Assembly: GCA_947630015.1 (NCBI GenBank)
Contig: CANRFY010000002.1
Coordinates: forward strand, 54,710 to 118,709
DNA from: an uncultured Clostridia bacterium
GTDB lineage: Bacteria > Bacillota > Clostridia > Oscillospirales > CAG-272
Reading direction: 5' to 3'
DNA: 64,000 nt
Positions 1 through 64,000 of the stretch are shown here, in pieces. Under the pieces are notes generated by a model. That model was given only the letters and a program-made list of their open reading frames with translations. It did no database searches and was not told where the DNA came from. How positions within the stretch are numbered: position 1 is the stretch's first letter; every line of letters begins with the position of its first letter. A program made the position numbers and the translations under genes.

Positions 1-1046
1 CGCGGCTCCGGCTTCGCCGCAGACTGCGTCTGCGTCTTTCCGCCTACCGCCGACGTCGGCGCAACATGGCGCTGCACCTTCGGATCGTCCTTCTTCGCGA
101 ATCCCGTCGCGATGATGGTGACCTTCATTTTATCTTCAAGCTCGGGATCGAAGTTCGCACCCCAGATGATGTTCGCGTCCGGATGCGCCTCCGCCGATAC
201 CATCGTCGACGCCTGAATGACGTCGTCGAGTCCGATATCGGGCGAGCCTGTGATCGATACGAGTATTCCCGTCGCGCCCGCAATCGACGTTTCCAGAAGC
301 GGCGAGCTGATCGCGGCCTTCGCCGCCATCTCGGCCTTGTCCTTGCCCGTAGCCTCGCCGACGCCCATATGAGCGAGTCCCGCGTCCTTCATGACGGACG
401 ACACGTCCGCGAAGTCGAGGTTGACAAGTCCCGGAACGTTGATAAGCTCTGATATGCTCTGTACGCCGTGGCGGAGTACGTCGTCCGCGATCTCGAACGC
501 ATTCATCAGCGTGATGCGCGCCTCCGATACCTGCGCGAGACGTTCGTTCGGGATAACGACGAGCGAATCCACGAACTGCGCCAGATTCTCGATGCCCGTT
601 TCGGCCTGCGTCATGCGGCGCTTGCCCTCGAACGAGAACGGCTTCGTCACGATGCCGACCGTAAGTATGCCCATTTCCTTTGCCGCGCGCGCCACTACGG
701 GAGCCGCGCCCGTGCCTGTTCCGCCGCCCATGCCGGTCGTGATGAACACCATATCGGCATCCTTGAGCGCGTTCTTTATTTCCTCAAGATTCTCCTCAGC
801 CGCCTGCTCGCCGATGGAGGGATCGGCGCCCGCGCCGTGACCCTTCGTGATCTTTTCCCCTATCGGGATCTTGTTCGGCGCGCTTGAATGGAGAAGCGCC
901 TGCTTGTCCGTATTGATGCAGATGAATTCGACCCCGCGGATGTGCGAGGTTATCATTCTGTTCACGGCGTTTCCGCCGCCGCCGCCTACGCCTACGACTT
1001 TGATATTTACGCCGCTTTCAAAGTTATCATCAAGTTCAAATGCCAT
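1..1046 (-). CDS. ftsZ: Cell division GTPase FtsZ (3' end cut by window edge)
   Basis: Absent from the ORF track because it runs off the edge. Minus-strand translation from the ATG at 1046 reads [32 protein letters not shown]. The tubulin signature [19 protein letters not shown] is encoded around 690-720. It is the last gene of the dcw cluster. Confidence 0.95.
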
Positions 1047-1223
1047 ATACATTTACCCTTTCCGTTGCGGTCGGCGGATTTTTATCCGACGCGCACTTAC
1101 ACTGATACCATTATATATAGAATACTATATTTTTTCCGATTTTGCAATACATCTTTTCATTTTTAATTCGGGAATTCTGCGATTTTGCGCCGAAATTTTC
1201 GGATTTTTTCGATTTTCGGCGTC

Positions 1224-2228
1224 TCACCAGTCAAGATCTACCTCGTTGTCGACGATCGCGCTCGGCATTCCGATATCGGAGAGATATATGGTCCCCTTGT
1301 TGCCTCCCGCGAAGTTCTCCGACTTCATTATCTCGAACGCGAGCGTCAGCTTGATCTCGATATCGCTCACGTTTCCAAGCTCGAGCCGGAACCTGCCGCC
1401 GTAGGCGATGCAGACGTTGAACCTGTCCGACACGTCGAGCAGCGTCGTCCGGTCCCGCATCGATTCGGACAAAACGGCGGCCGCCGCCGTTTTGATCACG
1501 TCGATGACGTCGTCCTCCGGCACGATCTCGCGCCCCTCGACGGCCTCGCGTATGCGCGGCAGCTTCAGCTTTATGTAGTCGCCGTCCGGCTCCGTCCGCC
1601 TGAATTCGAGGACTCTCATATCACGCGACAGAAGAACGTACATATCGTACAGCTCCGAGACGAACACCGGTTCCTCGGACACAAGCTCAAGCTCGATCGT
1701 GTCGGGGATGCGCCTGTGTACGCGCACCTCCTTCACATATGAAAATCTGTTTATGATCGCGCGGCTGACATCGTCCTCGTCGATCGCGGGCGAAAGCAGC
1801 TTTTCGCCGATCCTGATCCCGCTCGCCTCGATGATGTCGCCGTCATAGTACCGCTCGCAGCCCGTCACCGTGACGCGGTCGATCACAAGCACATACGAAT
1901 AAAGCAGATATCCGGCCAAAAGCAGCACGGCTCCGCCGACGATGAAAAATGTGTATAGCTTCCATCTCGCCTTGAAACGGCGTCTTTTCTCGTGCTTGTT
2001 CGTGACCGTGACGTTGTGCGCGAATACGTCCTCGTATTCGCGCCGCCCCGAATTGCTCGTCACAATGCCTACAAGTCTTACGATCTCCCTTTCCTTCGCC
2101 GCGTCCGATTTTTTTCGGAACTTTGTCTGACGCAATAGCTTATAAAGCTTCGCTTTTTCGTCCGGAGTCAGCCCTTCCGTATACGCGGCGATATTGAATT
2201 TTCGTTTCCGTTCGCCGCGCGCAGCCAC
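1224..2228 (-). CDS. ftsQ: Cell division protein FtsQ/DivIB
   Basis: 334 aa. It has a basic cytoplasmic N-terminus, a single TM helix (LYTFFIVGGAVLLLAGYLLYSYVLV) and a POTRA-like segment (IDRVTVTGCERYYDGDIIEASGIRIGEKLL). It lies between murG and ftsZ. Confidence 0.7.
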   Translation of the reverse strand: MAARGERKRKFNIAAYTEGLTPDEKAKLYKLLRQTKFRKKSDAAKEREIVRLVGIVTSNSGRREYEDVFAHNVTVTNKHEKRRRFKARWKLYTFFIVGGAVLLLAGYLLYSYVLVIDRVTVTGCERYYDGDIIEASGIRIGEKLLSPAIDEDDVSRAIINRFSYVKEVRVHRRIPDTIELELVSEEPVFVSELYDMYVLLSRDMRVLEFRRTEPDGDYIKLKLPRIREAVEGREIVPEDDVIDVIKTAAAAVLSESMRDRTTLLDVSDRFNVCIAYGGRFRLELGNVSDIEIKLTLAFEIMKSENFAGGNKGTIYLSDIGMPSAIVDNEVDLDW

Positions 2229-2242
2229 AGCACTTCCTCCGA

Positions 2243-3376
2243 TTACAGTTTTCTTTTCCCGTGTACGAGCTTTTCTATCTCGCCGAATATGCGCTTGTTC
2301 GCGTCCGTCACGGCGAATCCTCCGGCAATTTCCTGCATTTTGAGCCTGCGCTCGTCGTCGGCGAGCAGCGCCGACGCCTCGCTTGTGAGACGTCTGCCGC
2401 CGTCGAGATCCTTTTCCTCGATTATGACGGCGCCGCCGGCCTCCGCCAGCACGAGCGCGTTTTTGTACTGATGATTCTCCGTCACGTTCGGCGACGGGAT
2501 GAATATCGCCGGACGTCGCATCGCCGCCACCTCCGATATCGTCATCGCGCCCGCGCGGCAGATCAAAAGATCGGCCGCCGCCATCTCTGCCGGCATATCG
2601 TATATGTACTCGACAAGGCGCAGATTCGGGACGCCGCGCAGTCCGTATCTGTCGAACATCGCGTTCGCGTCAGCCCATTCTATCGAGCCGACGGCGAGCG
2701 TGTGCAGTATCTCGGGATGATGCGACGTAAAGTCGCGCATCATGGACAGGACCGCCTCGTTCACGTACTGCGCCCCCATGCTGCCGCCGTATGACAAAAC
2801 GACCTTTTCGTATCCGTCGGCTCCGATCGCGCGCCTTGCCGCCGCCTTATCAGAATCGGGCGTGAATCCGGCGCGCAGCGGATTGCCTACGACGACGAGC
2901 TTATCCGGATCGCAGCCGCTCAGATATTCCGCCGTCTTGGCAAAATTCAGAAGCACGCGGTCCGCGCCGCGCGCCAGCATCCTGACGGCGACGCCCGGGT
3001 ACGCGTTCGATTCGTGAAGCACGGTCGGGATCCCCATCTGCTGCGCCGCCTTCACGACGGGCCAGCTCACGTATCCCCCCGTCCCGATCACGATGTCGGG
3101 CCTAAACTGCTTTATTATCTTTTTCGCCTTGCCGGGCGAGGTCAGGGCCAGATACGCGGCGCGCAGATTCGCCGGCGACAGCGAGCGGCGGATGCCGCGC
3201 ACGTCGACGTGATAAAGCTCGTATCCCGCCGCAGGCACGAGCTTATTCTCGATGCCGCGCGGCGTTCCCACAAACGCGATCTCTGAGCCGGATTCGTTAA
3301 GCGCGACCGTCTCCGCGATCGCCAAGGCGGGGTTGACGTGTCCGCTCGTCCCGCCTCCCGTCATAAGTATTCTCAT
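2243..3376 (-). CDS. murG: UDP-GlcNAc:lipid I N-acetylglucosaminyltransferase MurG
   Basis: 377 aa. The N-terminus MRILMTGGGTSGHVNPALAIAE is the characteristic MurG (GT28) G-loop. dcw context. Confidence 0.95.
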   Translation of the reverse strand: MRILMTGGGTSGHVNPALAIAETVALNESGSEIAFVGTPRGIENKLVPAAGYELYHVDVRGIRRSLSPANLRAAYLALTSPGKAKKIIKQFRPDIVIGTGGYVSWPVVKAAQQMGIPTVLHESNAYPGVAVRMLARGADRVLLNFAKTAEYLSGCDPDKLVVVGNPLRAGFTPDSDKAAARRAIGADGYEKVVLSYGGSMGAQYVNEAVLSMMRDFTSHHPEILHTLAVGSIEWADANAMFDRYGLRGVPNLRLVEYIYDMPAEMAAADLLICRAGAMTISEVAAMRRPAIFIPSPNVTENHQYKNALVLAEAGGAVIIEEKDLDGGRRLTSEASALLADDERRLKMQEIAGGFAVTDANKRIFGEIEKLVHGKRKL

Positions 3377-3430
3377 AGATTCCTCGTCAGTGAAAGTTTT
3401 TGCGGATCAGGACCCGCGATGCGCCCGTTC

Positions 3431-4693
3431 CTACAGCTTCTGCTGCCGCGAATGCCTCGAAACTGACAGCACGATACCCATTTCAACCATCAGCATTATG
3501 AGCGACGAGCCGCCGTATGAGAAGAACGGCAGCGATATGCCCGTATTCGGAATCGTATCTGTCACAACGCCGATATTCAGTATCGCCTGAAGCGTTATAT
3601 GGCTCATGATCCCGTACACAGTCAGCGATGAGAACACGTCGGGGGCGCGTCTTGCGACCGTGAATCCGCGGAACAGAAGCGCCGCGAACAGCGCGATCAC
3701 CGCGACGGCTCCGATGAAGCCCGTCTCCTCGCACCAGATCGTGAATATGAAGTCGTTCTGCGGCTGGGAAACGTAGCTGAATTTCTGCCTCGACTGACCG
3801 AGTCCGAGTCCGAACAGCCCGCCGGAGCCGATCGCGTAAAGTCCCTGCGTCGTCTGCCACTTTTCGGCGAGCTTATTTGCGTTTTCATCTGTGAACGTCG
3901 TTAAGCGCTTGAGCGCATACGGGTTTTTCAGTATGTATGCGGCCGCGCCCGCGATGCATACGGCACCGTATGTCAGTCCCGTCAGCGGCACGCTTGTGCC
4001 GCCTATATACAGAACAATTACGCCGAGCGCGAACAGGATCACGGTGCCGGACAGATGCTTTTCGAGCAGGACGAGCGCGCACGCGGGGAAAATTATGAAC
4101 GCCGGATACAGCGTCCCGTATAAAAAGCGCAGCTTCAGTCCCGATCCCTTCGCCATGTATTCCGCGTATTTTCCCACATAGCGGGCCAGCATCAGAACGA
4201 GTCCGATCTTCATTATCTCCGACGGCTGTATCGTGAATACGCCGCCGATGCTTATCCAGCGCTTTGCCTCGCCCTCGGATTTGCCTATGAACAGCACGAC
4301 GACGAGCAGCACAGCCGCGACGCCGTATACAAGCGGCGCGAATTTCTTGTATTTGTCATACGGCACCCGCATCGCGAACGTCATTCCGAGAAGGCCGAGC
4401 GCGACGAAGATGATCTGACGGCGCACATAATAATAGCTGTCGAGATTCTGCGCGATCGCATACGGATAGCTCGCCGAGAACACCATTATCGAGCCGATGC
4501 AGACGAGCGCAAGAACGAGCGTCATCAGAATTCTGTCCGGCGACGTCTTTATTCTTATATATTCAGGCTCGCGCCGCTTCTTTTCGCGGCTCTCTGCCTG
4601 CCCTGCGGGTACGAGCGGCGCCTCCGCCGCGCCCTTTGCGCGGCGCTGCGGCAGCGTAACGCCGCCCGACGGCTTTCTTTCGTCCGGACTCAT
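3431..4693 (-). CDS. ftsW: SEDS-family peptidoglycan polymerase FtsW/SpoVE
   Basis: 420 aa polytopic membrane protein with the conserved SEDS C-terminal block LPFFSYGGSSLIMLMVEMGIVLSVS. It lies between mraY and murG. Confidence 0.9.
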   Translation of the reverse strand: MSPDERKPSGGVTLPQRRAKGAAEAPLVPAGQAESREKKRREPEYIRIKTSPDRILMTLVLALVCIGSIMVFSASYPYAIAQNLDSYYYVRRQIIFVALGLLGMTFAMRVPYDKYKKFAPLVYGVAAVLLVVVLFIGKSEGEAKRWISIGGVFTIQPSEIMKIGLVLMLARYVGKYAEYMAKGSGLKLRFLYGTLYPAFIIFPACALVLLEKHLSGTVILFALGVIVLYIGGTSVPLTGLTYGAVCIAGAAAYILKNPYALKRLTTFTDENANKLAEKWQTTQGLYAIGSGGLFGLGLGQSRQKFSYVSQPQNDFIFTIWCEETGFIGAVAVIALFAALLFRGFTVARRAPDVFSSLTVYGIMSHITLQAILNIGVVTDTIPNTGISLPFFSYGGSSLIMLMVEMGIVLSVSRHSRQQKL

Positions 4694-4736
4694 TAAAGGT
4701 GACCTCCCTTCCGCTTTTTATAATACGCCGTCCGCG

Positions 4737-5801
4737 TCATATCCCGTATATTTCCGACAGCGCCGGAAGCATTATATACGAAAGCGCGCACAGCGCCAGC
4801 GTGCATATCGTGAATACGACAACGATCTTGATCTCGCCCCAGCCGCATTTTTCAAAATGATGATGTATCGGCGCCATCTTGAAAAAGCGTTTTCCGTGCG
4901 TGAGCTTGAAATATACGACTTGAATTATATCCGATACGGATTCGATGATGTAGATGAACCCGTAAATGATGACGAGTACCGGCAAATCCATCATGAGCGC
5001 GCCGCCCATCACGATCCCGCCGAGGAAGAGCGAACCTGTATCGCCCATAAACACGCGCGCCGGATGGAAATTGTAGACGAGGAACCCGAGCATACCGCCC
5101 GCAGTCACGGCTCCGAGCGCCAGAAGTCCGCCCGATATCTCGCCGGACGCCGCGTATTTGACGCCGCCCGCAAGGATGAAAAACACGGACACGGCAAGCG
5201 TCTCCGACGAGCATAGCCCGTCGATGCCGTCGGCGAGATTGACACTGTTCATCACCCCGACCGCAAGTATCGCAAGCAGGATATAGTACGCGATCCCGAG
5301 TCCCTCGATGCTGCCGACGAACGGTATCCACAGCGAATCCTTTATGCAGCCGAACGCCGCCAGCGCCGCTATGTAAGCGCCCGCCGCGACAAACTGCAGG
5401 ACGAGCTTCTGTATCGGCGTCAGCCCCTCGTTCTGCTTTTTGCGGAGCTTGGCGCTGTCGTCGATGCAGCCTATGAAGCCGCAGAACAGCGCGTACACGA
5501 ACGTCGCCGTGAGCGCCGTCGGCACGCGTCCGAGCCACAGCGAAAGGATCACGATGTCGACCGTGATCACGACCGTCATGGCGAATATGAACGAGATGCC
5601 TCCCATCGTGGGAGTCCCCTCCTTCGATTTGTGCCAGCGCGGGCCGATATCGAGTATCTTCTGTCCCATTTTGTGGCTTTTCAGTATAGGGATCACGATG
5701 CGGGAGATCAAAACGGTCAGGATAAACGCCGCCGCCGCCGAGATGCCCGCCATTATTTTCAGATTTGTCTGCATACCGAGATTTTCCTGTTCCCGCCGCA
5801 A
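4737..5801 (-). CDS. mraY: Phospho-N-acetylmuramoyl-pentapeptide transferase MraY
   Basis: Polytopic protein with the motifs IGCIDDSAKL, NLADGIDGL, MGDTGSLFLGG and APIHHHFE. The start may be M10 (5774) rather than 5801. Confidence 0.95.
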   Translation of the reverse strand: MRREQENLGMQTNLKIMAGISAAAAFILTVLISRIVIPILKSHKMGQKILDIGPRWHKSKEGTPTMGGISFIFAMTVVITVDIVILSLWLGRVPTALTATFVYALFCGFIGCIDDSAKLRKKQNEGLTPIQKLVLQFVAAGAYIAALAAFGCIKDSLWIPFVGSIEGLGIAYYILLAILAVGVMNSVNLADGIDGLCSSETLAVSVFFILAGGVKYAASGEISGGLLALGAVTAGGMLGFLVYNFHPARVFMGDTGSLFLGGIVMGGALMMDLPVLVIIYGFIYIIESVSDIIQVVYFKLTHGKRFFKMAPIHHHFEKCGWGEIKIVVVFTICTLALCALSYIMLPALSEIYGI

Positions 5802-5802
5802 A

Positions 5803-7284
5803 TCAGCGCTTCGATGTCTTTTCCGTTTTTTCTTTCATGTATTCGATGACGGCCTCCGCCGCGACGGCGCGGCTCGCCTTTACGAGCAGCACGTCGCCCG
5901 GCGCGAGCGCGCCGAGTATCATGTCGCCCGTCGGCGCGGGATTCGTGCAGTCGGGATTGACGTAGACGTTTTCGGCGCGGACGCCGTTCGATATGGCCGC
6001 CGTCGCTATGTTTTCCGCGATCTGCCCGTATGTGAACAGCACCGTCACACCGGCTCTCGCCGCATAAACTCCGATCTGCTCGTGCAGAAGCCGCGAATGC
6101 TCGCCAAGCTCCCTCATATCGCCGAGCAGCGCCGCGGCGCGTCCGCCCTTTTCCTTTGCGACGGAGACAAGCACGTCTATGCTCGCCCTCATCGATTCGG
6201 GACTCGCGTTGTAGCAGTCCTCGATCACGGTGATGCCGCCGAGTCCGTATATGCGCTGTCTCATCGATACGCCGCGGTACGAACGCAGTCCGACTCTTAT
6301 CTCCGCCATCGAAAGTCCGCAAACGACCGATACCGCGATCGCGAACAGCGCGTCGTACACAGTATGCGCGCCGAGCGTCGGTATTTCGAGATTAGTTTCG
6401 ACCTTTCCCATGTAGATCAGATCGAACACTGTCCCCGACGCCGTGCGGCGCAGATTGACGGCTCTGAAATCGGCGTCCCTGTTGTGCATCGCCGCCGTCA
6501 CGACCTTGACGCCGAGCGTGTCGCGCGCGCCGTAAAGCAGCGGCTCGTCGCCGTTTATGACAAGCACGCCGTCAGGCTTCATCCCGCTCACGATCTCGAG
6601 CTTCGCGCGCGCTATGTTCTCGCGGCTGCCGAGCGCCTCGATGTGCGCCGTGCCGATATTAGTTATGATCGCCGCGTCGGGATTCACGATTCCCGACAGA
6701 TATTCGATCTGACCGCGTCCGCTCATCCCGCACTCGAACACGCCGTATTCGTCGTCGGCCTGCGCCGAAAGCGCCGTCAGCGGCAGTCCGATCTCATTAT
6801 TTTTATTGCCGTCAGTTTTGTGCGTCTTATGCTTGACGGAGAAGCACGACGCGACGAACTCCTTCGTCGTCGTCTTTCCGACCGATCCCGTCACCGCGAC
6901 CGTCTTCATCCCAGATCTCGATATCGCGTACCGCGCAAGATCGCCGAGCGCGCGCACCGTATTCTTCACGATCACGACGTCGACGGCTTTGCCGTCGAGG
7001 CCGTCCGGCATCCGTTCCGCGATTATTATCCGCGCGCCGGCCTCCGCCGCCGCGGCGGCATAGTCGCAGCCGTCGAAATTCTCGCCCGCGATCGCGGCGA
7101 ATATGCAGCCGTCGACGATCGCGCGCGAATCGGTCGAAAGATACGCGCATTCGCCGCCCCAGCCGCCGTTGACGGCGGCGGCCGCCCCACAGGCAGCCCG
7201 CGCGATCTCTTCCGCGCCGAGCGCGAACGCGAGCGCGATTATATTTTCGGATGCGGGATCCGTTTTATTTCCATTCTGTTTCAA
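5803..7284 (-). CDS. murF: UDP-MurNAc-tripeptide--D-Ala-D-Ala ligase MurF
   Basis: 493 aa Mur ligase with P-loop VTGSVGKTTTKE. It sits between murE and mraY, as in canonical dcw clusters. Confidence 0.9.
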   Translation of the reverse strand: MKQNGNKTDPASENIIALAFALGAEEIARAACGAAAAVNGGWGGECAYLSTDSRAIVDGCIFAAIAGENFDGCDYAAAAAEAGARIIIAERMPDGLDGKAVDVVIVKNTVRALGDLARYAISRSGMKTVAVTGSVGKTTTKEFVASCFSVKHKTHKTDGNKNNEIGLPLTALSAQADDEYGVFECGMSGRGQIEYLSGIVNPDAAIITNIGTAHIEALGSRENIARAKLEIVSGMKPDGVLVINGDEPLLYGARDTLGVKVVTAAMHNRDADFRAVNLRRTASGTVFDLIYMGKVETNLEIPTLGAHTVYDALFAIAVSVVCGLSMAEIRVGLRSYRGVSMRQRIYGLGGITVIEDCYNASPESMRASIDVLVSVAKEKGGRAAALLGDMRELGEHSRLLHEQIGVYAARAGVTVLFTYGQIAENIATAAISNGVRAENVYVNPDCTNPAPTGDMILGALAPGDVLLVKASRAVAAEAVIEYMKEKTEKTSKR

Positions 7285-7329
7285 GTCCGCAAGTCCGTGC
7301 CTTTCCTTTATTTTATCACTTTCGGCCGC

Positions 7330-8799
7330 TTATCGGCGCGCCCCGCGCATAATCCGCCGCAGCCGCTGTGCGTCGGCCGCGATCTTTCTTTCGTCGTAAG
7401 GGCGCTTGACGCCGTCCGCGTCGTCGTAGCTTTCATGTCCCTTGCCGGCCAAAATCACGATATCGCCGTCGTCCGCGTTCCATATCGCGAATTCGATCGC
7501 CTCGGTGCGGTTCGGGATGACCGCGTATTCGCATCCGCGCGGGATGCCGGCTATTATATCGGCGATTATATCCGCGGCGCGCTCCGTGCGCCTGTTGTCC
7601 GAGGTAACGATGACGAAATCGGCTCCCTCCGCGGCGATTTTCCCCATGACGGGGCGCTTCGTTTTATCCCTGTCGCCGCCGCATCCGAAAACGACCGTGA
7701 TCCTCCGCCGCTCTGCGATATCCCGCACGGAGCGGAGCAGTCCCTCGAGCGCCGCCGGCGTATGCGCGAAATCTATTATTACGGTCGGCTGCGCATCCCC
7801 CGAGCCGCCGACGCGCTCCATCCTGCCGCGCACGCCGTGAAAATCGCCGAGCGCCGCGACCGCGCTGTCCCTGTCGACGCCGATCTCTATCGCGCACGTC
7901 AGCGCCAAAATCGCGTCCTCAACCGAATAAAGCCCTGGCGCGCCGACGCGGACGGGGAACGATCCCGACGGGGAATTGTATATAAAATCGACTCCGTCAA
8001 AGCCACGCTCCGCGATCGACGACGGGAACGCGGCGTCCCCGTCGCCGCGCGCGTCCACGGCGGCCGCGTCCGGATACATCGCAAGCAGGCGCGCGCCGTA
8101 TTCGCCTGTGGCGTTTATTATTTTTTTCTCCGGCGCAAAATCAGAGAACAGCCGCGCTTTGACGCCGAAATATTCCTCCATCGAGGCGTGATAGTCGAGA
8201 TGCTCCGGCGACAGATTCGTGAATATCGCGGCCTTGAGGACGCATCCCAAAAGCGGCAGTCCCGACAGCCTGTGCTGCGCGATCCCGTGCGAGCTTGCCT
8301 CGAACACGATATAATCGGCTCCGCGCCGTATCATATCCCATAAAATTCTGTAAAATACGTCCGCCGACGGCGTCGTCATCGACGCGCATTCGCCCTCGTC
8401 GTAGTCGACGCCGTCCATATGCGCGCCGACGGTGCCGACGATCCCGACCGAATATCCCGCCGCCTTCATCATCGACGCCAGCATATACGAAACCGTCGTC
8501 TTGCCGTTCGTGCCTGTCACCGCGATCAGCTTCGTCTTATGCGGCCGTCCCGTCTCGTCCCCTCCGTACCATGCCGCCGTTATGCGGCACCCGAGTTCGC
8601 GCGCGTTTTCGGTCTCTATTATCTGTATCGGCGGCGCCTCCGGCGTCCGCTCCGATACGGCCGCGACGGCTCCGCGCGCCGCGGCGTCCGCGATATGCAG
8701 CTCCCCGTCCGTGCTTCCGCCGCGTATCGCGATATACAAGCTTCCCTTTCCCGCCGTTCTGCTGTCGGCGGTCACATCCGTTATTTCGACATCCTTCAC
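7330..8799 (-). CDS. murE: UDP-MurNAc-L-Ala-D-Glu--diamino acid ligase MurE
   Basis: Mur ligase with P-loop VTGTNGKTTVSYM and a DNPR-like SDNRR motif. Coordinates start at the first canonical start codon (GTG 8799). The conserved N-terminus continues in frame upstream to about 8844 (see finding). Confidence 0.9.
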   Translation of the reverse strand: MKDVEITDVTADSRTAGKGSLYIAIRGGSTDGELHIADAAARGAVAAVSERTPEAPPIQIIETENARELGCRITAAWYGGDETGRPHKTKLIAVTGTNGKTTVSYMLASMMKAAGYSVGIVGTVGAHMDGVDYDEGECASMTTPSADVFYRILWDMIRRGADYIVFEASSHGIAQHRLSGLPLLGCVLKAAIFTNLSPEHLDYHASMEEYFGVKARLFSDFAPEKKIINATGEYGARLLAMYPDAAAVDARGDGDAAFPSSIAERGFDGVDFIYNSPSGSFPVRVGAPGLYSVEDAILALTCAIEIGVDRDSAVAALGDFHGVRGRMERVGGSGDAQPTVIIDFAHTPAALEGLLRSVRDIAERRRITVVFGCGGDRDKTKRPVMGKIAAEGADFVIVTSDNRRTERAADIIADIIAGIPRGCEYAVIPNRTEAIEFAIWNADDGDIVILAGKGHESYDDADGVKRPYDERKIAADAQRLRRIMRGARR

Positions 8800-8855
8800 G
8801 GGCGCCGTGCAGCCGGCAAGCCCTAAAAGCGTCGACAGCTTCGTATGCTTCCTCC

Positions 8856-11240
8856 TTAATCCGAAATGTCGGTCAGATGTCTGAACACGAGCTTAACGAC
8901 AGTACCCTCCGGCACCGTCTCTCCCGCCGCCGGAACTTGTTCGATGACGGTCGCGCCGCTTCCGCTCGTGAAATTGGCGGCGCCCTCGACTCTGATGTTG
9001 AGGCTGCTATTGATGATGAGCCTGTTCGCCGCCTCCGCCGTCTTTCCGACGACGTTCGGCACCGTAACGGTGCGAACGGACGCGTCCGCGTCCGTATAGA
9101 GTATCACGATCTTCGCGATCTCCGATACGATCGTTCCCGACGCCGGCGACTGCGCCGTCACGACGCCGCCCTCTCCGACGACGACATATTTGAAGCCCTT
9201 ATTATCGAGCTGCGCCTTCGCGTCCTCGACTGTGAGATTGACGTATTTTCCGACCGTCGTCTCGACGGCGGCTTCCTCTCCCTCGTCGTACTGCGGCTCA
9301 AAGCCGAGATACGGCAGCGCGACCGAGAGGAATTTCGACACATACGGCGCGGCGACGACGGAGCCGTACATACTTCCGCCCGACGGCTCGTCGACGAGTA
9401 TCAGAACGACTATCTGCGGATCGTCCGCCGGCGCGAACGCCACGCACGAGCCGACCCTGAGCGTATCCTCGCCGTTCGGGCCGAGCTTATCGCGCTTCTG
9501 CGACGTTCCCGTCTTAGCCGCGACCTTATAGCCCGCCACATACGCGTTCTTCGCGCCTCCGTTGCCGGAGACGCCCTCCTCGAGCATGGCGGCGACTGTC
9601 CGCGACGTCTCCTCGCTTATGACCTGACGGACCACGTTCGTCTCATACGTATCGATCACGTTGCCGTCCGAATCTATGATCTCCTTCATGACGTGCGGCG
9701 TCACGAGATAGCCCCCGTTCGCCACCGCCGCGATCGCCGTTATATGCTGTATCGGCGTGACCTTGAACGTCTGACCGAACGCATACACTGCGAGCGACAC
9801 GTTCGTGAAATCCTTGTAGGCGTGGTAATACGTCACAGCCTCGCCGGGCAGATCGATTCCGGAGCGTTTTCCGTACCCGAACTGCTGAAAATATTTGTAG
9901 AAATTCTCGCGGCCTATCCGCAGGCCGATCGCGACGAACGCGGGGTTGCACGACTGCTGGAGCGCGCCCGCGAAATCGAGCGTTCCGTGTCCCGTCGTCT
10001 TTGCGCACGAGATCGGCTTTGAATATCCGTCTATCATGACGCTGCCCGAGCAGTGGAACGTATCCGACAGCTTCACGGCTCCAAGCTCGAGCGCGATCGA
10101 CGTCGTGACCGTCTTGAACGTCGATCCGGGCTCGTAAAGCTCCGTCACCGCCTTGTTGTTCCACATCGTGAAGCGCAGCTCCGACAGCTTGTTTTTGTAT
10201 TCGTCGCCCTCCGGATCAAGCTCGAGCGCGTCGAGCTGCGACTGATAATACTCCGTCAGCGTGTACGGATCGTTCAGATCGTATCCGCCGAGCGTCGCCA
10301 TCGCGAGGATCGCGCCCGTTTTTACGTCCATCGCGATGCCCGCGACGCGGTTCGCGGCCTTATTCTCCGTCATCGTCTCGTAAAGGACGCCCTCCAGCTC
10401 GTATTGCAGATACCGGTCTATCGTCGTCACGACGGAGAGTCCGTCCTGCTCCTCGCTGTATTTTTCAAAATCGGTCGGAAGATCGTTCCCGTTTCCGTCG
10501 CGCGCCGTCAGATACCGGCCGGAGCTGCCCTTCAAGACGTCGTTATAGTACGATTCGACGCCGTAAACGCCGTCGCCGTCCGAATTGACGAATCCGATCA
10601 CATGGCACGCGAGCGTGTCGTTCGGATAATAGCGCTTCGAGCTTGCGGACAGATATATCTGCTCCTCGAGTCCGTATTCGTCGATGAAGGCGCGGACGCG
10701 GTCCGCGTCCTCCTTCTCCACGTTCTTTTTTACGACCTCGTAATATCTGTTCTTCTTGCCCGTCAGCTCGAGTACGCGCGCATAATCGACGCCGAGGATC
10801 TCCGACAGCCCCTTCGCTATCAGCTTATCCATCGTATACGACGACGTCGTCCCGTCCGCGGCCGTATAGACGTAATAATCGCTCGTGCGGTGGACGTCGG
10901 CGAGCAGACCTATGCCGTATGCGTTCGGCTCGTCTTCGTCGTCCGTCATCGTGAACACCGTGTAATTGTCGTTCATCGCGTCGATTATATCCTGCGGCGA
11001 GATGAATATGAGCCACACCGTCTTGTTTCCGGCCAAAAGGTTCATGTTCGCGTCGTAGATATCGCCGCGCGTCGAGTTGACGGTCGTTTCCTTCGTTATC
11101 TGGTTTATGACTATGTTCTGATATTCTTCATACGAGTTGATCTGGAGGTTGAACAGAACAAAGCACAAAAACAGCCATGCGGCCGCGAAAATTACAAGCA
11201 CGAATATCGCGCGCTTTGATATGGTGTTGCCGATGTTCAT
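8856..11240 (-). CDS. Class B penicillin-binding protein (FtsI/SpoVD/PBP2B type) with two PASTA domains
   Basis: 794 aa with an N-terminal TM anchor. Transpeptidase motifs are STFK, SCN and KTGT. Two PASTA repeats sit at the C-terminus (VGKYVNLTVEDAKAQL... and VPNVVGKTAEAANRLI...). Confidence 0.9.
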   Translation of the reverse strand: MNIGNTISKRAIFVLVIFAAAWLFLCFVLFNLQINSYEEYQNIVINQITKETTVNSTRGDIYDANMNLLAGNKTVWLIFISPQDIIDAMNDNYTVFTMTDDEDEPNAYGIGLLADVHRTSDYYVYTAADGTTSSYTMDKLIAKGLSEILGVDYARVLELTGKKNRYYEVVKKNVEKEDADRVRAFIDEYGLEEQIYLSASSKRYYPNDTLACHVIGFVNSDGDGVYGVESYYNDVLKGSSGRYLTARDGNGNDLPTDFEKYSEEQDGLSVVTTIDRYLQYELEGVLYETMTENKAANRVAGIAMDVKTGAILAMATLGGYDLNDPYTLTEYYQSQLDALELDPEGDEYKNKLSELRFTMWNNKAVTELYEPGSTFKTVTTSIALELGAVKLSDTFHCSGSVMIDGYSKPISCAKTTGHGTLDFAGALQQSCNPAFVAIGLRIGRENFYKYFQQFGYGKRSGIDLPGEAVTYYHAYKDFTNVSLAVYAFGQTFKVTPIQHITAIAAVANGGYLVTPHVMKEIIDSDGNVIDTYETNVVRQVISEETSRTVAAMLEEGVSGNGGAKNAYVAGYKVAAKTGTSQKRDKLGPNGEDTLRVGSCVAFAPADDPQIVVLILVDEPSGGSMYGSVVAAPYVSKFLSVALPYLGFEPQYDEGEEAAVETTVGKYVNLTVEDAKAQLDNKGFKYVVVGEGGVVTAQSPASGTIVSEIAKIVILYTDADASVRTVTVPNVVGKTAEAANRLIINSSLNIRVEGAANFTSGSGATVIEQVPAAGETVPEGTVVKLVFRHLTDISD

Positions 11241-11372
11241 CGATGTCCCCCTTACGGGATCGGAACGCGCAGACGGCGCATTTCCGCCCCTTTACCTCAA
11301 AAAGAGTAACGAGCCGAGAACTCCTTACTCTTTTCGTGTCATATCTATTTTATTACGGCGTCCCTTTCATTA

Positions 11373-12266
11373 TTACTCGCCGCCGAGAAAGCGCGACAGC
11401 CTCCGGCTGATTGCGCTCAGCATCGTCGAGAACGTGGACGGCTCCCCGTCCTGTCCGCCGAAATTCTCGATCACGTCCTCGCCCGACAGGTCTATGTACT
11501 GCTCCTGCATCTGGTTGACCTTCACCATGCCGAGAGCCTCTGCCTGCTCTTCGATGTAGCCGTAATCGTCGCGCTCCTCGAGCGCGCTCTTCAGGAGCGA
11601 TTCGCGCTCCGACAGCGCAGCGACCTGACCTTGCAGCTCCGTGACGCGCTGGCGCAGCTCATAATTGCGCACGAATCCCTGAACCATGAAAAACAGAACC
11701 AAGAACAAAAACACGATCACGATCGCGAGCTTCGGGAACGGGACGCGTCTCTGCGCGACCTCGCGCGGTCCCGATTCTGCGAGCTGTCCCTCGCCGTATG
11801 AGCGGCGGGCCGGCACAGGCTTTGCCGCTTGCCGTTTGACCGCCGCAGCGGTGGTGCGGGGCGCAGGATGCGCAGCGCTCTGCGGTCTCGGCGCCGGCAG
11901 CGTATTTGTCATGACGCGCGACGCGGCCTGCGCGGACGCGGCGCGCGCGCGCGCCGCCATAGCTTCCATGCGCTTTTTTTCCTCCGCGCGGCGTCTCGCT
12001 TCCGCGACCGCCTCCGCGTTGACGCTCGAATACGGACTGTAATTGTTGTCGAATCTCGGCGCGGGTTCGGCTCTCATGCCGCCGCCCGCAAGCTCGTATT
12101 CGTCCTCGATCAGCGCGCTCGACGACGCCCTCGCCATCTGCGGATTTGACGCGCCGCGCTGGCGCAGCTTGTCCACAAGGCGCGCCGTCGCCATATCGGG
12201 CGCAGGATATACGGCCCGCGACGATGTCGGGGAGTATCCAATTGTCTGCCGTCTCGCGTTCGTCAT
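11373..12266 (-). CDS. ftsL: FtsL-like cell division protein with long disordered N-terminal extension
   Basis: 297 aa. A single TM helix (LAIVIVFLFLVLFFMV) is followed by a coiled coil and the FtsL-type tail YIEEQAEALGMVKVNQ. It lies between rsmH and the PBP gene. Confidence 0.65.
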   Translation of the reverse strand: MTNARRQTIGYSPTSSRAVYPAPDMATARLVDKLRQRGASNPQMARASSSALIEDEYELAGGGMRAEPAPRFDNNYSPYSSVNAEAVAEARRRAEEKKRMEAMAARARAASAQAASRVMTNTLPAPRPQSAAHPAPRTTAAAVKRQAAKPVPARRSYGEGQLAESGPREVAQRRVPFPKLAIVIVFLFLVLFFMVQGFVRNYELRQRVTELQGQVAALSERESLLKSALEERDDYGYIEEQAEALGMVKVNQMQEQYIDLSGEDVIENFGGQDGEPSTFSTMLSAISRRLSRFLGGE

Positions 12267-12305
12267 GTCGGGCCTGTCCTTTCTTTATTTCTGCGATCTT
12301 TATTG

Positions 12306-13361
12306 TTACAGCTTTTCCGCGACTCTGAGCTTCGCGCTCCGCGCCCGCGGATTTGCCGACAGCTCGGCGTCAGACGCCGTGATCGGCTTTTTATGTACCG
12401 CCCTCAAAGTCGGCGTGCGTCCGCACACGCAGACGGGGAAATCGGGCGGGCAAACGCATCCGCGTTCCAGCTCCGCGAATACGCGCTTCACTATCCTGTC
12501 CTCGAGCGAATGGAACGTGATCACCGCGATCCTGCCGCCGTGACGCAGCCTTTCCACGGCCGCGCGTATCGCCGGCTCGATGCCGTCAAGCTCGCCGTTT
12601 ACCTCGATCCGTATCGCCTGAAACGTCCGTTTCGCCGGATGCGATCCGCGCTCGACAGATCCTTTCGGAACGGCGCTCTTTATCAGCTCCGACAGCTCCG
12701 TCGTCGTCGTTATCGGCGTTGTCGCTCGTTTCTCCGCGATCCGCCTCGCTATTTTTGCCGCGAATTTTTCCTCGCCGTACTCGTATATGATCCGCCTCAG
12801 CTCGTCCTCGCCGTATCCGTTCACCACGTCATATGCCGTAAGCGAATCGGAGCGCGACATTCTCATATCGAGCGGCGCAGGCTCGGGGGAACTGTACGAA
12901 AATCCCCTCGACGCCGTATCTATCTGATGCGAACTGACCCCGAGATCGAACAGCGCGCCGTCGATCTCATCGACGCCGAGCGAATCGAGTATCGGGGATA
13001 GATTTCTGTAATTGTCCTCGACGAGCGTCACCTTGCCGCCGAATTTGCAAAGACGCGTCCTGCACGCCGCGATCGCCTCCGCGTCGCGGTCGATCGAGAT
13101 GAGGCGCCCGCCCGACAGTCTTTCCGCGATCGCGGACGAATGGCCGCCGCCGCCCGCCGTCCCGTCGACGTAGACGCCGTCGGGATCGATCCGCAGTCCC
13201 TCTATCGTTTCCGGCAGCATGACCGGCAGGTGCGAAAACACGGGAGCGTTCTCCGATGGCTCCGTCCCGCCGGTATCTGTGCCGCCGCTATTATCCCGAG
13301 CGGCGCGTGCCGTATCGCGCGTTTCGGGCTTATCTGTTTTATTTGATGCCGACGCCGTCAT
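12306..13361 (-). CDS. rsmH: 16S rRNA (cytosine1402-N4)-methyltransferase RsmH (MraW)
   Basis: MraW family blocks PVMLPETIEGL, VYVDGTAGGGGHS and DLGVSSHQID. It is the second gene of the dcw cluster. Confidence 0.95.
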   Translation of the reverse strand: MTASASNKTDKPETRDTARAARDNSGGTDTGGTEPSENAPVFSHLPVMLPETIEGLRIDPDGVYVDGTAGGGGHSSAIAERLSGGRLISIDRDAEAIAACRTRLCKFGGKVTLVEDNYRNLSPILDSLGVDEIDGALFDLGVSSHQIDTASRGFSYSSPEPAPLDMRMSRSDSLTAYDVVNGYGEDELRRIIYEYGEEKFAAKIARRIAEKRATTPITTTTELSELIKSAVPKGSVERGSHPAKRTFQAIRIEVNGELDGIEPAIRAAVERLRHGGRIAVITFHSLEDRIVKRVFAELERGCVCPPDFPVCVCGRTPTLRAVHKKPITASDAELSANPRARSAKLRVAEKL

Positions 13362-13363
13362 CG

Positions 13364-13789
13364 TCAGAAGTTGTTTTTCTGCATGAAGCTTATAAGCTCC
13401 GACGTCTTCTCCGCCGTCTTATCGGCGTCGCGCCTTTCCTTGTCCCAGATCTCGGCGTGATCGCCTACGCCGATTATATATATATCTTTTTTAAGTCCCG
13501 CGTGATCGCGCAGCGCCTGCGTCAGAACGACCCGCCCCTGCGAATCGGGCTTTGCGTCCATCGCGGTCGAGAATATGAAGCGCGCAAGCGCGCTTCCTTC
13601 CGTCGACGGGAGCGCGAGCAGACGCGTCGTATATTTTTCCCAGCCTTCCTCGGAGAATACCGACAGGCAGCCGTCGACGCTGCACGTTATATAGACGCGC
13701 TCGCCGATTATGTCACGGTACTTGGACGGGATGAATATCCTGTTCTTGCTGTCCATGACCTGTTGGTACTCGCCAAGAAAGCAAGTCAT
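13364..13789 (-). CDS. mraZ: Transcriptional regulator MraZ
   Basis: Start taken at the internal ATG 13789 (MTCFLGEYQQVMDSKNRIFIPSKYR). It has two SpoVT/AbrB-type halves (DSKNRIFIP and DSQGRVVLT). The track ORF extends upstream to 13858, into the operator region downstream of the promoter. Confidence 0.9.
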   Translation of the reverse strand: MTCFLGEYQQVMDSKNRIFIPSKYRDIIGERVYITCSVDGCLSVFSEEGWEKYTTRLLALPSTEGSALARFIFSTAMDAKPDSQGRVVLTQALRDHAGLKKDIYIIGVGDHAEIWDKERRDADKTAEKTSELISFMQKNNF

Positions 13790-13842
13790 AGCGATCGCGT
13801 CTCCCTTACGATTGATTTTCGATGCTCTGTCATGGATTTTTA

Positions 13843-13858
13843 CACCACTCCGCACCAC
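13843..13858 (-). promoter_or_regulatory. Candidate MraZ operator: GTGGTG-N4-GTGGTG direct repeat just downstream of the -10
   Basis: The minus strand reads GTGGTGcggaGTGGTG with 10-bp phasing, between the predicted -10 and the mraZ start. Further GTGGTG copies lie at 13914-13919 (opposite orientation) and 14004-14009. Confidence 0.45.
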
Positions 13859-13867
13859 TATGATGAT

Positions 13868-13896
13868 ATTCTACTATACACTTGTCTAAAAGTCAA
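13868..13896 (-). promoter_or_regulatory. Sigma-A-type promoter of the dcw operon (TTGACT-17-TAGAAT)
   Basis: On the minus strand, the -35 TTGACT is at 13891-13896 and the -10 TAGAAT at 13868-13873, with a 17-nt spacer. It is about 80 nt upstream of mraZ. Confidence 0.6.
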
Positions 13897-14039
13897 CCCC
13901 GATTAAGAAATTTGTGGTGCGGTTTTCCGATATTTTTTCAGGTTTTGTCTCGGTTTTCGGACTTTTTCACCGACCGTCTGTTCCGTTCGACAACGGATTT
14001 CGGCACCACCCGTCCGCGTTCGCCCCCACAAATGAGAAA

Positions 14040-14068
14040 AGCCCCGCGTTCGCCGCGGGGCTGTTTTT
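14040..14068 (-). terminator. Intrinsic terminator after coaD
   Basis: The GC hairpin AGCCCCGCG-loop-CGCGGGGCT is followed by TTTTCTCATTT on the minus strand, immediately downstream of the coaD stop. Confidence 0.6.
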
Positions 14069-14077
14069 ATCTGCGCG

Positions 14078-14596
14078 TCATTTTCGCGCCATTATTTCCT
14101 CTACCGTCAAAAGCGCCTCCTCCGCCATCGCGACCTCGGCGCGGCCGTATTTGATCATATCGCGCGCCACCGTGGAGCTGATAAACGACAGCTCGGGACG
14201 CGCCGGCAGGATAACGGTCTCGATCCCGCCGACGGCGCGGTTCACATCCGCCATCACAGTTTCATACTCAAATTCGGCGGCGCCGCGCGATCCTCGGATT
14301 ATTACCCCTATGCCTCGCTCGCGGATGAACTCCGCGAGCAGCGACGGACAAATTTCCGACCTCACGCGCTCGCCAGTTCTCGTTCTGCACCCACGAACCG
14401 ACGCCTCCGCTATGCGGAGCCGCTCCTCCGGCGTGAACATCCCGCCCGCTCCCTTTTCGGTATTGACGCAGATCGCAACCGTCAGTCTGTCGAATATTGC
14501 CGCCGCGCGCTCCACTATATCGAGATGGCCCTTCGTAAACGGATCGAAGCTGCCGGTGAACACCGCCGATCTCATATCGCGTCCGCATTCGGTCAT
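14078..14596 (-). CDS. coaD: Phosphopantetheine adenylyltransferase CoaD
   Basis: Contains FTGSFDPFTKGHLDIVERA, the nucleotidyltransferase T/HxGH motif. The start at 14596 forms an ATGA overlap with the rsmD stop; 14575 is an alternative start. Confidence 0.9.
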   Translation of the reverse strand: MTECGRDMRSAVFTGSFDPFTKGHLDIVERAAAIFDRLTVAICVNTEKGAGGMFTPEERLRIAEASVRGCRTRTGERVRSEICPSLLAEFIRERGIGVIIRGSRGAAEFEYETVMADVNRAVGGIETVILPARPELSFISSTVARDMIKYGRAEVAMAEEALLTVEEIMARK

Positions 14597-15171
14597 GACA
14601 CATCCTCCTCGTCCGCCCATTCGAGCAGCGTTATCCAAACTCTGCCGTAATTTGACTGCTTTCTAATCTTGTATGATGCGGCGGCGGCGCTGTCGCCGCC
14701 GAACACGTCCGGCTCGCCGCTCTCGCAGACGATGACGCCGCCGCGGTTCAGTATTTTCCCGTTCGCTATCATCGACAGCGCGCGCGGCATAAATCCGCTC
14801 TTATACGGCGGATCGAGGAAAATGATATCGAACCGTTCGCGTCCGGACGCGCGCCGCAGAAACGGCTCGTACTCCATCTGCGATATGCGGCAGCGATCGA
14901 ACAGTCTCGTCGTTTTCGCGTTCGTTTTTATTATTTCGACGGCCTCCGGCGCGCAGTCGATAATGACCGCGGACTCTGCGCCTCTCGACAGCGCCTCGAG
15001 TCCGAGCTGTCCCGATCCGCCGAACAGATCGAGCGCGCGTCTGCCCTCGATCTCGAACTGTATCATCGAGAAGACCGCCTCCTTGACGCGTTCTCCCGTC
15101 GGGCGCGTCGCGTCGCCCTCAAGCGTTATAAGCCGCGCTCCGCGCGCGCTTCCCGTTATTATCCTCATCAC
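14593..15171 (-). CDS. rsmD: 16S rRNA (guanine966-N2)-methyltransferase RsmD
   Basis: 192 aa with SAM-binding motif LDLFGGSGQLGLEALSRGA and the FLDPPY motif. rsmD-coaD is the usual gene pair. It overlaps the uvrC stop by ATGA. Confidence 0.9.
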   Translation of the reverse strand: MMRIITGSARGARLITLEGDATRPTGERVKEAVFSMIQFEIEGRRALDLFGGSGQLGLEALSRGAESAVIIDCAPEAVEIIKTNAKTTRLFDRCRISQMEYEPFLRRASGRERFDIIFLDPPYKSGFMPRALSMIANGKILNRGGVIVCESGEPDVFGGDSAAAASYKIRKQSNYGRVWITLLEWADEEDVS

Positions 15172-17039
15172 ATCTCCCCCTCGTGCAGGAATGCGTAAAT
15201 ATCCTTAGCGTTATCCGCACTGATTCCGTCGACCTCGGCGATATCGTCCGCCGTCGCGTCGGCGAGCGCCGCCAGCGTGCCGAAATGCGACATGAGCTTT
15301 TTCGCCTTTGCGTCGCCGATGCCGCGTATCGACGTCAGGGACGATTTTTTCAGCGTTTTTGACTTTGCGCGTCTCATCCCCGAGATCGTAAATCTGTGTA
15401 CCTCTTCCTGGAGCTTATACACGAACTGGAACACCGCCTGCTCGCGCGCGATCCCGATCTCCTCGTTTTCATGCTCGCCGATCAATGCGCGCGTCTTATG
15501 GTGATCGTCCTTCACCATGCCGAACACCGGTATCGGCGACGACATCTCCCGCAAAAGCTCTCTTATGACCGAAACGTGGCCGGCTCCGCCGTCGAGCAGA
15601 ATGAGATCGGGCATCGGCTCCCATTCCGTATGCGACAGCCGGCGCGATACGGCTTCTCTCATCGCGGCGTAATCGTCGGGCGCGCCCGAACCCTTGACGG
15701 AGAACAGTCTGTATGCCGATTTTTTCAGTCTGCCCGATTCGGCCGTGATCATACCTGCCGTTATATGTTCGCCGCCGAGATTTGATATATCGTAGCATTC
15801 GATGATCTCCGGCACGACCTCGAGCGACAGCAGTCCGGCGAGCTTGACGAGGACCGCCGTATCGCTCTTTGCGCGCGATTTATACTGTTCGGCGGCGGCG
15901 CGCGCGTTATCGTAGGCGAGCAGAGCGAGCTTTTTGCCCTCTCCGCGCTCCGGCGTGCGCACCGTGACTCGATATCCCGCGCGCTTTGACAGATACTCTG
16001 ACAGAAGCGCGGCCTCCTCGTCCTCGATCGCGAACGAGACAAGCACCTCGCGCGGTACGTATTCGCGTCCCGCGTACAGCATAGTGATAAATTCCGTCAT
16101 GCCGCCCTCGCCCGAGATCCCGTTTTCGTCCATAAGCTGCGCCGCGCCGAACTCGAACGACTGTTTATCCGCGACGGCTCCGCCTCTTATGACGAGCAGC
16201 GTTGCGCACGAGCATATCCCGTCCGGATCGGCGTAATACGATATCACGTCGCGCTCGACCTCCGGCGAGGCGACGACGTGCTGGCGTTCCTTCAGCCTTT
16301 CGAGCGCCGCGATGCTGTCGCGGCATCTTGCGGCGGCCTCGAAGTTGAGCGATTCCGAAAACTCGTTCATTTTCGCCTCCAGCTCCGCCCTTGCCGACGC
16401 CGTATCGCCGCGCAGCACGCTTATGACCGCTTTCATATTTTCCTTATATTCATCTGGCGGCACATCTCCGCGGCAGACGCCGCAGCATCTCCCCATCTGA
16501 TCGTAGACGCACGTACTGACGCGTCCGATATCGCGCGGGAACTCATGCTTGCACGCTGGCAGCTTAAACACGCGCTCCATCGACGAGATTATATCGCGGA
16601 CGGCGCCCGCGCTCGAATACGGGCCGAAGTAGAGGGCCTCCGTCGATTTTTCCGCGCCGCGCTTCCTCGTCATTGTAAGGCGGGGGTAATCGTCGCCGAT
16701 CGAGATCTTTATATACGGATACGATTTTGCATCCTTGAGCTTTATGTTGTATCTCGGCTCGTACTGTTTTATGAGCGCGTTTTCGAGCGTCAGCGCCTCG
16801 ATCTCGGTCTTGCAAATGATCGTGTCGAATCTGTCCACCATCGACACCATCCGCTCCGTCTTTACCGCGTGTTCCGTGTTCGCGAAATACTGCGATACCC
16901 GCGACCGCAGCGCGCGCGACTTGCCAACATAGATGACCTGCCCGCCCCTGCTCCTCATTATATATACGCCCGGACACATCGGCAGCTCCGACGCCTCGCG
17001 GAACAGCCTGTCGAGCCTCTCGCTGCTGATTCGCTTCAT
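15168..17039 (-). CDS. uvrC: Excinuclease ABC subunit C
   Basis: 623 aa with an N-terminal GIY-YIG domain (GVYIMRSRGGQVIYVGKS), a UVR domain and a C-terminal helix-hairpin-helix region (IRGIGDAKAKKLMSHFGTL). Confidence 0.95.
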   Translation of the reverse strand: MKRISSERLDRLFREASELPMCPGVYIMRSRGGQVIYVGKSRALRSRVSQYFANTEHAVKTERMVSMVDRFDTIICKTEIEALTLENALIKQYEPRYNIKLKDAKSYPYIKISIGDDYPRLTMTRKRGAEKSTEALYFGPYSSAGAVRDIISSMERVFKLPACKHEFPRDIGRVSTCVYDQMGRCCGVCRGDVPPDEYKENMKAVISVLRGDTASARAELEAKMNEFSESLNFEAAARCRDSIAALERLKERQHVVASPEVERDVISYYADPDGICSCATLLVIRGGAVADKQSFEFGAAQLMDENGISGEGGMTEFITMLYAGREYVPREVLVSFAIEDEEAALLSEYLSKRAGYRVTVRTPERGEGKKLALLAYDNARAAAEQYKSRAKSDTAVLVKLAGLLSLEVVPEIIECYDISNLGGEHITAGMITAESGRLKKSAYRLFSVKGSGAPDDYAAMREAVSRRLSHTEWEPMPDLILLDGGAGHVSVIRELLREMSSPIPVFGMVKDDHHKTRALIGEHENEEIGIAREQAVFQFVYKLQEEVHRFTISGMRRAKSKTLKKSSLTSIRGIGDAKAKKLMSHFGTLAALADATADDIAEVDGISADNAKDIYAFLHEGEM

Positions 17040-17070
17040 ACGCGCCCTCCCCTCTCCGCCGTTACTATAT

Positions 17071-17175
17071 CATAAATCCCGCAATTACGCAAGCGTGGAT
17101 TTATGGGGGTGGGTTTTGGTGGGAGTTTTTTGGGGGGCTTTTAAGGAAAGCCCCCCAAACCCCCAAACCTTTTTA
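17071..17175. repeat. Mosaic-repeat locus A: hairpin modules only
   Basis: Contains the 9-bp-stem hairpin CATAAATCC...GGATTTATG (17071-17105). It also contains GGGGGGCTTTtaaggAAAGCCCCCC (17132-17156), flanked by GGTTTTGG and CCCCAAACC runs. The second hairpin is the same module as at 47101-47122. Confidence 0.7.
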
Positions 17176-17195
17176 GGGAGAGGTTATTATTATGG

Positions 17196-17425
17196 GAGGT
17201 GGAGCCTGTTCGCTGCCCGATCACGGGCGATGTTGAAGCTTGTGCAAATAAATGTGCAAATAAATTTGAACTGGGTTCAAATCGTTTCACGACTGCGTCT
17301 GCGCAGGATTTATGTAAAAGGTAAGACTGGTTCGCCGCCCGATTACGGGCGATATTGAAGCTGATGCAAGCAATATTGAACGCAGTTCAAATTGCTTGCC
17401 GGTTGTGTGGGATTTATATGAAAGC
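17196..17425. repeat. Two-copy tandem repeat (~105-125 bp) with conserved hairpins, between ptsH and uvrC
   Basis: Copy 1 spans about 17203-17318 and copy 2 about 17325-17425. Shared blocks are GTTCGCYGCCCGATYACGGGCGATRTTGAAGCT, TTGAAC-N3-GTTCAAAT and GGATTTATRT. Copy 1 has an internal 2x12-bp duplication, GTGCAAATAAAT. Confidence 0.75.
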
Positions 17426-17440
17426 GCAGCATTGACATAA

Positions 17441-17473
17441 GCAAAAGAGCGTGAGCTTCAAGCTCACGCTCTT
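17441..17473 (-). terminator. Intrinsic terminator after ptsH
   Basis: On the minus strand the 14-bp-stem hairpin AAGAGCGTGAGCTT-G-AAGCTCACGCTCTT runs into TTTTGC, 12 nt after the ptsH stop. Confidence 0.75.
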
Positions 17474-17484
17474 AAAATTGAATT

Positions 17485-17748
17485 TTATTCAGAAAAGCCG
17501 GCCTCTACAAGCGCCACAAGTCCCTCGACCGCATCGTTTTCATCGATCCCGTTAGCAGTCACCGTGATCTCCGAGTCCTGATGTATACCGAGTGAGAGGA
17601 CGCCGAGCAGGCTTTTTGCGTTAACGCGTCCGCCCTCGCATTCGATCGAGATCGTGCTGATGTAGCTGTTCGCTTTTTGGATAAAATACGTCGCCGGTCT
17701 TGCGTGTAATCCGACGGCGTTTTCGACCTTTACGGTACGAGAAACCAT
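17485..17748 (-). CDS. ptsH: Phosphocarrier protein HPr
   Basis: 87 aa from the ATG at 17748, preceded by GGAGG: MVSRTVKVENAVGLHARPATYF (His15 site) and NAKSLLGVLSLG (Ser46 site). The track ORF start at 17847 runs through the promoter. Confidence 0.9.
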   Translation of the reverse strand: MVSRTVKVENAVGLHARPATYFIQKANSYISTISIECEGGRVNAKSLLGVLSLGIHQDSEITVTANGIDENDAVEGLVALVEAGFSE

Positions 17749-17818
17749 TTTCCTGCATCCTCCGCTGTGCGCGCAGAAGCCTGCGCGGCCAATCTTATTC
17801 GTGCTGAAACTTAAAAAT

Positions 17819-17847
17819 ATTATAGCAAACGCAATATACAAAATCAA
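17819..17847 (-). promoter_or_regulatory. Sigma-A-type promoter of ptsH (TTGATT-17-TATAAT)
   Basis: On the minus strand, the -35 is at 17842-17847 and the -10 at 17819-17824, with a 17-nt spacer. Confidence 0.6.
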
Positions 17848-17945
17848 TGGTAGATATTCATGTATTTTTCGCTTGCCCCTGTTGTCATTTTCGTCGTTTT
17901 TTCACGATATTAAATATATCGACGCAATAAATAAATTCTTCGGCG

Positions 17946-18467
17946 TCATTCTATTGCCGTAACGTCGAGGATCAGCGCCGTAACGGTGATCGAATCGCCC
18001 GCGAGCGTCATCTCGGCCCCGGGCAGGACCGCCTCCGTCCCGTCGGCGGCGTTTCTGCCGTCGACGGTAAAGATGCCGTCGCGGAACCGTCCTGTCAGAA
18101 TTATCGTGCATCTGACGTCTTTTCGGCCGTTTTCCTCGTCGTCATATGTGATATAAAGCTCGCCGGCCTCGTTTTCCGCGTATCTTTCCGCCGGCGTGAC
18201 CGAGCAGTCGCCGACGACGCCGACGGCGCCCGTCTCCCCGACCGAGAACGACGCGCCCTCGACGAAGTAATCCGACGACGTATCCTCGATATTTGAGATC
18301 AGCACCTGCACGACGGCTCTCGTATTTTCCGGCGACGATGCCAGAATGCCGTTTTTATCCGTCAGAACGTACCGTCCCGCGATTCCGGCTGCGGACGCCA
18401 GAACGAGGACTATGAGGAAAATATCCATGACGCCGAATTTCGGCATCGAACCCTTAATGTTTTTCAC
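17946..18467 (-). CDS. Small membrane-anchored protein, DUF4330-like (paralogue 2)
   Basis: Start assigned to the GTG at 18467, 5 nt after GGAGG. It has an N-terminal KGSMPKFGVMDIFLIVLVLASAAGIAG anchor and then a beta-rich domain. Size and architecture fit DUF4330. This is a family call from memory, not a search. Confidence 0.5.
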   Translation of the reverse strand: MKNIKGSMPKFGVMDIFLIVLVLASAAGIAGRYVLTDKNGILASSPENTRAVVQVLISNIEDTSSDYFVEGASFSVGETGAVGVVGDCSVTPAERYAENEAGELYITYDDEENGRKDVRCTIILTGRFRDGIFTVDGRNAADGTEAVLPGAEMTLAGDSITVTALILDVTAIE

Positions 18468-18478
18468 GTCTGCCTCCG

Positions 18479-18925
18479 TCACTTGCGCACGTTGATGCAC
18501 ACGCCCTCGAACAGAAATTCCGACGTATGCAGCACGAGTTCCTTTTCGGCGTAGATCTCATGACCGGCCACAAGGCCCGTTTCGTCCATCTCCGCCTCGA
18601 CGGTTATATACAGATCGAATCTGTTCGGCAGCGTCTGTCCCGTCGAGCCGAGGACCGCGTTCCGCTTTTCATATGCCGTGACGCGGCCGAGCGTCGTTCC
18701 GTCCTCGGCAAAAACAGTATCGCCCGCCGCGATCCGATCCGCAAGCTCGGAACGCACCGCCGACACCTTTACGACGTAATCGATCTCGAACGTATCGCCG
18801 CCCGCGCCCGCGAACGCGTATCTGTATATGAAGAATCCGAAAAGCACGATCACCGCAATGATCACAAGATCGGCCGCCGTGAACGGGAATCTCGCCCTGT
18901 CCGATTTAGTCTTTTCCAAGATCAT
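18479..18925 (-). CDS. Small membrane-anchored protein, DUF4330-like (paralogue 1)
   Basis: Start at ATG 18925 (MILEKTKSDRARFPFTAADLVIIAVIVLFGFFIY). The architecture matches the downstream gene. The track ORF start at 19054 overlaps the preceding gene. Confidence 0.5.
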   Translation of the reverse strand: MILEKTKSDRARFPFTAADLVIIAVIVLFGFFIYRYAFAGAGGDTFEIDYVVKVSAVRSELADRIAAGDTVFAEDGTTLGRVTAYEKRNAVLGSTGQTLPNRFDLYITVEAEMDETGLVAGHEIYAEKELVLHTSEFLFEGVCINVRK

Positions 18926-18938
18926 CACCCCGCAAAGC

Positions 18939-20780
18939 TCAAAATACGATATCAGCCTCTGCGCATTCGCCGTTTCCCGACACCGACGTCTGCTTATATT
19001 CGCGTTTTTGTTCGCCGTCGCCGCACGCCGAATACGCCGACAGCGCGCCCGCAAACAGCCAGAACAAGAGAAACATTCTGTCGTCGATCCAGATATAATT
19101 CGACATTCCCGAGAACAGCGCCGCGCACAGTCCGGCCGCGAACGCGCCCGAGATAAGGCTTCCGCGCTTCAGCGACGTAGCCGATCGCATTAAAAGCAGT
19201 GCCATCGCGGCTATGAACACGAACAGCCCCACGACGCCGAGTTCGACGCCGATCTCGAGCGGCAGGCTCTGCGCGTTCGTCGCCGACGCGCCGACGGGCG
19301 CGACTGCGTTATAGACTCCGGCGAAAACGCCGTCGGCGGTCCCGATCCCGCCGAGGATATTATCGGCGAAGATGCCGCACGCGCGCTGACGGATCAGCAC
19401 GCGTCCGCGCGTCGTGCGTCCCGTATTGTCGAGCAGGCCCGACAGCCACGAGCGCGCCGCGGGCGGCAGCGCGAGCGATACCGCCGGCACGAGTATAAAC
19501 AGCGCCGCCGGCACATACGCGAGCTTTATATTTATCATCATCATAAGCACCACGACGCCGGCGATCACGCCGAGCCACAGTCCGCGCGACATCGTCATGA
19601 CGGCGGCGGCGGTCACGAGTGCGGAGAAGAATATCATATTCACCCGCTTGCCTCCGCCGTGCTTCATCACATACGCCATCATCACCGGCAGCATCATCGC
19701 AAGATAATACGACGACTCGGACGCCGCCTCGAACACTCCCTCGCCGTATGCGTACAGATTATGCACATATGCGGAGCCGACGTCCGTCAGCGGCGGAAGA
19801 AACGGCGAGGCGAGCGAGACAAGACTGACGACGGCGAGCATCGACGCGCCGAACATCATCGCGCGCAGAAGGCGCGCGCGCCATTCCGCGTTCGTTATGA
19901 GATTGCACGAGAGAAAATACGACGTCATGAACACGACGCGGCGGATCGGGAACACGCCCTCGGCGCCTGCGCCGTAATGCACAAATCCGCCGAAAATATA
20001 CAAAATGAAGAACGAGAGCGCGAGCAGCGACGCCGCGTCGACGCGGAGCGTCCTGCGGCCGCACGCAAGCTTGCACAAGTACGAGACGAGGACCGCCGCC
20101 GTCGAGATCAGAAGCGCGCCGTCCCCGAGGAACGGAAACGCGGCGTAGATGAGGAGCATCCCCGTCTCGGGTCTCGCCATCACGACGTAGATGAGGACGG
20201 CGGACAAAAGCGCGCCTATTATCCTGTCGGGTGAAAAGTAAAATGTCAAAAGCCCCGCTATCATGCCGGACAGAAACGCCATATCGAGTCTCTGTATCGG
20301 CGGTCCCTTCACGGCGTCGGCGCTTTTTCGGAAGCCGAGTACGTCAAACGCTATATACGACGACAGCCTCCCCGTCGAGATCGCGGAAAATATCGTTTTT
20401 CCCGATGCGAGCAGCGGGATCGCCGCCGCCATCGCACACAGTCCGCCCACGAGCATATCCGTATCGGCCGTCAGCGACGAGGCGACGGCTCTTATCGCGA
20501 ATATCATCGCGGCGTAAAGTCCGAACGACAGAAGGAACACGCCGTATGTCCGCGCCGTTATGCGCGGCAGCGCCGCTCCCGCCGATCTGACGACTCTCAG
20601 AATCGCCGACCTCTCCACCGACTGCGACACCGCGCGCCGGAACCGTCCGGCGGCGCGCGTCGTATGAACGCGCGAGAGCTGACCGTATACGACGCTGCCG
20701 CGCCAGCTCTCTTCGATCTTGTCGTATGAGGTGAACAGTCTGCCGAAAAGGCCCGGCGTGCCGTTCGCTTCTTTTCTCAT
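18939..20780 (-). CDS. O-antigen ligase/polymerase-like (Wzy_C family) polytopic membrane protein
   Basis: 613 aa with more than 10 predicted TM helices and the Wzy_C-type loop motif MSRGLWLGVIAGVVVLMMM. Confidence 0.6.
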   Translation of the reverse strand: MRKEANGTPGLFGRLFTSYDKIEESWRGSVVYGQLSRVHTTRAAGRFRRAVSQSVERSAILRVVRSAGAALPRITARTYGVFLLSFGLYAAMIFAIRAVASSLTADTDMLVGGLCAMAAAIPLLASGKTIFSAISTGRLSSYIAFDVLGFRKSADAVKGPPIQRLDMAFLSGMIAGLLTFYFSPDRIIGALLSAVLIYVVMARPETGMLLIYAAFPFLGDGALLISTAAVLVSYLCKLACGRRTLRVDAASLLALSFFILYIFGGFVHYGAGAEGVFPIRRVVFMTSYFLSCNLITNAEWRARLLRAMMFGASMLAVVSLVSLASPFLPPLTDVGSAYVHNLYAYGEGVFEAASESSYYLAMMLPVMMAYVMKHGGGKRVNMIFFSALVTAAAVMTMSRGLWLGVIAGVVVLMMMINIKLAYVPAALFILVPAVSLALPPAARSWLSGLLDNTGRTTRGRVLIRQRACGIFADNILGGIGTADGVFAGVYNAVAPVGASATNAQSLPLEIGVELGVVGLFVFIAAMALLLMRSATSLKRGSLISGAFAAGLCAALFSGMSNYIWIDDRMFLLFWLFAGALSAYSACGDGEQKREYKQTSVSGNGECAEADIVF

Positions 20781-20820
20781 GACCGTTCGCTTCCTTTCTA
20801 TAATAATATCGGCAATAATA

Positions 20821-21543
20821 TCAGCGGATAACGCCGTCGTCCCCGTCCCGCTTCCGCAAAAGATCGGGACGCATCCGCTCCGTTGTGATCAGCGCCTGCT
20901 CGGCGCGCCATTTTTCGATATTTGCGTGATGCCCCGACAAAAGCACCTCCGGCACGGCGACTCCCCTGTAAACGGGCGGTCTCGTGTACTGCGGATATTC
21001 GAGCAGTCCGTCTGTCAAGCTCTCGCTTTCGTAACATACAGGCGAGGCCAGAACGCCGTCCACGAGCCTTCCGACGGCGTCCACAAGCACGCACGCCGCA
21101 AGCTCGCCGCCCGTCAGCACGTAATCCCCGATCGAAACGTATTCGTCGACGATCATATCGAGCGCGCGCTGATCGATCCCTTCATAATGGCCGCACAAAA
21201 TCACGATCGAATCGTACCCCGAAAGCTCGCGCGCCTTTTGCTCGGTCAAAACCTTCCCCTTCGGCGACATATACACCGTAAGCGAGCGTTTATCGGCTCC
21301 GATCTCGGCCTTGACGGCGTCGTAACAGTCGCAGACCGGCTGCGGCGACATCAGCATCCCCATGCCTCCGCCGTAAGGCGTATCGTCGACGCGGCGGTGG
21401 CGGTCGAGAGTATAATCGCGTATATTGTGCGTGCGGATGTCGAGGATGCCCGCCGCCCGCGCGCGTCCTATTATGCTTTCGCTCAAAACGCCGTCTACGA
21501 GATCGGGGAACAGCGTCATAATATCGAATCTCACGTCAGTCAA
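20821..21543 (-). CDS. trmD: tRNA (guanine37-N1)-methyltransferase TrmD
   Basis: 240 aa with FDIMTLFPDL, PYGGGMGMLM and ILCGHYEGIDQR, the SPOUT-knot TrmD blocks. It follows rimM. Confidence 0.95.
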   Translation of the reverse strand: MTDVRFDIMTLFPDLVDGVLSESIIGRARAAGILDIRTHNIRDYTLDRHRRVDDTPYGGGMGMLMSPQPVCDCYDAVKAEIGADKRSLTVYMSPKGKVLTEQKARELSGYDSIVILCGHYEGIDQRALDMIVDEYVSIGDYVLTGGELAACVLVDAVGRLVDGVLASPVCYESESLTDGLLEYPQYTRPPVYRGVAVPEVLLSGHHANIEKWRAEQALITTERMRPDLLRKRDGDDGVIR

Positions 21544-22048
21544 ACATTCCCTCTATCGGCAGAACGCGTATCTCCTCGTCCGTTATCTCTGCGATGAATT
21601 CAGGCACGGCGGGCATCATCCGCTCGCCGTTCGGCGTGTCGACGACATAGATGTCGGACGCGCCCGCGTTCGTTACGTCGGAAAGCGTGCCGATGCGCTC
21701 GCCGGTCTCGTCGTTTACGACCCGCATACCGATCAGGTCGGCGATGAATCTGTCGCCGGGGGCGAGGAATTTTGACAGCTCCTCGCGCGACGCGTATATT
21801 ATCTCGCCGCGCAGCGCGTTTGCGTCCTCGACGGTGTCGACGCCCTCGAGCCGCAGAAGCACGAAGCCCTTCTGTACGGACGCGCTGACGATCATGCGCT
21901 CGACGTATTCGCCGCGCGCCGCCGTGTATATACGCGAGAGCGAACGCAGTATCTCCGGCGAATCGCATTCGCTCCTCGCCTTTACGGCTCCGCGCACGCC
22001 GTGCGTGTTTATGATCTGTCCGCACCGCAGATACGGCGTCCGTTCCAT
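21536..22048 (-). CDS. rimM: 16S rRNA processing protein RimM
   Basis: 170 aa with GQIINTHGVRGAVK and a C-terminal PRC barrel (VVDTPNGERMMPAVPEFI). It overlaps the trmD start. Confidence 0.9.
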   Translation of the reverse strand: MERTPYLRCGQIINTHGVRGAVKARSECDSPEILRSLSRIYTAARGEYVERMIVSASVQKGFVLLRLEGVDTVEDANALRGEIIYASREELSKFLAPGDRFIADLIGMRVVNDETGERIGTLSDVTNAGASDIYVVDTPNGERMMPAVPEFIAEITDEEIRVLPIEGMFD

Positions 22049-22235
22049 AAATAAGCGCCTCCGTTCCGGCAGCAGTTGTAACTTTCTCTTATTTTATCAC
22101 AATCGCCGATATATTACAATATTGAATATCGAACTTTATTTCGCCGTTCGGCAGTTGTTTCTGACTATTGCAATTTGAAAATAAATGTAGTATTATTTAT
22201 GTAAGATCACAATATTAAACGAAAGGCAGCAAATC

Positions 22236-24278
22236 ATGAACGCTAAAAGATTTCTATCCCTGATTCTCGCCGTGCTTATGACGCTCTCCGTCGCGGCGTG
22301 CGGACCCGGCGCGCCCGCCGATACGGGCAGCGGCACCGGCACCGACGCGGGCAGCGTCACGGATGCGGCAGGCACCGATGCTCCCGACACAGCGGGTCCC
22401 GCTCAGACGCCCGAAGATCTCGACGTCGATTTCACCGTCACCGTCTCGCCTCTGAATCAGCAGACGAACAATGACGGCATATTCCAGGGCTGGGGTACGT
22501 CCCTCTGCTGGTGGGCTAACAGGATCGGCTATTCCGACACGCTCGCGCAGAAGGCCGCCGACGCATTTTACGGCGACGACGGACTTCGTATGAACATCAT
22601 GCGCTACAACATCGGCGGCGGCGACGATCCCACGCATACGCATATAACGCGCACCGACTCCGCCGTCCCGGGCTGGCTCTATCCCGACGGAAACGGCGGC
22701 TACGTCTACGACTATGACGCCGATCACAATCAGCTCAACGTGATGAAGCGCTGCGTCGACGCGGCCGGCGAGAACGCGCTCGTCGAGGTGTTCTCCAATT
22801 CGCCTCCGTATTTCATGACCGTCAGCGGCTGCTCCTCCGGCGGCAATCCCGCAGACGTCAATAACCTGAGAGACGACGCATACGCCGATTTTGCCGATTA
22901 TCTCGCGCACGTCGCCGACTACATCCAGAACACGATGGGCATCAAGATCGACAGCATCGCGCCCATGAACGAGCCTAACACCAACTACTGGGGAGCGTAC
23001 AGCCAAAAGCAGGAGGGCTGCCACTTCGACGCCGGCAAATCTCATTCGCTGATAATAACCGAGCTGTCGAAGGCGATGAAGAATTACGATCTCGACAACG
23101 TCATCATCTCCGCGTTCGACGAAACGAACACGAACACGATGCTCGTCGATTATTACAGCCTCCCGACTCCCACAAAATCGCTCGTCGGCAGATTCAACAC
23201 GCACACATACGGCACGGGCAGCATCGCCGAACTCGGTCAGCTCGCCCGCGACGAGGATTTCGTGCTTTGGATGAGCGAGGTTGACGGCGACGGCGTCGCC
23301 GGCGAGAATGCGCGCGAGATGGGTTCCGCCATCTGGTTCGGCGAGAAGATCATCTCCGACATCAACGCGCTTATGCCGTGCGGCTGGGTAATGTGGCAGG
23401 CGATCGACAACCACATCTCCAAGGACGGCTACAATGGCCGCACCGACTCGGGCATGGTCAATGTGAACGGCGGCTTCTGGGGACTCGCCGTCGCCAACCA
23501 CGACACCGAGGAGATAATCCTGACGCAGAAATATTACGGCATGGGTCAGTTCACGCGCTACATCCGCCCGGGCAGCACGCTCATCAGCTGCGGAGGCGAT
23601 TCCCTTGCGGCGTATGACAAGAACGCAAAGACGCTCACCATCGTCGCCATCAACCCGACGGCGAGCGAGCAGACCGTCTTCTTCGATCTGTCGCAGTTCG
23701 ATTCGATCGGCGGCAAGGTCAGCGTGATCAGAACGAGCGGCTCGTCCGCCAAGGGCGAGCAGTGGGCGGAGCTTGACGATATCGGCGCTTACGAAAACGG
23801 CTTTGCGGCCGAGCTTATCGGCAACTCCATCACGACGTTCGTCATGGAAAACGTCGAGATGGGCAGCTTCACGCTCGATGAGATCGATATGAGCGGCGCA
23901 TCCGTCACAGGCTCCGCGCCGTGGAACAACGGCAAGGTCGACGTTCCCGCGAACGTCGTCGACGGCAGCACGTCCACGTTCTTCGACGGCGTCGAGAACG
24001 GCTGGCTCGAGATCGACCTCGGCGAATCCGTCGCGTTCGACGTGATCGGATACGCTCCGCGCGCAAGCTATGAGAGCCGAATGGTGAGCGGCACGTTCTA
24101 CGGCTCCGACGACGGCGAGAACTGGACCGAGATCTTCACCGTCACCTCGACGCCGGCTGCGGGCATCAATTACGCGTTCGCGGAAGGATGCAGCTACCGC
24201 TACATCCGCTACGACGTCCCGACAGGCACCGGCGCGCTCTGCAATATCGCGGAGATCAAGCTGTATAAACGGACGTAA
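22236..24278 (+). CDS. Lipoprotein glycoside hydrolase family 30 (beta-1,6-galactanase/glucanase-like) with C-terminal F5/8 type C (CBM32-like) domain
   Basis: Lipobox LSVAAC at the N-terminus. GH30 blocks are FQGWGTSLCWWAN, NIMRYNIGGG, APMNEPN (acid/base region) and WMSEVD (nucleophile region). The C-terminal discoidin-like segment is NGWLEIDLGESVAFDVIGYAPR...GENWTEIF. Confidence 0.8.
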   Translation: MNAKRFLSLILAVLMTLSVAACGPGAPADTGSGTGTDAGSVTDAAGTDAPDTAGPAQTPEDLDVDFTVTVSPLNQQTNNDGIFQGWGTSLCWWANRIGYSDTLAQKAADAFYGDDGLRMNIMRYNIGGGDDPTHTHITRTDSAVPGWLYPDGNGGYVYDYDADHNQLNVMKRCVDAAGENALVEVFSNSPPYFMTVSGCSSGGNPADVNNLRDDAYADFADYLAHVADYIQNTMGIKIDSIAPMNEPNTNYWGAYSQKQEGCHFDAGKSHSLIITELSKAMKNYDLDNVIISAFDETNTNTMLVDYYSLPTPTKSLVGRFNTHTYGTGSIAELGQLARDEDFVLWMSEVDGDGVAGENAREMGSAIWFGEKIISDINALMPCGWVMWQAIDNHISKDGYNGRTDSGMVNVNGGFWGLAVANHDTEEIILTQKYYGMGQFTRYIRPGSTLISCGGDSLAAYDKNAKTLTIVAINPTASEQTVFFDLSQFDSIGGKVSVIRTSGSSAKGEQWAELDDIGAYENGFAAELIGNSITTFVMENVEMGSFTLDEIDMSGASVTGSAPWNNGKVDVPANVVDGSTSTFFDGVENGWLEIDLGESVAFDVIGYAPRASYESRMVSGTFYGSDDGENWTEIFTVTSTPAAGINYAFAEGCSYRYIRYDVPTGTGALCNIAEIKLYKRT

Positions 24279-24444
24279 CGTCAAAGGCGAAAAGGGCGGG
24301 CTTTCGGGTCCGCCCTTTCGGCCGCGATAAAATTTTCTCCCAAAATGTGCTTGCACCCCTTGTTTTTTTCACTCAGTTGAGATACAATAGAGGCGGTAAG
24401 CAAAAAAGACCATCAAAAATTATTTTTTCGGAGGTTTAATCACC

Positions 24445-25473
24445 ATGTCTGTTAAAGTTGCTATCAACGGCTTCGGCAGAATCGGCCGTCTTGCGTTCCG
24501 TCAGATGTTCAAGGCTCCCGGTTATGAAGTCGTAGCCATCAACGATCTTACCGATCCCGCTATGCTCGCTCACCTGCTCAAGTACGACACCGCTCAGGGC
24601 GGCTACTGCGGCAAGATCGGCGAACACGCGCACACCGTCGAGGCCGGCGAAGGCTGCATCATCGTCGACGGCACAAAGATCACGATATACAGCGAAAAGG
24701 ACGCCGCTAATCTGCCTTGGGGCGAGATCGGCGTTGACGTCGTTCTCGAATGCACCGGCTTCTACACCTCGAAGGCTAAGTCGCAGGCTCATATCGACGC
24801 AGGCGCTAAGAAGGTCGTTATCTCCGCTCCCGCGGGCAACGATCTGCCGACGATCGTTTACAGCGTAAACGAGAAGACGCTGACGAAGGACGACACCATC
24901 ATCTCCGCCGCATCCTGCACGACGAACTGCTTAGCTCCCATGGCTGACGCGCTCAATAAGTACGCGCCGATCCAGAGCGGCATCATGTCCACTATCCACG
25001 CTTACACCGGCGACCAGATGATCCTCGACGGCCCCCACAGAAAAGGCGATCTCCGCCGCGCTCGCGCAGGCGCTGCCAACATCGTTCCGAACTCCACCGG
25101 CGCGGCTAAGGCTATCGGCCTCGTAATTCCCGAGCTGAACGGCAAGCTCATCGGCTCCGCACAGCGCGTTCCCGTTACGACCGGTTCTACCACGATCCTC
25201 ACGGCTGTCGTTAAGGGCAAGGACGTCACGAAGGAAGGCATCAACGCCGCTATGAAGGCAGCCGCTTCCGAGTCCTTCGGCTACAACGAGGAGCCGATCG
25301 TTTCCTCCGACGTCGTAGGTATGCGTTTCGGTTCGCTCTTCGACGCTACGCAGACGATGGTAGCTAAGATCGACGACGACACATATCAGGTTCAGGTTGT
25401 TTCCTGGTACGACAACGAGAACTCCTACACGAGCCAGATGGTTCGCACGATCAAGTATTTCGCAGAGCTGTAA
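24445..25473 (+). CDS. gap: Glyceraldehyde-3-phosphate dehydrogenase
   Basis: 342 aa with [20 protein letters not shown] and the active site [12 protein letters not shown]. Confidence 0.97.
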
Positions 25474-25496
25474 TTTCATAAGCGATAAAAAACCGA

Positions 25497-25530
25497 GCCG
25501 AGGGATCCCCGATCCCTCGGCTTTTTCTTC
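25497..25530 (+). terminator. Intrinsic terminator after gap
   Basis: Hairpin GCCGAGGGATC-ccc-GATCCCTCGGC followed by TTTTTCTTC. Confidence 0.8.
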
Positions 25531-25643
25531 GCCTACTTCACATCCGCGTCACAAAAAAGTCACGGCAAATTCAAGGCGTCGTTTTAAAATCTTAAGAATC
25601 GGACGGTAAAATAGTGCAAATCCGAGATGAGGAGCATTTTTTC

Positions 25644-27191
25644 ATGAGAATTTATAAGGTCGGATCGCTGCTCGCAGCCGCAGTCATATCTATGTCGATG
25701 TCGGTGTCGATGTCGTCGTGCGCGCGCGGCGGCGCTCACGATACAGAGACAAACCGCGCGGATACGCGGGAGACGCCCGATATAAACAGCGCGTTTTCGG
25801 CGCGCGATATGTCCGGCAGCTACGACGCGGACGAGGCGGTCAAGGTAGAACTGTCAAACGACGGATATTCGATCACGGAGGGCGGCGTCTATATCCTCAG
25901 CGGCAAATCCGAAATGCCCGTCACCGTCGACGCCGGCAAATCGGAAAAGGTGCAGATCGTGCTGTCCGGCGTCGAGATAACGGCGCATAATACGGCGGCG
26001 CTGTTCGTGAACAGTGCCGATAAGGTGTTCGTCACGCTCGCGGAAGACACGGAAAACACGCTTTCGAGCGTCGGCGAGTTCGTCTCCGACGGGGACGTAA
26101 ACATCGACGGCGCGATCTTCGCCCGCGACGATATAACAATAAACGGCAGCGGCTCCCTCACAGTCGTTTCCGAATGCGGTCACGGCATCGTCGCAAAGGA
26201 CGAGATCACGATAACGGGCGGCTCTCTCAGCGTCACGGCGCAGTCGCACGCGATCGATGTAAACGATGCGGCCAATATCGCTGACGGCACGCTGACGCTC
26301 ATTTCCGGCAAGGACGGCATCCACGCCGAAAACGACGACGACGATACGCTCGGGAACGTCCTTGTCGCCGGCGGCGTCATTTCGATCACATCGGGCGACG
26401 ACGGCATCCACGCCTCCGGCGCGGTCACGATCGCGGACGGCGATATCGTCGTCACCGAAAGCCACGAGGGCATCGAGGGCGCGGCGATAACGGTTTCCGG
26501 CGGCAATGTCGAGGTGACCGCGGACGACGACGGCTTCAACGCCGCCGACGGCAGCGGCAGCGGCGAAATGTTCGGCGGACGCGGCGGCTTCGGACGCGGC
26601 GATATGCCCGAGCAGGGCGGCTCCTCCGCTTATATTTCGATCACGGGCGGCAGCATCCGCATAAATGCGGACGGCGACGGCCTCGACTCGAACGGCTCGC
26701 TTTATGTGTCTGGCGGCGTCACTTACGTCGACGGCCCCGAAAACAGCGGCAACGGCGCTCTTGACTGCGGCGGCGACGCCGTTATCACCGGCGGCGTCGT
26801 GATCGCCTCGGGCGCGTCGGGAATGGCGCAGAGCTTCGGCCCATCCTCGACGCAATGCTCAATCTTATATAATTTCAGCGCGCAGTCGTCGGGTCAGATC
26901 GTCCTGCGCGATCAAAACGGCGATACGGTCGCGTCGTTCACGCCGGCGAAAACGTACAACTCCGTCGTCATCAGCGCGCCCGCGCTCGCGATCGGCGAAA
27001 CGTATACGCTCGAGGCGTGCGGACAGAGCGTGTCCGTCACGCTCGATTCGGCACAGTTCACGGGCGGCTCCGCCTCGTGGGGATTCCCCGGCGGAGGCTC
27101 GCAGTGGGGAAACCGCCGTCCGGACGGCGGCGAACCGCCGATGGGGGGCGAACCGCCGGCAGGCGGCTCCTTTGACAGACGCCCGAGATAG
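25644..27191 (+). CDS. Cthe_2159-family (PF14262-like) carbohydrate-binding beta-helix lipoprotein
   Basis: Start at ATG 25644 (MRIYKVGSLLAAAVISMSMSVSMSSC, lipobox). Repetitive beta-helix blocks include KVQIVLSGVEITAHNTAALFVNSADKVFVTLAEDTENTL, DDITINGSGSLTV and ITITGGSLSV. The tail is Gly/Pro-rich. Confidence 0.8.
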   Translation: MRIYKVGSLLAAAVISMSMSVSMSSCARGGAHDTETNRADTRETPDINSAFSARDMSGSYDADEAVKVELSNDGYSITEGGVYILSGKSEMPVTVDAGKSEKVQIVLSGVEITAHNTAALFVNSADKVFVTLAEDTENTLSSVGEFVSDGDVNIDGAIFARDDITINGSGSLTVVSECGHGIVAKDEITITGGSLSVTAQSHAIDVNDAANIADGTLTLISGKDGIHAENDDDDTLGNVLVAGGVISITSGDDGIHASGAVTIADGDIVVTESHEGIEGAAITVSGGNVEVTADDDGFNAADGSGSGEMFGGRGGFGRGDMPEQGGSSAYISITGGSIRINADGDGLDSNGSLYVSGGVTYVDGPENSGNGALDCGGDAVITGGVVIASGASGMAQSFGPSSTQCSILYNFSAQSSGQIVLRDQNGDTVASFTPAKTYNSVVISAPALAIGETYTLEACGQSVSVTLDSAQFTGGSASWGFPGGGSQWGNRRPDGGEPPMGGEPPAGGSFDRRPR

Positions 27192-27198
27192 ATCAAAT

Positions 27199-27240
27199 AA
27201 ACGCGCTGCGCGGCGAGTATTCGCCGCGCAGCGCGTTTTT
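27199..27240 (+). terminator. Intrinsic terminator after the Cthe_2159-like gene
   Basis: 18-bp stem AAACGCGCTGCGCGGCGA-gtat-TCGCCGCGCAGCGCGTTT running into a T-tract. Confidence 0.85.
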
Positions 27241-27782
27241 AAGGAAAGTTTTGAAGGGATTCATAGCGGGGTTTGGGGCAGCGCCCGACCCAGCGGTATT
27301 CGCGCTCGCGCGACTACTTCGTCGACGCACAAACGTGCATCGCAGAAGCAAACACATTTGCCATATAGCCCTTGTAAGGAAAGTTTTGCGGGGATTCTTT
27401 GCGGGGTGCGGGGCAGCGCCCCGCGAAGCGGTGTTCGCGCTCGCGCGACTACTTCGTCGCCGCACAAACGCGCGATGCAAAGGCGAACACATTTGCCCCA
27501 TAACCTTTGTAAGGAAAGTTTTGAAGGGATTCTTAGCGGGGGCAGATGCTAAGCATCTGCTAACTTTCCGCTTGCGGAAAGTTTCTTAAGCGGGGTGCGG
27601 GGCAGCGCCCCGACCCAGCGGTATTCGCGCTCGCGCGACTACTTCGTCGACGCATAAACGTGCGATGCAGAGATGAACACACTTGCCCCATAACCCTTGT
27701 AAGGAAAGTTTTGAAGAGTTCTTAGAGGGACTTTTACAAAAGTCCCTCTAAGTGGGGTTTGGGGCAAAGCCCCAAAAACCTC
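27241..27782. repeat. Mosaic-repeat locus B: about 3.5 tandem scaffold units (135-bp period) plus palindromic cassettes
   Basis: AAGGAAAGTTTTG recurs at 27241, 27376, 27511 and 27701. Palindromes are GCAGATGCTAAGCATCTGC (27541-27559), AACTTTCCGCTTGCGGAAAGTT (27561-27582) and AGAGGGACTTTTACAAAAGTCCCTCT (27724-27749). The terminal GGTTTGGGGCaaaGCCCCAAAAACC hairpin ends 2 nt before the GH42 stop. Confidence 0.9.
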
Positions 27783-29795
27783 TCACACTCTCACGACCAG
27801 CACGCCATAGGGAGGGATCGTGTGGGGGCCGCGCAAGGGGCCGCCCGTTTCGGCGTCGGAAACGGGGCGGTGAAATTCTACCTCCGACTCCGTATGTGCG
27901 AAATTGAGGATGAAAAGATATCCGCCGCGCGCCGCGATCTCGCACTGTTCCGGGACTGCGACCGTATCCGCATACGGCTCCGCGAGTCCGAGCCGCGCGA
28001 TGAATTCGCGCGCCGCCGGCTCCGTGAACGTGCCGCCGTAATAGTACGCGCATCCGCCGCCGACCGATTTTCGCGTCAGCGCGCATCTTTCCGCGAACCA
28101 AGCGTCCTCATAAAACGCGAGCGGCTCCGCCCCGTCCTTCGGCGTCACAAAATCGGCGTAAACGCCGGCGGGGAATTTCCCATCTCCCCATCTGACTGAC
28201 GCCGGCGCGTCGCCTCCCGCCTGAGCCGTCGAATCGTCGACATCGGCTCCGCACCATTCGCCCACAAGCCCGGGCAGGCTCCTCATCGGGCAATGTCCGT
28301 TTTCATCCTTGTAGCCCGCGCGGCATCCGAACACGATCACACCGCCGCGCGACGCGTATTCATAAAGCAGGCGCGAACGCGCCTCCGTCATGATCGCCGC
28401 GTGCGGATAAAACAGCACCCGATACCGCATAAGCCGCTCCACATCAGCGCCGTCGTCGATGTAGACGTAGTCGCACGGCGCGTGCAGATGCTGCGAGGCG
28501 CGGAACAGCCCCTCGACGCTTTCGCCGTCGAGCGCGCGCCTCCACGCGTCCACATCGCAGTCGAAGATGTTGTCGTAGTCGCGGACGACCGCGTACCGCG
28601 CCTCGTATGCGCTTCCCGCCAGCCCCGAAAGGCTCGACAGCGTTTTGTGTATCTCCCCGATCTCGCAAAGGCGGCGCGTGTCCCTGTTGTCGTAATTCAA
28701 AATTCCGTGCCAGTATATCTCGGTTCCGAACGGCGCGGTCCGCCAGCGGAAAAAGCTTATATAATCGGCGCCGTGCGCCGCGCTCTGCATCGCCCAGAGC
28801 TTTATCTGCCCCGGCTTCGGCTGCGGCGACATTCCCCATGTGTTCCATGAATTCGCGCCCGTCTGCTGCTCCATTATGCCGAAATTGCCCGATATCGACC
28901 GCACCGCCGACAGATCGCGGCTCCAGCCGCGATCCGCCATCCCGCGTTCGGGATGCGATCCCGTGCCGTAGGCAAAATTCGGATACGAATCGTACATGAA
29001 CACGTCGAGCGCCTCGCGCGTCATTCTGTGATTGTCGAGATGCCCGAACATCCCGTTCGTCGTGATGAAATCGTCCGGCTTTTTGTATTCGCGGATGATG
29101 TCGGCCTGCATCTTCACAAACGAGATCGCCGAATCGGAGATGAATCTGATGTAGTCCGCCATCCCGTGCGGATTGTGCGCGCCGTTTACGGTCGGGCGCG
29201 GTACGTGGACCTCGTCAAAGCTGTTGTACGTCTGATTCCAGAACGCGCACCCCCAGGCGCGGTTCAGCTCGTCCGGCGTCCCGTACCTCGCGCGCAGAAA
29301 TTCGCGAAACGCGCCGTCGTCCGATTCCGAATAAAACACATCCGCCTCGCAGTTGACCTCGTTGTCGATCTGCCAGCCGATCACGCATCTGCGGCGCGCG
29401 AAATGCTCCGCAAGCGCGCGCACGACGCGCGCGGACAGCTCGCGGTATTTGGGCGAATTATAGTTGTAATGGCGGCGCGAGCCGTGGCCGTAGCGGACGC
29501 CGTTTATATCCGCGTTGAGCGATTCGGGATATTTCTCCGTCAGCCATGCCGGCGGCGTCGCCGTCGGCGTACACATTATCACATTCATCCCGACGCGCTC
29601 GCACAGATCGAGGAATCCGTCGAAGAAATCGAACGTGAAATTTCCCTCCGTTCTCTCCGTTATGCTCCATGAAAACTCCGCAATCCTGACGGTCGTGATC
29701 CCGACGTCCGTCATCCGCAAGAGGTCCGATTCCCAAAGCGACCGGTCCCAATGCTCCGGATAATAGCATACGCCGAGCGAAACGCATCCTGCCAT
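27783..29795 (-). CDS. Beta-galactosidase, glycoside hydrolase family 42
   Basis: Start at ATG 29795 (MAGCVSLGVCYYPEHWDRSLWESDLLRMTDVGITTVRIAEFSW). Contains the acid/base block GWQIDNE. The length is about 670 aa, typical of GH42. The track ORF start at 29927 is an upstream extension. Confidence 0.9.
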   Translation of the reverse strand: MAGCVSLGVCYYPEHWDRSLWESDLLRMTDVGITTVRIAEFSWSITERTEGNFTFDFFDGFLDLCERVGMNVIMCTPTATPPAWLTEKYPESLNADINGVRYGHGSRRHYNYNSPKYRELSARVVRALAEHFARRRCVIGWQIDNEVNCEADVFYSESDDGAFREFLRARYGTPDELNRAWGCAFWNQTYNSFDEVHVPRPTVNGAHNPHGMADYIRFISDSAISFVKMQADIIREYKKPDDFITTNGMFGHLDNHRMTREALDVFMYDSYPNFAYGTGSHPERGMADRGWSRDLSAVRSISGNFGIMEQQTGANSWNTWGMSPQPKPGQIKLWAMQSAAHGADYISFFRWRTAPFGTEIYWHGILNYDNRDTRRLCEIGEIHKTLSSLSGLAGSAYEARYAVVRDYDNIFDCDVDAWRRALDGESVEGLFRASQHLHAPCDYVYIDDGADVERLMRYRVLFYPHAAIMTEARSRLLYEYASRGGVIVFGCRAGYKDENGHCPMRSLPGLVGEWCGADVDDSTAQAGGDAPASVRWGDGKFPAGVYADFVTPKDGAEPLAFYEDAWFAERCALTRKSVGGGCAYYYGGTFTEPAAREFIARLGLAEPYADTVAVPEQCEIAARGGYLFILNFAHTESEVEFHRPVSDAETGGPLRGPHTIPPYGVLVVRV

Positions 29796-29950
29796 ATCGC
29801 CGCACCTGCCTTTGCCGTTATTTTTTATAATTGTATCACGGACGGCGCATAAAGTCCACACAACAGATAAAAATATTTGCCGATACGATTGACAAACGCA
29901 CGATTCAGTCATAAAATAAAATGGCAAGTGCGATATGGCGGAGGTTATTT

Positions 29951-30826
29951 ATGCCTGTTGAAAAGAAGCGCGTCGGCGCCAAGGACATCATATCGGATAT
30001 AATGTTTATACTGCTCGGAAGCGCGCTGTACGGCAGCGCGATCGTGTTCTTTCTCGGGCCGTCCGGCACCATCATGGGCGGCGCAACCGGTATTGCGACG
30101 ACGGTGAACATATTCTTCCCGCAGGTCACGATAGGTACGATGATATTCGTCGCCAACGTGCCGCTTCTGCTGATCGGTCTGCGCGTGTTCGGACTGCGCA
30201 TACTGTGGCGCGTCATCATCGCCGTTTTCTCGACGTCGCTGATGTCGAACCTGCTTGAATTCATCCCGTTCACCGTGACCGACGATCCGCTCCTCTGCGC
30301 CATAATGGGCGGTCTTCTGCTCGGCGCCGGAGGCGGCCTTCTTCTCTCCCGCGGCTACAACAGCGGCGGCTCCGATCTCGCCGCCGTGATGCTGCGTCGG
30401 ACGCTTTTGCGCGCGTTCTCGACGGGGCGCATCATATTCGGTCTCGATCTTTTGATCGTCGTCGGTTCGGCGCTTCTGACCCGCAATTATACGGGCATAT
30501 TCTATTCGCTGATCGCGACATACGCATATTCGTTCGCCATCGATTACATCATCGACGGCAATAAGACGGCGAAGATGACGTTCATCATCTCCGATAAATA
30601 CGAGGATATCGCCGACGGCATCTTCAGCGAGCTGTCGCGCGGCGTCACGCTTTTGAACGGCCTCGGCTGGTACTCGGGCAGCGAAAAACACGTCATCCTC
30701 TGCGTCGTTAAACCGCATGAACTCTTCCGCGTCAAAGCGCTCGTAAAACGCATCGACCCAGCCGCCTTCATGATCCTCACCGACGCTAAAGAAGTCGCCG
30801 GCCTCGGATTTGAGGCACTCGAATAG
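29951..30826 (+). CDS. YitT-family membrane protein (DUF2179 C-terminal domain)
   Basis: Start at ATG 29951, 6 nt after GGAGG. It has the YitT-type N-terminus DIMFILLGSALYGSAIVFFLGPSGTIMGGATGIA and a C-terminal soluble domain (VTLLNGLGWYSGSEKHVILCVV). Confidence 0.85.
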   Translation: MPVEKKRVGAKDIISDIMFILLGSALYGSAIVFFLGPSGTIMGGATGIATTVNIFFPQVTIGTMIFVANVPLLLIGLRVFGLRILWRVIIAVFSTSLMSNLLEFIPFTVTDDPLLCAIMGGLLLGAGGGLLLSRGYNSGGSDLAAVMLRRTLLRAFSTGRIIFGLDLLIVVGSALLTRNYTGIFYSLIATYAYSFAIDYIIDGNKTAKMTFIISDKYEDIADGIFSELSRGVTLLNGLGWYSGSEKHVILCVVKPHELFRVKALVKRIDPAAFMILTDAKEVAGLGFEALE

Positions 30827-31250
30827 AGGGGTGCGGAGCGATAGCTTTCGGGGCGTTTGCTTTCGGGGCGCTGCCTAAGTTTTCGGGGCGCTGCCCCAAA
30901 CCCCGCTTAGAGGGACTTTTGTAAAAGTCCCTCTAAGAACTCTTCAAAACTTTCCTGACAAGGGTGATAGGGCAAGTGTGTTCGCCTCTGCGCTGCGCGT
31001 TTGTGCGCCGACGAAGTAGTCGCGTGAGCGCGAACACCGCTGGTTCGGGCGAATGTGTTCGCTGCTTCGATGCGCGTTTGTGCGCCGACGAAGTAGTCGC
31101 GCGAGCGCGAACACCGCTTCACGGGGCGCTGCCCCGTACCCCGCTTAAGGAACTTCTTATAAGAAGTTCCTTAAGAATCTTCAAGAATTTTTATGACAAG
31201 GGTTATTTAGCGAATGTGTTCGCCTCTGCGATGCGCGTTTGTGCGGGGAT
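30827..31250. repeat. Mosaic-repeat locus C (inverted orientation relative to locus B)
   Basis: Contains three GGGGCGCTGCC(CC) hairpins and the palindrome AGAGGGACTTTTGTAAAAGTCCCTCT (30910-30935). It also contains the palindrome CTTAAGGAACTTCTTATAAGAAGTTCCTTAAG (31144-31175) and about 2.5 scaffold units (GGCAAGTGTGTTCGCCTCTGCG...CGACGAAGTAGTCGCG...GCGAACACCGC). Confidence 0.9.
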
Positions 31251-31448
31251 ACGGTGCAATTTATATTTTCTCGCGATCGGGCGCTCATGGGTGAGCGTCC
31301 GTGTTTATTAACATAAAATATACTGCTTTTTTTCGCACAATCACGATGTATTTATGCATTTTCCACGTTGTAATCTTTTCTGTGTTGTGATAAAATACCG
31401 AACTGGTGACTGTATGAAGCGCAAAATCGAAAGGAAGATATAATTATC

Positions 31449-32699
31449 ATGGAACAGTTAAAGGGAGCCTGCATAATCGGGCAGTCCGGCGGACCCACAT
31501 CCGTCATTAACGCAAGCGCATACGGCGCGATCAAAGCCGCTCTCAACTCGGACGTTATAACCGGCGTATACGGCGCAGAAAACGGCATCAAGGGCGTGCT
31601 TGAGGATCGTCTCATCGATATGGCGAAGGAAGACGCAGACGAGCTTGAGCTGCTCAGATATACGCCCTCGTCCGCGCTCGGCTCATGCCGTTATAAGCTC
31701 AAGGACCCCGACGTCGACGACACCGACTATAAGCGCATCCTTGAAATATTCAAAAAGTACAACGTCCGCTACTTCTTCTACAACGGCGGCAACGACAGCA
31801 TGGATACGTGCAACAAGATCAGCAAATACTGCCTTAAGAACGGCTATGAATGCCGCGTCATGGGTATTCCGAAGACGATAGACAACGACCTCGCCGTCAC
31901 CGATCACTGCCCCGGCTTCGCATCCGCGGCAAAATATATCGCGACGTCCGTCATGGAGGTCTACCGCGACGCCCGCGTCTATGATACGGGTATGGTTACC
32001 GTTATCGAGATCATGGGACGCAACGCGGGCTGGCTCACCGCCGCATCCGCGCTCGCCGCAGTCAAGGGCAACGGCCCCGATCTCATCTATCTGCCCGAGA
32101 TCGATTTCGACGTCGATTCGTTCGTTGAAAAGGTAAAGGCTCTTTACGAGAAGCAGCACAAGGTGATCGTATGCGTCTCCGAGGGCATCCACGACAAAGA
32201 CGGCAAATATATCGCCGAGTACGGCTCCGATCTCGCATCGCATAAGGACAGCTTCGGCCACGCTCAGATGGGCGGCGTCGCATCGTATCTTGCGAACGTC
32301 GTCAAGGACGCGACGGGCGCCAAGGTGCGCGGCATCGAGCTTTCCCTGCTCCAGCGCTGCGCCGCTCACTGCGCATCCCAGACCGATATCGACGAGAGCT
32401 TCATGTCCGGCAAGATGGCGGTCGAATATGCGACCGAGGGCATCACGGATAAAATGGTCGGTCTGCGCCGCACATACGACGAAAACGGCAAATACGTCTG
32501 CGAACCCGAGCTTATCGAACTTTCCGACGTCGCAAACGCCGAAAAGAAGGTCCCGCTCGAATGGCTCAACGAGACTCAGGACGGCATGAACGAGAAATTC
32601 ATCGAATACTGCCTGCCTCTCATCCAGGGCGAAACGAAAATGATCAAGGAAGACGGCCTGCCGAGATTCGCAAATCTTAAAAAGGTCCGCGTCCAGTAA
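31449..32699 (+). CDS. 6-phosphofructokinase family enzyme, probably PPi-dependent (PfkA/Pfp family)
   Basis: 416 aa with the N-terminus IIGQSGGPTSVINAS, YNGGNDSMDT at the GGDGS/GGDDS position, and GIPKTIDNDL (Lys rather than Gly before TIDND). Confidence 0.85.
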   Translation: MEQLKGACIIGQSGGPTSVINASAYGAIKAALNSDVITGVYGAENGIKGVLEDRLIDMAKEDADELELLRYTPSSALGSCRYKLKDPDVDDTDYKRILEIFKKYNVRYFFYNGGNDSMDTCNKISKYCLKNGYECRVMGIPKTIDNDLAVTDHCPGFASAAKYIATSVMEVYRDARVYDTGMVTVIEIMGRNAGWLTAASALAAVKGNGPDLIYLPEIDFDVDSFVEKVKALYEKQHKVIVCVSEGIHDKDGKYIAEYGSDLASHKDSFGHAQMGGVASYLANVVKDATGAKVRGIELSLLQRCAAHCASQTDIDESFMSGKMAVEYATEGITDKMVGLRRTYDENGKYVCEPELIELSDVANAEKKVPLEWLNETQDGMNEKFIEYCLPLIQGETKMIKEDGLPRFANLKKVRVQ

Positions 32700-32719
32700 T
32701 CCCGAATCAATAATAAAAT

Positions 32720-32762
32720 CACATCGGCCTTTCCGTAAACGGCAAGACCGATGTGTTTTTTA
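32720..32762 (+). terminator. Intrinsic terminator after pfk
   Basis: CACATCGG...CCGATGTG stem followed by TTTTTTATT. Confidence 0.75.
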
Positions 32763-33205
32763 TTGCACAAACGCGCGATGCAGAGATGAACACACTTGCC
32801 CCATAACCCCTGTAATAAAAGTTTTTGAAAGGTTCTTAGCGGGGGCAGATGCGAAGCATCTGCTAACTTTCCGCTTGCGGAAAGTTTCCTAAGCGGGGTG
32901 CGGGGCAGCGCCCCGAAAGTCGGTGTTCGCGCTCGCGTGACTACTTCGTCGACGCACGACCGCGCGGCGCAGAAGCGAACGCCGTCGCCCAACACCATCG
33001 GTGTTCGCGCCCGCGCGACTACTTCGTCGGCGCACAAACGCGCGATGCAGAGGCGAACACACTCGCCCCATAACCCCTGTCAGGAAAGTTTTGCGGGGAT
33101 TTTTAGCGGGGGCAGATGCGAAGCATCTGCTAACTTTCCGCTTGCGGAAAGTTCGACTTTCTTTCAAAAGCTCCCCTTAAGCGGGGTGCGGGGCAGCGCC
33201 CCGAA
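32763..33205. repeat. Mosaic-repeat locus D (same orientation as locus B)
   Basis: About 3 scaffold units. The GCAGATGCGAAGCATCTGC + AACTTTCCGCTTGCGGAAAGTT cassette pair appears twice (32845-32886 and 33111-33152). GGGGCAGCGCCCC hairpins are at 32901 and 33191. The array ends 12 nt before the addA stop. Confidence 0.9.
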
Positions 33206-33217
33206 TATAAACAAAAT

Positions 33218-36200
33218 TCACTCAAATCTAAGCTCGACAGCGTCGCCGAGGTGCATAGAATAGATGAGGACGTGGGCGGGCGGCGCGCCGAAGATGGCGG
33301 CGAGGGCGGCCCTGTAATAGGAGAGCTGGCGCGAATGGCGGGCCGTCAAGACTTTTTCGGCCGCGCCGCGATGCGAGAGTTCATACGGCGAGAGGCGGTC
33401 GGTCTTGTAATCCACAAGCGTAATCCCGCCGTCCCGATCGCGGAAGAAGCAGTCCACGACGCCCTGAACAAGCAGCTCCTCGCCGCGGTAAAGCTCGCGA
33501 TCCGATTCCGATTCGGTGAAATCGGACGCCGGCAGCCTCACATTAAAGCGGCGCTCGCGCCATACCTGCGCCGCACCTGTTATGCGGCGATAAAGATCGC
33601 TTTTGAAAAATCTCTCCACCTCATCGATGCGGACGCGTCCCGCGTCCTCGCGCGTCATGTAGCCGAGCGCGCAAAGCCGCTCGCATTCCGCGTCCGCATC
33701 CTCGGCGGCGCGCGCAAAATCGCAGAACTGCATGAAGATGTGCGTCGCCGTGCCGGCAAGCGCCGACGGCGTCGGCGCCGACTCGGACTCCGCAGAGAAC
33801 GAGACCGCATCCTCGTCAAGGATGTTCGGCTCGAGCCGAGATACCGACAGCTTCGCCGGAAGCGCCCCGATCCGCTCATACGGATATCGGTACAAAAGCC
33901 GACGCCGTATCTCTTCCGCATATTCGGCCGTCCGCTCCGCATCAACGGCGATACCGGCAGAGCCGGCATCGCTTTCGGCGGCGGCAGCACCGGCAGCGAT
34001 CGCCTCGGTATCCCCGTCGGCGGCGCCGGCGGCGATCTCAAGCTCGTATCCGTCATAGCCGGACGCAGACAGCGCCGACAGTATCCATCCTATCATCGTG
34101 CGCTCGCTTCTGACCGCGTGCGCGGAGAAAAACTCCGCTGCAGCCGCAGCTCCGCCGACAACCCGCTCCGGATCGTCGACGCCCGCCGTCACAACAAGCC
34201 GCGACCGCGCCCGCGTCAGCGCCACATACAGTATCCTCATCTCCTCCGCCGCGTTCTCGTCCGAGATCGCGGCCGCGACGCCGCGACGCCAGAGTGTGTC
34301 GTTCATCAAGGTCGAGTTCGGATCGGCGCGCAGCTTCATCGCCGCACCCGCTGACGCCGAATACAGCACCGACGCGCGCGAATCGCGTTCGTTGCGCAAA
34401 GCGCCGCATCCGGCAAGGATCACAAGCTCAAATTCGAGTCCCTTCGATTGGTGGATCGTCATGATCCGCACCTCGCTTTTGTCCGACGACGCGGAGACGG
34501 GATTGTTGACGCCGCCCTCTATCATCGTGTCGACGTATTCGAGGAATCTGTACAGCCCGCGATATCCCCCCGACTCAAATCCGCGCGCGTATTCGTAAAG
34601 CGCCGCCACATTGTCGGCGCGCAGACGCGCTGCCGCGCCTCCGTTTTCCTCCGACCAAAGCTGAGTCTCGACTCCCGTCTCGTCCGCAATAAATCTGACA
34701 GCCTCGTCGGACGTCATCGTGCGCGTACGCGCGCGCCAGCCCCGCACAGTCTCATATGCGGCGCGGCACCGCGCCGCAAGCTTATCGTCCGGCTCTCCGC
34801 TCTCCGCGTCGCGGAGGATGTGATATATCGGCCTTTCGTCGCCCGACTTGATCCTCACAAGCTCGTCAAGACTGAACCCGAACGCGGGCGATCGCAGCGC
34901 GCCCGCCATGTATACGTCGTAGAGCGGATTGTCGCATACGTGAAGCAGACAAAGCATCAGCAGTATTTCGGGACTTTCAAAGAAATTCGCCGCCGCGTCG
35001 TTTCTGACCGGCACGCGCCGCCGTCCCAAAGCGTCTGCGAATTCGGTTCCCCGACTCTTCGCCGAACGCAGCAATATCGCGATTTTGTCGGGTGCGACGC
35101 CGTCCGCGATCGCCTTTTCGATCATGTCCGCCACAGCCTCCGGCTCGCGGCTCCGCGTCGTGACAACGACGCGCGCTGGGATTTTCCCGTCCGCGTCCGA
35201 TTTTGCGTATACGAGCGCGTCGCGGCGCTCGTATGTCACGTTCCCGAACGGCAAAAGCCGCCCGCATACAGCGTTCGTGAAATCCACGACGGCGCGGTCG
35301 CACCTGAAATTCTCCGACATGAACACAGTCTTTATCGTGTGCCTGTACGAATCGAACAGCGACGGCTCCGCTCCGCGGAAGCCGTATATCGACTGCTTTA
35401 CGTCCCCGACCATGAACCGCGTCCGCCCCGCGCCCGCGATCGCGGTAAATATCGCGTCCTGAACGCCGTTTACGTCCTGATATTCGTCGATGCAGATCTC
35501 GTCGTATTCGCGTCCGACCTCCGCCGAGACGTCGCGCCGCGATAAAAGCTCGCACGCGAACCGCTCCAGATCGTCGTAATCGACGACGGCGCGGCGGCGC
35601 TTCTCAGCCGCAAGCCGCTCGTCGAATTTGTCGAGTACGCGGCATATGATCCCGCATACGTCCGCCGTTGCCGCGATCGACGATTCAAGCACGCCGCGCG
35701 GGACCGTGAAATATTCGTCGCCGGCGTCGGCGACGAATTTGCCGAGCGCGGTCCGCGCCTCGCAGAAAAACGCGACGCGCGGCGGCTTTTCCTTGCCGCG
35801 CACTGCGGGCAGGCGCGGCAGCTCCGCTTTGTACGCCGCGATCGCCGCCGCCGTCCCGTCATAGTCGCCGGACTCGACGGACGAGAGGATCGCCGAGGCG
35901 CGGTCGCGCGAATATTCAAATACGGGCGCGTATTTCGCCCCGAAATCTGCAAAATCGGGCAGTTCTTCCACCGCCGCCGACATTATCGCGATATAATGCC
36001 GGAGTCCGTCCGCAACGCGCCTTTTGATCGCCTTGCCCGCGGCCGTATCGAGGAATCCGTCGACGCCGGCGCGAACGGCGGCCCCGGCGCTGTCCGCGAT
36101 CACACGGTGACGACGGCGTCGGCACGACGTCTTCGCGTACAGCGTCAAAAGCGTATCCGCAAGCACGCCGTCGCCTCTGCCGCCGCCTATATGATCCGAC

Positions 36201-36664
36201 AGCGTCAAGATCGAGGCGGCTTCCGCGCCGTCCGCATACATTGCGTCTATCGTCTCCTCCATGCATTCGCGGCGCAGCTGCGCCGATTCCGCCTCGTCCG
36301 GCACGCGCAGACGCGGCGGCAGATGAAGAAGCTCGTGATGCTTCTTCACAAGCGAATAACAAAAGCTGTGTATAGTCCCGACGGAGGCGTCGCCGAGACG
36401 CGCGCATTGACGCAGAAGCCTCGCGTTCCCCGTCGATTCCGCGCGCTCGCGCAGCGCGTCCGCCAGCTTCTTTTTCATATCGGCCGCCGACGCGCGCGAG
36501 AACGTCACGATCAGTATTCTTCCGATATCCGCGCCGTCCTCGACGGCTCTTACGATGCGTTCCGTCAGCGCCGACGTCTTGCCCGATCCGGCCGCCGCCG
36601 ATACGAGCATATCGACGCCGCGCGTCCCTATCGCCTCAAGCTGTGAGCTTGTCCATTCTCTCAT
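33218..36664 (-). CDS. addA: ATP-dependent helicase/nuclease subunit A (AddA)
   Basis: Start at ATG 36664, an ATGA overlap with the addB stop: MREWTSSQLEAIGTRGVDMLVSAAAGSGKTSALTERI (UvrD-type Walker A). The C-terminal RecB-type nuclease motif is LVQGVVDCFF...LVDYKTD. Confidence 0.9.
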   Translation of the reverse strand: MREWTSSQLEAIGTRGVDMLVSAAAGSGKTSALTERIVRAVEDGADIGRILIVTFSRASAADMKKKLADALRERAESTGNARLLRQCARLGDASVGTIHSFCYSLVKKHHELLHLPPRLRVPDEAESAQLRRECMEETIDAMYADGAEAASILTLSDHIGGGRGDGVLADTLLTLYAKTSCRRRRHRVIADSAGAAVRAGVDGFLDTAAGKAIKRRVADGLRHYIAIMSAAVEELPDFADFGAKYAPVFEYSRDRASAILSSVESGDYDGTAAAIAAYKAELPRLPAVRGKEKPPRVAFFCEARTALGKFVADAGDEYFTVPRGVLESSIAATADVCGIICRVLDKFDERLAAEKRRRAVVDYDDLERFACELLSRRDVSAEVGREYDEICIDEYQDVNGVQDAIFTAIAGAGRTRFMVGDVKQSIYGFRGAEPSLFDSYRHTIKTVFMSENFRCDRAVVDFTNAVCGRLLPFGNVTYERRDALVYAKSDADGKIPARVVVTTRSREPEAVADMIEKAIADGVAPDKIAILLRSAKSRGTEFADALGRRRVPVRNDAAANFFESPEILLMLCLLHVCDNPLYDVYMAGALRSPAFGFSLDELVRIKSGDERPIYHILRDAESGEPDDKLAARCRAAYETVRGWRARTRTMTSDEAVRFIADETGVETQLWSEENGGAAARLRADNVAALYEYARGFESGGYRGLYRFLEYVDTMIEGGVNNPVSASSDKSEVRIMTIHQSKGLEFELVILAGCGALRNERDSRASVLYSASAGAAMKLRADPNSTLMNDTLWRRGVAAAISDENAAEEMRILYVALTRARSRLVVTAGVDDPERVVGGAAAAAEFFSAHAVRSERTMIGWILSALSASGYDGYELEIAAGAADGDTEAIAAGAAAAESDAGSAGIAVDAERTAEYAEEIRRRLLYRYPYERIGALPAKLSVSRLEPNILDEDAVSFSAESESAPTPSALAGTATHIFMQFCDFARAAEDADAECERLCALGYMTREDAGRVRIDEVERFFKSDLYRRITGAAQVWRERRFNVRLPASDFTESESDRELYRGEELLVQGVVDCFFRDRDGGITLVDYKTDRLSPYELSHRGAAEKVLTARHSRQLSYYRAALAAIFGAPPAHVLIYSMHLGDAVELRFE

Positions 36665-39600
36665 CCGCCGCGCCTCCCCGCGCTTCTGCATACGGCGCGC
36701 GAACGGCAGCGCGCGCAGTCCTCCGGCAGCGCGTCCGCGTCGGCGCGCCCCGACGACAGCTCGCGCGCGATCCCGCGCACGGTGTCCTCGAGCTTCATAA
36801 ACAGTTCCGATATCCCGCCGCCGTCGCAGAGGCATTTTGCCGACGACGCATACGGCGTCCCGTCCGGCTTATAGCGGACGGGGATGTATTCTCCCTCGAG
36901 CGCCGGTTCCATCGCGCGCAGAACGCTTTCGTCCGCGAGCAGAATGCCGCGCCGTTCGAGACGGCGCGCCTCCTCGACGCCGTCCGGCGGAATCAGTCCC
37001 GCGTCCGTGTCGGACGGCCTCACGCCGATATAGAGGAATCCCGCCGGCACAAGCACGTCGCCGTCGGCGCCTCCGAGGCGCCGCACATTTTCGGGATCGG
37101 ACGCGATCGCGTAGAGATAGAGCGGGAGCTGAAGATTATGCCCCGTATCGATATCGTCGGGCGAAAACGTCCTGTACCCCGTCTTATAGTCGACGACGCG
37201 GACGTACACGCGCCCATCGCCGTCGCGGTACGCGTCGACGCGGTCCGCGATCCCGCACAGATATGCGCTCCGTCCGCCGCCGACGTCGATCTTTTTCGGC
37301 ATCATCGAATCGCGTCCGATTCCGAACGGAGCCTCGAACATCACGGGGCGGAACCTGCTCACCTTGAATTCATCCCTGAACGTGCGCAGTAACACAAGCA
37401 CCGACCGCCGCAGGCGGCGGAACAGCTCGCGTCCGCGTCCGTCCGCCTCGCCGCGCGGGCAGGCCCGCGCTATATAGTCCGCGATCACACCGTCGGCGGC
37501 CGCTTCAAGCTGCTCGTCCGTCGCGCCGCCGCCGATCAGACCGGACGAGAATATTTTTTCCAGCACCTCGTGGATGAAGGTGCCGATCTCGGCGTAATCG
37601 AGGCGCGCGCGCTTATGCTCGCGCAATCCGAGTACATACGAGCAGTAAAATCCGAATTTGCACGACACGAAGCTCTCGAGCCTCGACTGTGAAAATCTTA
37701 TGTCGCCGCCGAAAAGCGACGACGCCACATCCATGGATACGGACTCCTCCCCCGCCGATATCGGGTATCCGATCCCGTCCATCGTCCTTATCACCGACGG
37801 CGACGAAAATTCCGGCTCCGACAAAACGAGCCGCGCCGCCTCTCTCAGCTCAGGCGTATCCGCTCTTGTGAGCGCCGACAGCGCGCCGCGGACTGAATAA
37901 ATGTCGTCCGCCTCCGCCGCCCCGTCGAATTTTTCCCGCGTCACGTTCGGGAACAGATTCGTTATGCGCTCGATCACCTCCGGCGGGCGCGTGCCGCGCG
38001 GAGTTCTGTATGTGAAAACGACTCTGCGCCCGAGTCCTATGCAGCGGCTGAAATTGTACAGCTCCATCGCCGACTTGTATTCTCTGCTCTCGCCAACGTT
38101 GACGCCGACGCCCTCGAGCGTTATCCTCTCCGCCTCGGAGAAGAATCCGTCCCCGCCGTATGCGGGGAGTTCCCCGTCCGCGCATCCGAGCATGAATAAA
38201 AGCCGCAGTCCGTCGCGTCCCGCTCTCATCCCGACAGTGTCCGCGATCGCGACCTCGTCAGTGCGCGCCGGTATCGATCCGACCGACAGCCCGTCGAGGA
38301 TCAATCTTAAGCACGATACGTATTCCTGCGCCGACATCGGCGCGCCGCCGAGATCGGCGCTGCCGCCGATCGCGAGCGCGGCCGCCTCCACGAGCGATAC
38401 GGCCCTGTCGGCGAAATCCCGATCGAACGGCGCGCCGTCCTTTTGTTCCTCCACGAGCGCCGCGCGCAGAAATTCTACGGCGGCGGCGCTTTTCGCGTCC
38501 GCCGTCGTCGTATCCGAAAACGCGTCCGCCAGCGCCGCGAGCCGTTCGCATACGGCGCGGCGCGATTCGTTCACGGACGAAAGCGTCCGTTCGCCCGATT
38601 CGGTCCAGTCAACGGTGTATCCGTCGGGATTCATCGCCCAGCCGCCGCCGTCGGGATCGTAAAACGATCTGCCGCCTATGTTCCATGTCGTCATGTATAT
38701 TTCAAGCTCGTCGGCTTCGTCCTCGCCGATTCCCGACAGCCCCGTTTTTATGTACGCGATTATATCGTCGCGCCACCATCCGCCCGAAACGACGCGCAGA
38801 GCGCCGAACAGCGCCGACGTCGCGCGCAGCTTTTCGATCCTGACGCGGTACGACATATGGTACGGGATCCCATACGCGTCGAATACGTCGTCAATGATGC
38901 CGCGGTACGATTCGACCGATCCCGTGCAGACCGCGATCTCGCGGTACCGGACGCCGTCCCTGACGGCGCGCGCGATCTTTACGGCGACGGCCTCCGCCTC
39001 GCCCCGGCGCGTCGGCGCCTCGATCAGCTCAAAATCGCGCACGCGCCCGTCGGACGCGACCTTTTTCACGCTCCAGAGCGAATCGGTCAAAAGCCTGATC
39101 TCGCCGCGCTCCCGATCGGGCAGCGCCTCGATCGAAAACGGACGCCCCGTCGACTCCGCGATCTCATGCAGCCGCAGCCGCGTCCTCTCGATGCCGTCGA
39201 AATCGTGCCTTTTGCCTATATCGGCGGCGCTGCCCGGGATCGTGAATATGACCGTCAGCGACAGCGCGGAGCGCGAAAATTCCCTGATCACCGCGCGCTG
39301 CTGCGCCGTGAAGCCCGCGAACGAAAACATGACGACGTGCGAATTCGACAGAAAATCCGATTTATGCAGCATCGACGCCGCCGCCGACAAAACGTCGAGC
39401 CTGTCGTCGTAATGCTCGGACAAAAGCTCGCCGTAGACCTCGTAGATGTTCGCGATATCTATGTATTTTTCGTTGTCGGACGGCAGCGACAGCGCCGCCT
39501 TCATAAGCGCCTCCGGCGTCACCATGCTCGATTTCAGCTCCTCTACCGCCGAAAGCAGCATCGGCGCCGATTCCGGCGTCGCCGAATCGTAATGCAGAAG

Positions 39601-39900
39601 CGTTCCCTTCAGTATCGACAGCGCGCGCCACATTGTGACAGTCTCGACCGCTCTGTCCGCGTATTTGTATCTGATCCCGCCGAGTGCGCGGAACACGTAA
39701 TCGGCGAATCTGCGGAAGCTGACGACGTCGTAATCGAGCTGCGCGGCCGCCGGCAGCGAACGCGACAGCGCGTCCTCGACTGCGACCGCGATCTGATCGG
39801 GGATGACGACGTAAACGCGTCCCGTTTCGAGCGCCTCCGATACGGCGCGCGAAAGCGCGTCGTAGCCGCTGTTTTGATCGGAACAGTACAGAAGCTTCAT
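36661..39900 (-). CDS. addB: ATP-dependent helicase/nuclease subunit B (AddB)
   Basis: Start at ATG 39900, an ATGA overlap with the upstream stop. Contains the nuclease motif VVDYKTG and Fe-S cysteines (CKFGFYC ... CLC ... CARCRSRAVC). It pairs with addA. Confidence 0.9.
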   Translation of the reverse strand: MKLLYCSDQNSGYDALSRAVSEALETGRVYVVIPDQIAVAVEDALSRSLPAAAQLDYDVVSFRRFADYVFRALGGIRYKYADRAVETVTMWRALSILKGTLLHYDSATPESAPMLLSAVEELKSSMVTPEALMKAALSLPSDNEKYIDIANIYEVYGELLSEHYDDRLDVLSAAASMLHKSDFLSNSHVVMFSFAGFTAQQRAVIREFSRSALSLTVIFTIPGSAADIGKRHDFDGIERTRLRLHEIAESTGRPFSIEALPDRERGEIRLLTDSLWSVKKVASDGRVRDFELIEAPTRRGEAEAVAVKIARAVRDGVRYREIAVCTGSVESYRGIIDDVFDAYGIPYHMSYRVRIEKLRATSALFGALRVVSGGWWRDDIIAYIKTGLSGIGEDEADELEIYMTTWNIGGRSFYDPDGGGWAMNPDGYTVDWTESGERTLSSVNESRRAVCERLAALADAFSDTTTADAKSAAAVEFLRAALVEEQKDGAPFDRDFADRAVSLVEAAALAIGGSADLGGAPMSAQEYVSCLRLILDGLSVGSIPARTDEVAIADTVGMRAGRDGLRLLFMLGCADGELPAYGGDGFFSEAERITLEGVGVNVGESREYKSAMELYNFSRCIGLGRRVVFTYRTPRGTRPPEVIERITNLFPNVTREKFDGAAEADDIYSVRGALSALTRADTPELREAARLVLSEPEFSSPSVIRTMDGIGYPISAGEESVSMDVASSLFGGDIRFSQSRLESFVSCKFGFYCSYVLGLREHKRARLDYAEIGTFIHEVLEKIFSSGLIGGGATDEQLEAAADGVIADYIARACPRGEADGRGRELFRRLRRSVLVLLRTFRDEFKVSRFRPVMFEAPFGIGRDSMMPKKIDVGGGRSAYLCGIADRVDAYRDGDGRVYVRVVDYKTGYRTFSPDDIDTGHNLQLPLYLYAIASDPENVRRLGGADGDVLVPAGFLYIGVRPSDTDAGLIPPDGVEEARRLERRGILLADESVLRAMEPALEGEYIPVRYKPDGTPYASSAKCLCDGGGISELFMKLEDTVRGIARELSSGRADADALPEDCARCRSRAVCRSAGRRGG

Positions 39901-40736
39901 TTCTGCGCCGCCATGATCTCGGCCGCCGCCGCAAGCGCGTCGTCTCTGCATACGGCGTTTGTCGCCAGCGCGGAGCCTGCCGAAAACGCGTCGACCGGCG
40001 AGCCGTCAAGGCGCGAAAACGCGCCTCCAGCCTCGTTCAGTATCAGATACGCCGCCGCGAAATCCCACGGCGACAGCTTCATCTCGAAATAAACGTCGTA
40101 CCGTCCGGCCGCGACATAGCATATATCGAGCGCCGCCGATCCCTCGCGTCTCACCTCGCGGCACGACAAAAACATTCTCTTCGCGAGCGCGAACGTGGCG
40201 TCCGCATACCGCCTTTCATACGGCGTCGTCCCGAACGCGCAGAGCGCGTCCCGCATCTCGCGGCGCGACACCGATATCGGCGCGTCCGCGCCGTTTTTGC
40301 GCATACGCGCCCCGCCGCCCGCCGACGCATAGAACATCTCGTCAAGATACGGATTGTAAACGCATCCGAAAACGACGCTTCCGTTTTCGGCGGCGGCGAC
40401 AGATACGGCGCTGTGCGACAGCCCGTGGATGAAATTCGTCGTGCCGTCGATCGGATCGACGATGAACGAGACGCCGCGATCCTTATAGCTGCGCGCGCCG
40501 TCCGCGTCCTCCTCGGCGAGAAATCCCGCCTCTGGTATTATCTCATGCAGCCGCGAGCATAAAACGCGCTGCGTCTCCAAATCCCAGACTGTCGCGAAAT
40601 TCGCGTCCCCGGGCTTGACCTTCATATGCGATTCGACGTCGTGCGCCGAAAGCAGTCCGCGCCCCGCGCTTTTGACCGCTTCCATTATGTCAGACTTCAC
40701 ATTCTCCGTCAGTATCGTCGCGTTCATGTTCGTCAC
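39897..40736 (-). CDS. Inositol monophosphatase family protein (SuhB-like)
   Basis: 279 aa with the motifs FLAEED, FIVDPIDGTTNFIHG and SPWDFAAA. The GTG start at 40736 lies 6 nt after GGAGG. Confidence 0.85.
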   Translation of the reverse strand: MTNMNATILTENVKSDIMEAVKSAGRGLLSAHDVESHMKVKPGDANFATVWDLETQRVLCSRLHEIIPEAGFLAEEDADGARSYKDRGVSFIVDPIDGTTNFIHGLSHSAVSVAAAENGSVVFGCVYNPYLDEMFYASAGGGARMRKNGADAPISVSRREMRDALCAFGTTPYERRYADATFALAKRMFLSCREVRREGSAALDICYVAAGRYDVYFEMKLSPWDFAAAYLILNEAGGAFSRLDGSPVDAFSAGSALATNAVCRDDALAAAAEIMAAQK

Positions 40737-41610
40737 CGTGATCCTCCCCGTCCCCCGCGCGCATCCCGCGCAGATTTATATTTCGCCTTATCGGCGCCTC
40801 GCCCCTCCACGAAAACGCGCGGCGGTCAAATCCGCCGTCCGCCTCGAGTTCGTCGAGCGTTTTCCCGTCGAGCGTTTTGATCAGTTTATCCTTAAAATAT
40901 GAAAGCGGCGTTTCGAGCGTTCCCGCCGCCCTTGCCGCCGCCGTATACGGACACGCAAGCTGGCATATATCGCATCCCCACACGTATTCGGCCGCCGAGA
41001 CGGCGGCCTCGTCCTCATCCGTCAGCCGCTTTTTCTGCGTGATCGCCGACAGACATTTCCCCGCGTCGATCCTTCCGCCGCCCAAGATCGCGCGCGTGGG
41101 ACACGCGTCCCTGCACGCACCGCATTTGACGCACGATTTTGCCTCGAATGTGGAGCGAAGCTCCACATTCGAGACGATTTTAGGCCATATTGCGGCGGGA
41201 TAGTCCGTATATATTCCGGCGATGAAGACGAACGAGGAATACTCGCGCGTGATGAGCAGGCCGTTCTCGCCGTAAACGCCGAGACCCGCCTTCGCCGCCG
41301 CCGCGACCTCGTGTATCGGCGAATGATCCGCGTATCCCGCGAATTTCGGGTCGGGACATATTCCCGACAGCCGCGCGCACAGATCGGAAAACAGCTCGCG
41401 GCAGAACGCGTGATAATCCTCCGCGGCCGCGTACATCGAGACGTTGCCGCCCTCGCCGCCGTGCGTGAAGTACGGCAGAAGGATCAAAAGCGCGCTGCCG
41501 TCAGACGTGATCCCCGCGCGCTCGAGCAGGTACGGCTTCGCGATTACGCATTCCGAAAGCGGTATCGCGCCGTAAAGCTCGACGCCGTAAAGCTCATACA
41601 GATCGATCAT
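40690..41610 (-). CDS. queG: Epoxyqueuosine reductase QueG-like (DUF1730 + 2x[4Fe-4S]) protein
   Basis: 306 aa with ferredoxin motifs CVKCGACRDACP and CDICQLACP and the QueG-type block CLSAITQKK. It is shorter than canonical QueG. Its 3' end overlaps the IMPase gene by 47 nt. Confidence 0.7.
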   Translation of the reverse strand: MIDLYELYGVELYGAIPLSECVIAKPYLLERAGITSDGSALLILLPYFTHGGEGGNVSMYAAAEDYHAFCRELFSDLCARLSGICPDPKFAGYADHSPIHEVAAAAKAGLGVYGENGLLITREYSSFVFIAGIYTDYPAAIWPKIVSNVELRSTFEAKSCVKCGACRDACPTRAILGGGRIDAGKCLSAITQKKRLTDEDEAAVSAAEYVWGCDICQLACPYTAAARAAGTLETPLSYFKDKLIKTLDGKTLDELEADGGFDRRAFSWRGEAPIRRNINLRGMRAGDGEDHGDEHERDDTDGECEV

Positions 41611-43767
41611 TTACAGTATCGCGATGCCCTCTCCCGCAAGCTCGGCGGTCACGCCGCCGTCGGGAGTTTTGACCGTGACCGTGCCGGACTCGGTCGAATT
41701 ATTGATGACGACGAGCGTTTTCGTGTTCGGATAATATGCGCACTCGAAGTTTTCGCCGTCCGTCATATACGCGTCCGCGAGCGATTCCTTCCCCGCCGCC
41801 CACAGTATCGCGCGGTAGAGGACGCGCGCGTTGCGCGCGTTATATGTAAAGCCCGACATATATACGCCGCGTCCCGCGCCGAACTGTTTGGCCGCGAGCG
41901 TCACGCCCGCGTCGTTGTCGGCAAGCACGTCCGTTGCGGCTCCGAGCGAGTAAGCGCCGGAGGCGTTGTTGTGGAAGCTCGTCGGCTCCCCGTCGGCGGT
42001 GATGAAGTGAGGCTTTTTCTCGTATTTGTATTTTTCAAAGCATATCGTCTCCCCGACCTCGCGGTCGACGCCGATTATATCCGCTATGCGGAAATGGCGA
42101 TAGCCGCCGCGTCTCGCCGCAGGCTCGCCGACGCCGATGACGCCGCCTCCGCGCGCGGCGAATTCCGTTATCGCCGAAAGCAGGCGCGGATCGTCCCAGA
42201 CCTCGCCTCCCGACCAAGCGTCGCCCTCGCGTCCCGCATTGATTATGACGTCCACATCTGCGGGGACGCCGTGTTCGGCGACGTCGCGCGCCGAGATCGC
42301 GCGCACCTCGAACGGCTGACCCGCCATAGCCTCATAGATGTGATTGAGCGGCAGCTCCGGATGCTCGTGCATATGTCCGGCGCAGTTCCATGTGCGCAGG
42401 CTCCCCCACGATTGCAGCACCGCGACGCGGATGCCCGTACTCCACGGGCCGCCCGCCTCATGCAGATCGCGCAGCGTGCGGAATTCGTCCGCGATCTTCG
42501 CGATCTCGTCCTGAAACGCCGGAAACGGCTCCGTCAGCGACAGATATCCGCCGAGGCCGATTCGGTCGATCTTCACGCGCAGAAGCGCGCGGCGCACGCA
42601 CGCCCAGAAACGGCGCGCGTCAGCCTCGGGATGGCCGCCCGGCGCGAACGTCGGCTCGCCGGACAGTCCCGTCGGGAACAGATACGGATGCAGGCGCAGC
42701 TCATGCGTTTTCACATTCGCGCCGGCGCAAAGGCGCGCCTCGAACGCGTTGAACACGCACTTGATCAGTCCGTCGAAGCCGAACTCGTGGAAATGCTCTC
42801 CCCACGGCTCGACGCCTATCCACGTGTCGTCGTAGAACACGTATGCTAACTTCCCGTAGCTGTGGACGAGATCGACGCATTTGCGTCCGAACTCGCGCAC
42901 GAATTTGCCCGTGAACTCCATCCAGTCGCGGTATTTTTCAGTCGGCGGATTGTGCGTCGCGTTATGGCGGTTATTGTTGATGAAATCCTCCGCCGTCATG
43001 CGGTACCCGTACTCGCGCTCGAATTCGTCGAGCGACACGGGATTGACGCTGAAATCGTAGCTGCCCCAGTCGGTGTAGATCGAGCGCTCGCGCTCGTCCG
43101 CGCCCCATATCCATGTGAAATTGTAAAACATCGAGGTGAATCTGACGACCTTCGTCGCCGGATGCGAACGGCACCATTCGTCAAGATACGAGAGAAGCGC
43201 GTCCTGCACCTCGGGATAACGCGGCTCGACCGCCATCAAATGCTCGCGGTCGCCCCAGTCGTTCGTGATGTGATTGTACATCGAGATTTCCTCCCATATG
43301 CGGCACGCGAGGAAGGAGACGGTATAGAAATGATACGGCGCGCACCCCGTCACCGTGACCGTCTCGGATTCGGGATCGTATGACCAGCGCTCGCTCGGGA
43401 CAAGGGTCCCGTCGGTGCGGTCGCGCACCTCCCACAGCTCCTTCACGTCGTCGTCGGGGCAGATCGTGAACTGCTCGCGGAAATACTTTTCGAGCGGCTT
43501 TATCAACAGCGTTTCCCCGTCCGCCATTTTCGGATCGGTGGAGAGGAAATTGCGCTGGAGCATATTCATATGCTTCTTCGCGAACGAATTTATCGAACGC
43601 ACCATGCAGATCGTGGAATATATCGGCACGCCGGAGGCGAGTATCTCGTCCGACAGCGTCGTGCCGTCGCTGTCGCGGATGCAGTCCGCGCCCCATTTTT
43701 CGCAAAGCTCGAGCGTGAGCTTTTCGTATCCGGCCTCGCCGGGAAGTGTGAATCCGCCTTTTTTCAT
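41611..43767 (-). CDS. Glycoside hydrolase family 112 phosphorylase (galacto-/lacto-N-biose or beta-Gal-L-Rha phosphorylase type)
   Basis: Start at ATG 43767. MKKGGFTLPGEAGYEKLTLELCEKWGADCIRDSDGT, YTVSFLA..W.E.SMYNHITNDWGD.EH, GGYLSL and VDVIINAG align along the whole length with Bifidobacterium LNBP as I remember it. Confidence 0.9.
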   Translation of the reverse strand: MKKGGFTLPGEAGYEKLTLELCEKWGADCIRDSDGTTLSDEILASGVPIYSTICMVRSINSFAKKHMNMLQRNFLSTDPKMADGETLLIKPLEKYFREQFTICPDDDVKELWEVRDRTDGTLVPSERWSYDPESETVTVTGCAPYHFYTVSFLACRIWEEISMYNHITNDWGDREHLMAVEPRYPEVQDALLSYLDEWCRSHPATKVVRFTSMFYNFTWIWGADERERSIYTDWGSYDFSVNPVSLDEFEREYGYRMTAEDFINNNRHNATHNPPTEKYRDWMEFTGKFVREFGRKCVDLVHSYGKLAYVFYDDTWIGVEPWGEHFHEFGFDGLIKCVFNAFEARLCAGANVKTHELRLHPYLFPTGLSGEPTFAPGGHPEADARRFWACVRRALLRVKIDRIGLGGYLSLTEPFPAFQDEIAKIADEFRTLRDLHEAGGPWSTGIRVAVLQSWGSLRTWNCAGHMHEHPELPLNHIYEAMAGQPFEVRAISARDVAEHGVPADVDVIINAGREGDAWSGGEVWDDPRLLSAITEFAARGGGVIGVGEPAARRGGYRHFRIADIIGVDREVGETICFEKYKYEKKPHFITADGEPTSFHNNASGAYSLGAATDVLADNDAGVTLAAKQFGAGRGVYMSGFTYNARNARVLYRAILWAAGKESLADAYMTDGENFECAYYPNTKTLVVINNSTESGTVTVKTPDGGVTAELAGEGIAIL

Positions 43768-43990
43768 GATAGTCACGTACCTTTCCGATTTTATGCGACG
43801 CATTGCGCCGTTTTCATTTTATCACGACGGCGCGCTTATTGCAAGGGGGACGGCGCAAAACTGACGCCCGCGAGCTTGCGCCGGCGGGAAAAATTTCCGA
43901 AAATTGCACTTTCGTTTTTTCAGATGTCCGTCGAAATATCTAACCAGGTGAGCAATTTGTGAACATTGCGTAAAAAGTACGTGATTGTCC

Positions 43991-44019
43991 TTGACAAATC
44001 GTCCCCGAAAATGTATATT
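43991..44019 (+). promoter_or_regulatory. Sigma-A-type promoter of the ABC transporter gene (TTGACA-17-TATATT)
   Basis: -35 at 43991-43996 and -10 at 44014-44019, with a 17-nt spacer. It is about 50 nt upstream of the TTG start. Confidence 0.6.
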
Positions 44020-44070
44020 GTATCCGTGCTGTTGTCACTGTTATTCTGATATTGATCGGAGGCATACGAT

Positions 44071-47061
44071 TTGCTCAGACTCGATAATATAACAAAGGAT
44101 TATACGTCCGGCGACGCCGTCGTACACGCGCTGCGCGGCGTTTCGATCGAATTCCGCAAAAGCGAATTCGTCGCGGTTCTGGGTCCGTCCGGCTGCGGCA
44201 AAACGACGCTTTTGAACATAATCGGCGGGCTTGACAGATACACCTCGGGCGAGCTGTCCATAAACGGCCGTCCCACCGTCGATTTCTCCGACGCAGACTG
44301 GGACGCGTACCGCAATCACAGCATCGGATTCGTGTTCCAGTCCTACAATCTGATCCCGCATCAGACCGTGCTTTCAAACGTAGAGCTTGCCCTGACGCTT
44401 TCCGGCGTGCCTAAATCCGAACGCCGCCGCCGCGCCAAGGAGGCGCTCGAACGCGTCGGTCTCGGCGATCAGCTCACCAAAAAGCCGAACCAGATGTCGG
44501 GCGGTCAAATGCAGCGCGTCGCGATAGCGCGCGCGCTCGTCAACGACCCCGAAATACTGCTCGCCGACGAGCCGACCGGCGCTCTCGACTCCGAAAACTC
44601 CGTTCAGATAATGGAGATACTGAAGGAGATCTCAAAGGACCGCCTCATCATCATGGTCACGCACAATCCCGATCTTGCCGAGCAGTACGCGACGCGCATC
44701 GTTCGCCTTCTTGACGGCGAGATCACCTCCGATTCCGATCCCGCGGAAAAATCGGAGCCTCTGCCCGCCGCGTCCGATGGCCAAAAAAAGCGCCGTTCCC
44801 GCGACGAGAAGGCGCGCCACACCTCGATGAGCTTTCTCACCGCGCTTTCGCTGTCGTGCAACAATCTTCTGACGAAGAAGACGCGCACATTTTTGACCTC
44901 GTTCGCCGGATCGATCGGCATTATCGGCATCGCGCTGATCCTCTCGCTCTCGAACGGCATCAGTCTCTACATCGATCAGGTGCAGGAGGACACGCTGTCC
45001 TCGTATCCGATCACGCTTCAAGCGGAGACGCTCGACGTCGGCAGTCTGTTCCGCGCGACGGCGGAGAACAGGGAGAACAACAGTCCCAAGACTGACGAGG
45101 AGCTTGGCGAGTACGTATACGCGAACAACGTCATGTACGATTTCATGAACGCTCTGAACTCGATGGAAACGACGCGGAACAATCTTTCCGCGTTCAAGAC
45201 ATACATCGAGACGGAGAAGGACGGCTCGCTCCCGCTCGCCGATTATGCAAGCTCGATCATGTACGAATACGACGTTCCGCTCAACGTCTATGTCGAGGAC
45301 AAAAACGGCGATATTGTAAAGGCTGACGCCGAATCCCTTATGCAGAGCATGATGTCGAACGTTACCGGCGGCGACGCCGGCGCGATGGCGGGTATGTTCT
45401 CGTCGAGCGCCATGTCCTCGACGATGATGGCGGGATTGAACGTCTGGGACGAGCTTCTGCCCGCGTCCGACGAGGACGGCGGCGGGCTTGTAAATCCGCT
45501 GCTTTACGATCAGTACGATCTTCTCTACGGCGAATGGCCGGACGAATACGACGAGATCGTGCTTGTCGTCGACTACAACAACCGTTTGTCCGATCTTGTG
45601 CTTTATTCGCTCGGACTTTTGACCTCGGAGGAGATGTCGGAATCGTTCATCGCGATGCAGAAGGGCGAGGAGATACACAACGACAACGGACCGTGGACGT
45701 TTGAAGAAATGTGCGCGCGTTCGGTGCGTCTCGTGATCGCCGCCGACTGTTTTGCGAAGGATCCCGTTACCGACGCCTACGTCGACATGACGAAGACCGA
45801 TCTCGGCGTATCGACGCTTTACGCAAACGCGCTTCCGCTCCGCATCTCGGGCATAGTGCGTCCGAATCCCGACGCCGTTTCGACCGCGATATCAGGATCG
45901 ATCGGATACACGACGGCGCTGACCGATTATATAATTTCCGAGACGTCCGGCCGCGACATTGTAAAGTCGCAGCTTGCCGATCCCGACACCGACGTTATAA
46001 CGGGGCTTCCGTTCCCGAAGGAGGACGCGGAGGAACCGACCGCGGACGAGATAAAAGCGGCGGTCGACGCATATATCTCCGGCCTGTCCGCGTCCGAGAA
46101 GGCCGCGATCTATGTTGCGCTCATGTCGTCGCCGAGCGACGAATACGTTGCCGGCGCAGTCGAGCAGGCGTTATCGGGGCTTGACCGCGCCGCGGTCGAG
46201 GCGATGATAGCGGAGCAGTATCCCGAATACGCCTCGATGCTCGGCGATATGCCCGACGAAACGCTGTTCGGATACGTTCGCGAGTCGATCGAGGAGCGCG
46301 TGCGCTCCGAGTATGCGGCGGCGGTCGAGCAGCAGATGAGCGCGCTCGGACTCGATCAGCTTGCGGCGATGTTTGACGCGCTGGAGCTGACGGAAGAAAA
46401 TTACGCTCTCATTTACAGCGATTACGTACCGAATCTCGAATCGGAGTCGACGTATGAGGACAACGTCGATCTGCTCGGGATCGTTGACAAGGACGCGCCG
46501 TCCGCGATCTACATTTATGCGGCGACGTTTGCAGACAAGGATTCGATCTCGACCGTCATTTCCGACTACAACGACGGCGTTGACGAGAAGGATCAGATCA
46601 CGTACACCGACTATGTGGCTCTTCTGATGTCGTCCATCACGACGATACTGAATGCGATCACCTACGTGCTGATCGCGTTCGTAGCCGTCTCGCTTGTCGT
46701 CTCGTCGATCATGATCGGCATCATCACCTACATCTCTGTCCTCGAACGCACGAAGGAGATCGGAATACTCCGCTCGATCGGCGCGTCCAAGCGCGACGTG
46801 TCGCGCGTATTCAATGCCGAGACTCTCATCGTCGGCTTCGCCTCCGGCATGATCGGCATCATCGCGACGCTCCTGCTCTGCATCCCCATCAACCTCATTA
46901 TCCGCGCCCTCACCGATATCCAGAATATCGGCGCCGTCCTCCCGTGGCAGGGCGCCGTCATCCTCGTCATTATCAGCATGAGCCTCACCCTCATCGCCGG
47001 CCTTATCCCCGCTAAACTCGCCGCCAAAAAAGACCCCGTCGTCGCTCTCCGCACCGAGTAA
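44071..47061 (+). CDS. Fused ABC transporter ATPase + MacB/FtsX-type permease with large extracytoplasmic domain
   Basis: TTG start after GGAGG. Contains Walker A GPSGCGKTT, signature LSGGQMQRV and Walker B ILLADEPT. One TM helix follows, then an extracellular region of about 560 aa, then a C-terminal FtsX domain (three TM helices). Confidence 0.85.
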   Translation: MLRLDNITKDYTSGDAVVHALRGVSIEFRKSEFVAVLGPSGCGKTTLLNIIGGLDRYTSGELSINGRPTVDFSDADWDAYRNHSIGFVFQSYNLIPHQTVLSNVELALTLSGVPKSERRRRAKEALERVGLGDQLTKKPNQMSGGQMQRVAIARALVNDPEILLADEPTGALDSENSVQIMEILKEISKDRLIIMVTHNPDLAEQYATRIVRLLDGEITSDSDPAEKSEPLPAASDGQKKRRSRDEKARHTSMSFLTALSLSCNNLLTKKTRTFLTSFAGSIGIIGIALILSLSNGISLYIDQVQEDTLSSYPITLQAETLDVGSLFRATAENRENNSPKTDEELGEYVYANNVMYDFMNALNSMETTRNNLSAFKTYIETEKDGSLPLADYASSIMYEYDVPLNVYVEDKNGDIVKADAESLMQSMMSNVTGGDAGAMAGMFSSSAMSSTMMAGLNVWDELLPASDEDGGGLVNPLLYDQYDLLYGEWPDEYDEIVLVVDYNNRLSDLVLYSLGLLTSEEMSESFIAMQKGEEIHNDNGPWTFEEMCARSVRLVIAADCFAKDPVTDAYVDMTKTDLGVSTLYANALPLRISGIVRPNPDAVSTAISGSIGYTTALTDYIISETSGRDIVKSQLADPDTDVITGLPFPKEDAEEPTADEIKAAVDAYISGLSASEKAAIYVALMSSPSDEYVAGAVEQALSGLDRAAVEAMIAEQYPEYASMLGDMPDETLFGYVRESIEERVRSEYAAAVEQQMSALGLDQLAAMFDALELTEENYALIYSDYVPNLESESTYEDNVDLLGIVDKDAPSAIYIYAATFADKDSISTVISDYNDGVDEKDQITYTDYVALLMSSITTILNAITYVLIAFVAVSLVVSSIMIGIITYISVLERTKEIGILRSIGASKRDVSRVFNAETLIVGFASGMIGIIATLLLCIPINLIIRALTDIQNIGAVLPWQGAVILVIISMSLTLIAGLIPAKLAAKKDPVVALRTE

Positions 47062-47425
47062 GGATGGTTTTTGGGGTTTCACCCCAAACCCTGACTTAAG
47101 GGGGGCTTTTGAGAAAGCCCCCCTTAAGAATCCCCGCAAAACTTTCCTGACAAGGGGTATATGGCAAGTGTGTTTGCTTCTGCATCGCACGTTCGTGCAA
47201 GGGCGAAGTAGTCGCGCGGAGCGCGAACACCGCCTCGCGGGGCGCTGCCCCGCACCCCGCTTAAGAAACTTTCCGCAAGCGGAAAGTTTCTTAAGAATCC
47301 CCGCAAAACTTTCCCTACAAGGGGTATAGGGCAAGTGTGTTTGCCTCTGCATCGCACGTTTGTGCAAGGGCGAAGTAGTCGCGCAAGCGCGAACACCGCC
47401 TCGCGGGGCGGATGCGTTCAGCTTT
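47062..47425. repeat. Mosaic-repeat locus E (inverted orientation)
   Basis: Starts 4 nt after the ABC gene stop with GGTTTTTGGGGtttcaCCCCAAACC. Next is CTTAAG-GGGGGCTTTtgagAAAGCCCCC-CTTAAG (47095-47128). Two scaffold units follow, separated by CTTAAG-AAACTTTCCGCAAGCGGAAAGTTT-CTTAAG (47260-47295). Confidence 0.9.
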
Positions 47426-47544
47426 GCGATGCGCGGTTTAAAGCGGGGCTTATCGGAACATATTGTGAAAAAGGACGCCGCCCCTGTGGCGGCGTTCTTT
47501 TATAGCATAAATCCGACATAATGAATGATTTTCGCAAAATCCAC

Positions 47545-47574
47545 TTGACAATCCAAATCTTTTATGTATATAAT
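47545..47574 (+). promoter_or_regulatory. Sigma-A-type promoter of rpmH operon (TTGACA-18-TATAAT)
   Basis: -35 at 47545-47550 and -10 at 47569-47574. It is about 80 nt upstream of rpmH. Confidence 0.65.
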
Positions 47575-47655
47575 ATTACCTGTGTTATGTCGAGGCCAAC
47601 ATACCGATCAAAACAGGTTTTGAACACATAAAGGAAGAGGAGGAGGTGCCGACAG

Positions 47656-47790
47656 ATGAAGAGAACTTACCAGCCCAAGAAGCTCCAGAGGCAGAAGGAG
47701 CACGGCTTCATGAAGAGGATGAAGACCGCTAACGGACGCAAGGTTTTAAAGAGAAGACGCGATAAGGGCAGAGCTCGCCTCTCTTATTGA
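47656..47790 (+). CDS. rpmH: 50S ribosomal protein L34
   Basis: Too short for the ORF track. It is preceded by GGAGGAGG. Translation: [44 protein letters not shown]. Confidence 0.95.
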
Positions 47791-47890
47791 TCCACAAACG
47801 CGAAAGACCCGCCGACCCGTGGCATTCAGTCACAGAATCGGAGGGTTTTCGGTTAGTATGGGAGCGGGAACATCCCGCGAAAACGCCGCA

Positions 47891-48238
47891 ATGAAGATAC
47901 AAACGGTATGTGACAACAGAACCTTCCAGCGCGCCTACAGGCGCGGCAGGAAGCACGCGGGGCGATACGTCGTCGTATATGATCTGCCGGCGAAAGGCTC
48001 GTTCCCCGACACGCGGCTCGGATTGACTGTTACAAAGGGACGCGGCGGCGCCGTTGTGCGCAACCGCATCAAGCGCATCATCCGCGCCGCATTTTTTGAC
48101 ATTGCGAAAAGGCGTCCCGTCGAGGGCGGCCACGATATTATCATTGTGGCGCGCGACGCTGCGCGCGACGCGAAATCGACCGACATTATACCCGAGCTGG
48201 AGCTTGCGCTATCGGCGCTGTCGGTACTTGAGCGATGA
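47891..48238 (+). CDS. rnpA: Ribonuclease P protein component
   Basis: Start taken at ATG 47891 (MKIQTV...). Contains [10 protein letters not shown] and the RNR motif [14 protein letters not shown]. It follows rpmH. The track ORF starts at 47819. Confidence 0.85.
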
Positions 48239-48489
48239 AGCGCGCGCTGATTTGGCTCATACGCCTCTATCAGCGGTACGTATCCCCGCTGAAGCGGACG
48301 CCGTCGTGCAGATTTACCCCGACCTGTTCGCAGTATGCGATCGACGCCGTCAGCGAATGGGGCGTTATTATCGGGGTTGGCCTTGCCGTATGGCGGATAC
48401 TGAGATGCAATCCGTTCTGCCGCGGCGGATACGATCCCGTCCCAAAGCGCAAAAAGCGCAGCTCGGGCGGCGGCATGACGCATGATTAA
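48235..48489 (+). CDS. yidD: Membrane protein insertion efficiency factor YidD
   Basis: 84 aa with [11 protein letters not shown]....[12 protein letters not shown] and LRCNPF..GGYDPVP. ATGA overlap with rnpA. Confidence 0.9.
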
Positions 48490-48564
48490 CGATCGAAAAT
48501 TTGCCGGACGGCGGCACGGTCACGCCGGACGGCCACAATCGGATCTGACCGGGAAAACGATTTT

Positions 48565-50184
48565 ATGACAAGAAAAAGAAAAAAACATTCTCCGTATTCG
48601 CTGCGGATCGCGATAATGATCCTCACGGTCGCGGCGTTCGTCGTCACGATGGCGCTGCCCGTATTTGCCGATACGCCCGACACATCCGCCGACGACGGCG
48701 GCGAGGTTTCCGAGATATCGGCGCTCACCGTCAAAAAGACGGCAGAAAAGGAATCGAACGGCAAATACACGTTTACCGTCACGCTTTCGGACAAGACCGT
48801 AAACGGTCAATTCAACGCCGTCTCGGAAAACGATCTCGCCATGACGTTTGAAAACGGTGTCGCGACGTTTGAGATCGCCGACAACGGAGCCGCCTCCGCG
48901 TTGGGACTTCCGTCCGGCGTCAGTTACGTGGTCGAGATCGACGGCAAAGACGATTCCGTTTCGAGCGTAGGTTCGAGCGGGACTCTCGCCGCAGGCGTCA
49001 ATTCCGTCGCCGTATTCGACTCATACGATCCCGCCGACAGCTCGGGATTCGGTCTTTTTGACATTCTGCTCGTGCCGATGGGCTTCATCATCCGCATCTG
49101 CTACATGGTGACGCACAACTATGCGGCGGCGCTGCTTCTGTTTGCGATCGTGATGCAGCTGCTTTTGTTCCCGCTCGGCATCAAGCAGCAGAAGAACATG
49201 AACAAGCAGGCGTCGCTTCGTCCGAAGGAGCTTGCAATCCGCAAGAAATATGCGGGCAGAACCGATTCCGTTACGCAGAAAAAAGTCAACGAAGAGATCA
49301 TGGCGCTCTATCAGCAGGAAAATTTCAATCCCGCGAGCGGATGTCTGCCGCTTCTGATCCAGCTCCCCATCATCTTCGCGCTGTTCGCCGTTGTGCGCGA
49401 GCCGCTGAAATATATCACGCGTCTCCCCGCCAACATCATTTCGTCGCTCAACAGACTGTTTACGGGACTCGGCACGACCTCCGTCGGCTATGAGCAGATC
49501 GGAGCCGTATCGTATCTGAAGGATCAGGGCGCCTCCGCCGTCGGCGGATTCGGCGATCACATCTCCCAGACTGTAGTGGACGCGATGCCGACGTTCAAGA
49601 TATTCGGCGGCGCGTTCGATCTCTCCGTCCCGCCGTCGACAAAGATCTGGAGCATTTATCTTCTCGTGCCGATTCTGACGTTCGTCTTCATGTACGGCTC
49701 GATGAAGCTGACGCGCAAATTCACCTATCAGCCGCAGCCGGCGGCCGGCGACACGCAGTCGACGGCGTCCATGAAGATCATGGAATTCGTCTCGCCCGCG
49801 ATGTGTACGTATTTCGCGTTCATAGTGCCGTCCGCGATCGGCATTTACTGGATCTACCGCAACATTCTCTCGTTCGTTCAGCAGGTGATCCTGTCCAAGA
49901 TCTATCCGACCCCGACGTTCACCGACGAGGAACTCAAAGCCGCCGAGCGCGAATATCTCGGCAAGACGAAGAAAACGTCCAAGAGCGAACGCGATCCGAA
50001 CGCTCCGCGTCCGCGTTCTCTGCACCGCATAGATTTTGACGACGACGATGACGATACCGCGTCCGCGCCGTCCGCGCCCGCGCCGTCCGAAAAGAAAAAG
50101 GATCCTTTGCTTGCTCCCGCGCCATTGAAGGACGACGACGACGGCAAAAGCGGCGGCGGCGACAGCGAATCAAAGGACAAATAA
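48565..50184 (+). CDS. yidC: YidC/Oxa1-family membrane insertase with an extra N-terminal extracytoplasmic Ig-like domain
   Basis: The YidC core starts at about aa 175 (NYAAALLLFAIVMQLLLFPLGIKQQKNM ... GCLPLLIQLPIIFALF). It is preceded by a signal anchor and a beta-rich segment of about 130 aa. The C-terminal tail is charged. Confidence 0.85.
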   Translation: MTRKRKKHSPYSLRIAIMILTVAAFVVTMALPVFADTPDTSADDGGEVSEISALTVKKTAEKESNGKYTFTVTLSDKTVNGQFNAVSENDLAMTFENGVATFEIADNGAASALGLPSGVSYVVEIDGKDDSVSSVGSSGTLAAGVNSVAVFDSYDPADSSGFGLFDILLVPMGFIIRICYMVTHNYAAALLLFAIVMQLLLFPLGIKQQKNMNKQASLRPKELAIRKKYAGRTDSVTQKKVNEEIMALYQQENFNPASGCLPLLIQLPIIFALFAVVREPLKYITRLPANIISSLNRLFTGLGTTSVGYEQIGAVSYLKDQGASAVGGFGDHISQTVVDAMPTFKIFGGAFDLSVPPSTKIWSIYLLVPILTFVFMYGSMKLTRKFTYQPQPAAGDTQSTASMKIMEFVSPAMCTYFAFIVPSAIGIYWIYRNILSFVQQVILSKIYPTPTFTDEELKAAEREYLGKTKKTSKSERDPNAPRPRSLHRIDFDDDDDDTASAPSAPAPSEKKKDPLLAPAPLKDDDDGKSGGGDSESKDK

Positions 50185-50205
50185 TACGAAAGGACAAGCC
50201 GTAAA

Positions 50206-50856
50206 ATGAAACAGGAAATAACAGTCACGGGCAAGACCGTCGAGGAAGCGCTTGCGTCCGCAAGGTCGCAGATATCCGTCGAGGGAGCCGAGATGGAATA
50301 TGAAATAGTAGATTTCCCGAAGAAGGGCTTTCTCGGGATCGGCGCGACTCCCTACGTCATAAAGGTCACCTACAATATACCCGAAGAAGAACCCGCGCTC
50401 GCGTTCGTAAAATCGCTGCTCGAATCTCTCGAGCTTGACGCGACGGTCACCGCCGTCGACGGCGAGGAGGGCGAGATGAAGATCAGCATCGACGGCGAAG
50501 GCGCAGGGCTTCTGATCGGCCATCACGGCGAAACGCTCGATTCGCTCCAGTATCTTGCAAGTCTCGCCGGCGCGCGCTCGAAATCCGACGATGCCGGCAA
50601 GCGCAGGATCATCGTCGACATCGAGGGCTATCGCGAAAAGCGCGCCGAAACGCTCCGTTCGCTCGCCCGCCGTATGTCGGCGCGCGTGCTGAAATACAAG
50701 CGCAGCGTCACGCTCGAGCCGATGAATCCCTACGAGCGCCGCATAATTCATTCCGAGGTGCAGAACATCGAGGGCGTCACGACCCATTCGATCGGCACCG
50801 ACGCAGACCGCCGCATCGTGATAAGCCTCGACCGCGGCGAACGCGCGGATCAGTGA
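50206..50856 (+). CDS. jag: Jag/KhpB RNA-binding protein (Jag_N, KH, R3H)
   Basis: 216 aa with LIGHHGETLDSLQYL (KH) and LEPMNPYERRIIHSEV (R3H). It follows yidC. Confidence 0.9.
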   Translation: MKQEITVTGKTVEEALASARSQISVEGAEMEYEIVDFPKKGFLGIGATPYVIKVTYNIPEEEPALAFVKSLLESLELDATVTAVDGEEGEMKISIDGEGAGLLIGHHGETLDSLQYLASLAGARSKSDDAGKRRIIVDIEGYREKRAETLRSLARRMSARVLKYKRSVTLEPMNPYERRIIHSEVQNIEGVTTHSIGTDADRRIVISLDRGERADQ

Positions 50857-50867
50857 TCGCATCTTTC

Positions 50868-50907
50868 GGGGGGCGCGTCCGTCACGGACGGCCCCCCGCA
50901 GCTTTTT
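50868..50907 (+). terminator. Intrinsic terminator/attenuator between jag and mnmE
   Basis: GGGGGGC-g-CGTCCG-tca-CGGACG-GCCCCCC hairpin (13 bp with one bulge) followed by GCAGCTTTTT. Confidence 0.65.
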
Positions 50908-50945
50908 CAGAGTCCAATTTGCAGTTGTGAACGGAGGATCGTAAA

Positions 50946-52331
50946 ATGCATATGACCGACACGATCGCGGCAGTCTCGACGCCGCGCGGCACGGGCGGGA
51001 TCGCGGTTCTGCGCGTATCGGGCGGCGACGCCGTAAAAATATGCTCGCGCGTGTTCCGTCCCGCGTCGCGCCGTTCCCTTGACGAGATACCGCACGCCTC
51101 CGCCGTTTACGGCGCGATCCTGCGCGCCCCCGACGGGGATACGCTCGATCACGGCATCGCGACCGTTTTCCGCGCCCCGCGCTCATATACGGGCGAGGAT
51201 ACTGTCGAGATCAGCTGCCACGGCGGCGCGCTTTTGACCGAATATGTGCTTGCCGCGATCCTGTCTGCGGGCGCGCGTCAGGCGGAGGCGGGTGAATTTA
51301 CGCGCCGCGCGTTCGCCTCGGGAAAGCTGACGCTTTCCGAGGCCGAGGCCGTCGGCAATCTCATCCACGCTAAAACGGGCGCTCAGATAGACGCGGCGGC
51401 CCCGACGCTTTCGCCCGCGGTCGCCGAGATCGCGGATTTGCTGACAAGTCTGATCGCGCGCGCCTCCGTCGTCGTCGATTATCCGGACGAGGATCTTGCC
51501 GATATTTCGCCCGACGAACTGCGCCGGTGCGCCGCCGACGCCGCTCTGCGGCTCCAAAAGCTGCAAGCGACGTACAGAACGGGACGCGCCGTCGTCGAGG
51601 GCGTCGTCACCGTGATCTGCGGGCGCCCGAACGCGGGCAAAAGCACGCTTTACAATTTGTTCGCGGGCGAGGATGCCGCCATCGTCACCGATATTGCCGG
51701 CACAACGCGCGATACTCTGACGCGCGACGTTGCGGCCGGCCGCGTTCTTCTGCGGCTCTCCGATACGGCCGGCATCCGCGAAGCTCACGATTCGATCGAA
51801 TCGATCGGCGTCGAACGCGCCCGCGCGAGGATCGCGGACGCGGAGCTTCTCATCGCGGTCCACGACGCGCATCTGCCGCCCGACGACGTCGACCGCGAGA
51901 TCCTGTCCTCATCCGCGCGCGTCAAGATCGCCGTCATAAACAAGCTTGACGATCCCGATTCGGCGGGCGGCGAGGTCGCCGCCGAATACCGCGCGCTTGC
52001 CGAGTCTGCGGGCGCGATCCCCGTCGACGCGTCGCTCATATCGGGGCGCGGATTCGATCAAATCGTCGCCGCAATCGAAGGTTCCCTCACCGACGGCTCG
52101 CTCGTGCTTGGTCACGACGCGATCGTGACGAACGCGCGTCAGGCGGCGCAGATCGGCGAGGCGCTCGACGGCGTCGATTCCGCCGTCGACGCGCTCGACG
52201 CTGGCGCGCCCGTCGATATTGCGGTGTGCGAGCTTCAGCGCGCGCTCGACGCGCTCCTGCGCCTCGACGGACGCCAAACGGCCGACGAGGTGCTTGACGA
52301 GATTTTCAGTAAATTCTGCGTCGGGAAGTAG
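50946..52331 (+). CDS. mnmE: tRNA modification GTPase MnmE (TrmE)
   Basis: 461 aa with DTIAAVSTPRGTGGIAVLRVSG, G1 motif GRPNAGKSTL, DTAGIRE and the C-terminal FCVGK. Confidence 0.95.
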   Translation: MHMTDTIAAVSTPRGTGGIAVLRVSGGDAVKICSRVFRPASRRSLDEIPHASAVYGAILRAPDGDTLDHGIATVFRAPRSYTGEDTVEISCHGGALLTEYVLAAILSAGARQAEAGEFTRRAFASGKLTLSEAEAVGNLIHAKTGAQIDAAAPTLSPAVAEIADLLTSLIARASVVVDYPDEDLADISPDELRRCAADAALRLQKLQATYRTGRAVVEGVVTVICGRPNAGKSTLYNLFAGEDAAIVTDIAGTTRDTLTRDVAAGRVLLRLSDTAGIREAHDSIESIGVERARARIADAELLIAVHDAHLPPDDVDREILSSSARVKIAVINKLDDPDSAGGEVAAEYRALAESAGAIPVDASLISGRGFDQIVAAIEGSLTDGSLVLGHDAIVTNARQAAQIGEALDGVDSAVDALDAGAPVDIAVCELQRALDALLRLDGRQTADEVLDEIFSKFCVGK

Positions 52332-52334
52332 GCA

Positions 52335-53305
52335 GGGGGGAAGGATGAGACGTGGCGGTACTTTATATGCTTTGCCTAAGTTTTTACAAAGTTTGGATTT
52401 TATCAAAATCTCTCTTTATATTGCAAAGAGCGGTTTGGGATGAGAATTTTTTCTTGCAAAGAGCTGATTTGGGATGAGGACCGTTTCTTCAAAAGAAAGG
52501 GTCCTCCCCCAACCCCCCTCTCCAAAAGAACAACGCGCGTTCGCTGTGTGCGAACAGCTCATCGCGGAGCGGTTGCTTTCACTGACGCGCTAAAATCCAC
52601 GAAGTGAAGACTTTCAGCGCCACCTTTTTACGAGGTGAGCTTCTTTTCTTTAAAAAGAAAAGAACCTCCCTCGCGCACCCTCAAGAAAAGAAACGCATCG
52701 CCCGTTTGTGTAGCAAAAAATGCTCAATCGCAGGTTGCCCCAAAATAAGCAATGCGTTCACTTCGGTGGACGCAATTTATTTCAGCAAAAATTTTCACAC
52801 CTACCACAATTCAACCCCTCTATTGACACACCTCACTCCATGTGCCGTAGGCTTGCCAGCCTCACCTACGCGTACCACGCGCGTGCGATGTTCGACGCTG
52901 CCAGCGTCCGAATGATTGTTACATTTCAGGCGGCGCAGTCAAATAAGTTCGCGTGGGAGCTGTTAGTAGGGGCGATATCGCGTTCGCACTGACATAAACC
53001 CTCAAGGAAGCACAAAACTGCGCGCCAACCGGTGCGAACCGTCTCGTATCTCTTTGTGAATCCCATTTGTTCGCACGACACGAGCGGAATCTGACGATGC
53101 CAGTAAGCGGTAAACCAAGACAGAATAACCTCGATCTCGACCCGCCGCGCGGAGGCACGGACGCGCTTGACGACATAATATCGCGGTTTACGCCCGAAAC
53201 GCTCCTGCCGCCGACTGGAGTGGAATTGACGCCACCGGCAAGCCGTTTTCTGGGATTGTTAAGGGTCTCTTTGCCGGCCAGCAAAGAGACCCTTAACTCT
53301 TTTTT
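52335..53305. repeat. ~1-kb non-coding tract of decayed mosaic-repeat fragments and hairpins
   Basis: No credible ORF, and visibly less GC-rich than the flanking genes. Degenerate matches to the scaffold unit: 52550-52572 vs 47389-47411, 52695-52714 vs 47349-47368, and 52993-53020 vs CATAACCCTTGTAAGGAAAGTTTTG. A direct repeat TTGCAAAGAGCnGnTTTGGGATGAG occurs twice (52421-52444 and 52454-52478). Palindromes are at 52638-52664 and 53259-53296. Confidence 0.7.
53259..53305 (+). terminator. Strong terminator-like hairpin (TTAAG-bounded palindrome + T-tract)
   Basis: 16-bp stem TTAAGGGTCTCTTTGC-cggcca-GCAAAGAGACCCTTAA followed by CTCTTTTTT on the plus strand only. Confidence 0.7.
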
Positions 53306-53456
53306 AACTTTGTAAAAGTTTTTGATGAGGAATAGTGAGAATCGCGATAGAACAATTTCATTTCAGCCTTTTCAAAGGTTTTCGCTGCGGCTTGGCGAGA
53401 ATCGCCAAGGAAAATCCTCTGCTTGTGCGCTTTTCGCGCCCCGAATAACGACACAC

Positions 53457-53485
53457 TTGCACACGCGGGAGAAATGTGGTAAGAT
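53457..53485 (+). promoter_or_regulatory. Candidate promoter of dusB (TTGCAC-17-TAAGAT)
   Basis: -35 at 53457-53462 and -10 at 53480-53485, about 35 nt upstream of the dusB ATG (RBS AAGGAGG). Confidence 0.4.
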
Positions 53486-53519
53486 AGGATAAGCAAGCCA
53501 CGGGAAAGGAGGCGCGGGA

Positions 53520-54521
53520 ATGGACTTTGGCGCGATAGGCGGAATTCCGCTCGGCGGACGCGTGATAAAAAACGGCGTGATGCTCGCCCCGATGGCGGGC
53601 GCGACGGATCACGCAATGCGAGTGATATGCCGCGGGCATGGAATGGAATATTCCGTATCTGAAATGGTATCGGCAAAAGCGATGTCGCACGACGACAAAA
53701 AAACGCGCCGCCTTTATGAGATACGGGACGACGACGGCATGATGGGAGTGCAGATATTCGGCTCCGATCCCGAAACCATGGCGCGCGCGGCGCGCACGCT
53801 CGCGGAAGGAACGCCGAACAAGCCGGCGGCGATCGATATAAATATGGGTTGCCCCGTGACGAAAATCGTAAAAAACGGCTACGGCTCCGCATTGATGCGG
53901 TCGCCGAAGCTCGCCGCCGATATAGTGCGCGCGTGCGCGCGCGCGCTCGAGGGGACAGGGATCCCCGTCACCGTAAAAATTCGCGCTGGCTGGGATGGAA
54001 ATAAAAACGCCGTCGAGGTCGCGAAACGCGTCGAGGACGCCGGCGCGTCCATGATAACGGTACACGGCAGAACGCGCGAGCAGATGTATTCCCCGCCGGT
54101 CAATCTTGAAATAATCGCGGACGTGAAGGACGCAGTCTCGGCGCCTGTCGTCGGCAACGGCGACGTCAGATCGTGGCGGGACGCTGTCGAAATGCTCGAT
54201 AAAACGGGCGTCGACGGGATCGCGATCGGTCGGGGCGCACTCGGCAATCCGTGGATATTCGAGGAAATAAACGCACATATGAACGGCGTCGATTGGACGC
54301 CGCCGACGCCGGCGGAGAGGATCGCGGAGGCAATAAAACACGCGGAGCTGCTCGTCGCCGATAAGGGCGGAAGGATCGGCCTTTTTGAATCGAGAAAACA
54401 TCTGGCATGGTATATACACGGCATGAGAGGCGCGCCGGAGGCGCGCGACCGTATAATGCGCGCCGAAACGCTCGACGAGATGAGAAACATCCTGCTTTCG
54501 ATGGAGGCGGCGCTTTTATGA
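53520..54521 (+). CDS. dusB: tRNA-dihydrouridine synthase (DusB-like)
   Basis: 333 aa with LAPMAGATDHAMR, IDINMGCPV, TVKIRAGWD and ITVHGRTREQMY, the typical Dus TIM-barrel motifs. Confidence 0.9.
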   Translation: MDFGAIGGIPLGGRVIKNGVMLAPMAGATDHAMRVICRGHGMEYSVSEMVSAKAMSHDDKKTRRLYEIRDDDGMMGVQIFGSDPETMARAARTLAEGTPNKPAAIDINMGCPVTKIVKNGYGSALMRSPKLAADIVRACARALEGTGIPVTVKIRAGWDGNKNAVEVAKRVEDAGASMITVHGRTREQMYSPPVNLEIIADVKDAVSAPVVGNGDVRSWRDAVEMLDKTGVDGIAIGRGALGNPWIFEEINAHMNGVDWTPPTPAERIAEAIKHAELLVADKGGRIGLFESRKHLAWYIHGMRGAPEARDRIMRAETLDEMRNILLSMEAALL

Positions 54522-55108
54522 ATATGACGGATATAACGGATCAGGAGCTGTACAGGCTTTCCGCCGAGGGCAGTGAGGACGCGTTCTCGGAGCTTTTGAA
54601 ACGATATGAATCGATGGCGTATAACGTCGCATATTCGATCCTCCGCGACCGCGAGGACGCGTTCGACGCGGCGCAGGAGGCGCTCTTGCGAGTCTGGAGA
54701 TCGGCGGGAAAATATAAGGGCCGCTGCGCGGTCAAATCGTGGATATACGGGATCGCGAAAAACGCCGCGCTCGACGCGGCGCGCGCAAAACGATCGCATA
54801 TGACGGCGAGCCTCGACGAGATCGCGGACGCCGCCGATTCCGCAGAGGAGGAAGCGTCAAGACGCGACGACATCGAAAACGTGCGCGCCGCGATTTCGAT
54901 GCTGCCGGAGCATTACCGCGAGGCGATCGAGCTGCGAGAGCTTTACGATATGTCGTATGAGGAAATTTCCGAGGCGGCGGGCATACCGATCGGAACCGTC
55001 AAGAGCAGACTGGCGCGCGCACATGAGGCGCTGCGCGCGATCCTGTGCGAAAAATTCGGCTACGGCGGAACAAATCGCGGCGGCGATCAGTCTAAGGAGA
55101 TGAAATAA
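54518..55108 (+). CDS. ECF-type sigma-70 family RNA polymerase sigma factor
   Basis: Start at ATG 54518, an ATGA overlap with the dusB stop. Region 2 is FSELLKRYESMAYNVAYSILRDREDAFDAAQEALLRVW. The region 4 HTH is MSYEEISEAAGIPIGTVKSRLARA. Confidence 0.85.
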   Translation: MNMTDITDQELYRLSAEGSEDAFSELLKRYESMAYNVAYSILRDREDAFDAAQEALLRVWRSAGKYKGRCAVKSWIYGIAKNAALDAARAKRSHMTASLDEIADAADSAEEEASRRDDIENVRAAISMLPEHYREAIELRELYDMSYEEISEAAGIPIGTVKSRLARAHEALRAILCEKFGYGGTNRGGDQSKEMK

Positions 55109-55138
55109 GGCGTCATCGGATGATGAACGGGGCATGAT

Positions 55139-55864
55139 ATGCGCGATAGGGATATGAAAATAAACGAAAACGGCAGGGCCGATATCGATAGGATCACGGA
55201 TGAGACGATCAGAGCGGCCGTGCGCGAGGGCGCGGTCGAGACGCCGGCGGGACTACATGACGCCGTTATGGCGAAGGTCCGCGAGGAAAAGATAAAAAAG
55301 ACAAGGATCGACGGACGCCGTCTGCGGCGAATAACGGGCGCGGCGGCCGCCGCGATAGCGCTGTTCGTGTGCGTCGGCGTGGCGGCCGCGATCGGCACGA
55401 GAAGCGGCAAGGGGGGCAGCATCGATATGGCGGCCCCGGGCGCCGAGGTTATGGATCAGGCCGGCGGGAATGCGCCTGCCGGCAGCTATGAAAAACCGAC
55501 CGACAGAAACGACGCGGATGTGCCTGACGACGGGGACGGCGCTGACGTGCCTGACGAAAGCCGCGATATGCCGACCGGCGGGAACAATACGGACGAATCG
55601 TGGAACCTGACAGTGTCGGCGCTCGAATATGCGCGTGGGAACGGATACGACGGCGCTTACGTCGTCGTAACAGACGCGGACGGAATCGCCCTTGCCGCCG
55701 ACGCGCTCGGGAATGCCGCAAAATCTGACGGGAATGCCGACATCATAATCGCCGAATACAGCGCGGAGGCGCTGGAGACCGTGGAGAATGCCGTCGGTCG
55801 CGATTCGGAGCTGCTTGGCGCCGAGAACGGCAGCCTGTGCATTGTAGTGATCGCGGGAAAATAA
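55139..55864 (+). CDS. Putative anti-sigma factor (single-pass membrane protein)
   Basis: Immediately downstream of the ECF sigma gene. It has a cytoplasmic N-terminus of about 65 aa, one TM helix (AAAAAIALFVCVGVAAAIG) and an acidic extracytoplasmic domain. I recognise no family motif; the call rests on context only. Confidence 0.45.
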   Translation: MRDRDMKINENGRADIDRITDETIRAAVREGAVETPAGLHDAVMAKVREEKIKKTRIDGRRLRRITGAAAAAIALFVCVGVAAAIGTRSGKGGSIDMAAPGAEVMDQAGGNAPAGSYEKPTDRNDADVPDDGDGADVPDESRDMPTGGNNTDESWNLTVSALEYARGNGYDGAYVVVTDADGIALAADALGNAAKSDGNADIIIAEYSAEALETVENAVGRDSELLGAENGSLCIVVIAGK

Positions 55865-55869
55865 ACAAA

Positions 55870-55899
55870 CAGGGGAAAGCGAACGCTTTCCCCTGTTTT
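55870..55899 (+). terminator. Intrinsic terminator after the anti-sigma gene
   Basis: CAGGGGAAAGCG-aa-CGCTTTCCCCTG followed by TTTTGT. Confidence 0.8.
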
Positions 55900-55920
55900 G
55901 TCTGCAATCAATCGCCCGCC

Positions 55921-56052
55921 CTTGCACAAACGCGCAATATGAAGGCGAATACTCGCCAAATAACCCATGTCATAAAAATTCTTGAAGATTCTTAAGGAAC
56001 TTCTTATAAGAAGTTCCTTAAGCGGGGTTTGGGGCAGCGCCCCAAAAACCTC
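55921..56052. repeat. Mosaic-repeat locus F (partial scaffold unit + cassette + terminal hairpin)
   Basis: GCACAAACGCGCAATATGAAGGCGAATACTCGCCAAATAACCC is a degenerate unit. CTTAAGGAACTTCTTATAAGAAGTTCCTTAAG lies at 55991-56022. GGTTTGGGGCagcGCCCCAAAAACC ends 2 nt before the CotH stop. Confidence 0.85.
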
Positions 56053-58059
56053 TTATAATTCAGCAATCGCATGATCCATCCAGTCGTAGCGCGCGCGCAT
56101 GAAATTGCGGAGGTAATCGAGGTGTTCGCCGTATGAGCCGAGACGCGCGGTCTGCATCCGCTCGAACTGGATCTTCACGCCGAGGATCGGCCAGCGGGTG
56201 AAGTTGTCCTCCGCCGACGGCGACACGGTGCGTTCGGCGTCGTCGACGACGCCGAGACCCACGTTCAGCATCCGCTCGCCGACCTCGTCCCACCGCGCCT
56301 TGAGGCATGAGATGAAGTACGGATCGCGGAGAAGATAGTCCATGATGTTTTCCTCGATGTAGTTGTCGTAGGCGTCGGTCTTGGAATTTCCGAGCGAGAT
56401 CCAGTCGTCGTAGGCGTCGGTGTCGAGATTCATGTTCCCGAACGCGTAATCGAAATCCCACGGCGTGCAGAAATAGAGCTTGTCGGATTTCTTTTTTAGC
56501 ATGAAATCGGACAGGCGGAACATACCGTCGAGATTGTACGAGAACTCGTACAGCAAAAACCAGTCGACGAGCGACGGTACGTCGAGAAGCTCCGCATAAT
56601 TCCCGCCGTCCATGACAGCCTGCTCGACGGATTTGACGTATGCTTTGATATAGTCGTACTGCTCCTTCGTGAGCGATTCTACCTCCGGCGACCGTATCTC
56701 GACGAAACGGAACAGACGATGCGTGAAAATGTTGTATCCGCCGAACGTCGTCGGCACGCCGTTCGAGCCGATCTCGAGCAGATAATCGGTGTCGACCCCG
56801 GCGGAATCCTCCTCGCCCGGGACGCGCCCTTCGTTGATCTCCACCTGCTCGCTGATCTGGTATACGCCCTGATATTCGCCGTCGACGTAGACGTCGACGA
56901 GATTCGCGCTCGGAACGAATACAAGATTGTCAAGCTCCGCGCCGATCGTGTACGCGAGCTTGTTGCGGATGAGGGAGCGGTCGACGTGATTCGCGATCAT
57001 GACCCACCGCTTCGCGCGGTGAAGGCCGAACAGAGACGCGGCCTCCGTGAATTTGATCTTGTACGGCTTTTTGTCGAGCTTCCACGACGAATGACCGCGC
57101 CCGCGTATCGAAATCTCGGCGTTTTCGATCGGATCGAGATCGAACGCGCCGCCGTAATCGATGGAGAATGTGCCTTTAATGTATTTCTCGGTCGAGCTGA
57201 CGCCCGCGCCGAACGTCGAGATCGATACGACGGGGAGGTAGTGCCGCTCGCGCCGCACGTCGACGCGATAGGAGTAGACGCCGCCGTCGGCGTCGGTGAC
57301 GTCGACGCGCCAGCTGCGCTCGCCGCGAATGAATTCGGCCTCGCCGCCGGACGCGGCGGCTGTTTTTTCGTATTCGTCAAGCTCTAAAGGATCGAGCGCG
57401 CCGACGGTGAAAACGATAAGATTGCCGTCCACGACGGCGGTGCGGGCGACGTCGCCGAGCGCGATCTCGCACATCAATATACGCGAGACGCCGACGCCGC
57501 CCATCTCGGGATCGCAGTCCTCGCCGTTGCAGGATGCGACGTTGTCGTATTGATCGATATAGGCGATATCGGGGATATCGCCCGACGCGGACTCCCATAT
57601 AAGCGCGCATTCGGGCGCGTCAAGGAAAACGCTGCTTTCGACGCCGCCGCCGTTGTCATGGACGGAGATGACGCCCTCCCCTCTGCGGACGACGCGCAGA
57701 ACGCCGTCGACGGAGCCGTCGAACACGAGCGTTATGTCGCGGTCGAGGGTGAGCGTGCCGTCGAGGACGATGCCGTCGGCGAATTCGATCGTATCGATCC
57801 CGAGCGGGAGCGAGCTTTGCCCCGTCAGAGCCGACAGCTCGCCGGCGGCGGAAATATATATCGTATCGGAGGGCGGAACGTCCGTCTCGCCGGTGTCGGG
57901 GACGGCGGCAGTATCCGTAACGGCGGCGTCGGTGAGCGGGGATGCGTCCGTATCGGGGCCGTCAGTTATTTTCGGCGCGTCGCCGCCGCAGCAGCACAAA
58001 AGCGCCGCTGTGAGCAGCGCGGCGGCTATGAGCGCGGCGCGCGATCCGATCCTGTTCAT
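56053..58059 (-). CDS. CotH-family protein kinase-like lipoprotein
   Basis: 668 aa with signal/lipobox LLTAALLCCCGG. CotH blocks are ISIRGRGHSSWKLDKKPYKIKF, WVMIANHVDRSLIRNKLAY and VDVYVDGEYQGVYQISEQVE. Confidence 0.85.
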   Translation of the reverse strand: MNRIGSRAALIAAALLTAALLCCCGGDAPKITDGPDTDASPLTDAAVTDTAAVPDTGETDVPPSDTIYISAAGELSALTGQSSLPLGIDTIEFADGIVLDGTLTLDRDITLVFDGSVDGVLRVVRRGEGVISVHDNGGGVESSVFLDAPECALIWESASGDIPDIAYIDQYDNVASCNGEDCDPEMGGVGVSRILMCEIALGDVARTAVVDGNLIVFTVGALDPLELDEYEKTAAASGGEAEFIRGERSWRVDVTDADGGVYSYRVDVRRERHYLPVVSISTFGAGVSSTEKYIKGTFSIDYGGAFDLDPIENAEISIRGRGHSSWKLDKKPYKIKFTEAASLFGLHRAKRWVMIANHVDRSLIRNKLAYTIGAELDNLVFVPSANLVDVYVDGEYQGVYQISEQVEINEGRVPGEEDSAGVDTDYLLEIGSNGVPTTFGGYNIFTHRLFRFVEIRSPEVESLTKEQYDYIKAYVKSVEQAVMDGGNYAELLDVPSLVDWFLLYEFSYNLDGMFRLSDFMLKKKSDKLYFCTPWDFDYAFGNMNLDTDAYDDWISLGNSKTDAYDNYIEENIMDYLLRDPYFISCLKARWDEVGERMLNVGLGVVDDAERTVSPSAEDNFTRWPILGVKIQFERMQTARLGSYGEHLDYLRNFMRARYDWMDHAIAEL

Positions 58060-58104
58060 ACGTTACCTCCGTGCGGCGCGGCAAAAGCCGGAGCCGCTAT
58101 ATCG

Positions 58105-58133
58105 AATATACACCATTTTTCGCGATTTGTCAA
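58105..58133 (-). promoter_or_regulatory. Sigma-A-type promoter of the CotH gene (TTGACA-17-TATATT)
   Basis: On the minus strand, the -35 is at 58128-58133 and the -10 at 58105-58110, with a 17-nt spacer. It lies directly after the upstream terminator. Confidence 0.65.
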
Positions 58134-58168
58134 AAAAATCTGCGGCGTCGGGGGACCGACGCCGCAGA
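58132..58168 (-). terminator. Intrinsic terminator after the metalloprotease gene
   Basis: On the minus strand, TCTGCGGCGTCGG-tccc-CCGACGCCGCAGA followed by TTTTTTT. Confidence 0.85.
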
Positions 58169-58178
58169 CGCGGGATTT

Positions 58179-60182
58179 TCAGCGCTTTTTCTTTTTCACC
58201 GCGACGGCGACGGCGACGGCCGCCGCAAGCATCGCGGGAGCCGAGGCGAGCGCGGAGCCGCAGCCCCCGCTTGCGGTCGGAGTCTCGGGAGCGCCGGTGA
58301 CGGGCGCGGTCGGCGCGTCGGTTTCGGGGTCTGCCGTGACGGGCGTCGGCTCCGTTTCCTCCGGCTGCGAATAATCATAATCGATCGGATGAGGTTCGAG
58401 GAACGAATCGTAGAGCGATTTCGTCTGCGTCGTGTTGCGCAGACGCCACAGATCGCCGTCCTCCTCCGGCACGAGCATGAGAGGCGCGCCGTCCTTTGCG
58501 CGGCTGTCATGAGCGAGCGCGGTACCGTATTTGACGTTTACGAGCTTGCCCGCGAACGGATTCCCCGATGTCGGATCGAATAAGAAATACCATCTCTGCG
58601 CGGCGTTTTTGATATTGAGCGCGCTCGAAACGGTGACGCGTCCCTCGTCGCGGGCGGTCAGCGCCGACGTAAGATCGGGAGATGTGAGCGAGATCGTGCC
58701 GTCGTCGTGACGCGTCACGCGCCACGGACCGTTTATCATTGACGCGGCGTCGCCGTCGGTGCCGTAGGGGGTCCACAGGCACAGATCGTTTTCGGGCTTC
58801 GACGAATCTGCGGCATAGCGGTCGACCTGCCATATCGTGCCGCGCGCGGACGTCTCAAGCTTGAATATGTCGGTCTTGAGCGAATCCTCGTCGCACGCCT
58901 TGCGGTTGTAGGACGGAGGATCGATCTTGCCGCCGTGATAATTGTCCGGCGACGGCTCGTCCCACGGCGACGGCAGCGTCATGTCGGCTGGGAGGATCGT
59001 CTTGAAGAAATCGTATGTTATAGGATCGTATTCCTGCATCTCGGCGCGCGTGTTGAGCGGGCAGCGCGTTCCGTCGTTCCAGCTCGAAACGTCGTCCATG
59101 TTGTTGAACCAGATCGCGCACATCGTGGCGAAAAATTCGTCCGAATTCGAGATCGCGTATGTGTTCGGCCACAACCCCGCCTCGACGGCGTGTTCGTATG
59201 CGGCGAAATACGCGTCGGCGTAGGACTGATCGGGATTTTCCTCGATGCCGATAGATTTGATTATGTGGCCGAACTCGTGGATCAGCACGTTTTCGTTCGG
59301 ATACATCGTGTTGAGATATGTATCGGCGGTGTTGCCGCGCGTGCGGAGGATGTTGGCCTCCGCGATCGAGGACGTGCAGTTGTTCCAGAGATTGCCGCCG
59401 TAGCCCTCCAGATCGTACATGGAGGTGCGGAACCCGTAGCGATGCTCGGGGATCATGTACACGTTTTCGTGCGGACTGTAAACGGCGAGCGAGCTGCCGT
59501 AGGAGAGCAGCGTTTCGGCGATGCCGGTGCCGGCAAGTCCCAGCTCGACGTCGATCTGCTTCGCGGCAAGCACGAGCGAATCATAGTCGACGGTATCGTC
59601 GCCCTTCACGATCATACCGACGCCGGAGGTGACGAACTGCGTGTAATAATTTGTGCGCGGCACGCCGACATATGTGGCGCTGCGCGCCGATTTTCCGTCC
59701 TTATCCTTGATCTTGTCGCCCTTGACAGTGAGGGTCAATCCGTCCTCGCCGATGGAGGAAAGCTTTGACAGCTCCGACTCGGGGAACGAGATGCTCGACA
59801 TATGCAGATCGGGATCGAGACGGTTCATACAGTGCGCGGAGGACGCCGCGACGACCTTGTTCTGCCTGTCGAAGAAGATGGTGTCCGTCGAGCCGGACGA
59901 GATCGTATTCGGCGTGAGCGTGATCGTCTTATCGCCGCATTTGAGCGTGAAATTGGAAGGATTCACGGCCTCGTTCTCGTCGACGTAGCGGTCCCAGTAA
60001 ATTTCGAGAAAGCGCGCTTCGTTGAGGACGCGCACCTTTATTATGCGCGGCCCGTCGTAGCTTTGATCGCTGACGGCGCCGTCGGCGCCTACCTTTATCG
60101 TGTCGCCCTCGGCGGACGCCGGAATGACGAACGACGACGTCACAATAACGGCTGTGAGCATGAACAGTAAAAGCCTTTTCAT
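58179..60182 (-). CDS. Secreted zinc metalloprotease-like protein (HEFGH; anthrax-LF/PPEP M34-like) with ricin-type lectin domain and C-terminal hydrophobic anchor
   Basis: 667 aa with a type I signal peptide (VIPASA/EG). HEFGH is at aa 302-306 (nt 59265-59279), with downstream SNSDEFFAT as in the M34 HExxH...EFFAE arrangement. It has three QxW-like repeats (IWQV, QRWYF, DLWRL), a Pro/Thr/Glu linker, and the tail GGCGSALASAPAMLAAAVAVAVAVKKKKR. Confidence 0.6.
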   Translation of the reverse strand: MKRLLLFMLTAVIVTSSFVIPASAEGDTIKVGADGAVSDQSYDGPRIIKVRVLNEARFLEIYWDRYVDENEAVNPSNFTLKCGDKTITLTPNTISSGSTDTIFFDRQNKVVAASSAHCMNRLDPDLHMSSISFPESELSKLSSIGEDGLTLTVKGDKIKDKDGKSARSATYVGVPRTNYYTQFVTSGVGMIVKGDDTVDYDSLVLAAKQIDVELGLAGTGIAETLLSYGSSLAVYSPHENVYMIPEHRYGFRTSMYDLEGYGGNLWNNCTSSIAEANILRTRGNTADTYLNTMYPNENVLIHEFGHIIKSIGIEENPDQSYADAYFAAYEHAVEAGLWPNTYAISNSDEFFATMCAIWFNNMDDVSSWNDGTRCPLNTRAEMQEYDPITYDFFKTILPADMTLPSPWDEPSPDNYHGGKIDPPSYNRKACDEDSLKTDIFKLETSARGTIWQVDRYAADSSKPENDLCLWTPYGTDGDAASMINGPWRVTRHDDGTISLTSPDLTSALTARDEGRVTVSSALNIKNAAQRWYFLFDPTSGNPFAGKLVNVKYGTALAHDSRAKDGAPLMLVPEEDGDLWRLRNTTQTKSLYDSFLEPHPIDYDYSQPEETEPTPVTADPETDAPTAPVTGAPETPTASGGCGSALASAPAMLAAAVAVAVAVKKKKR

Positions 60183-60240
60183 GATACTACTCCCAAAAAT
60201 TATTTATAAAAATGTTTATAAAAAGTCTTTTGAAAGGGGG

Positions 60241-60284
60241 TGTCGGGGGAAAAGCTTTTCTTTCAGAAAAGTTTTCCACCGACA
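60241..60284 (-). terminator. Long imperfect hairpin downstream of glyQS (candidate terminator)
   Basis: In TGTCGGGGGAAAAGCTTTTCtttcAGAAAAGTTTTCCACCGACA the outer TGTCGG/CCGACA and inner A/T-rich arms pair with bulges. The T-tract is weak and displaced. Confidence 0.4.
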
Positions 60285-60287
60285 AAA

Positions 60288-61667
60288 TCACATCTTAACA
60301 GCCTTCTCAATATAATCCGCGACCTCGGAGGACGGTATGCGGACCTGCTGCATCGAGTCGCGTTCACGGACGGTGACACAGCCGTCGTTTTCCGTATCGA
60401 AGTCGACGGTGACGCAGTAGGGGGTGCCGATCTCGTCCTCGCGGCGATAGCGCTTTCCTATCGAGCCCGTCTCGTCAAAATCGGTCATGAAGCGGCCGGC
60501 AAGCTCCTCGTAAAGAGGCATAGCGGCGCCCGTGAGCTTTTTGGAGAGCGGCAGAACGGCGCACTTATACGGCGCGACCTTGGGCGAGAGGTGGAGAACG
60601 ACGCGCGTGTCGTTCTTTTCCGCGTCGATGACTTCCTCGTCGTAGGCCTCGCACAGAAGCGCGAGAACAGTGCGGTCGAGGCCGTAGGTGGATTCGATGA
60701 TGTAGGGGATGAAGCGCTCGTTAGTCTCGGGATCGAGATACGACATATTTGTGCCGCTGTATTCCTGATGGCGCGTAAGGTCGAAATCGGTGCGGTTGTG
60801 GGTGCCGTTGATCTCGCCCCATCCGAACGGGAACAAAAATTCGATGTCGCACGCCGCCTTCGCGTAGTGAGCGAGCTTCTCGTGATCGTGGAAGCGCAGA
60901 TGCTCGGACGGGATGCCGAGCGACTCGAAGAATTTATGGCCGTAATCCTTGAAATATTCGTAAAGCTCGCCGTCCTGACCCTCATGGCAGAACGTCTGGA
61001 ACTCCATCTGCTCGAACTCTATCGTGCGGAACGTGAAATTGCCGGGCGTGATCTCGTTGCGGAACGCCTTGCCGATCTGACCGATCGAGAACGGCAGCTT
61101 CGCGCGCATCGTGCGCTGCACGTTGAGGAAATTGACGTATTCGCCCTGCGCGTTCTCGGGACGCAGATAAATGACGGACTTGGAATCGTTCGTCACGCCT
61201 CTGTACGTCTGGAACATGAGATTGAATTCGCGGATATCGGTGAAATTGTGCTTGCCGCACTTCGGGCAGGGGATCGAATGCTCCTTGATGTAGGCGAACA
61301 TCTCATCCTTCGTCATTCCGTCCGCGTGCGCGTTCGGATCGTAATCGTTGATGAGATTGTCGGCTCTGTGGCGGGTCTTGCACTCCTTGCAGTCGAGGAG
61401 CGGATCGGAGAAGCTGGCGACATGGCCGCTCGCCTCCCAGACGCGCGGATGCATGAGGATATCGGCGTCGACCTCGTAGCTGTTCGGACGGACCTGGATG
61501 AAGCGGTAGCGCCACGCGTCCTTGACGTTGTTTTTCATCCTCGCGCCGAGCGGACCATAGTCCCATGTGTTCGCAAGACCGCCGTAGATGTCGGAGCCGG
61601 CGAAGATGAAGCCGCGGTTCTTGCAGAGCGCGACGATTTTTTCCATTGACTTTTCTGTGTTTTCCAT
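60288..61667 (-). CDS. glyQS: Glycine--tRNA ligase (dimeric class II GlyQS type)
   Basis: 459 aa with IVALCKNRGFIFAGSDIYGGLANTWDYGPLG, FRNEITPGNFTFRTIEFEQMEFQTF and an anticodon-binding C-terminus. The start could be M8 (61646). Confidence 0.95.
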   Translation of the reverse strand: MENTEKSMEKIVALCKNRGFIFAGSDIYGGLANTWDYGPLGARMKNNVKDAWRYRFIQVRPNSYEVDADILMHPRVWEASGHVASFSDPLLDCKECKTRHRADNLINDYDPNAHADGMTKDEMFAYIKEHSIPCPKCGKHNFTDIREFNLMFQTYRGVTNDSKSVIYLRPENAQGEYVNFLNVQRTMRAKLPFSIGQIGKAFRNEITPGNFTFRTIEFEQMEFQTFCHEGQDGELYEYFKDYGHKFFESLGIPSEHLRFHDHEKLAHYAKAACDIEFLFPFGWGEINGTHNRTDFDLTRHQEYSGTNMSYLDPETNERFIPYIIESTYGLDRTVLALLCEAYDEEVIDAEKNDTRVVLHLSPKVAPYKCAVLPLSKKLTGAAMPLYEELAGRFMTDFDETGSIGKRYRREDEIGTPYCVTVDFDTENDGCVTVRERDSMQQVRIPSSEVADYIEKAVKM

Positions 61668-61694
61668 ATATTTTTCCTTTCGGTTTGATGGCGG

Positions 61695-62783
61695 TTACGC
61701 GTTATTTCTGATCGCGCGGAACAGGCTGTACGCCTCGTTCACGTTCGGGATGAAGCATTCCCTGCCGTCGAGCGTCGAGACGGACCCGGGATAAGTCAAA
61801 ACGGACACCTCGAACTCGTCGTAGTGGCGGAGCAGGCCGAGCGCCTCGGCGAGTCCGTCGGCGTTCATGTTCGTCTCGGTATAGCGGACGACGTCGGCGA
61901 AAAGCTCCGGCGCGCGCGCTATATATTCGGCGCTGACGGCGCGCGCGAGCGCGGCGCGCGCAAGCGCGAGCATGGTGTCGCCGCGCGTGGAGAGCGCCTC
62001 GGGGGCCTCGGTCCTGTAATGGAGCAGCGCGAACAGATTCGACGAATCGATATGATTTGCGCCGGCCTCGATCGAGAGATACGTGTCGAAGTCGCGTTCG
62101 CCGTCGATGCCGGAGAACGGCGCGTTTTCCTCCGTCCTGTCGGGATTGTAGTAGGGGTTGATGATGTCCGCCGGAACGTCGATGTCGACGCCGTCTATGA
62201 CGTCGAGGACGTAACCGGCGTCGGTGACGTTGAGCCTGAAATAGTAGTCGACGGGCGTGGCGGTGAGATAGTCGACGAAGTCGACGATAGTCTCCGTGCC
62301 GTAGCGGTCGTAGCATTCGCCGAGCAGGCGGTAATTGTCGCCGATCTTGACCTCTGTGTCGGACGGGATCACGGAGAATACGATCCTGCGCGATTCCTCG
62401 CACACTGTCACGAGCATGATGAGATCGGCGCATTTGCGCCGTATCGGACGGGTGAGGACGCCGAGGGTGCCGTTATTGAACGTGCCGCGCGACAGATCCT
62501 CGGCGTAGTCGATGAAATCGTCGGGGCGGTAGTCGGTGCCGATCAAAAGCGCCGTGAACGATTCCCCGTCAAGATCGGGATACGACGGGGCGGGGTCGCC
62601 GCCGGGGCTTATGACGGGGATATCGGGGACGACGGGGACGAAGTCGTCCCCGCCCGTATCGGATTCCTCCGCGATCCCGACGAGCTGCTCGGATATAAAG
62701 CCGGTGATTATGAACGCTATCGAGCCGAATACGGCGGCGGATATGAGGAATACTATGACAAAATTTCTGACTGCCGCGAGCAT
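61695..62783 (-). CDS. LytR-CpsA-Psr (LCP) family protein
   Basis: Start at ATG 62783 after GGAGG (MLAAVRNFVIVFLISAAVFGSIAFIITGF, TM anchor). LCP-like blocks are FTALLIGTDYR, ADLIMLVTV..ESRRIVFSVIPSDTEV and TPVDYYFRLN. Confidence 0.7.
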   Translation of the reverse strand: MLAAVRNFVIVFLISAAVFGSIAFIITGFISEQLVGIAEESDTGGDDFVPVVPDIPVISPGGDPAPSYPDLDGESFTALLIGTDYRPDDFIDYAEDLSRGTFNNGTLGVLTRPIRRKCADLIMLVTVCEESRRIVFSVIPSDTEVKIGDNYRLLGECYDRYGTETIVDFVDYLTATPVDYYFRLNVTDAGYVLDVIDGVDIDVPADIINPYYNPDRTEENAPFSGIDGERDFDTYLSIEAGANHIDSSNLFALLHYRTEAPEALSTRGDTMLALARAALARAVSAEYIARAPELFADVVRYTETNMNADGLAEALGLLRHYDEFEVSVLTYPGSVSTLDGRECFIPNVNEAYSLFRAIRNNA

Positions 62784-63005
62784 AGTCCGCCTCCGAATCA
62801 AAAGCATTACAGAGATATTATATACCAACGCGGCGGCGTTTTCAACCCCCCGAGGCGCAAATCTGTCCGATTTATCCGTGCCGCCGGCCGATTTTATATA
62901 AATTCAAACTTTTCGGCGGGAAATGTCGGCGTAATTATTGACAATTATTACAACGCATTGTATAATAGCATAAGATTCAGTTATTATGTAAAAGGAGTAT
63001 AATAA

Positions 63006-64000
63006 TATGAAATGCCCGCGGTGCGGAGCTGAAAACGCTCCCGAAAACAGGTACTGTGAGTCGTGCGGCGCGCCGCTTGACGCGCAGGCGTACAACGTGA
63101 ACAACGCGAATAACGCAAATCAAACGGCAGGCTTCGGCGAACAGGCCGCAAAGGTCGGCAGAGAAGCTAAGGAACAGGTCGATAAGATCGTCGACAAGGT
63201 CAAGTCCGACAAGAAGCTGCTCGGCTGGATCATAAAGGGCGCAGTCGCGCTCGTCGCGCTGATCGTTCTTATCGTGATCATCTCGGCGGTCGCGTCGAGC
63301 GGCAGTCCGTATGATTTCATCAAGAGCGCCCCGCTGCCGATAATGGCCTCCAACGGCGACGAGACCGAGGTCACGATCCTTCAGGGCGGCGATAAGCTCC
63401 CGAACAAGCTTGACGGCATATATCAGATCTATGCGACGAGCATGGACCTCAAGGCAGCCGTCGCGCTTGACGAAAACGGCGATATCTACAAGGTCGGCGA
63501 AAACGGATTTGAACACGTTATCGACGGCGCGCAGAGAGTCGTGATCGCTCAGAACGGCTCCACGATCGCGTACACGGACGAGGAAGCGACGCTCTATCTG
63601 CTCACCCTCAAGAACAACAAGAAGACAAAGATCGAGGACGACGTCGACGCGACACGCGGAATCGTGATGTCCCCTGACGGCAAGTACGTCGCTTACTGCG
63701 TGACAGACGACGACGGCGACTCCGATTTCTTCGTCTATAACGGCAAAAAGTCGGTTCTGATCGACGACGCGGTCGCTCCGATCGCTCTGTCGAACGGCGG
63801 CAAGTACATTTACTGCTTCAACACCGACAACAGAAAGCTCTACGTCTACAACATGAAGGGCGCAGAATCCAAGAAGGTGCTTAAGGCGGAGATCGGCGGC
63901 GATTTCATCCTCAATAAGGACAATACGCAGCTCATGTTCTCCGCAAGCGACGGCGATTATTTCGTGTCGATAAAGGGCGAGGACCCGATAAAGCTCCGCT
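63006..64000 (+). CDS. Zinc-ribbon / single-TM / beta-propeller-like repeat protein (3' end cut by window edge)
   Basis: Absent from the track because it runs off the edge. The ATG at 63006 follows AAGGAG. MKCPRCGAENAPENRYCESCGAPL is a CxxC...CxxC ribbon. A TM helix follows (LLGWIIKGAVALVALIVLIVIISAV). Repeated SPDGKYVAY / SNGGKYIY-type strands then resemble TolB/DPP-IV propeller blades. Confidence 0.6.

Follow-up and report, generated by a model that had tools for sequence, protein, structure and literature searches.

In the 64-kb window (the whole stretch of DNA that was analysed), five genes are followed by arrays of short GC-rich hairpins that begin at or just behind the stop codon. The genes encode, by Pfam, GH42, YitT, AddA, ABC/FtsX and CotH proteins, and no functional link joins them. 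We refer to the arrays as A to E; together with the terminator that delimits the first of them, they lie at the following positions.

27241-27782, minus strand: array A, three units and a terminal linker, in the 3'UTR of a GH42 beta-galactosidase gene (27783-29795, minus strand)
27199-27238: terminator of array A, an 18-bp perfect hairpin with A/T-run flanks; bidirectional, it also closes the upstream Cthe_2159-domain gene
30827-31249, plus strand: array B, directly after the TAG stop of a YitT-family gene (29951-30826, plus strand)
32763-33205, minus strand: array C, in the 3'UTR of addA (33218-36835, minus strand), 13 nt past its TGA stop
47062-47425, plus strand: array D, two units, directly after the TAA stop of an ABC/FtsX fusion gene (44071-47061, plus strand)
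55917-56052, minus strand: solo element E, consisting of a G module, a palindrome, a linker and a half-core

Read in the sense of its host gene, array A begins directly after the TGA stop and ends at the terminator at 27199-27238. Array B comprises degenerate G modules, two palindromes, two full cores at a 77-nt period and a terminal half-core; it is followed by a terminator-like hairpin (31278-31301) and then by the promoter of the PFK gene. Array C ends in a half-core beside a hairpin with A/T-run flanks (32722-32760), which it shares with PFK. Array D is followed by a terminator (47475-47495) and then by the rpmH promoter, a perfect TTGACA-18-TATAAT. Element E directly follows the TAA stop of the CotH gene (56053-58059, minus strand) and lies upstream of a bidirectional terminator (55867-55898). 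The window also holds a set of origin-proximal genes (rpmH, rnpA, yidC, jag and mnmE), and its GC skew changes sign near 52 kb.

The initial annotation had described the repeat as a tandem unit of 135 bp, and the motif on which it relied, AAGGAAAGTTTTG, does occur exactly at 27241, 27376, 27511 and 27701. When up to two mismatches are allowed, this motif has nine matches in the window against 0.41 expected, and a 24-nt core pattern is found nine times as well (0.00 expected). Tandem Repeats Finder reports 2.2 copies of a 135-bp period at 27240-27541, and sub-periods of 77/78 bp at 30970-31118 and 32920-33068. A blastn search of 27241-27782 against the window returned further copies at 30879-31249 and 47066-47410 (minus) and at 32765-33204 and 55924-56052 (plus), which bears out the four additional loci that had been proposed, here placed at 30827-31249, 32763-33205, 47062-47425 and 55917-56052. 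The family is smaller than first thought: the number of loci, put at seven or more, comes to five after similarity searches, and the arrays cover 1.9 kb or 3% of the window in place of roughly 3 kb. The GGGGC-agc-GCCCC hairpin recurs as claimed, with nine exact copies of GGGGCNNNGCCCC (0.03 expected) rather than about 11. The stretch 17071-17175, listed as a hairpin-only fragment, has no homology to the family detectable by blastn or nhmmer. No significant similarity to the hairpin-repeat family was found in 52335-53305, which had been taken for decayed copies; this stretch belongs to another repeat family, with segments 83% and 82% identical to a repeat upstream of PFK on a contig from a related species (L017). 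We also considered the non-coding stretch at 52-53 kb as the replication origin and rejected it, a DnaA-box cluster being absent despite the change of sign in GC skew.

The arrays are built from a small set of modules, whose order in the direction of the host gene is consistent over the five loci: a G module, an optional P module, a linker (L) and a core. Their positions are as follows.

27761-27773: G-module hairpin GGGGC-nnn-GCCCC beside the stop codon, with nine exact copies in the window
27721-27752: P module, a perfect palindrome bounded by CTTAGA/CTTAAG
30906-30937, 31144-31175, 47095-47128, 47260-47295 and 55991-56022: other P modules, with other stem sequences, 100% complementary
27431-27490, minus strand: representative core, GTGTTCGCCTTTGCATCGCGCGTTTGTGCGGCGACGAAGTAGTCGCGCGAGCGCGAACAC (nhmmer, alignment)
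27296-27355 and 27621-27680, minus strand: full cores of array A (nhmmer)
30978-31037 and 31055-31114, plus strand: full cores of array B (nhmmer)
32923-32981 and 33001-33060, minus strand: full cores of array C (nhmmer)
47170-47230 and 47337-47396, plus strand: full cores of array D (nhmmer)
31216-31249, plus strand: half-core (core positions 1-34) at the 3' end of array B (nhmmer)
32763-32793 and 55917-55951, minus strand: half-cores closing arrays C and E (nhmmer)
27435-27452, minus strand: REP-like sub-module, GTAG followed by TCGCGC-GA-GCGCGA, the most invariant part of the core

The G module consists of the hairpin GGGGCGCTGCCCC followed by GCACCCCG. The P module is an optional perfect palindrome bounded by CTTAAG, and units that lack it carry one degenerate CTTAAG-like site at the same position. 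At least five versions of its stem exist (CTTAGAGGGACTTTT, CTTAAGGAACTTCTTA, CTTAAGGGGGGCTTT and CTTAAGAAACTTTCCGC, with CTTAAGGGGAGCTTTT in strain L038), all of them 100% complementary and with zero G-T pairs. A hairpin at 17071-17175, GGGGGGCTTTT/AAAGCCCCCC, is identical in its stem to the palindrome at 47095-47128. The conserved linker is written ..CAAAACTTTCCTKACAAGGGTTATGGGGCAAGT or ..AAGAATCCCCGCAAAACTTTCCTKACAAGGGTTATGGGGCAAGT. The core is 60 nt long, GTGTTCGCCTCTGCATCGCGCGTTTGTGCGnCGACGAAGTAGTCGCGCGAGCGCGAACAC, and holds GTAG and then the palindrome TCGCGC-nn-GCGCGA; this tagged hairpin, GTAG-TCGCGCGAGCGCGA, differs from copy to copy mainly in the loop. Together with the linker, CGACGAAGTAGTCGCG is highly invariant across copies.

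A core profile run with nhmmer identified nine full cores (E values from 1e-17 to 7e-20) and three half-cores, which span core positions 1-31 to 1-36. One of these half-cores closes each of arrays B, C and E at the 3' end, whereas array D finishes with a degenerate half-core and array A with a linker. The 135-nt unit is present one to three times per array, and the 77-nt period corresponds to this unit minus the G-to-L stretch, deleted between two GGGGC motifs. Both ends of the element carry sub-terminal hairpins, and no terminal inverted repeats join the termini of solo element E or of arrays A and B, where only local hairpins and the self-similarity of modules were found. A target-site duplication was sought at the five junction pairs, where no shared direct repeat was seen; the intergenic DNA of relatives is too diverged for a precise empty site to be defined. 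The arrays do not have the structure of a CRISPR, as the full 135-nt period repeats and there are no unique spacers.

The G end of the arrays lies 0-13 nt past the stop codon at all five loci and at 0 nt in four of them, the junctions being TGA|GAGG, TAG|AGGG, TGA plus 13 nt, TAA|GGAT and TAA|GAGG. Beyond the other end there is a terminator-like hairpin, found by a scan at four of the five loci and by eye at the fifth (32722-32760). At the two loci with tandem genes the promoter of the next gene lies beyond the terminator, and at the three convergent loci the opposing stop codon comes just past the hairpin, a bidirectional terminator by its sequence. Since the arrays start after the stop, end before the terminator and follow the orientation of the gene in five out of five cases, they are 3'UTR insertions, and it is this arrangement that is new. 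The family had been said to occur in either orientation; its genomic strand does vary, and the statement hides a rule, namely that the sense of the array is that of the abutting gene at every one of the five loci. Arrays separated by 1.5-3 kb run in opposite directions along the genome; the polarity thus tracks transcription and not the direction of replication. Taken alone, the polarity rule is only suggestive (p ~0.06 for five loci in one 64-kb window); a repeated start at the stop codon is much harder to obtain by chance.

This regularity bears on the idea that the repeats form a DNA binding-site array for a chromosome-organising protein in an origin-proximal region. Gyrase and IHF bind BIMEs, and highly invariant segments such as CGACGAAGTAGTCGCG and the linker would suit such a role, as would the origin-proximal genes and the skew change near 52 kb. 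A DNA site, however, needs neither a fixed orientation to transcription nor a position next to a stop codon, and no DnaA-box cluster is present. We regard this explanation as very improbable.

We then compared the arrays with independent assemblies from ENA and Logan. Loci B, C and E were recovered there with their arrays, locus A at contig ends only, and locus D fell outside the sample, in which the ENA contigs of the host species retrieved by exact-protein look-up are at most 6 kb long. Samples in which the species occurs include ERZ27249343, ERZ27249559, ERZ27249608, ERZ27249609, DRR855152 and DRR848886. Most of the sampled contig ends around the loci fall inside or at the edge of an array, and such breaks fit a multi-copy family. 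Short-read assemblies of the host species indeed shatter into contigs of ~2-6 kb because of the arrays.

Whether the arrays could be an assembly artefact or a protein-coding tandem repeat has to be judged against these data. Identical arrays recur in assemblies made independently from several samples, which rules out an artefact. A coding function might be read into the 135-nt unit because it equals 45 codons, so that ORFs stay open across two to three units, and an antisense AAGGA is followed by a TTG start. The 77/78-nt periods and variable-length insertions at other loci nevertheless break any frame, the ORFs over the arrays do not have the codon-position GC pattern of the real genes of the window, and a 408-aa chimera of four array reading frames has no homolog among 5.8 billion proteins. 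Neither form of this explanation is at all credible.

Whole modules distinguish strains whose flanks are 97-99% identical. Compared with the window, strain L018 carries another palindrome cassette, another first core and one G-P-L block fewer at locus B; at locus C it has at least three cores at 77-nt spacing, where the window has two cores and G-P-L blocks. The number of G modules past the YitT stop also varies between strains. The divergent block of L018 at locus B is 91% identical to locus C of the window, suggesting gene conversion between loci.

Related species do not appear to have the family. In relatives whose PFK protein is 87-93% identical, the YitT-PFK or PFK flanks are compact and devoid of the element, and at the rpmH loci of related species (n=10) dnaA lies beside rpmH and no repeat is present. 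A search with nhmmer profiles of the core and the linker against all fetched loci of relatives gave nothing above chance. In wider collections, the 24-nt core pattern had six hits in 185,579 GTDB species genomes, three in JGI metagenomes and none in IMG/VR; all of them are single, come from unrelated phyla and do not extend past the pattern, and are chance hits. The G and linker modules had no hits in viral contigs, and blastn of the array against phage and plasmid collections found no match. By these sequence comparisons the family looks confined to one species, and the host species itself seems to be absent among the GTDB representatives.

We also analysed the folding of the arrays. The closing helix GTGTTCGC/GCGAACAC that the initial annotation had pointed out exists, and its remark that the copies show no compensatory double changes holds. 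In the predicted fold of the core, a closing helix GUGUUCGC/GCGAACAC encloses two internal hairpins, and a competing hairpin, UCGCG-CGAG-CGCGA, overlaps it. Both of these structure models are 95-97% paired over 12 distinct cores, and a covariation analysis of the two found zero pairs changed on both sides, with shuffles scoring equally. When single-side changes in the core helices were counted by hand, 19 cells gave G-U pairs on the sense strand and 8 on the antisense strand, an asymmetry that is weak because it comes from only 6 versus 5 pair positions. Compared with shuffled sequences, the array folds strongly on both strands to about the same degree (z = -8.6 sense, -7.0 antisense). Folding energy was discarded as a guide to strand preference, being uninformative where both strands fold strongly. 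Rfam models had no match in the whole window at gathering thresholds; when the cutoff was relaxed to E<=10 for the array, nothing appeared but weak hairpin matches that score far under threshold. ARAGORN found no tRNA or tmRNA genes in the window.

Selection on the RNA, acting on a functional structured element (a protein-binding cis element of the 3'UTR or the precursor of a small RNA), would explain the fixed orientation to transcription at the five loci, the strong fold of the sense array, the compact predicted fold with a closing helix around two hairpins, and the fact that most single-side changes in the core helices give sense-strand G-U pairs. Against it, no pair shows a compensatory double change, shuffles score equally well, and folding is no weaker for the antisense strand than for the sense strand. 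Module content and copy number vary between near-identical strains, close relatives lack the family and the host genes have no common function. The variable palindromes, moreover, are purely Watson-Crick paired and free of G-U, which points to a process at the DNA level. A functional RNA is therefore, in our opinion, an improbable account of the family.

Among known repeat systems, the architecture, and the architecture only, resembles that of the BOX elements of Streptococcus pneumoniae, which are made of boxA, a variable number of boxB and boxC: both are composite and non-coding, with fixed end modules and variable tandem internal modules (PMC3049150). BOX elements are further alike in their extensive predicted fold when transcribed, in their enrichment downstream of genes and between convergent genes, and in their occurrence in one species and its closest kin with length variation between strains (PMC3049150). 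The published view is that they are parasites whose presence has side effects on the genes transcribed with them (PMC3049150). The unit and modules of the present family are, in contrast, far more GC-rich. The ends of BOX resemble the inverted repeats of ISSpn2, whereas the Clostridia family has no terminal inverted repeats, and it has instead a strict head-at-stop polarity and a cassette-like variable perfect palindrome.

A second comparison concerns the GTAG REPs of Di Nocera et al. (2013), which are palindromes of 20-40 bp with a stem of 6-13 bp and a loop of 2-3 nt (PMC3733652). Members of this superfamily are present in about 100 or more copies per genome and are associated with a RAYT (Y1 HUH transposase) gene that they flank, and most families have few or no head-to-tail dimers (PMC3733652). 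In our arrays GTAG stands directly before TCGCGC-nn-GCGCGA in nine of nine cores, and the palindrome, a perfect 6-bp stem closed by a loop of 2 nt, measures 18 nt with its tag. A TAC at the opposite side of the hairpin allows GTA to pair in some copies, which makes it uncertain that the tag is single-stranded. The number of copies is nine cores in 64 kb, and no transposase domain was found in the ten window proteins scanned with Pfam. The family shares with REPs and BIMEs the use of short GC-rich palindromes in mosaic arrays with linker motifs, the location downstream of coding regions, where the repeats are probably transcribed, and the division into species-specific families (PMC3733652). 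It differs from them in that the REP-like part is a minor piece of the 135-nt unit, and in its host, a Clostridia-type Firmicute for which no RAYT gene is known; the cores within an array have the same orientation, whereas the REPs of BIMEs are regularly spaced in alternating (inverted) orientation, with linkers between them.

The family could be a true REP/RAYT system, in which the GTAG palindrome of the core would be a REP moved as single-stranded DNA by a RAYT (Y1 HUH) encoded elsewhere, and the remaining modules would serve as passenger linkers like those of BIMEs. GTAG directly precedes a stem of 6 bp with a loop of 2 nt, which matches the GTAG REP format (PMC3733652), no other part of the unit varies less than the tagged hairpin, whose changes fall mostly in the loop, the arrays end reproducibly a few nt 5' of the GTAG sub-module, and REPs too are sited downstream of genes. 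However, a 4-nt tag would stand beside one of about five hairpins by chance in a few percent of cases, and all nine copies are head-to-tail, where BIME REPs alternate in orientation. No RAYT or IS200-like gene was found near the arrays in the Pfam scan of ten window proteins, and opposite orientations 1.5-3 kb apart track transcription, unlike single-strand insertion biased to a replication strand. The text of PMC3733652 contains neither 'Firmicutes' nor 'Clostridi' nor 'Gram-positive'. We therefore keep a REP/RAYT relationship as a lead and not as a classification; it is unlikely, if somewhat less so than a functional RNA.

The family was also compared with other small repeats. Palindrome-associated elements derived from IS200/IS605 have sub-terminal hairpins, lack inverted terminal repeats, insert 3' of a fixed short target and are oriented according to the direction of replication. 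The present arrays have hairpins near both ends and no terminal inverted repeats; their 5' flank is always a stop codon (TGA, TAA or TAG) and not one fixed tetranucleotide, and neighbours 1.5-3 kb apart are oppositely oriented. The absence of terminal inverted repeats sets the family apart from MITEs. SPRITE and RUP of pneumococcus, ERIC/IRU and Correia are single-unit elements, most of them with terminal inverted repeats (MITE-like) or terminator-like, in contrast to the Clostridia family, a tandem mosaic that lacks terminal inverted repeats and whose hairpins are not followed by a U-tract. Mycobacterial MIRU VNTRs lie between the genes of operons, often with overlapping stop and start codons. 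They are, in general terms, like our arrays in being tandem intergenic units within transcription units and in varying in copy number between strains, and differ from them in that the Clostridia arrays are terminal 3'UTR structures rich in hairpins. Repeats of the SPRITE and RUP type resemble the arrays as small structured repeats near gene 3' ends; they are co-transcribed and have orientation-dependent effects on mRNA processing (PMC3049150).

Taken together, these repeats are probably a species-restricted, non-coding and non-autonomous mosaic repeat of the BOX/BIME type that has settled in the gap between stop codon and terminator of unrelated genes. They form a real and well-defined family of one uncultured high-GC Clostridia species, apparently undescribed, which is of a familiar kind and not a new type of system. 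The initial annotation had read them as an unnamed modular BOX/BIME/REP-type repeat with GC hairpins and no covariation, and every test agrees with that reading. Against the BOX/BIME-type explanation stand the small number of loci, the nearly equal folding of the two strands and the weakness of the G-U asymmetry in the core. Searches for a transposase (in ten window proteins), a target-site duplication and terminal inverted repeats were negative. In addition, four of the five arrays begin directly at the stop codon, a precision beyond what mere tolerance of insertions predicts.

This last point gains interest from the junctions themselves. The stop codon of arrays A and E lies within a terminal hairpin (TAAGAGG...CCGCTTA), and the YitT protein is a residue shorter here than its counterparts in three relatives without the element. 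The start next to the stop, the stop within a hairpin and the shorter YitT hint that the element may carry or target the stop. It is conceivable, if rather improbable, that the element is mobile and either inserts specifically at the stop of a gene, in the sense of transcription, or supplies that stop. This may take the form of a Firmicute REP-like element together with an undescribed HUH enzyme working head-to-tail, or insertion may be coupled to the termination of transcription or translation. The perfect palindromes bounded by CTTAAG, which have the appearance of a place where variable hairpins arise, also speak for this reading.

For a BOX/BIME-type mosaic repeat, the strain comparisons suggest how the family would evolve. 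Arrays that differ by whole modules appear to change by recombination and not by point mutation. Unequal crossing-over or slippage between short GC repeats would alter the copy number, gene conversion would copy blocks between loci, and template switching would keep the palindromes perfect. Palindromes that are perfect yet divergent are most simply explained by such a process at the DNA level, for example template switching at quasi-palindromes. The family has most likely spread as a selfish or near-neutral element, and the invariant GTAG-tagged 6-bp palindrome is its best candidate recognition site for a single-strand HUH enzyme of the RAYT or IS200 type.

Lying upstream of the terminator and in a single orientation, an array should ride on the 3'UTR of its host mRNA, which would then carry a string of stable GC hairpins, the first of them 9-15 nt behind the stop codon. 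By analogy with REP/BIME and BOX, the hairpins would be likely to shield the 3' end of the mRNA and, because the first lies so close to the stop codon, might disturb termination or translation there. In E. coli, REPs within about 15 nt of a stop codon reportedly lower expression through ribosome stalling.

Small mosaic repeats have been well studied in Proteobacteria and streptococci, but to our knowledge hardly at all in the uncultured high-GC Clostridia of gut and environmental metagenomes. As the number of modules differs between strains that are 97-99% identical, the arrays are usable as VNTR-like markers for strain typing. Their placement between stop codon and terminator, combined with a single polarity, makes the family a clean test case for whether repeats of this sort are passengers that the host tolerates or serve to modulate mRNA 3' ends. 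If the lead given by the GTAG hairpin proves true, REP/RAYT biology would extend to the Firmicutes, in an unusual head-to-tail arrangement.

In 10 related species, dnaA lies directly beside rpmH and is divergent from it. In the window (44071-47790), rpmH is preceded instead by the ABC/FtsX fusion gene and array D of the 135-bp mosaic hairpin repeat, and no dnaA was seen within the 64 kb. Synteny with these ten species is broken at array D. At ~50000-53000 the GC skew switches sign and its cumulative curve is at its lowest, as at a replication origin; no DnaA-box cluster was found in the non-coding stretch near 52-53 kb. This stretch comprises:

52332-53519, non-coding stretch of 1.2 kb, beginning directly behind the mnmE stop codon
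53258-53297, perfect 17-bp palindrome with a T-run, within that stretch

The initial annotation had placed decayed mosaic copies at 52335-53305, a reading that did not hold, as the stretch carries a second repeat family unrelated to the mosaic one. Two of its segments, 52458-52560 and 52844-52898, show 82-83% identity to segments upstream of PFK on a related species' contig, where they are arranged as an inverted pair. Positions 53041 and 53258 are break points of the species' short-read contigs.

A further hairpin lies near the start of uvrC:

17125-17160, solitary hairpin GGGGGGCTTTT/AAAGCCCCCC, its stem identical to the array D palindrome at 47095-47128

It is adjoined by two diverged ~120-nt units within 17200-17440, by the uvrC start; segments of the two units (17208-17247 and 17330-17369) are 87.5% identical. 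Neither hairpin nor units had an Rfam match.

On the antisense strand of array A (27241-27589, +), every unit opens with a Shine-Dalgarno-like AAGGA followed by TTG, and a 112-codon ORF stays open because the 135-nt period equals 45 codons. The frame is interrupted at the other repeat loci, and the ORF has no homologue among 5.8 billion proteins.

A rearrangement beside array A is suggested by a contig from another strain of the species (L038, region 1-1530, compared with window 27783-29420). This contig aligns to the window only from window position 29423 onward, and where the window has GH42 its gene calls show a truncated GH42 joined to a Trans_reg_C match, plus another ORF. At array B, YitT, with its C-terminus ..GFEALE* at 30800-30826, falls one residue short of its counterparts in three element-free relatives (..GFDAPDL*, ..GFVALDL* and ..GFEDIEE*), and the YitT stop codon may therefore have been supplied by the repeat.

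Follow-up and report, generated by a model that had tools for sequence, protein, structure and literature searches.

The stretch of DNA analysed here (hereafter the window) is 64,000 nt long and comes from an uncultured Clostridia bacterium (Oscillospirales; CAG-272), where it covers positions 54,710 to 118,709 of the forward strand of contig CANRFY010000002.1 in assembly GCA_947630015.1. Using nhmmer with a model made from six copies, five arrays of a modular repeat with a unit of about 135 bp are found at 27.2-27.78k, 30.86-31.27k, 32.75-33.2k, 47.06-47.45k and 55.9-56.05k. The genes upstream of the arrays are unrelated, and encode a GH42 beta-galactosidase, YitT, AddA, an ABC/FtsX transporter and CotH. 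Each array lies between the stop codon and a terminator-like hairpin, on the strand of the gene. The arrays therefore occupy 3' untranslated regions (UTRs).

Organisation of the arrays

Both the anatomy and the position of the arrays can be read directly from the DNA. In the sense of the upstream gene, the stop codon is followed after 5-20 nt by a hairpin h (GGGGCGCTGCCCC, then GCA/AAA-CCCCG), a slot, a module t (AATCCCCGCAAAACTTTCCTGACAAGGGGTATA and variants) and a core of about 72 bp. The slot is the junction of module t, ending in GATTCTTA, with module h, starting with GCGGGG. Between one core and the next there is a short linker (GGTTC or GATGGTGTT) or else a long one made up of h, slot and t, and at its 3' end the array stops with the first half of a core, directly before the terminator-like hairpin of the gene. 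Within each array all cores have the same orientation (head-to-tail). The best-conserved segment of the core is GAAGTAG-TCGCGC-loop-GCGCGA-ACAC, a 6-bp stem-loop tagged with GTAG. It is present in 9/9 cores of the window, with an invariant stem and a loop of GA, GG, AA, GGA or GGG, and also in all strain copies that were compared (15 distinct cores).

The arrays are reproduced base for base by independent metagenome contigs from ENA, which means that they are not assembly artefacts. They fold far more stably than shuffled sequences on both strands (z about -7.7), and there is a suggestive, weak excess of G-U pairs over A-C mismatches on the sense strand (S1: 8 vs 4). No Rfam 15 family matches the window at its gathering score, and a permissive scan of 27000-33300 gives chance-level matches only, those on the terminator. 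When the arrays are translated in four frames and compared to proteins, which would pick up spurious reading frames annotated on other copies, there is no match. A reading of the unit as a promoter or a small RNA gene was rejected, as by eye the unit is without a properly spaced hexamer pair.

Array c47 (47062-47450, plus strand) follows the stop codon of the ABC/FtsX gene (47059-61) and consists of h, palindrome, t, core, h, palindrome, t, core and a degenerate half core. According to the palindrome scan its two slots hold CTTAAG-GGGGGGCTTT-TGAG-AAAGCCCCCC-TTAAG (47095-47128, 15-bp arms) and CTTAAG-AAACTTTCCGC-AA-GCGGAAAGTTT-CTTAAG (47260-47295, 17-bp arms). The GTAG stem-loop of the core, GAAGTAG-TCGCGC-GGA-GCGCGA-A, is at 47205-47227 on the plus strand, with a second copy at 47372-47393. 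Distal to the array there is an intrinsic terminator-like hairpin (47476-47491, plus strand), and then a perfect TTGACA-18-TATAAT promoter (47545-47574), from which an rpmH-rnpA-yidD-yidC-jag-mnmE cluster (47545-52331) starts, with no dnaA upstream. The GC skew turns positive near 52-54k. From this turn it is probable that the window contains, or lies next to, the region of the replication origin.

Array c27 (27239-27782, minus strand) follows the GH42 stop codon (27783) and has four t-h junctions, two filled and two empty. One filled junction contains CTTAG-AGGGACTTTT-AC-AAAAGTCCCT-CTAAG (27721-27752), the ends of which are inverted and not direct. The other contains a double palindrome, GCAGATGC-TAA-GCATCTGC together with AACTTTCCGC-TT-GCGGAAAGTT (27532-27590), flanked by CTTAGCGGGG and CTTAAGCGGGG. 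The empty junctions, taken from direct reading of the sequence, are GATT CTTTG CGGGG (27397-27401) and GATT CATAG CGGGG (27262-27266). A bidirectional terminator with an 18-bp stem, found by both the palindrome and the terminator scan, marks the distal end (27199-27238).

Array c30 (30827-31277, plus strand) lies between the YitT stop codon (30826) and a terminator at 31278-31301. Its order is degenerate h copies, h, palindrome, t, core, GGTTC short linker, core, h, palindrome, t and half core. The palindrome at 30906-30937 is of the AGAGGGAC type and has the same orientation relative to the scaffold of repeated modules as the one at 27721, and the palindrome at 31144-31175, CTTAAGGAACTTCTTA joined to TAAGAAGTTCCTTAAG, has 16-bp arms without a loop. 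The degenerate h copies number three (tttcggggcgtttgc, tttcggggcgctgcc and ttttcggggcgctgcccc) and occupy 30828-30884, from the stop codon to the first complete h, and suggest local slippage of the h hairpin.

Array c32 (32751-33217, minus strand) follows the addA stop codon (33218) and has the terminator of the phosphofructokinase gene PFK (32720-32762) at its distal end. It has a double-palindrome slot (32835-32893) and a composite slot (33102-33181) with two palindromes and a non-palindromic piece, CGACTTTCTTTCAAAAGCTCCC; the latter corrects the preliminary description, in which slot contents were purely palindromic. Array c55 (55903-56052, minus strand) is minimal. After the CotH stop codon (56053) it has only h, palindrome, t and half core, followed by a terminator at 55867-55898. 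Its palindrome (55991-56022) is an identical copy of the one at 31144-31175, and has the same rare t variant (ending in TTCTTGAAGATT) alongside.

It is worth noting how some arrays are placed with respect to each other. The first units of arrays c27 and c30 (27609-27779 and 30879-31049) form a 171-nt inverted repeat of 89% identity that brackets the divergent GH42-YitT pair, and arrays c30 and c32, again in inverted orientation, bracket PFK. Such inverted arrays are potential substrates for inversion.

Palindromes in the slot

The preliminary description, which was made from the letters of this DNA, proposed one fixed slot in the scaffold that holds interchangeable perfect palindromes bounded by CTTAAG. 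All the palindromes it quoted are found at their coordinates, both by reading the sequence and by a palindrome scan, and the slot itself is confirmed: 9/11 t-h junctions are filled, with five types of palindrome, mostly closed by CTTAAG, and the junctions at 27262 and 27397 are indeed empty. The window contains 15 perfect palindromes whose arms measure 12 bp or more and whose loops are at most 6 nt, vs 0 in 20 first-order Markov simulations, and slots hold 6 of the 15. Two of the quoted examples lie outside the scaffold. One, given as a variant at 17132-17156, has no CTTAAG, and the other, counted as a sixth palindrome (53259-53296), belongs to an ordinary terminator at 53258-53297 with a 17-bp stem and a T-run.

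The former, a GGGGGGCTTT...AAAGCCCCCC palindrome at 17129-17159, is flanked by TTT/AAA and by G/C-run motifs that resemble module h. One further palindrome and one other repeat were seen off the scaffold. At 17196-17440, between the HPr terminator (17445-17473) and the start of uvrC, a sequence of about 120 bp (gttcgcYgcccgatYacgggcgatRttgaagct...) is present as two direct copies that match imperfectly; this is a different repeat from the scaffold. A perfect palindrome with 14-bp arms (CTCGAATGTGGAGC-GAA-GCTCCACATTCGAG) is located at 41143-41173, inside a 4Fe-4S protein gene (40690-41610).

The CTTAAG bounds are real, but they are not what they had been taken for. CTTAAG occurs 14 times in the window vs 5.5 expected; 10 of these occurrences bound a slot, which leaves 4 at background level. 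The hexamer is self-complementary and forms the outermost base pairs of the palindrome itself, and is not a separate flank. The bounds of the AGAGGGAC type, CTTAG...CTAAG, are inverted with respect to each other and not direct. Neither is what a target-site duplication, as had been suggested, would look like. A duplicated CTTArGCGGGG (10-11 nt), on which that suggestion was based, does exist, but is confined to the module with the double palindrome. All copies of this module have inherited it, so that it reflects one event, not several, and is not a general feature of filled slots.

Palindromes and scaffold are also not independent of each other. Asymmetric loops have one fixed orientation relative to the scaffold in all copies, and the type of palindrome co-varies with the neighbouring t variant: the AGAGGGAC type adjoins the GAAGAGTT variant at both 27721 and 30906, and the GGAAC type, at 31144 as well as at 55991, adjoins the rare TTCTTGAAGATT variant. 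The AAACTTTCCGC palindrome adjoins four different t variants. For 4/5 types, the arms are found nowhere else in the window than in slots. When arms are compared to the unit as possible inverted copies of the scaffold, the match is significant for one type of the five, the AAACTTTCCGC type (AAACTTTCC; 9 nt, p about 0.01), and the other four have no match in the unit. This suggests a source in the scaffold for that palindrome only.

Comparison between strains

Material from the same species consisted of low-coverage contigs from ENA and Logan. The comparisons covered the slots at 27721, 30906, 31144, 32835, 47095, 47260 and 55991, and thereby all five arrays; the evidence base is about 12 units and four or five polymorphic comparisons. 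At any slot the outcome was identity, replacement of a block including flanks, or loss or gain of the whole linker of h, palindrome and t. Clean empty and filled alleles, as the preliminary description would predict, were not among them: insertion or deletion of a palindrome only was seen at none of the seven slots. Slot content can nevertheless differ between strains at a single locus. In strain L014 the composite module known from 33102-33181 fills the slot at 30906, and a patch of the scaffold is changed along with it.

The L014 contigs give the clearest picture of how such changes occur. Compared to array c30 of the window, blocks of 0% divergence adjoin blocks of 21-24%. A patch of 181 nt is 95% identical to window positions 33197-33017, in an array 2 kb away, and 84% identical to its own positional orthologue. 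At 31120-31210 the whole linker of h, palindrome and t is absent and a short linker is found instead, and at 32800-32920 the same linker, with the double palindrome of 32835, is replaced by a 7-nt short linker. The neighbouring half core differs too at these sites. Array c30 has two cores and a linker in the window vs three cores without the linker in L014, and c32 likewise. In strain L021 the palindrome at 47260 is kept at 35/36 positions, within an array that diverges by 13.9%, compared to 1.3% for the unique DNA next to it. Overall, arrays diverge by 14-24% vs 0-2% for the flanking DNA. Since the patch is closer to a distant array than to its orthologue, and since arrays and flanks diverge so differently, the sequences point to ectopic gene conversion among the dispersed arrays. 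Polymorphism between strains and this signature are themselves direct observations. Not every array differs: the one at 55.9k is identical in contigs from three other samples.

Look-ups with GAPDH, YidD, ABC and GH42 mostly returned the same strain, or contigs ending at the first palindrome. Short-read contigs of the species (L026, L027 and L030) break off right at the first slot palindrome or directly beyond it. The arrays thus fragment the assembly of metagenomes, and it is likely that they are under-represented in metagenome-assembled genomes (MAGs).

Distribution

The species has no entry among the GTDB representatives or in the JGI metagenomes. A search with the core pattern gave only 5 single chance matches, in unrelated phyla, in the GTDB species genomes, and 0 matches in the JGI metagenomes, where the commonest palindrome also had 0 matches. 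The GTAG-hairpin pattern had 0 matches in viral contigs, and blastn of an array against plasmids found nothing. At the orthologous loci of five relatives (L009-L013), which have a PFK identity of 89-93%, the scaffold is absent. Among the about 40 genes examined in the 64-kb window there is no transposase, RAYT (the transposase associated with REP elements), recombinase or restriction-modification gene, and no transposase, including the Y1 type, is present in the fetched loci of strains and relatives. The CTTAAG restriction system or TTAA transposase that the preliminary description had proposed to look for is thus not encoded in the window. CTTAAG is not depleted outside the repeats, for which reason a restriction system specific for it was rejected.

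The sister species (L013, GCA_947586625.1) carries other palindrome-rich repeats. One is an unrelated 189-bp tandem array (positions 1-720 of the L013 sequence), located behind a tRNA-like 3' end. In copy 3 (561-613) the 25-bp arms of its palindrome match perfectly, and in copies 1 and 2 they are imperfect, which looks like an example of a quasipalindrome being made perfect. At 2990-3625, inverted arms of about 130 bp enclose the palindromes GAGGACCTTTTCTT-CAT-AAGAAAAGGTCCTC and ACTTTCTCGCAAGAAAG, and the centre also has two motifs, TGACAAGGGGG and CCCCGAACCCCC, that recall modules t and h. It may be that the sister species has a related family here.

Similarity to known mosaic repeats

According to the preliminary description, no described bacterial element is known to have such a nested design. 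This is wrong: NIMEs (neisserial intergenic mosaic elements), BIMEs and BOX elements are all built in this way. In NIMEs, RS units are separated by the 20-bp dRS3 element (ATTCCC-N8-GGGAAT), which has conserved 6-bp inverted termini and a variable centre, and the arrays vary between strains and promote recombination (PMC3898611). The Clostridia repeat shares with them intergenic arrays of a few hundred bp, units of 30-160 bp split by a short palindromic element, and conserved 6-bp inverted termini around a variable centre. The match is architectural only. By direct reading the sequence is unrelated (CTTAAG...CTTAAG vs ATTCCC-N8-GGGAAT), the variable interior is here a long perfect palindrome in its own right, the host is Gram-positive and belongs to a Clostridia lineage, no phage integrase is known to use the slot, and the units have one orientation and are tied to the 3' end of a gene.

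REP elements of Enterobacteria and Pseudomonas, and the BIMEs that they form, are similar in their extragenic position in 3' UTRs and in G-T pairs that hint at an RNA form (PMC3733652, PMC2817692). They also share a hairpin mosaic with alternative long and short linkers, and a GTAG tetranucleotide that stands at the foot of a GC-rich, short stem-loop whose loop varies. GTAG REPs are defined by stems of 6-13 bp and loops of 2-3 nt (PMC3733652), with GT[AG]G standing at the foot of the hairpin (PMC6006769), and the core stem-loop falls within this formal definition. Differences are that the Clostridia units are head-to-tail whereas the REPs of a BIME alternate, that the hairpin lies inside a 72-bp core, that neither the window nor the fetched loci encode a RAYT, and that long perfect palindromes as linker modules are not a feature of BIMEs.

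BOX elements of Streptococcus (boxA-boxB(n)-boxC, with boxD/E/F in S. suis) are likewise modular composite repeats in a Firmicute. The number of internal modules varies between strains, as seen here at c30 and c32, and they are enriched downstream of genes, with predicted RNA stem-loops and alternative terminal modules (PMC3049150). However, the sequences are unrelated, the Clostridia repeat is high in G+C, and BOX has terminal inverted repeats, target duplications and a link to insertion sequences, and is without a variable palindrome slot. Template switching within quasipalindromes accounts for perfect arms and for the coexistence of perfect and imperfect copies, as in L013 (PMC8794818, PMC7202029), but this is a mutational process and not an element, and it does not account for the source of 4/5 palindrome sequences. 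Taken together, the Clostridia repeat is new and lineage-restricted, and the design of a mosaic extragenic repeat, which resembles those of Neisseria and E. coli, was already known.

Origin of the slot palindromes

Several explanations can be considered for the palindromes. The preliminary description favoured ultra-short MITE-like palindromes: hairpins of 24-45 bp, mobile in an autonomous-like way, that insert at TTAA/CTTAAG in the scaffold and duplicate their target. Filled and empty junctions do both exist, four slots have CTTAAG at either side, the double palindrome is surrounded by duplicated CCCCGCTTAAG and CCCCGCTAAG, and the AAACTTTCCGC palindrome adjoins several t variants. We consider this unlikely all the same. 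CTTAAG belongs to the palindrome, CTTAG/CTAAG ends are inverted and not direct, the orientation relative to the scaffold is always the same, flanks and palindrome type vary together, and the strain comparisons contain no clean insertion allele. Furthermore, 4/5 arm types are found in slots only, the commonest palindrome has 0 matches in JGI metagenomes, the window has no transposase, and an element of 22-26 bp consisting of nothing but abutting ends would be implausibly small for a transpososome. Its other suggestion, cassette exchange, fares better in that exchange does occur, but it carries flanking scaffold along and looks like ordinary ectopic gene conversion. That the palindromes are ordinary gene-specific intrinsic terminators, which had been named as an alternative, can be practically discounted. 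They do follow stop codons, and the hairpins at 53258-53297, 27199, 31278, 47476 and 55867 are terminator-like; yet no slot palindrome has a T-run on the gene-sense strand, the terminator scan flags the distal hairpins instead (27238-27199, 31278-31301, 47476-47491, 55898-55867 and, for array c32, the PFK terminator), and the same palindromes recur behind unrelated genes.

Two further possibilities involve proteins. The GTAG stem-loop of the core could be a REP that is cut and rejoined by a RAYT (TnpA-REP, HUH-Y1) encoded elsewhere, with linkers and palindromes as passengers or by-products of single-strand processing. The GAAGTAG-TCGCGC-loop-GCGCGA segment is the most conserved one, in 9/9 cores, with an invariant stem and a variable loop, and its shape fits both the published definition (PMC3733652) and the position of GT[AG]G at the hairpin foot (PMC6006769). 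On the other hand, no Y1 transposase is found in the window or any fetched locus, the units are all head-to-tail and not alternating, the stem has a length of only 6 bp and lies within a core of 72 bp, GTAG REPs are unreported in Firmicutes (PMC3733652 lists other phyla), and the GTAG may be a coincidence. We regard this explanation as doubtful, although it is the least improbable of those weighed against our own. A bolder version, which is about as unlikely as mobile hairpins, is that the slot is a true site-specific insertion point, where an HUH/RAYT-type single-strand nuclease or another hairpin-processing activity loads perfect hairpin cassettes at CTTAAG in a GTAG-REP-like scaffold. If true, this would be the first REP/RAYT-like system in Firmicutes, with a nested exchangeable hairpin cassette. 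Alternatively, the palindromes could be recognition sites, either for site-specific recombinases or phage integrases or as operators of dimeric regulators, with slot diversity reflecting different proteins. A 12-2-12 or 11-2-11 palindrome geometry recalls invertase sites. Three of the types have this geometry, with conserved 6-bp termini and a variable interior as in the dRS3 of NIMEs (PMC3898611), and identical palindromes are found in inverted arrays that bracket gene blocks. Still, a separate protein would be needed for each of five or more unrelated sequences, there is no recombinase gene nearby, and strains show no rearrangement at the palindrome, with exchanges reaching well into the flanks. 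This makes recognition sites quite improbable, somewhat more so than mobile hairpins.

The explanation we prefer, and which is probably correct, is that the arrays are a lineage-specific mosaic extragenic repeat, in which the palindromes serve the long linker as alternative hairpin modules and are swapped by recombination. CTTAAG would be the closing stem of these modules, and homologous recombination would exchange them between copies along with flank of varying length. Slot contents would be swapped together with flank by ectopic gene conversion from one dispersed array to another, and unequal exchange or slippage within arrays would add or remove whole linkers and cores. Because CTTAAG direct repeats (CTTAAG...CTTAAG) bracket a strong hairpin, a palindrome might also be lost precisely by slippage. 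This would leave "empty" CTWAG junctions, each one base off CTAAG. The AAACTTTCCGC palindrome seems to have some independence from the scaffold, as it is constant in L021 while its flanks change and is found next to four t variants. Template switching is known to create and maintain perfect stems (PMC8794818), and perfect arms are expected from it within quasipalindromes (PMC8794818, PMC7202029). In the arrays, the arms may be kept perfect by such switching within the hairpin, by selection on an RNA hairpin, or by both. If transcribed, an array would put a stack of stable RNA hairpins at the 3' end of the mRNA. Because the arrays sit inside 3' UTRs, a function as RNA hairpins, as has been proposed for REP and BOX elements, is likely judging from their position.

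Implications

Mosaic extragenic repeats such as BIME, NIME and BOX are known from a few cultured pathogens. The same building logic is now found in an uncultured, high-G+C lineage of gut Clostridia. Two features stand out: a GTAG hairpin of REP shape, a kind unreported in Firmicutes, and the use of long perfect palindromes as exchangeable linker modules. The arrays evolve about ten times faster than the surrounding DNA. They break short-read assemblies and form inverted repeats around housekeeping genes, and thus are of importance for the quality of MAGs, for strain typing and for genome rearrangement. If transcribed, the perfect hairpins of 15-17 bp that they place in 3' UTRs would be candidate signals for mRNA stability or processing.
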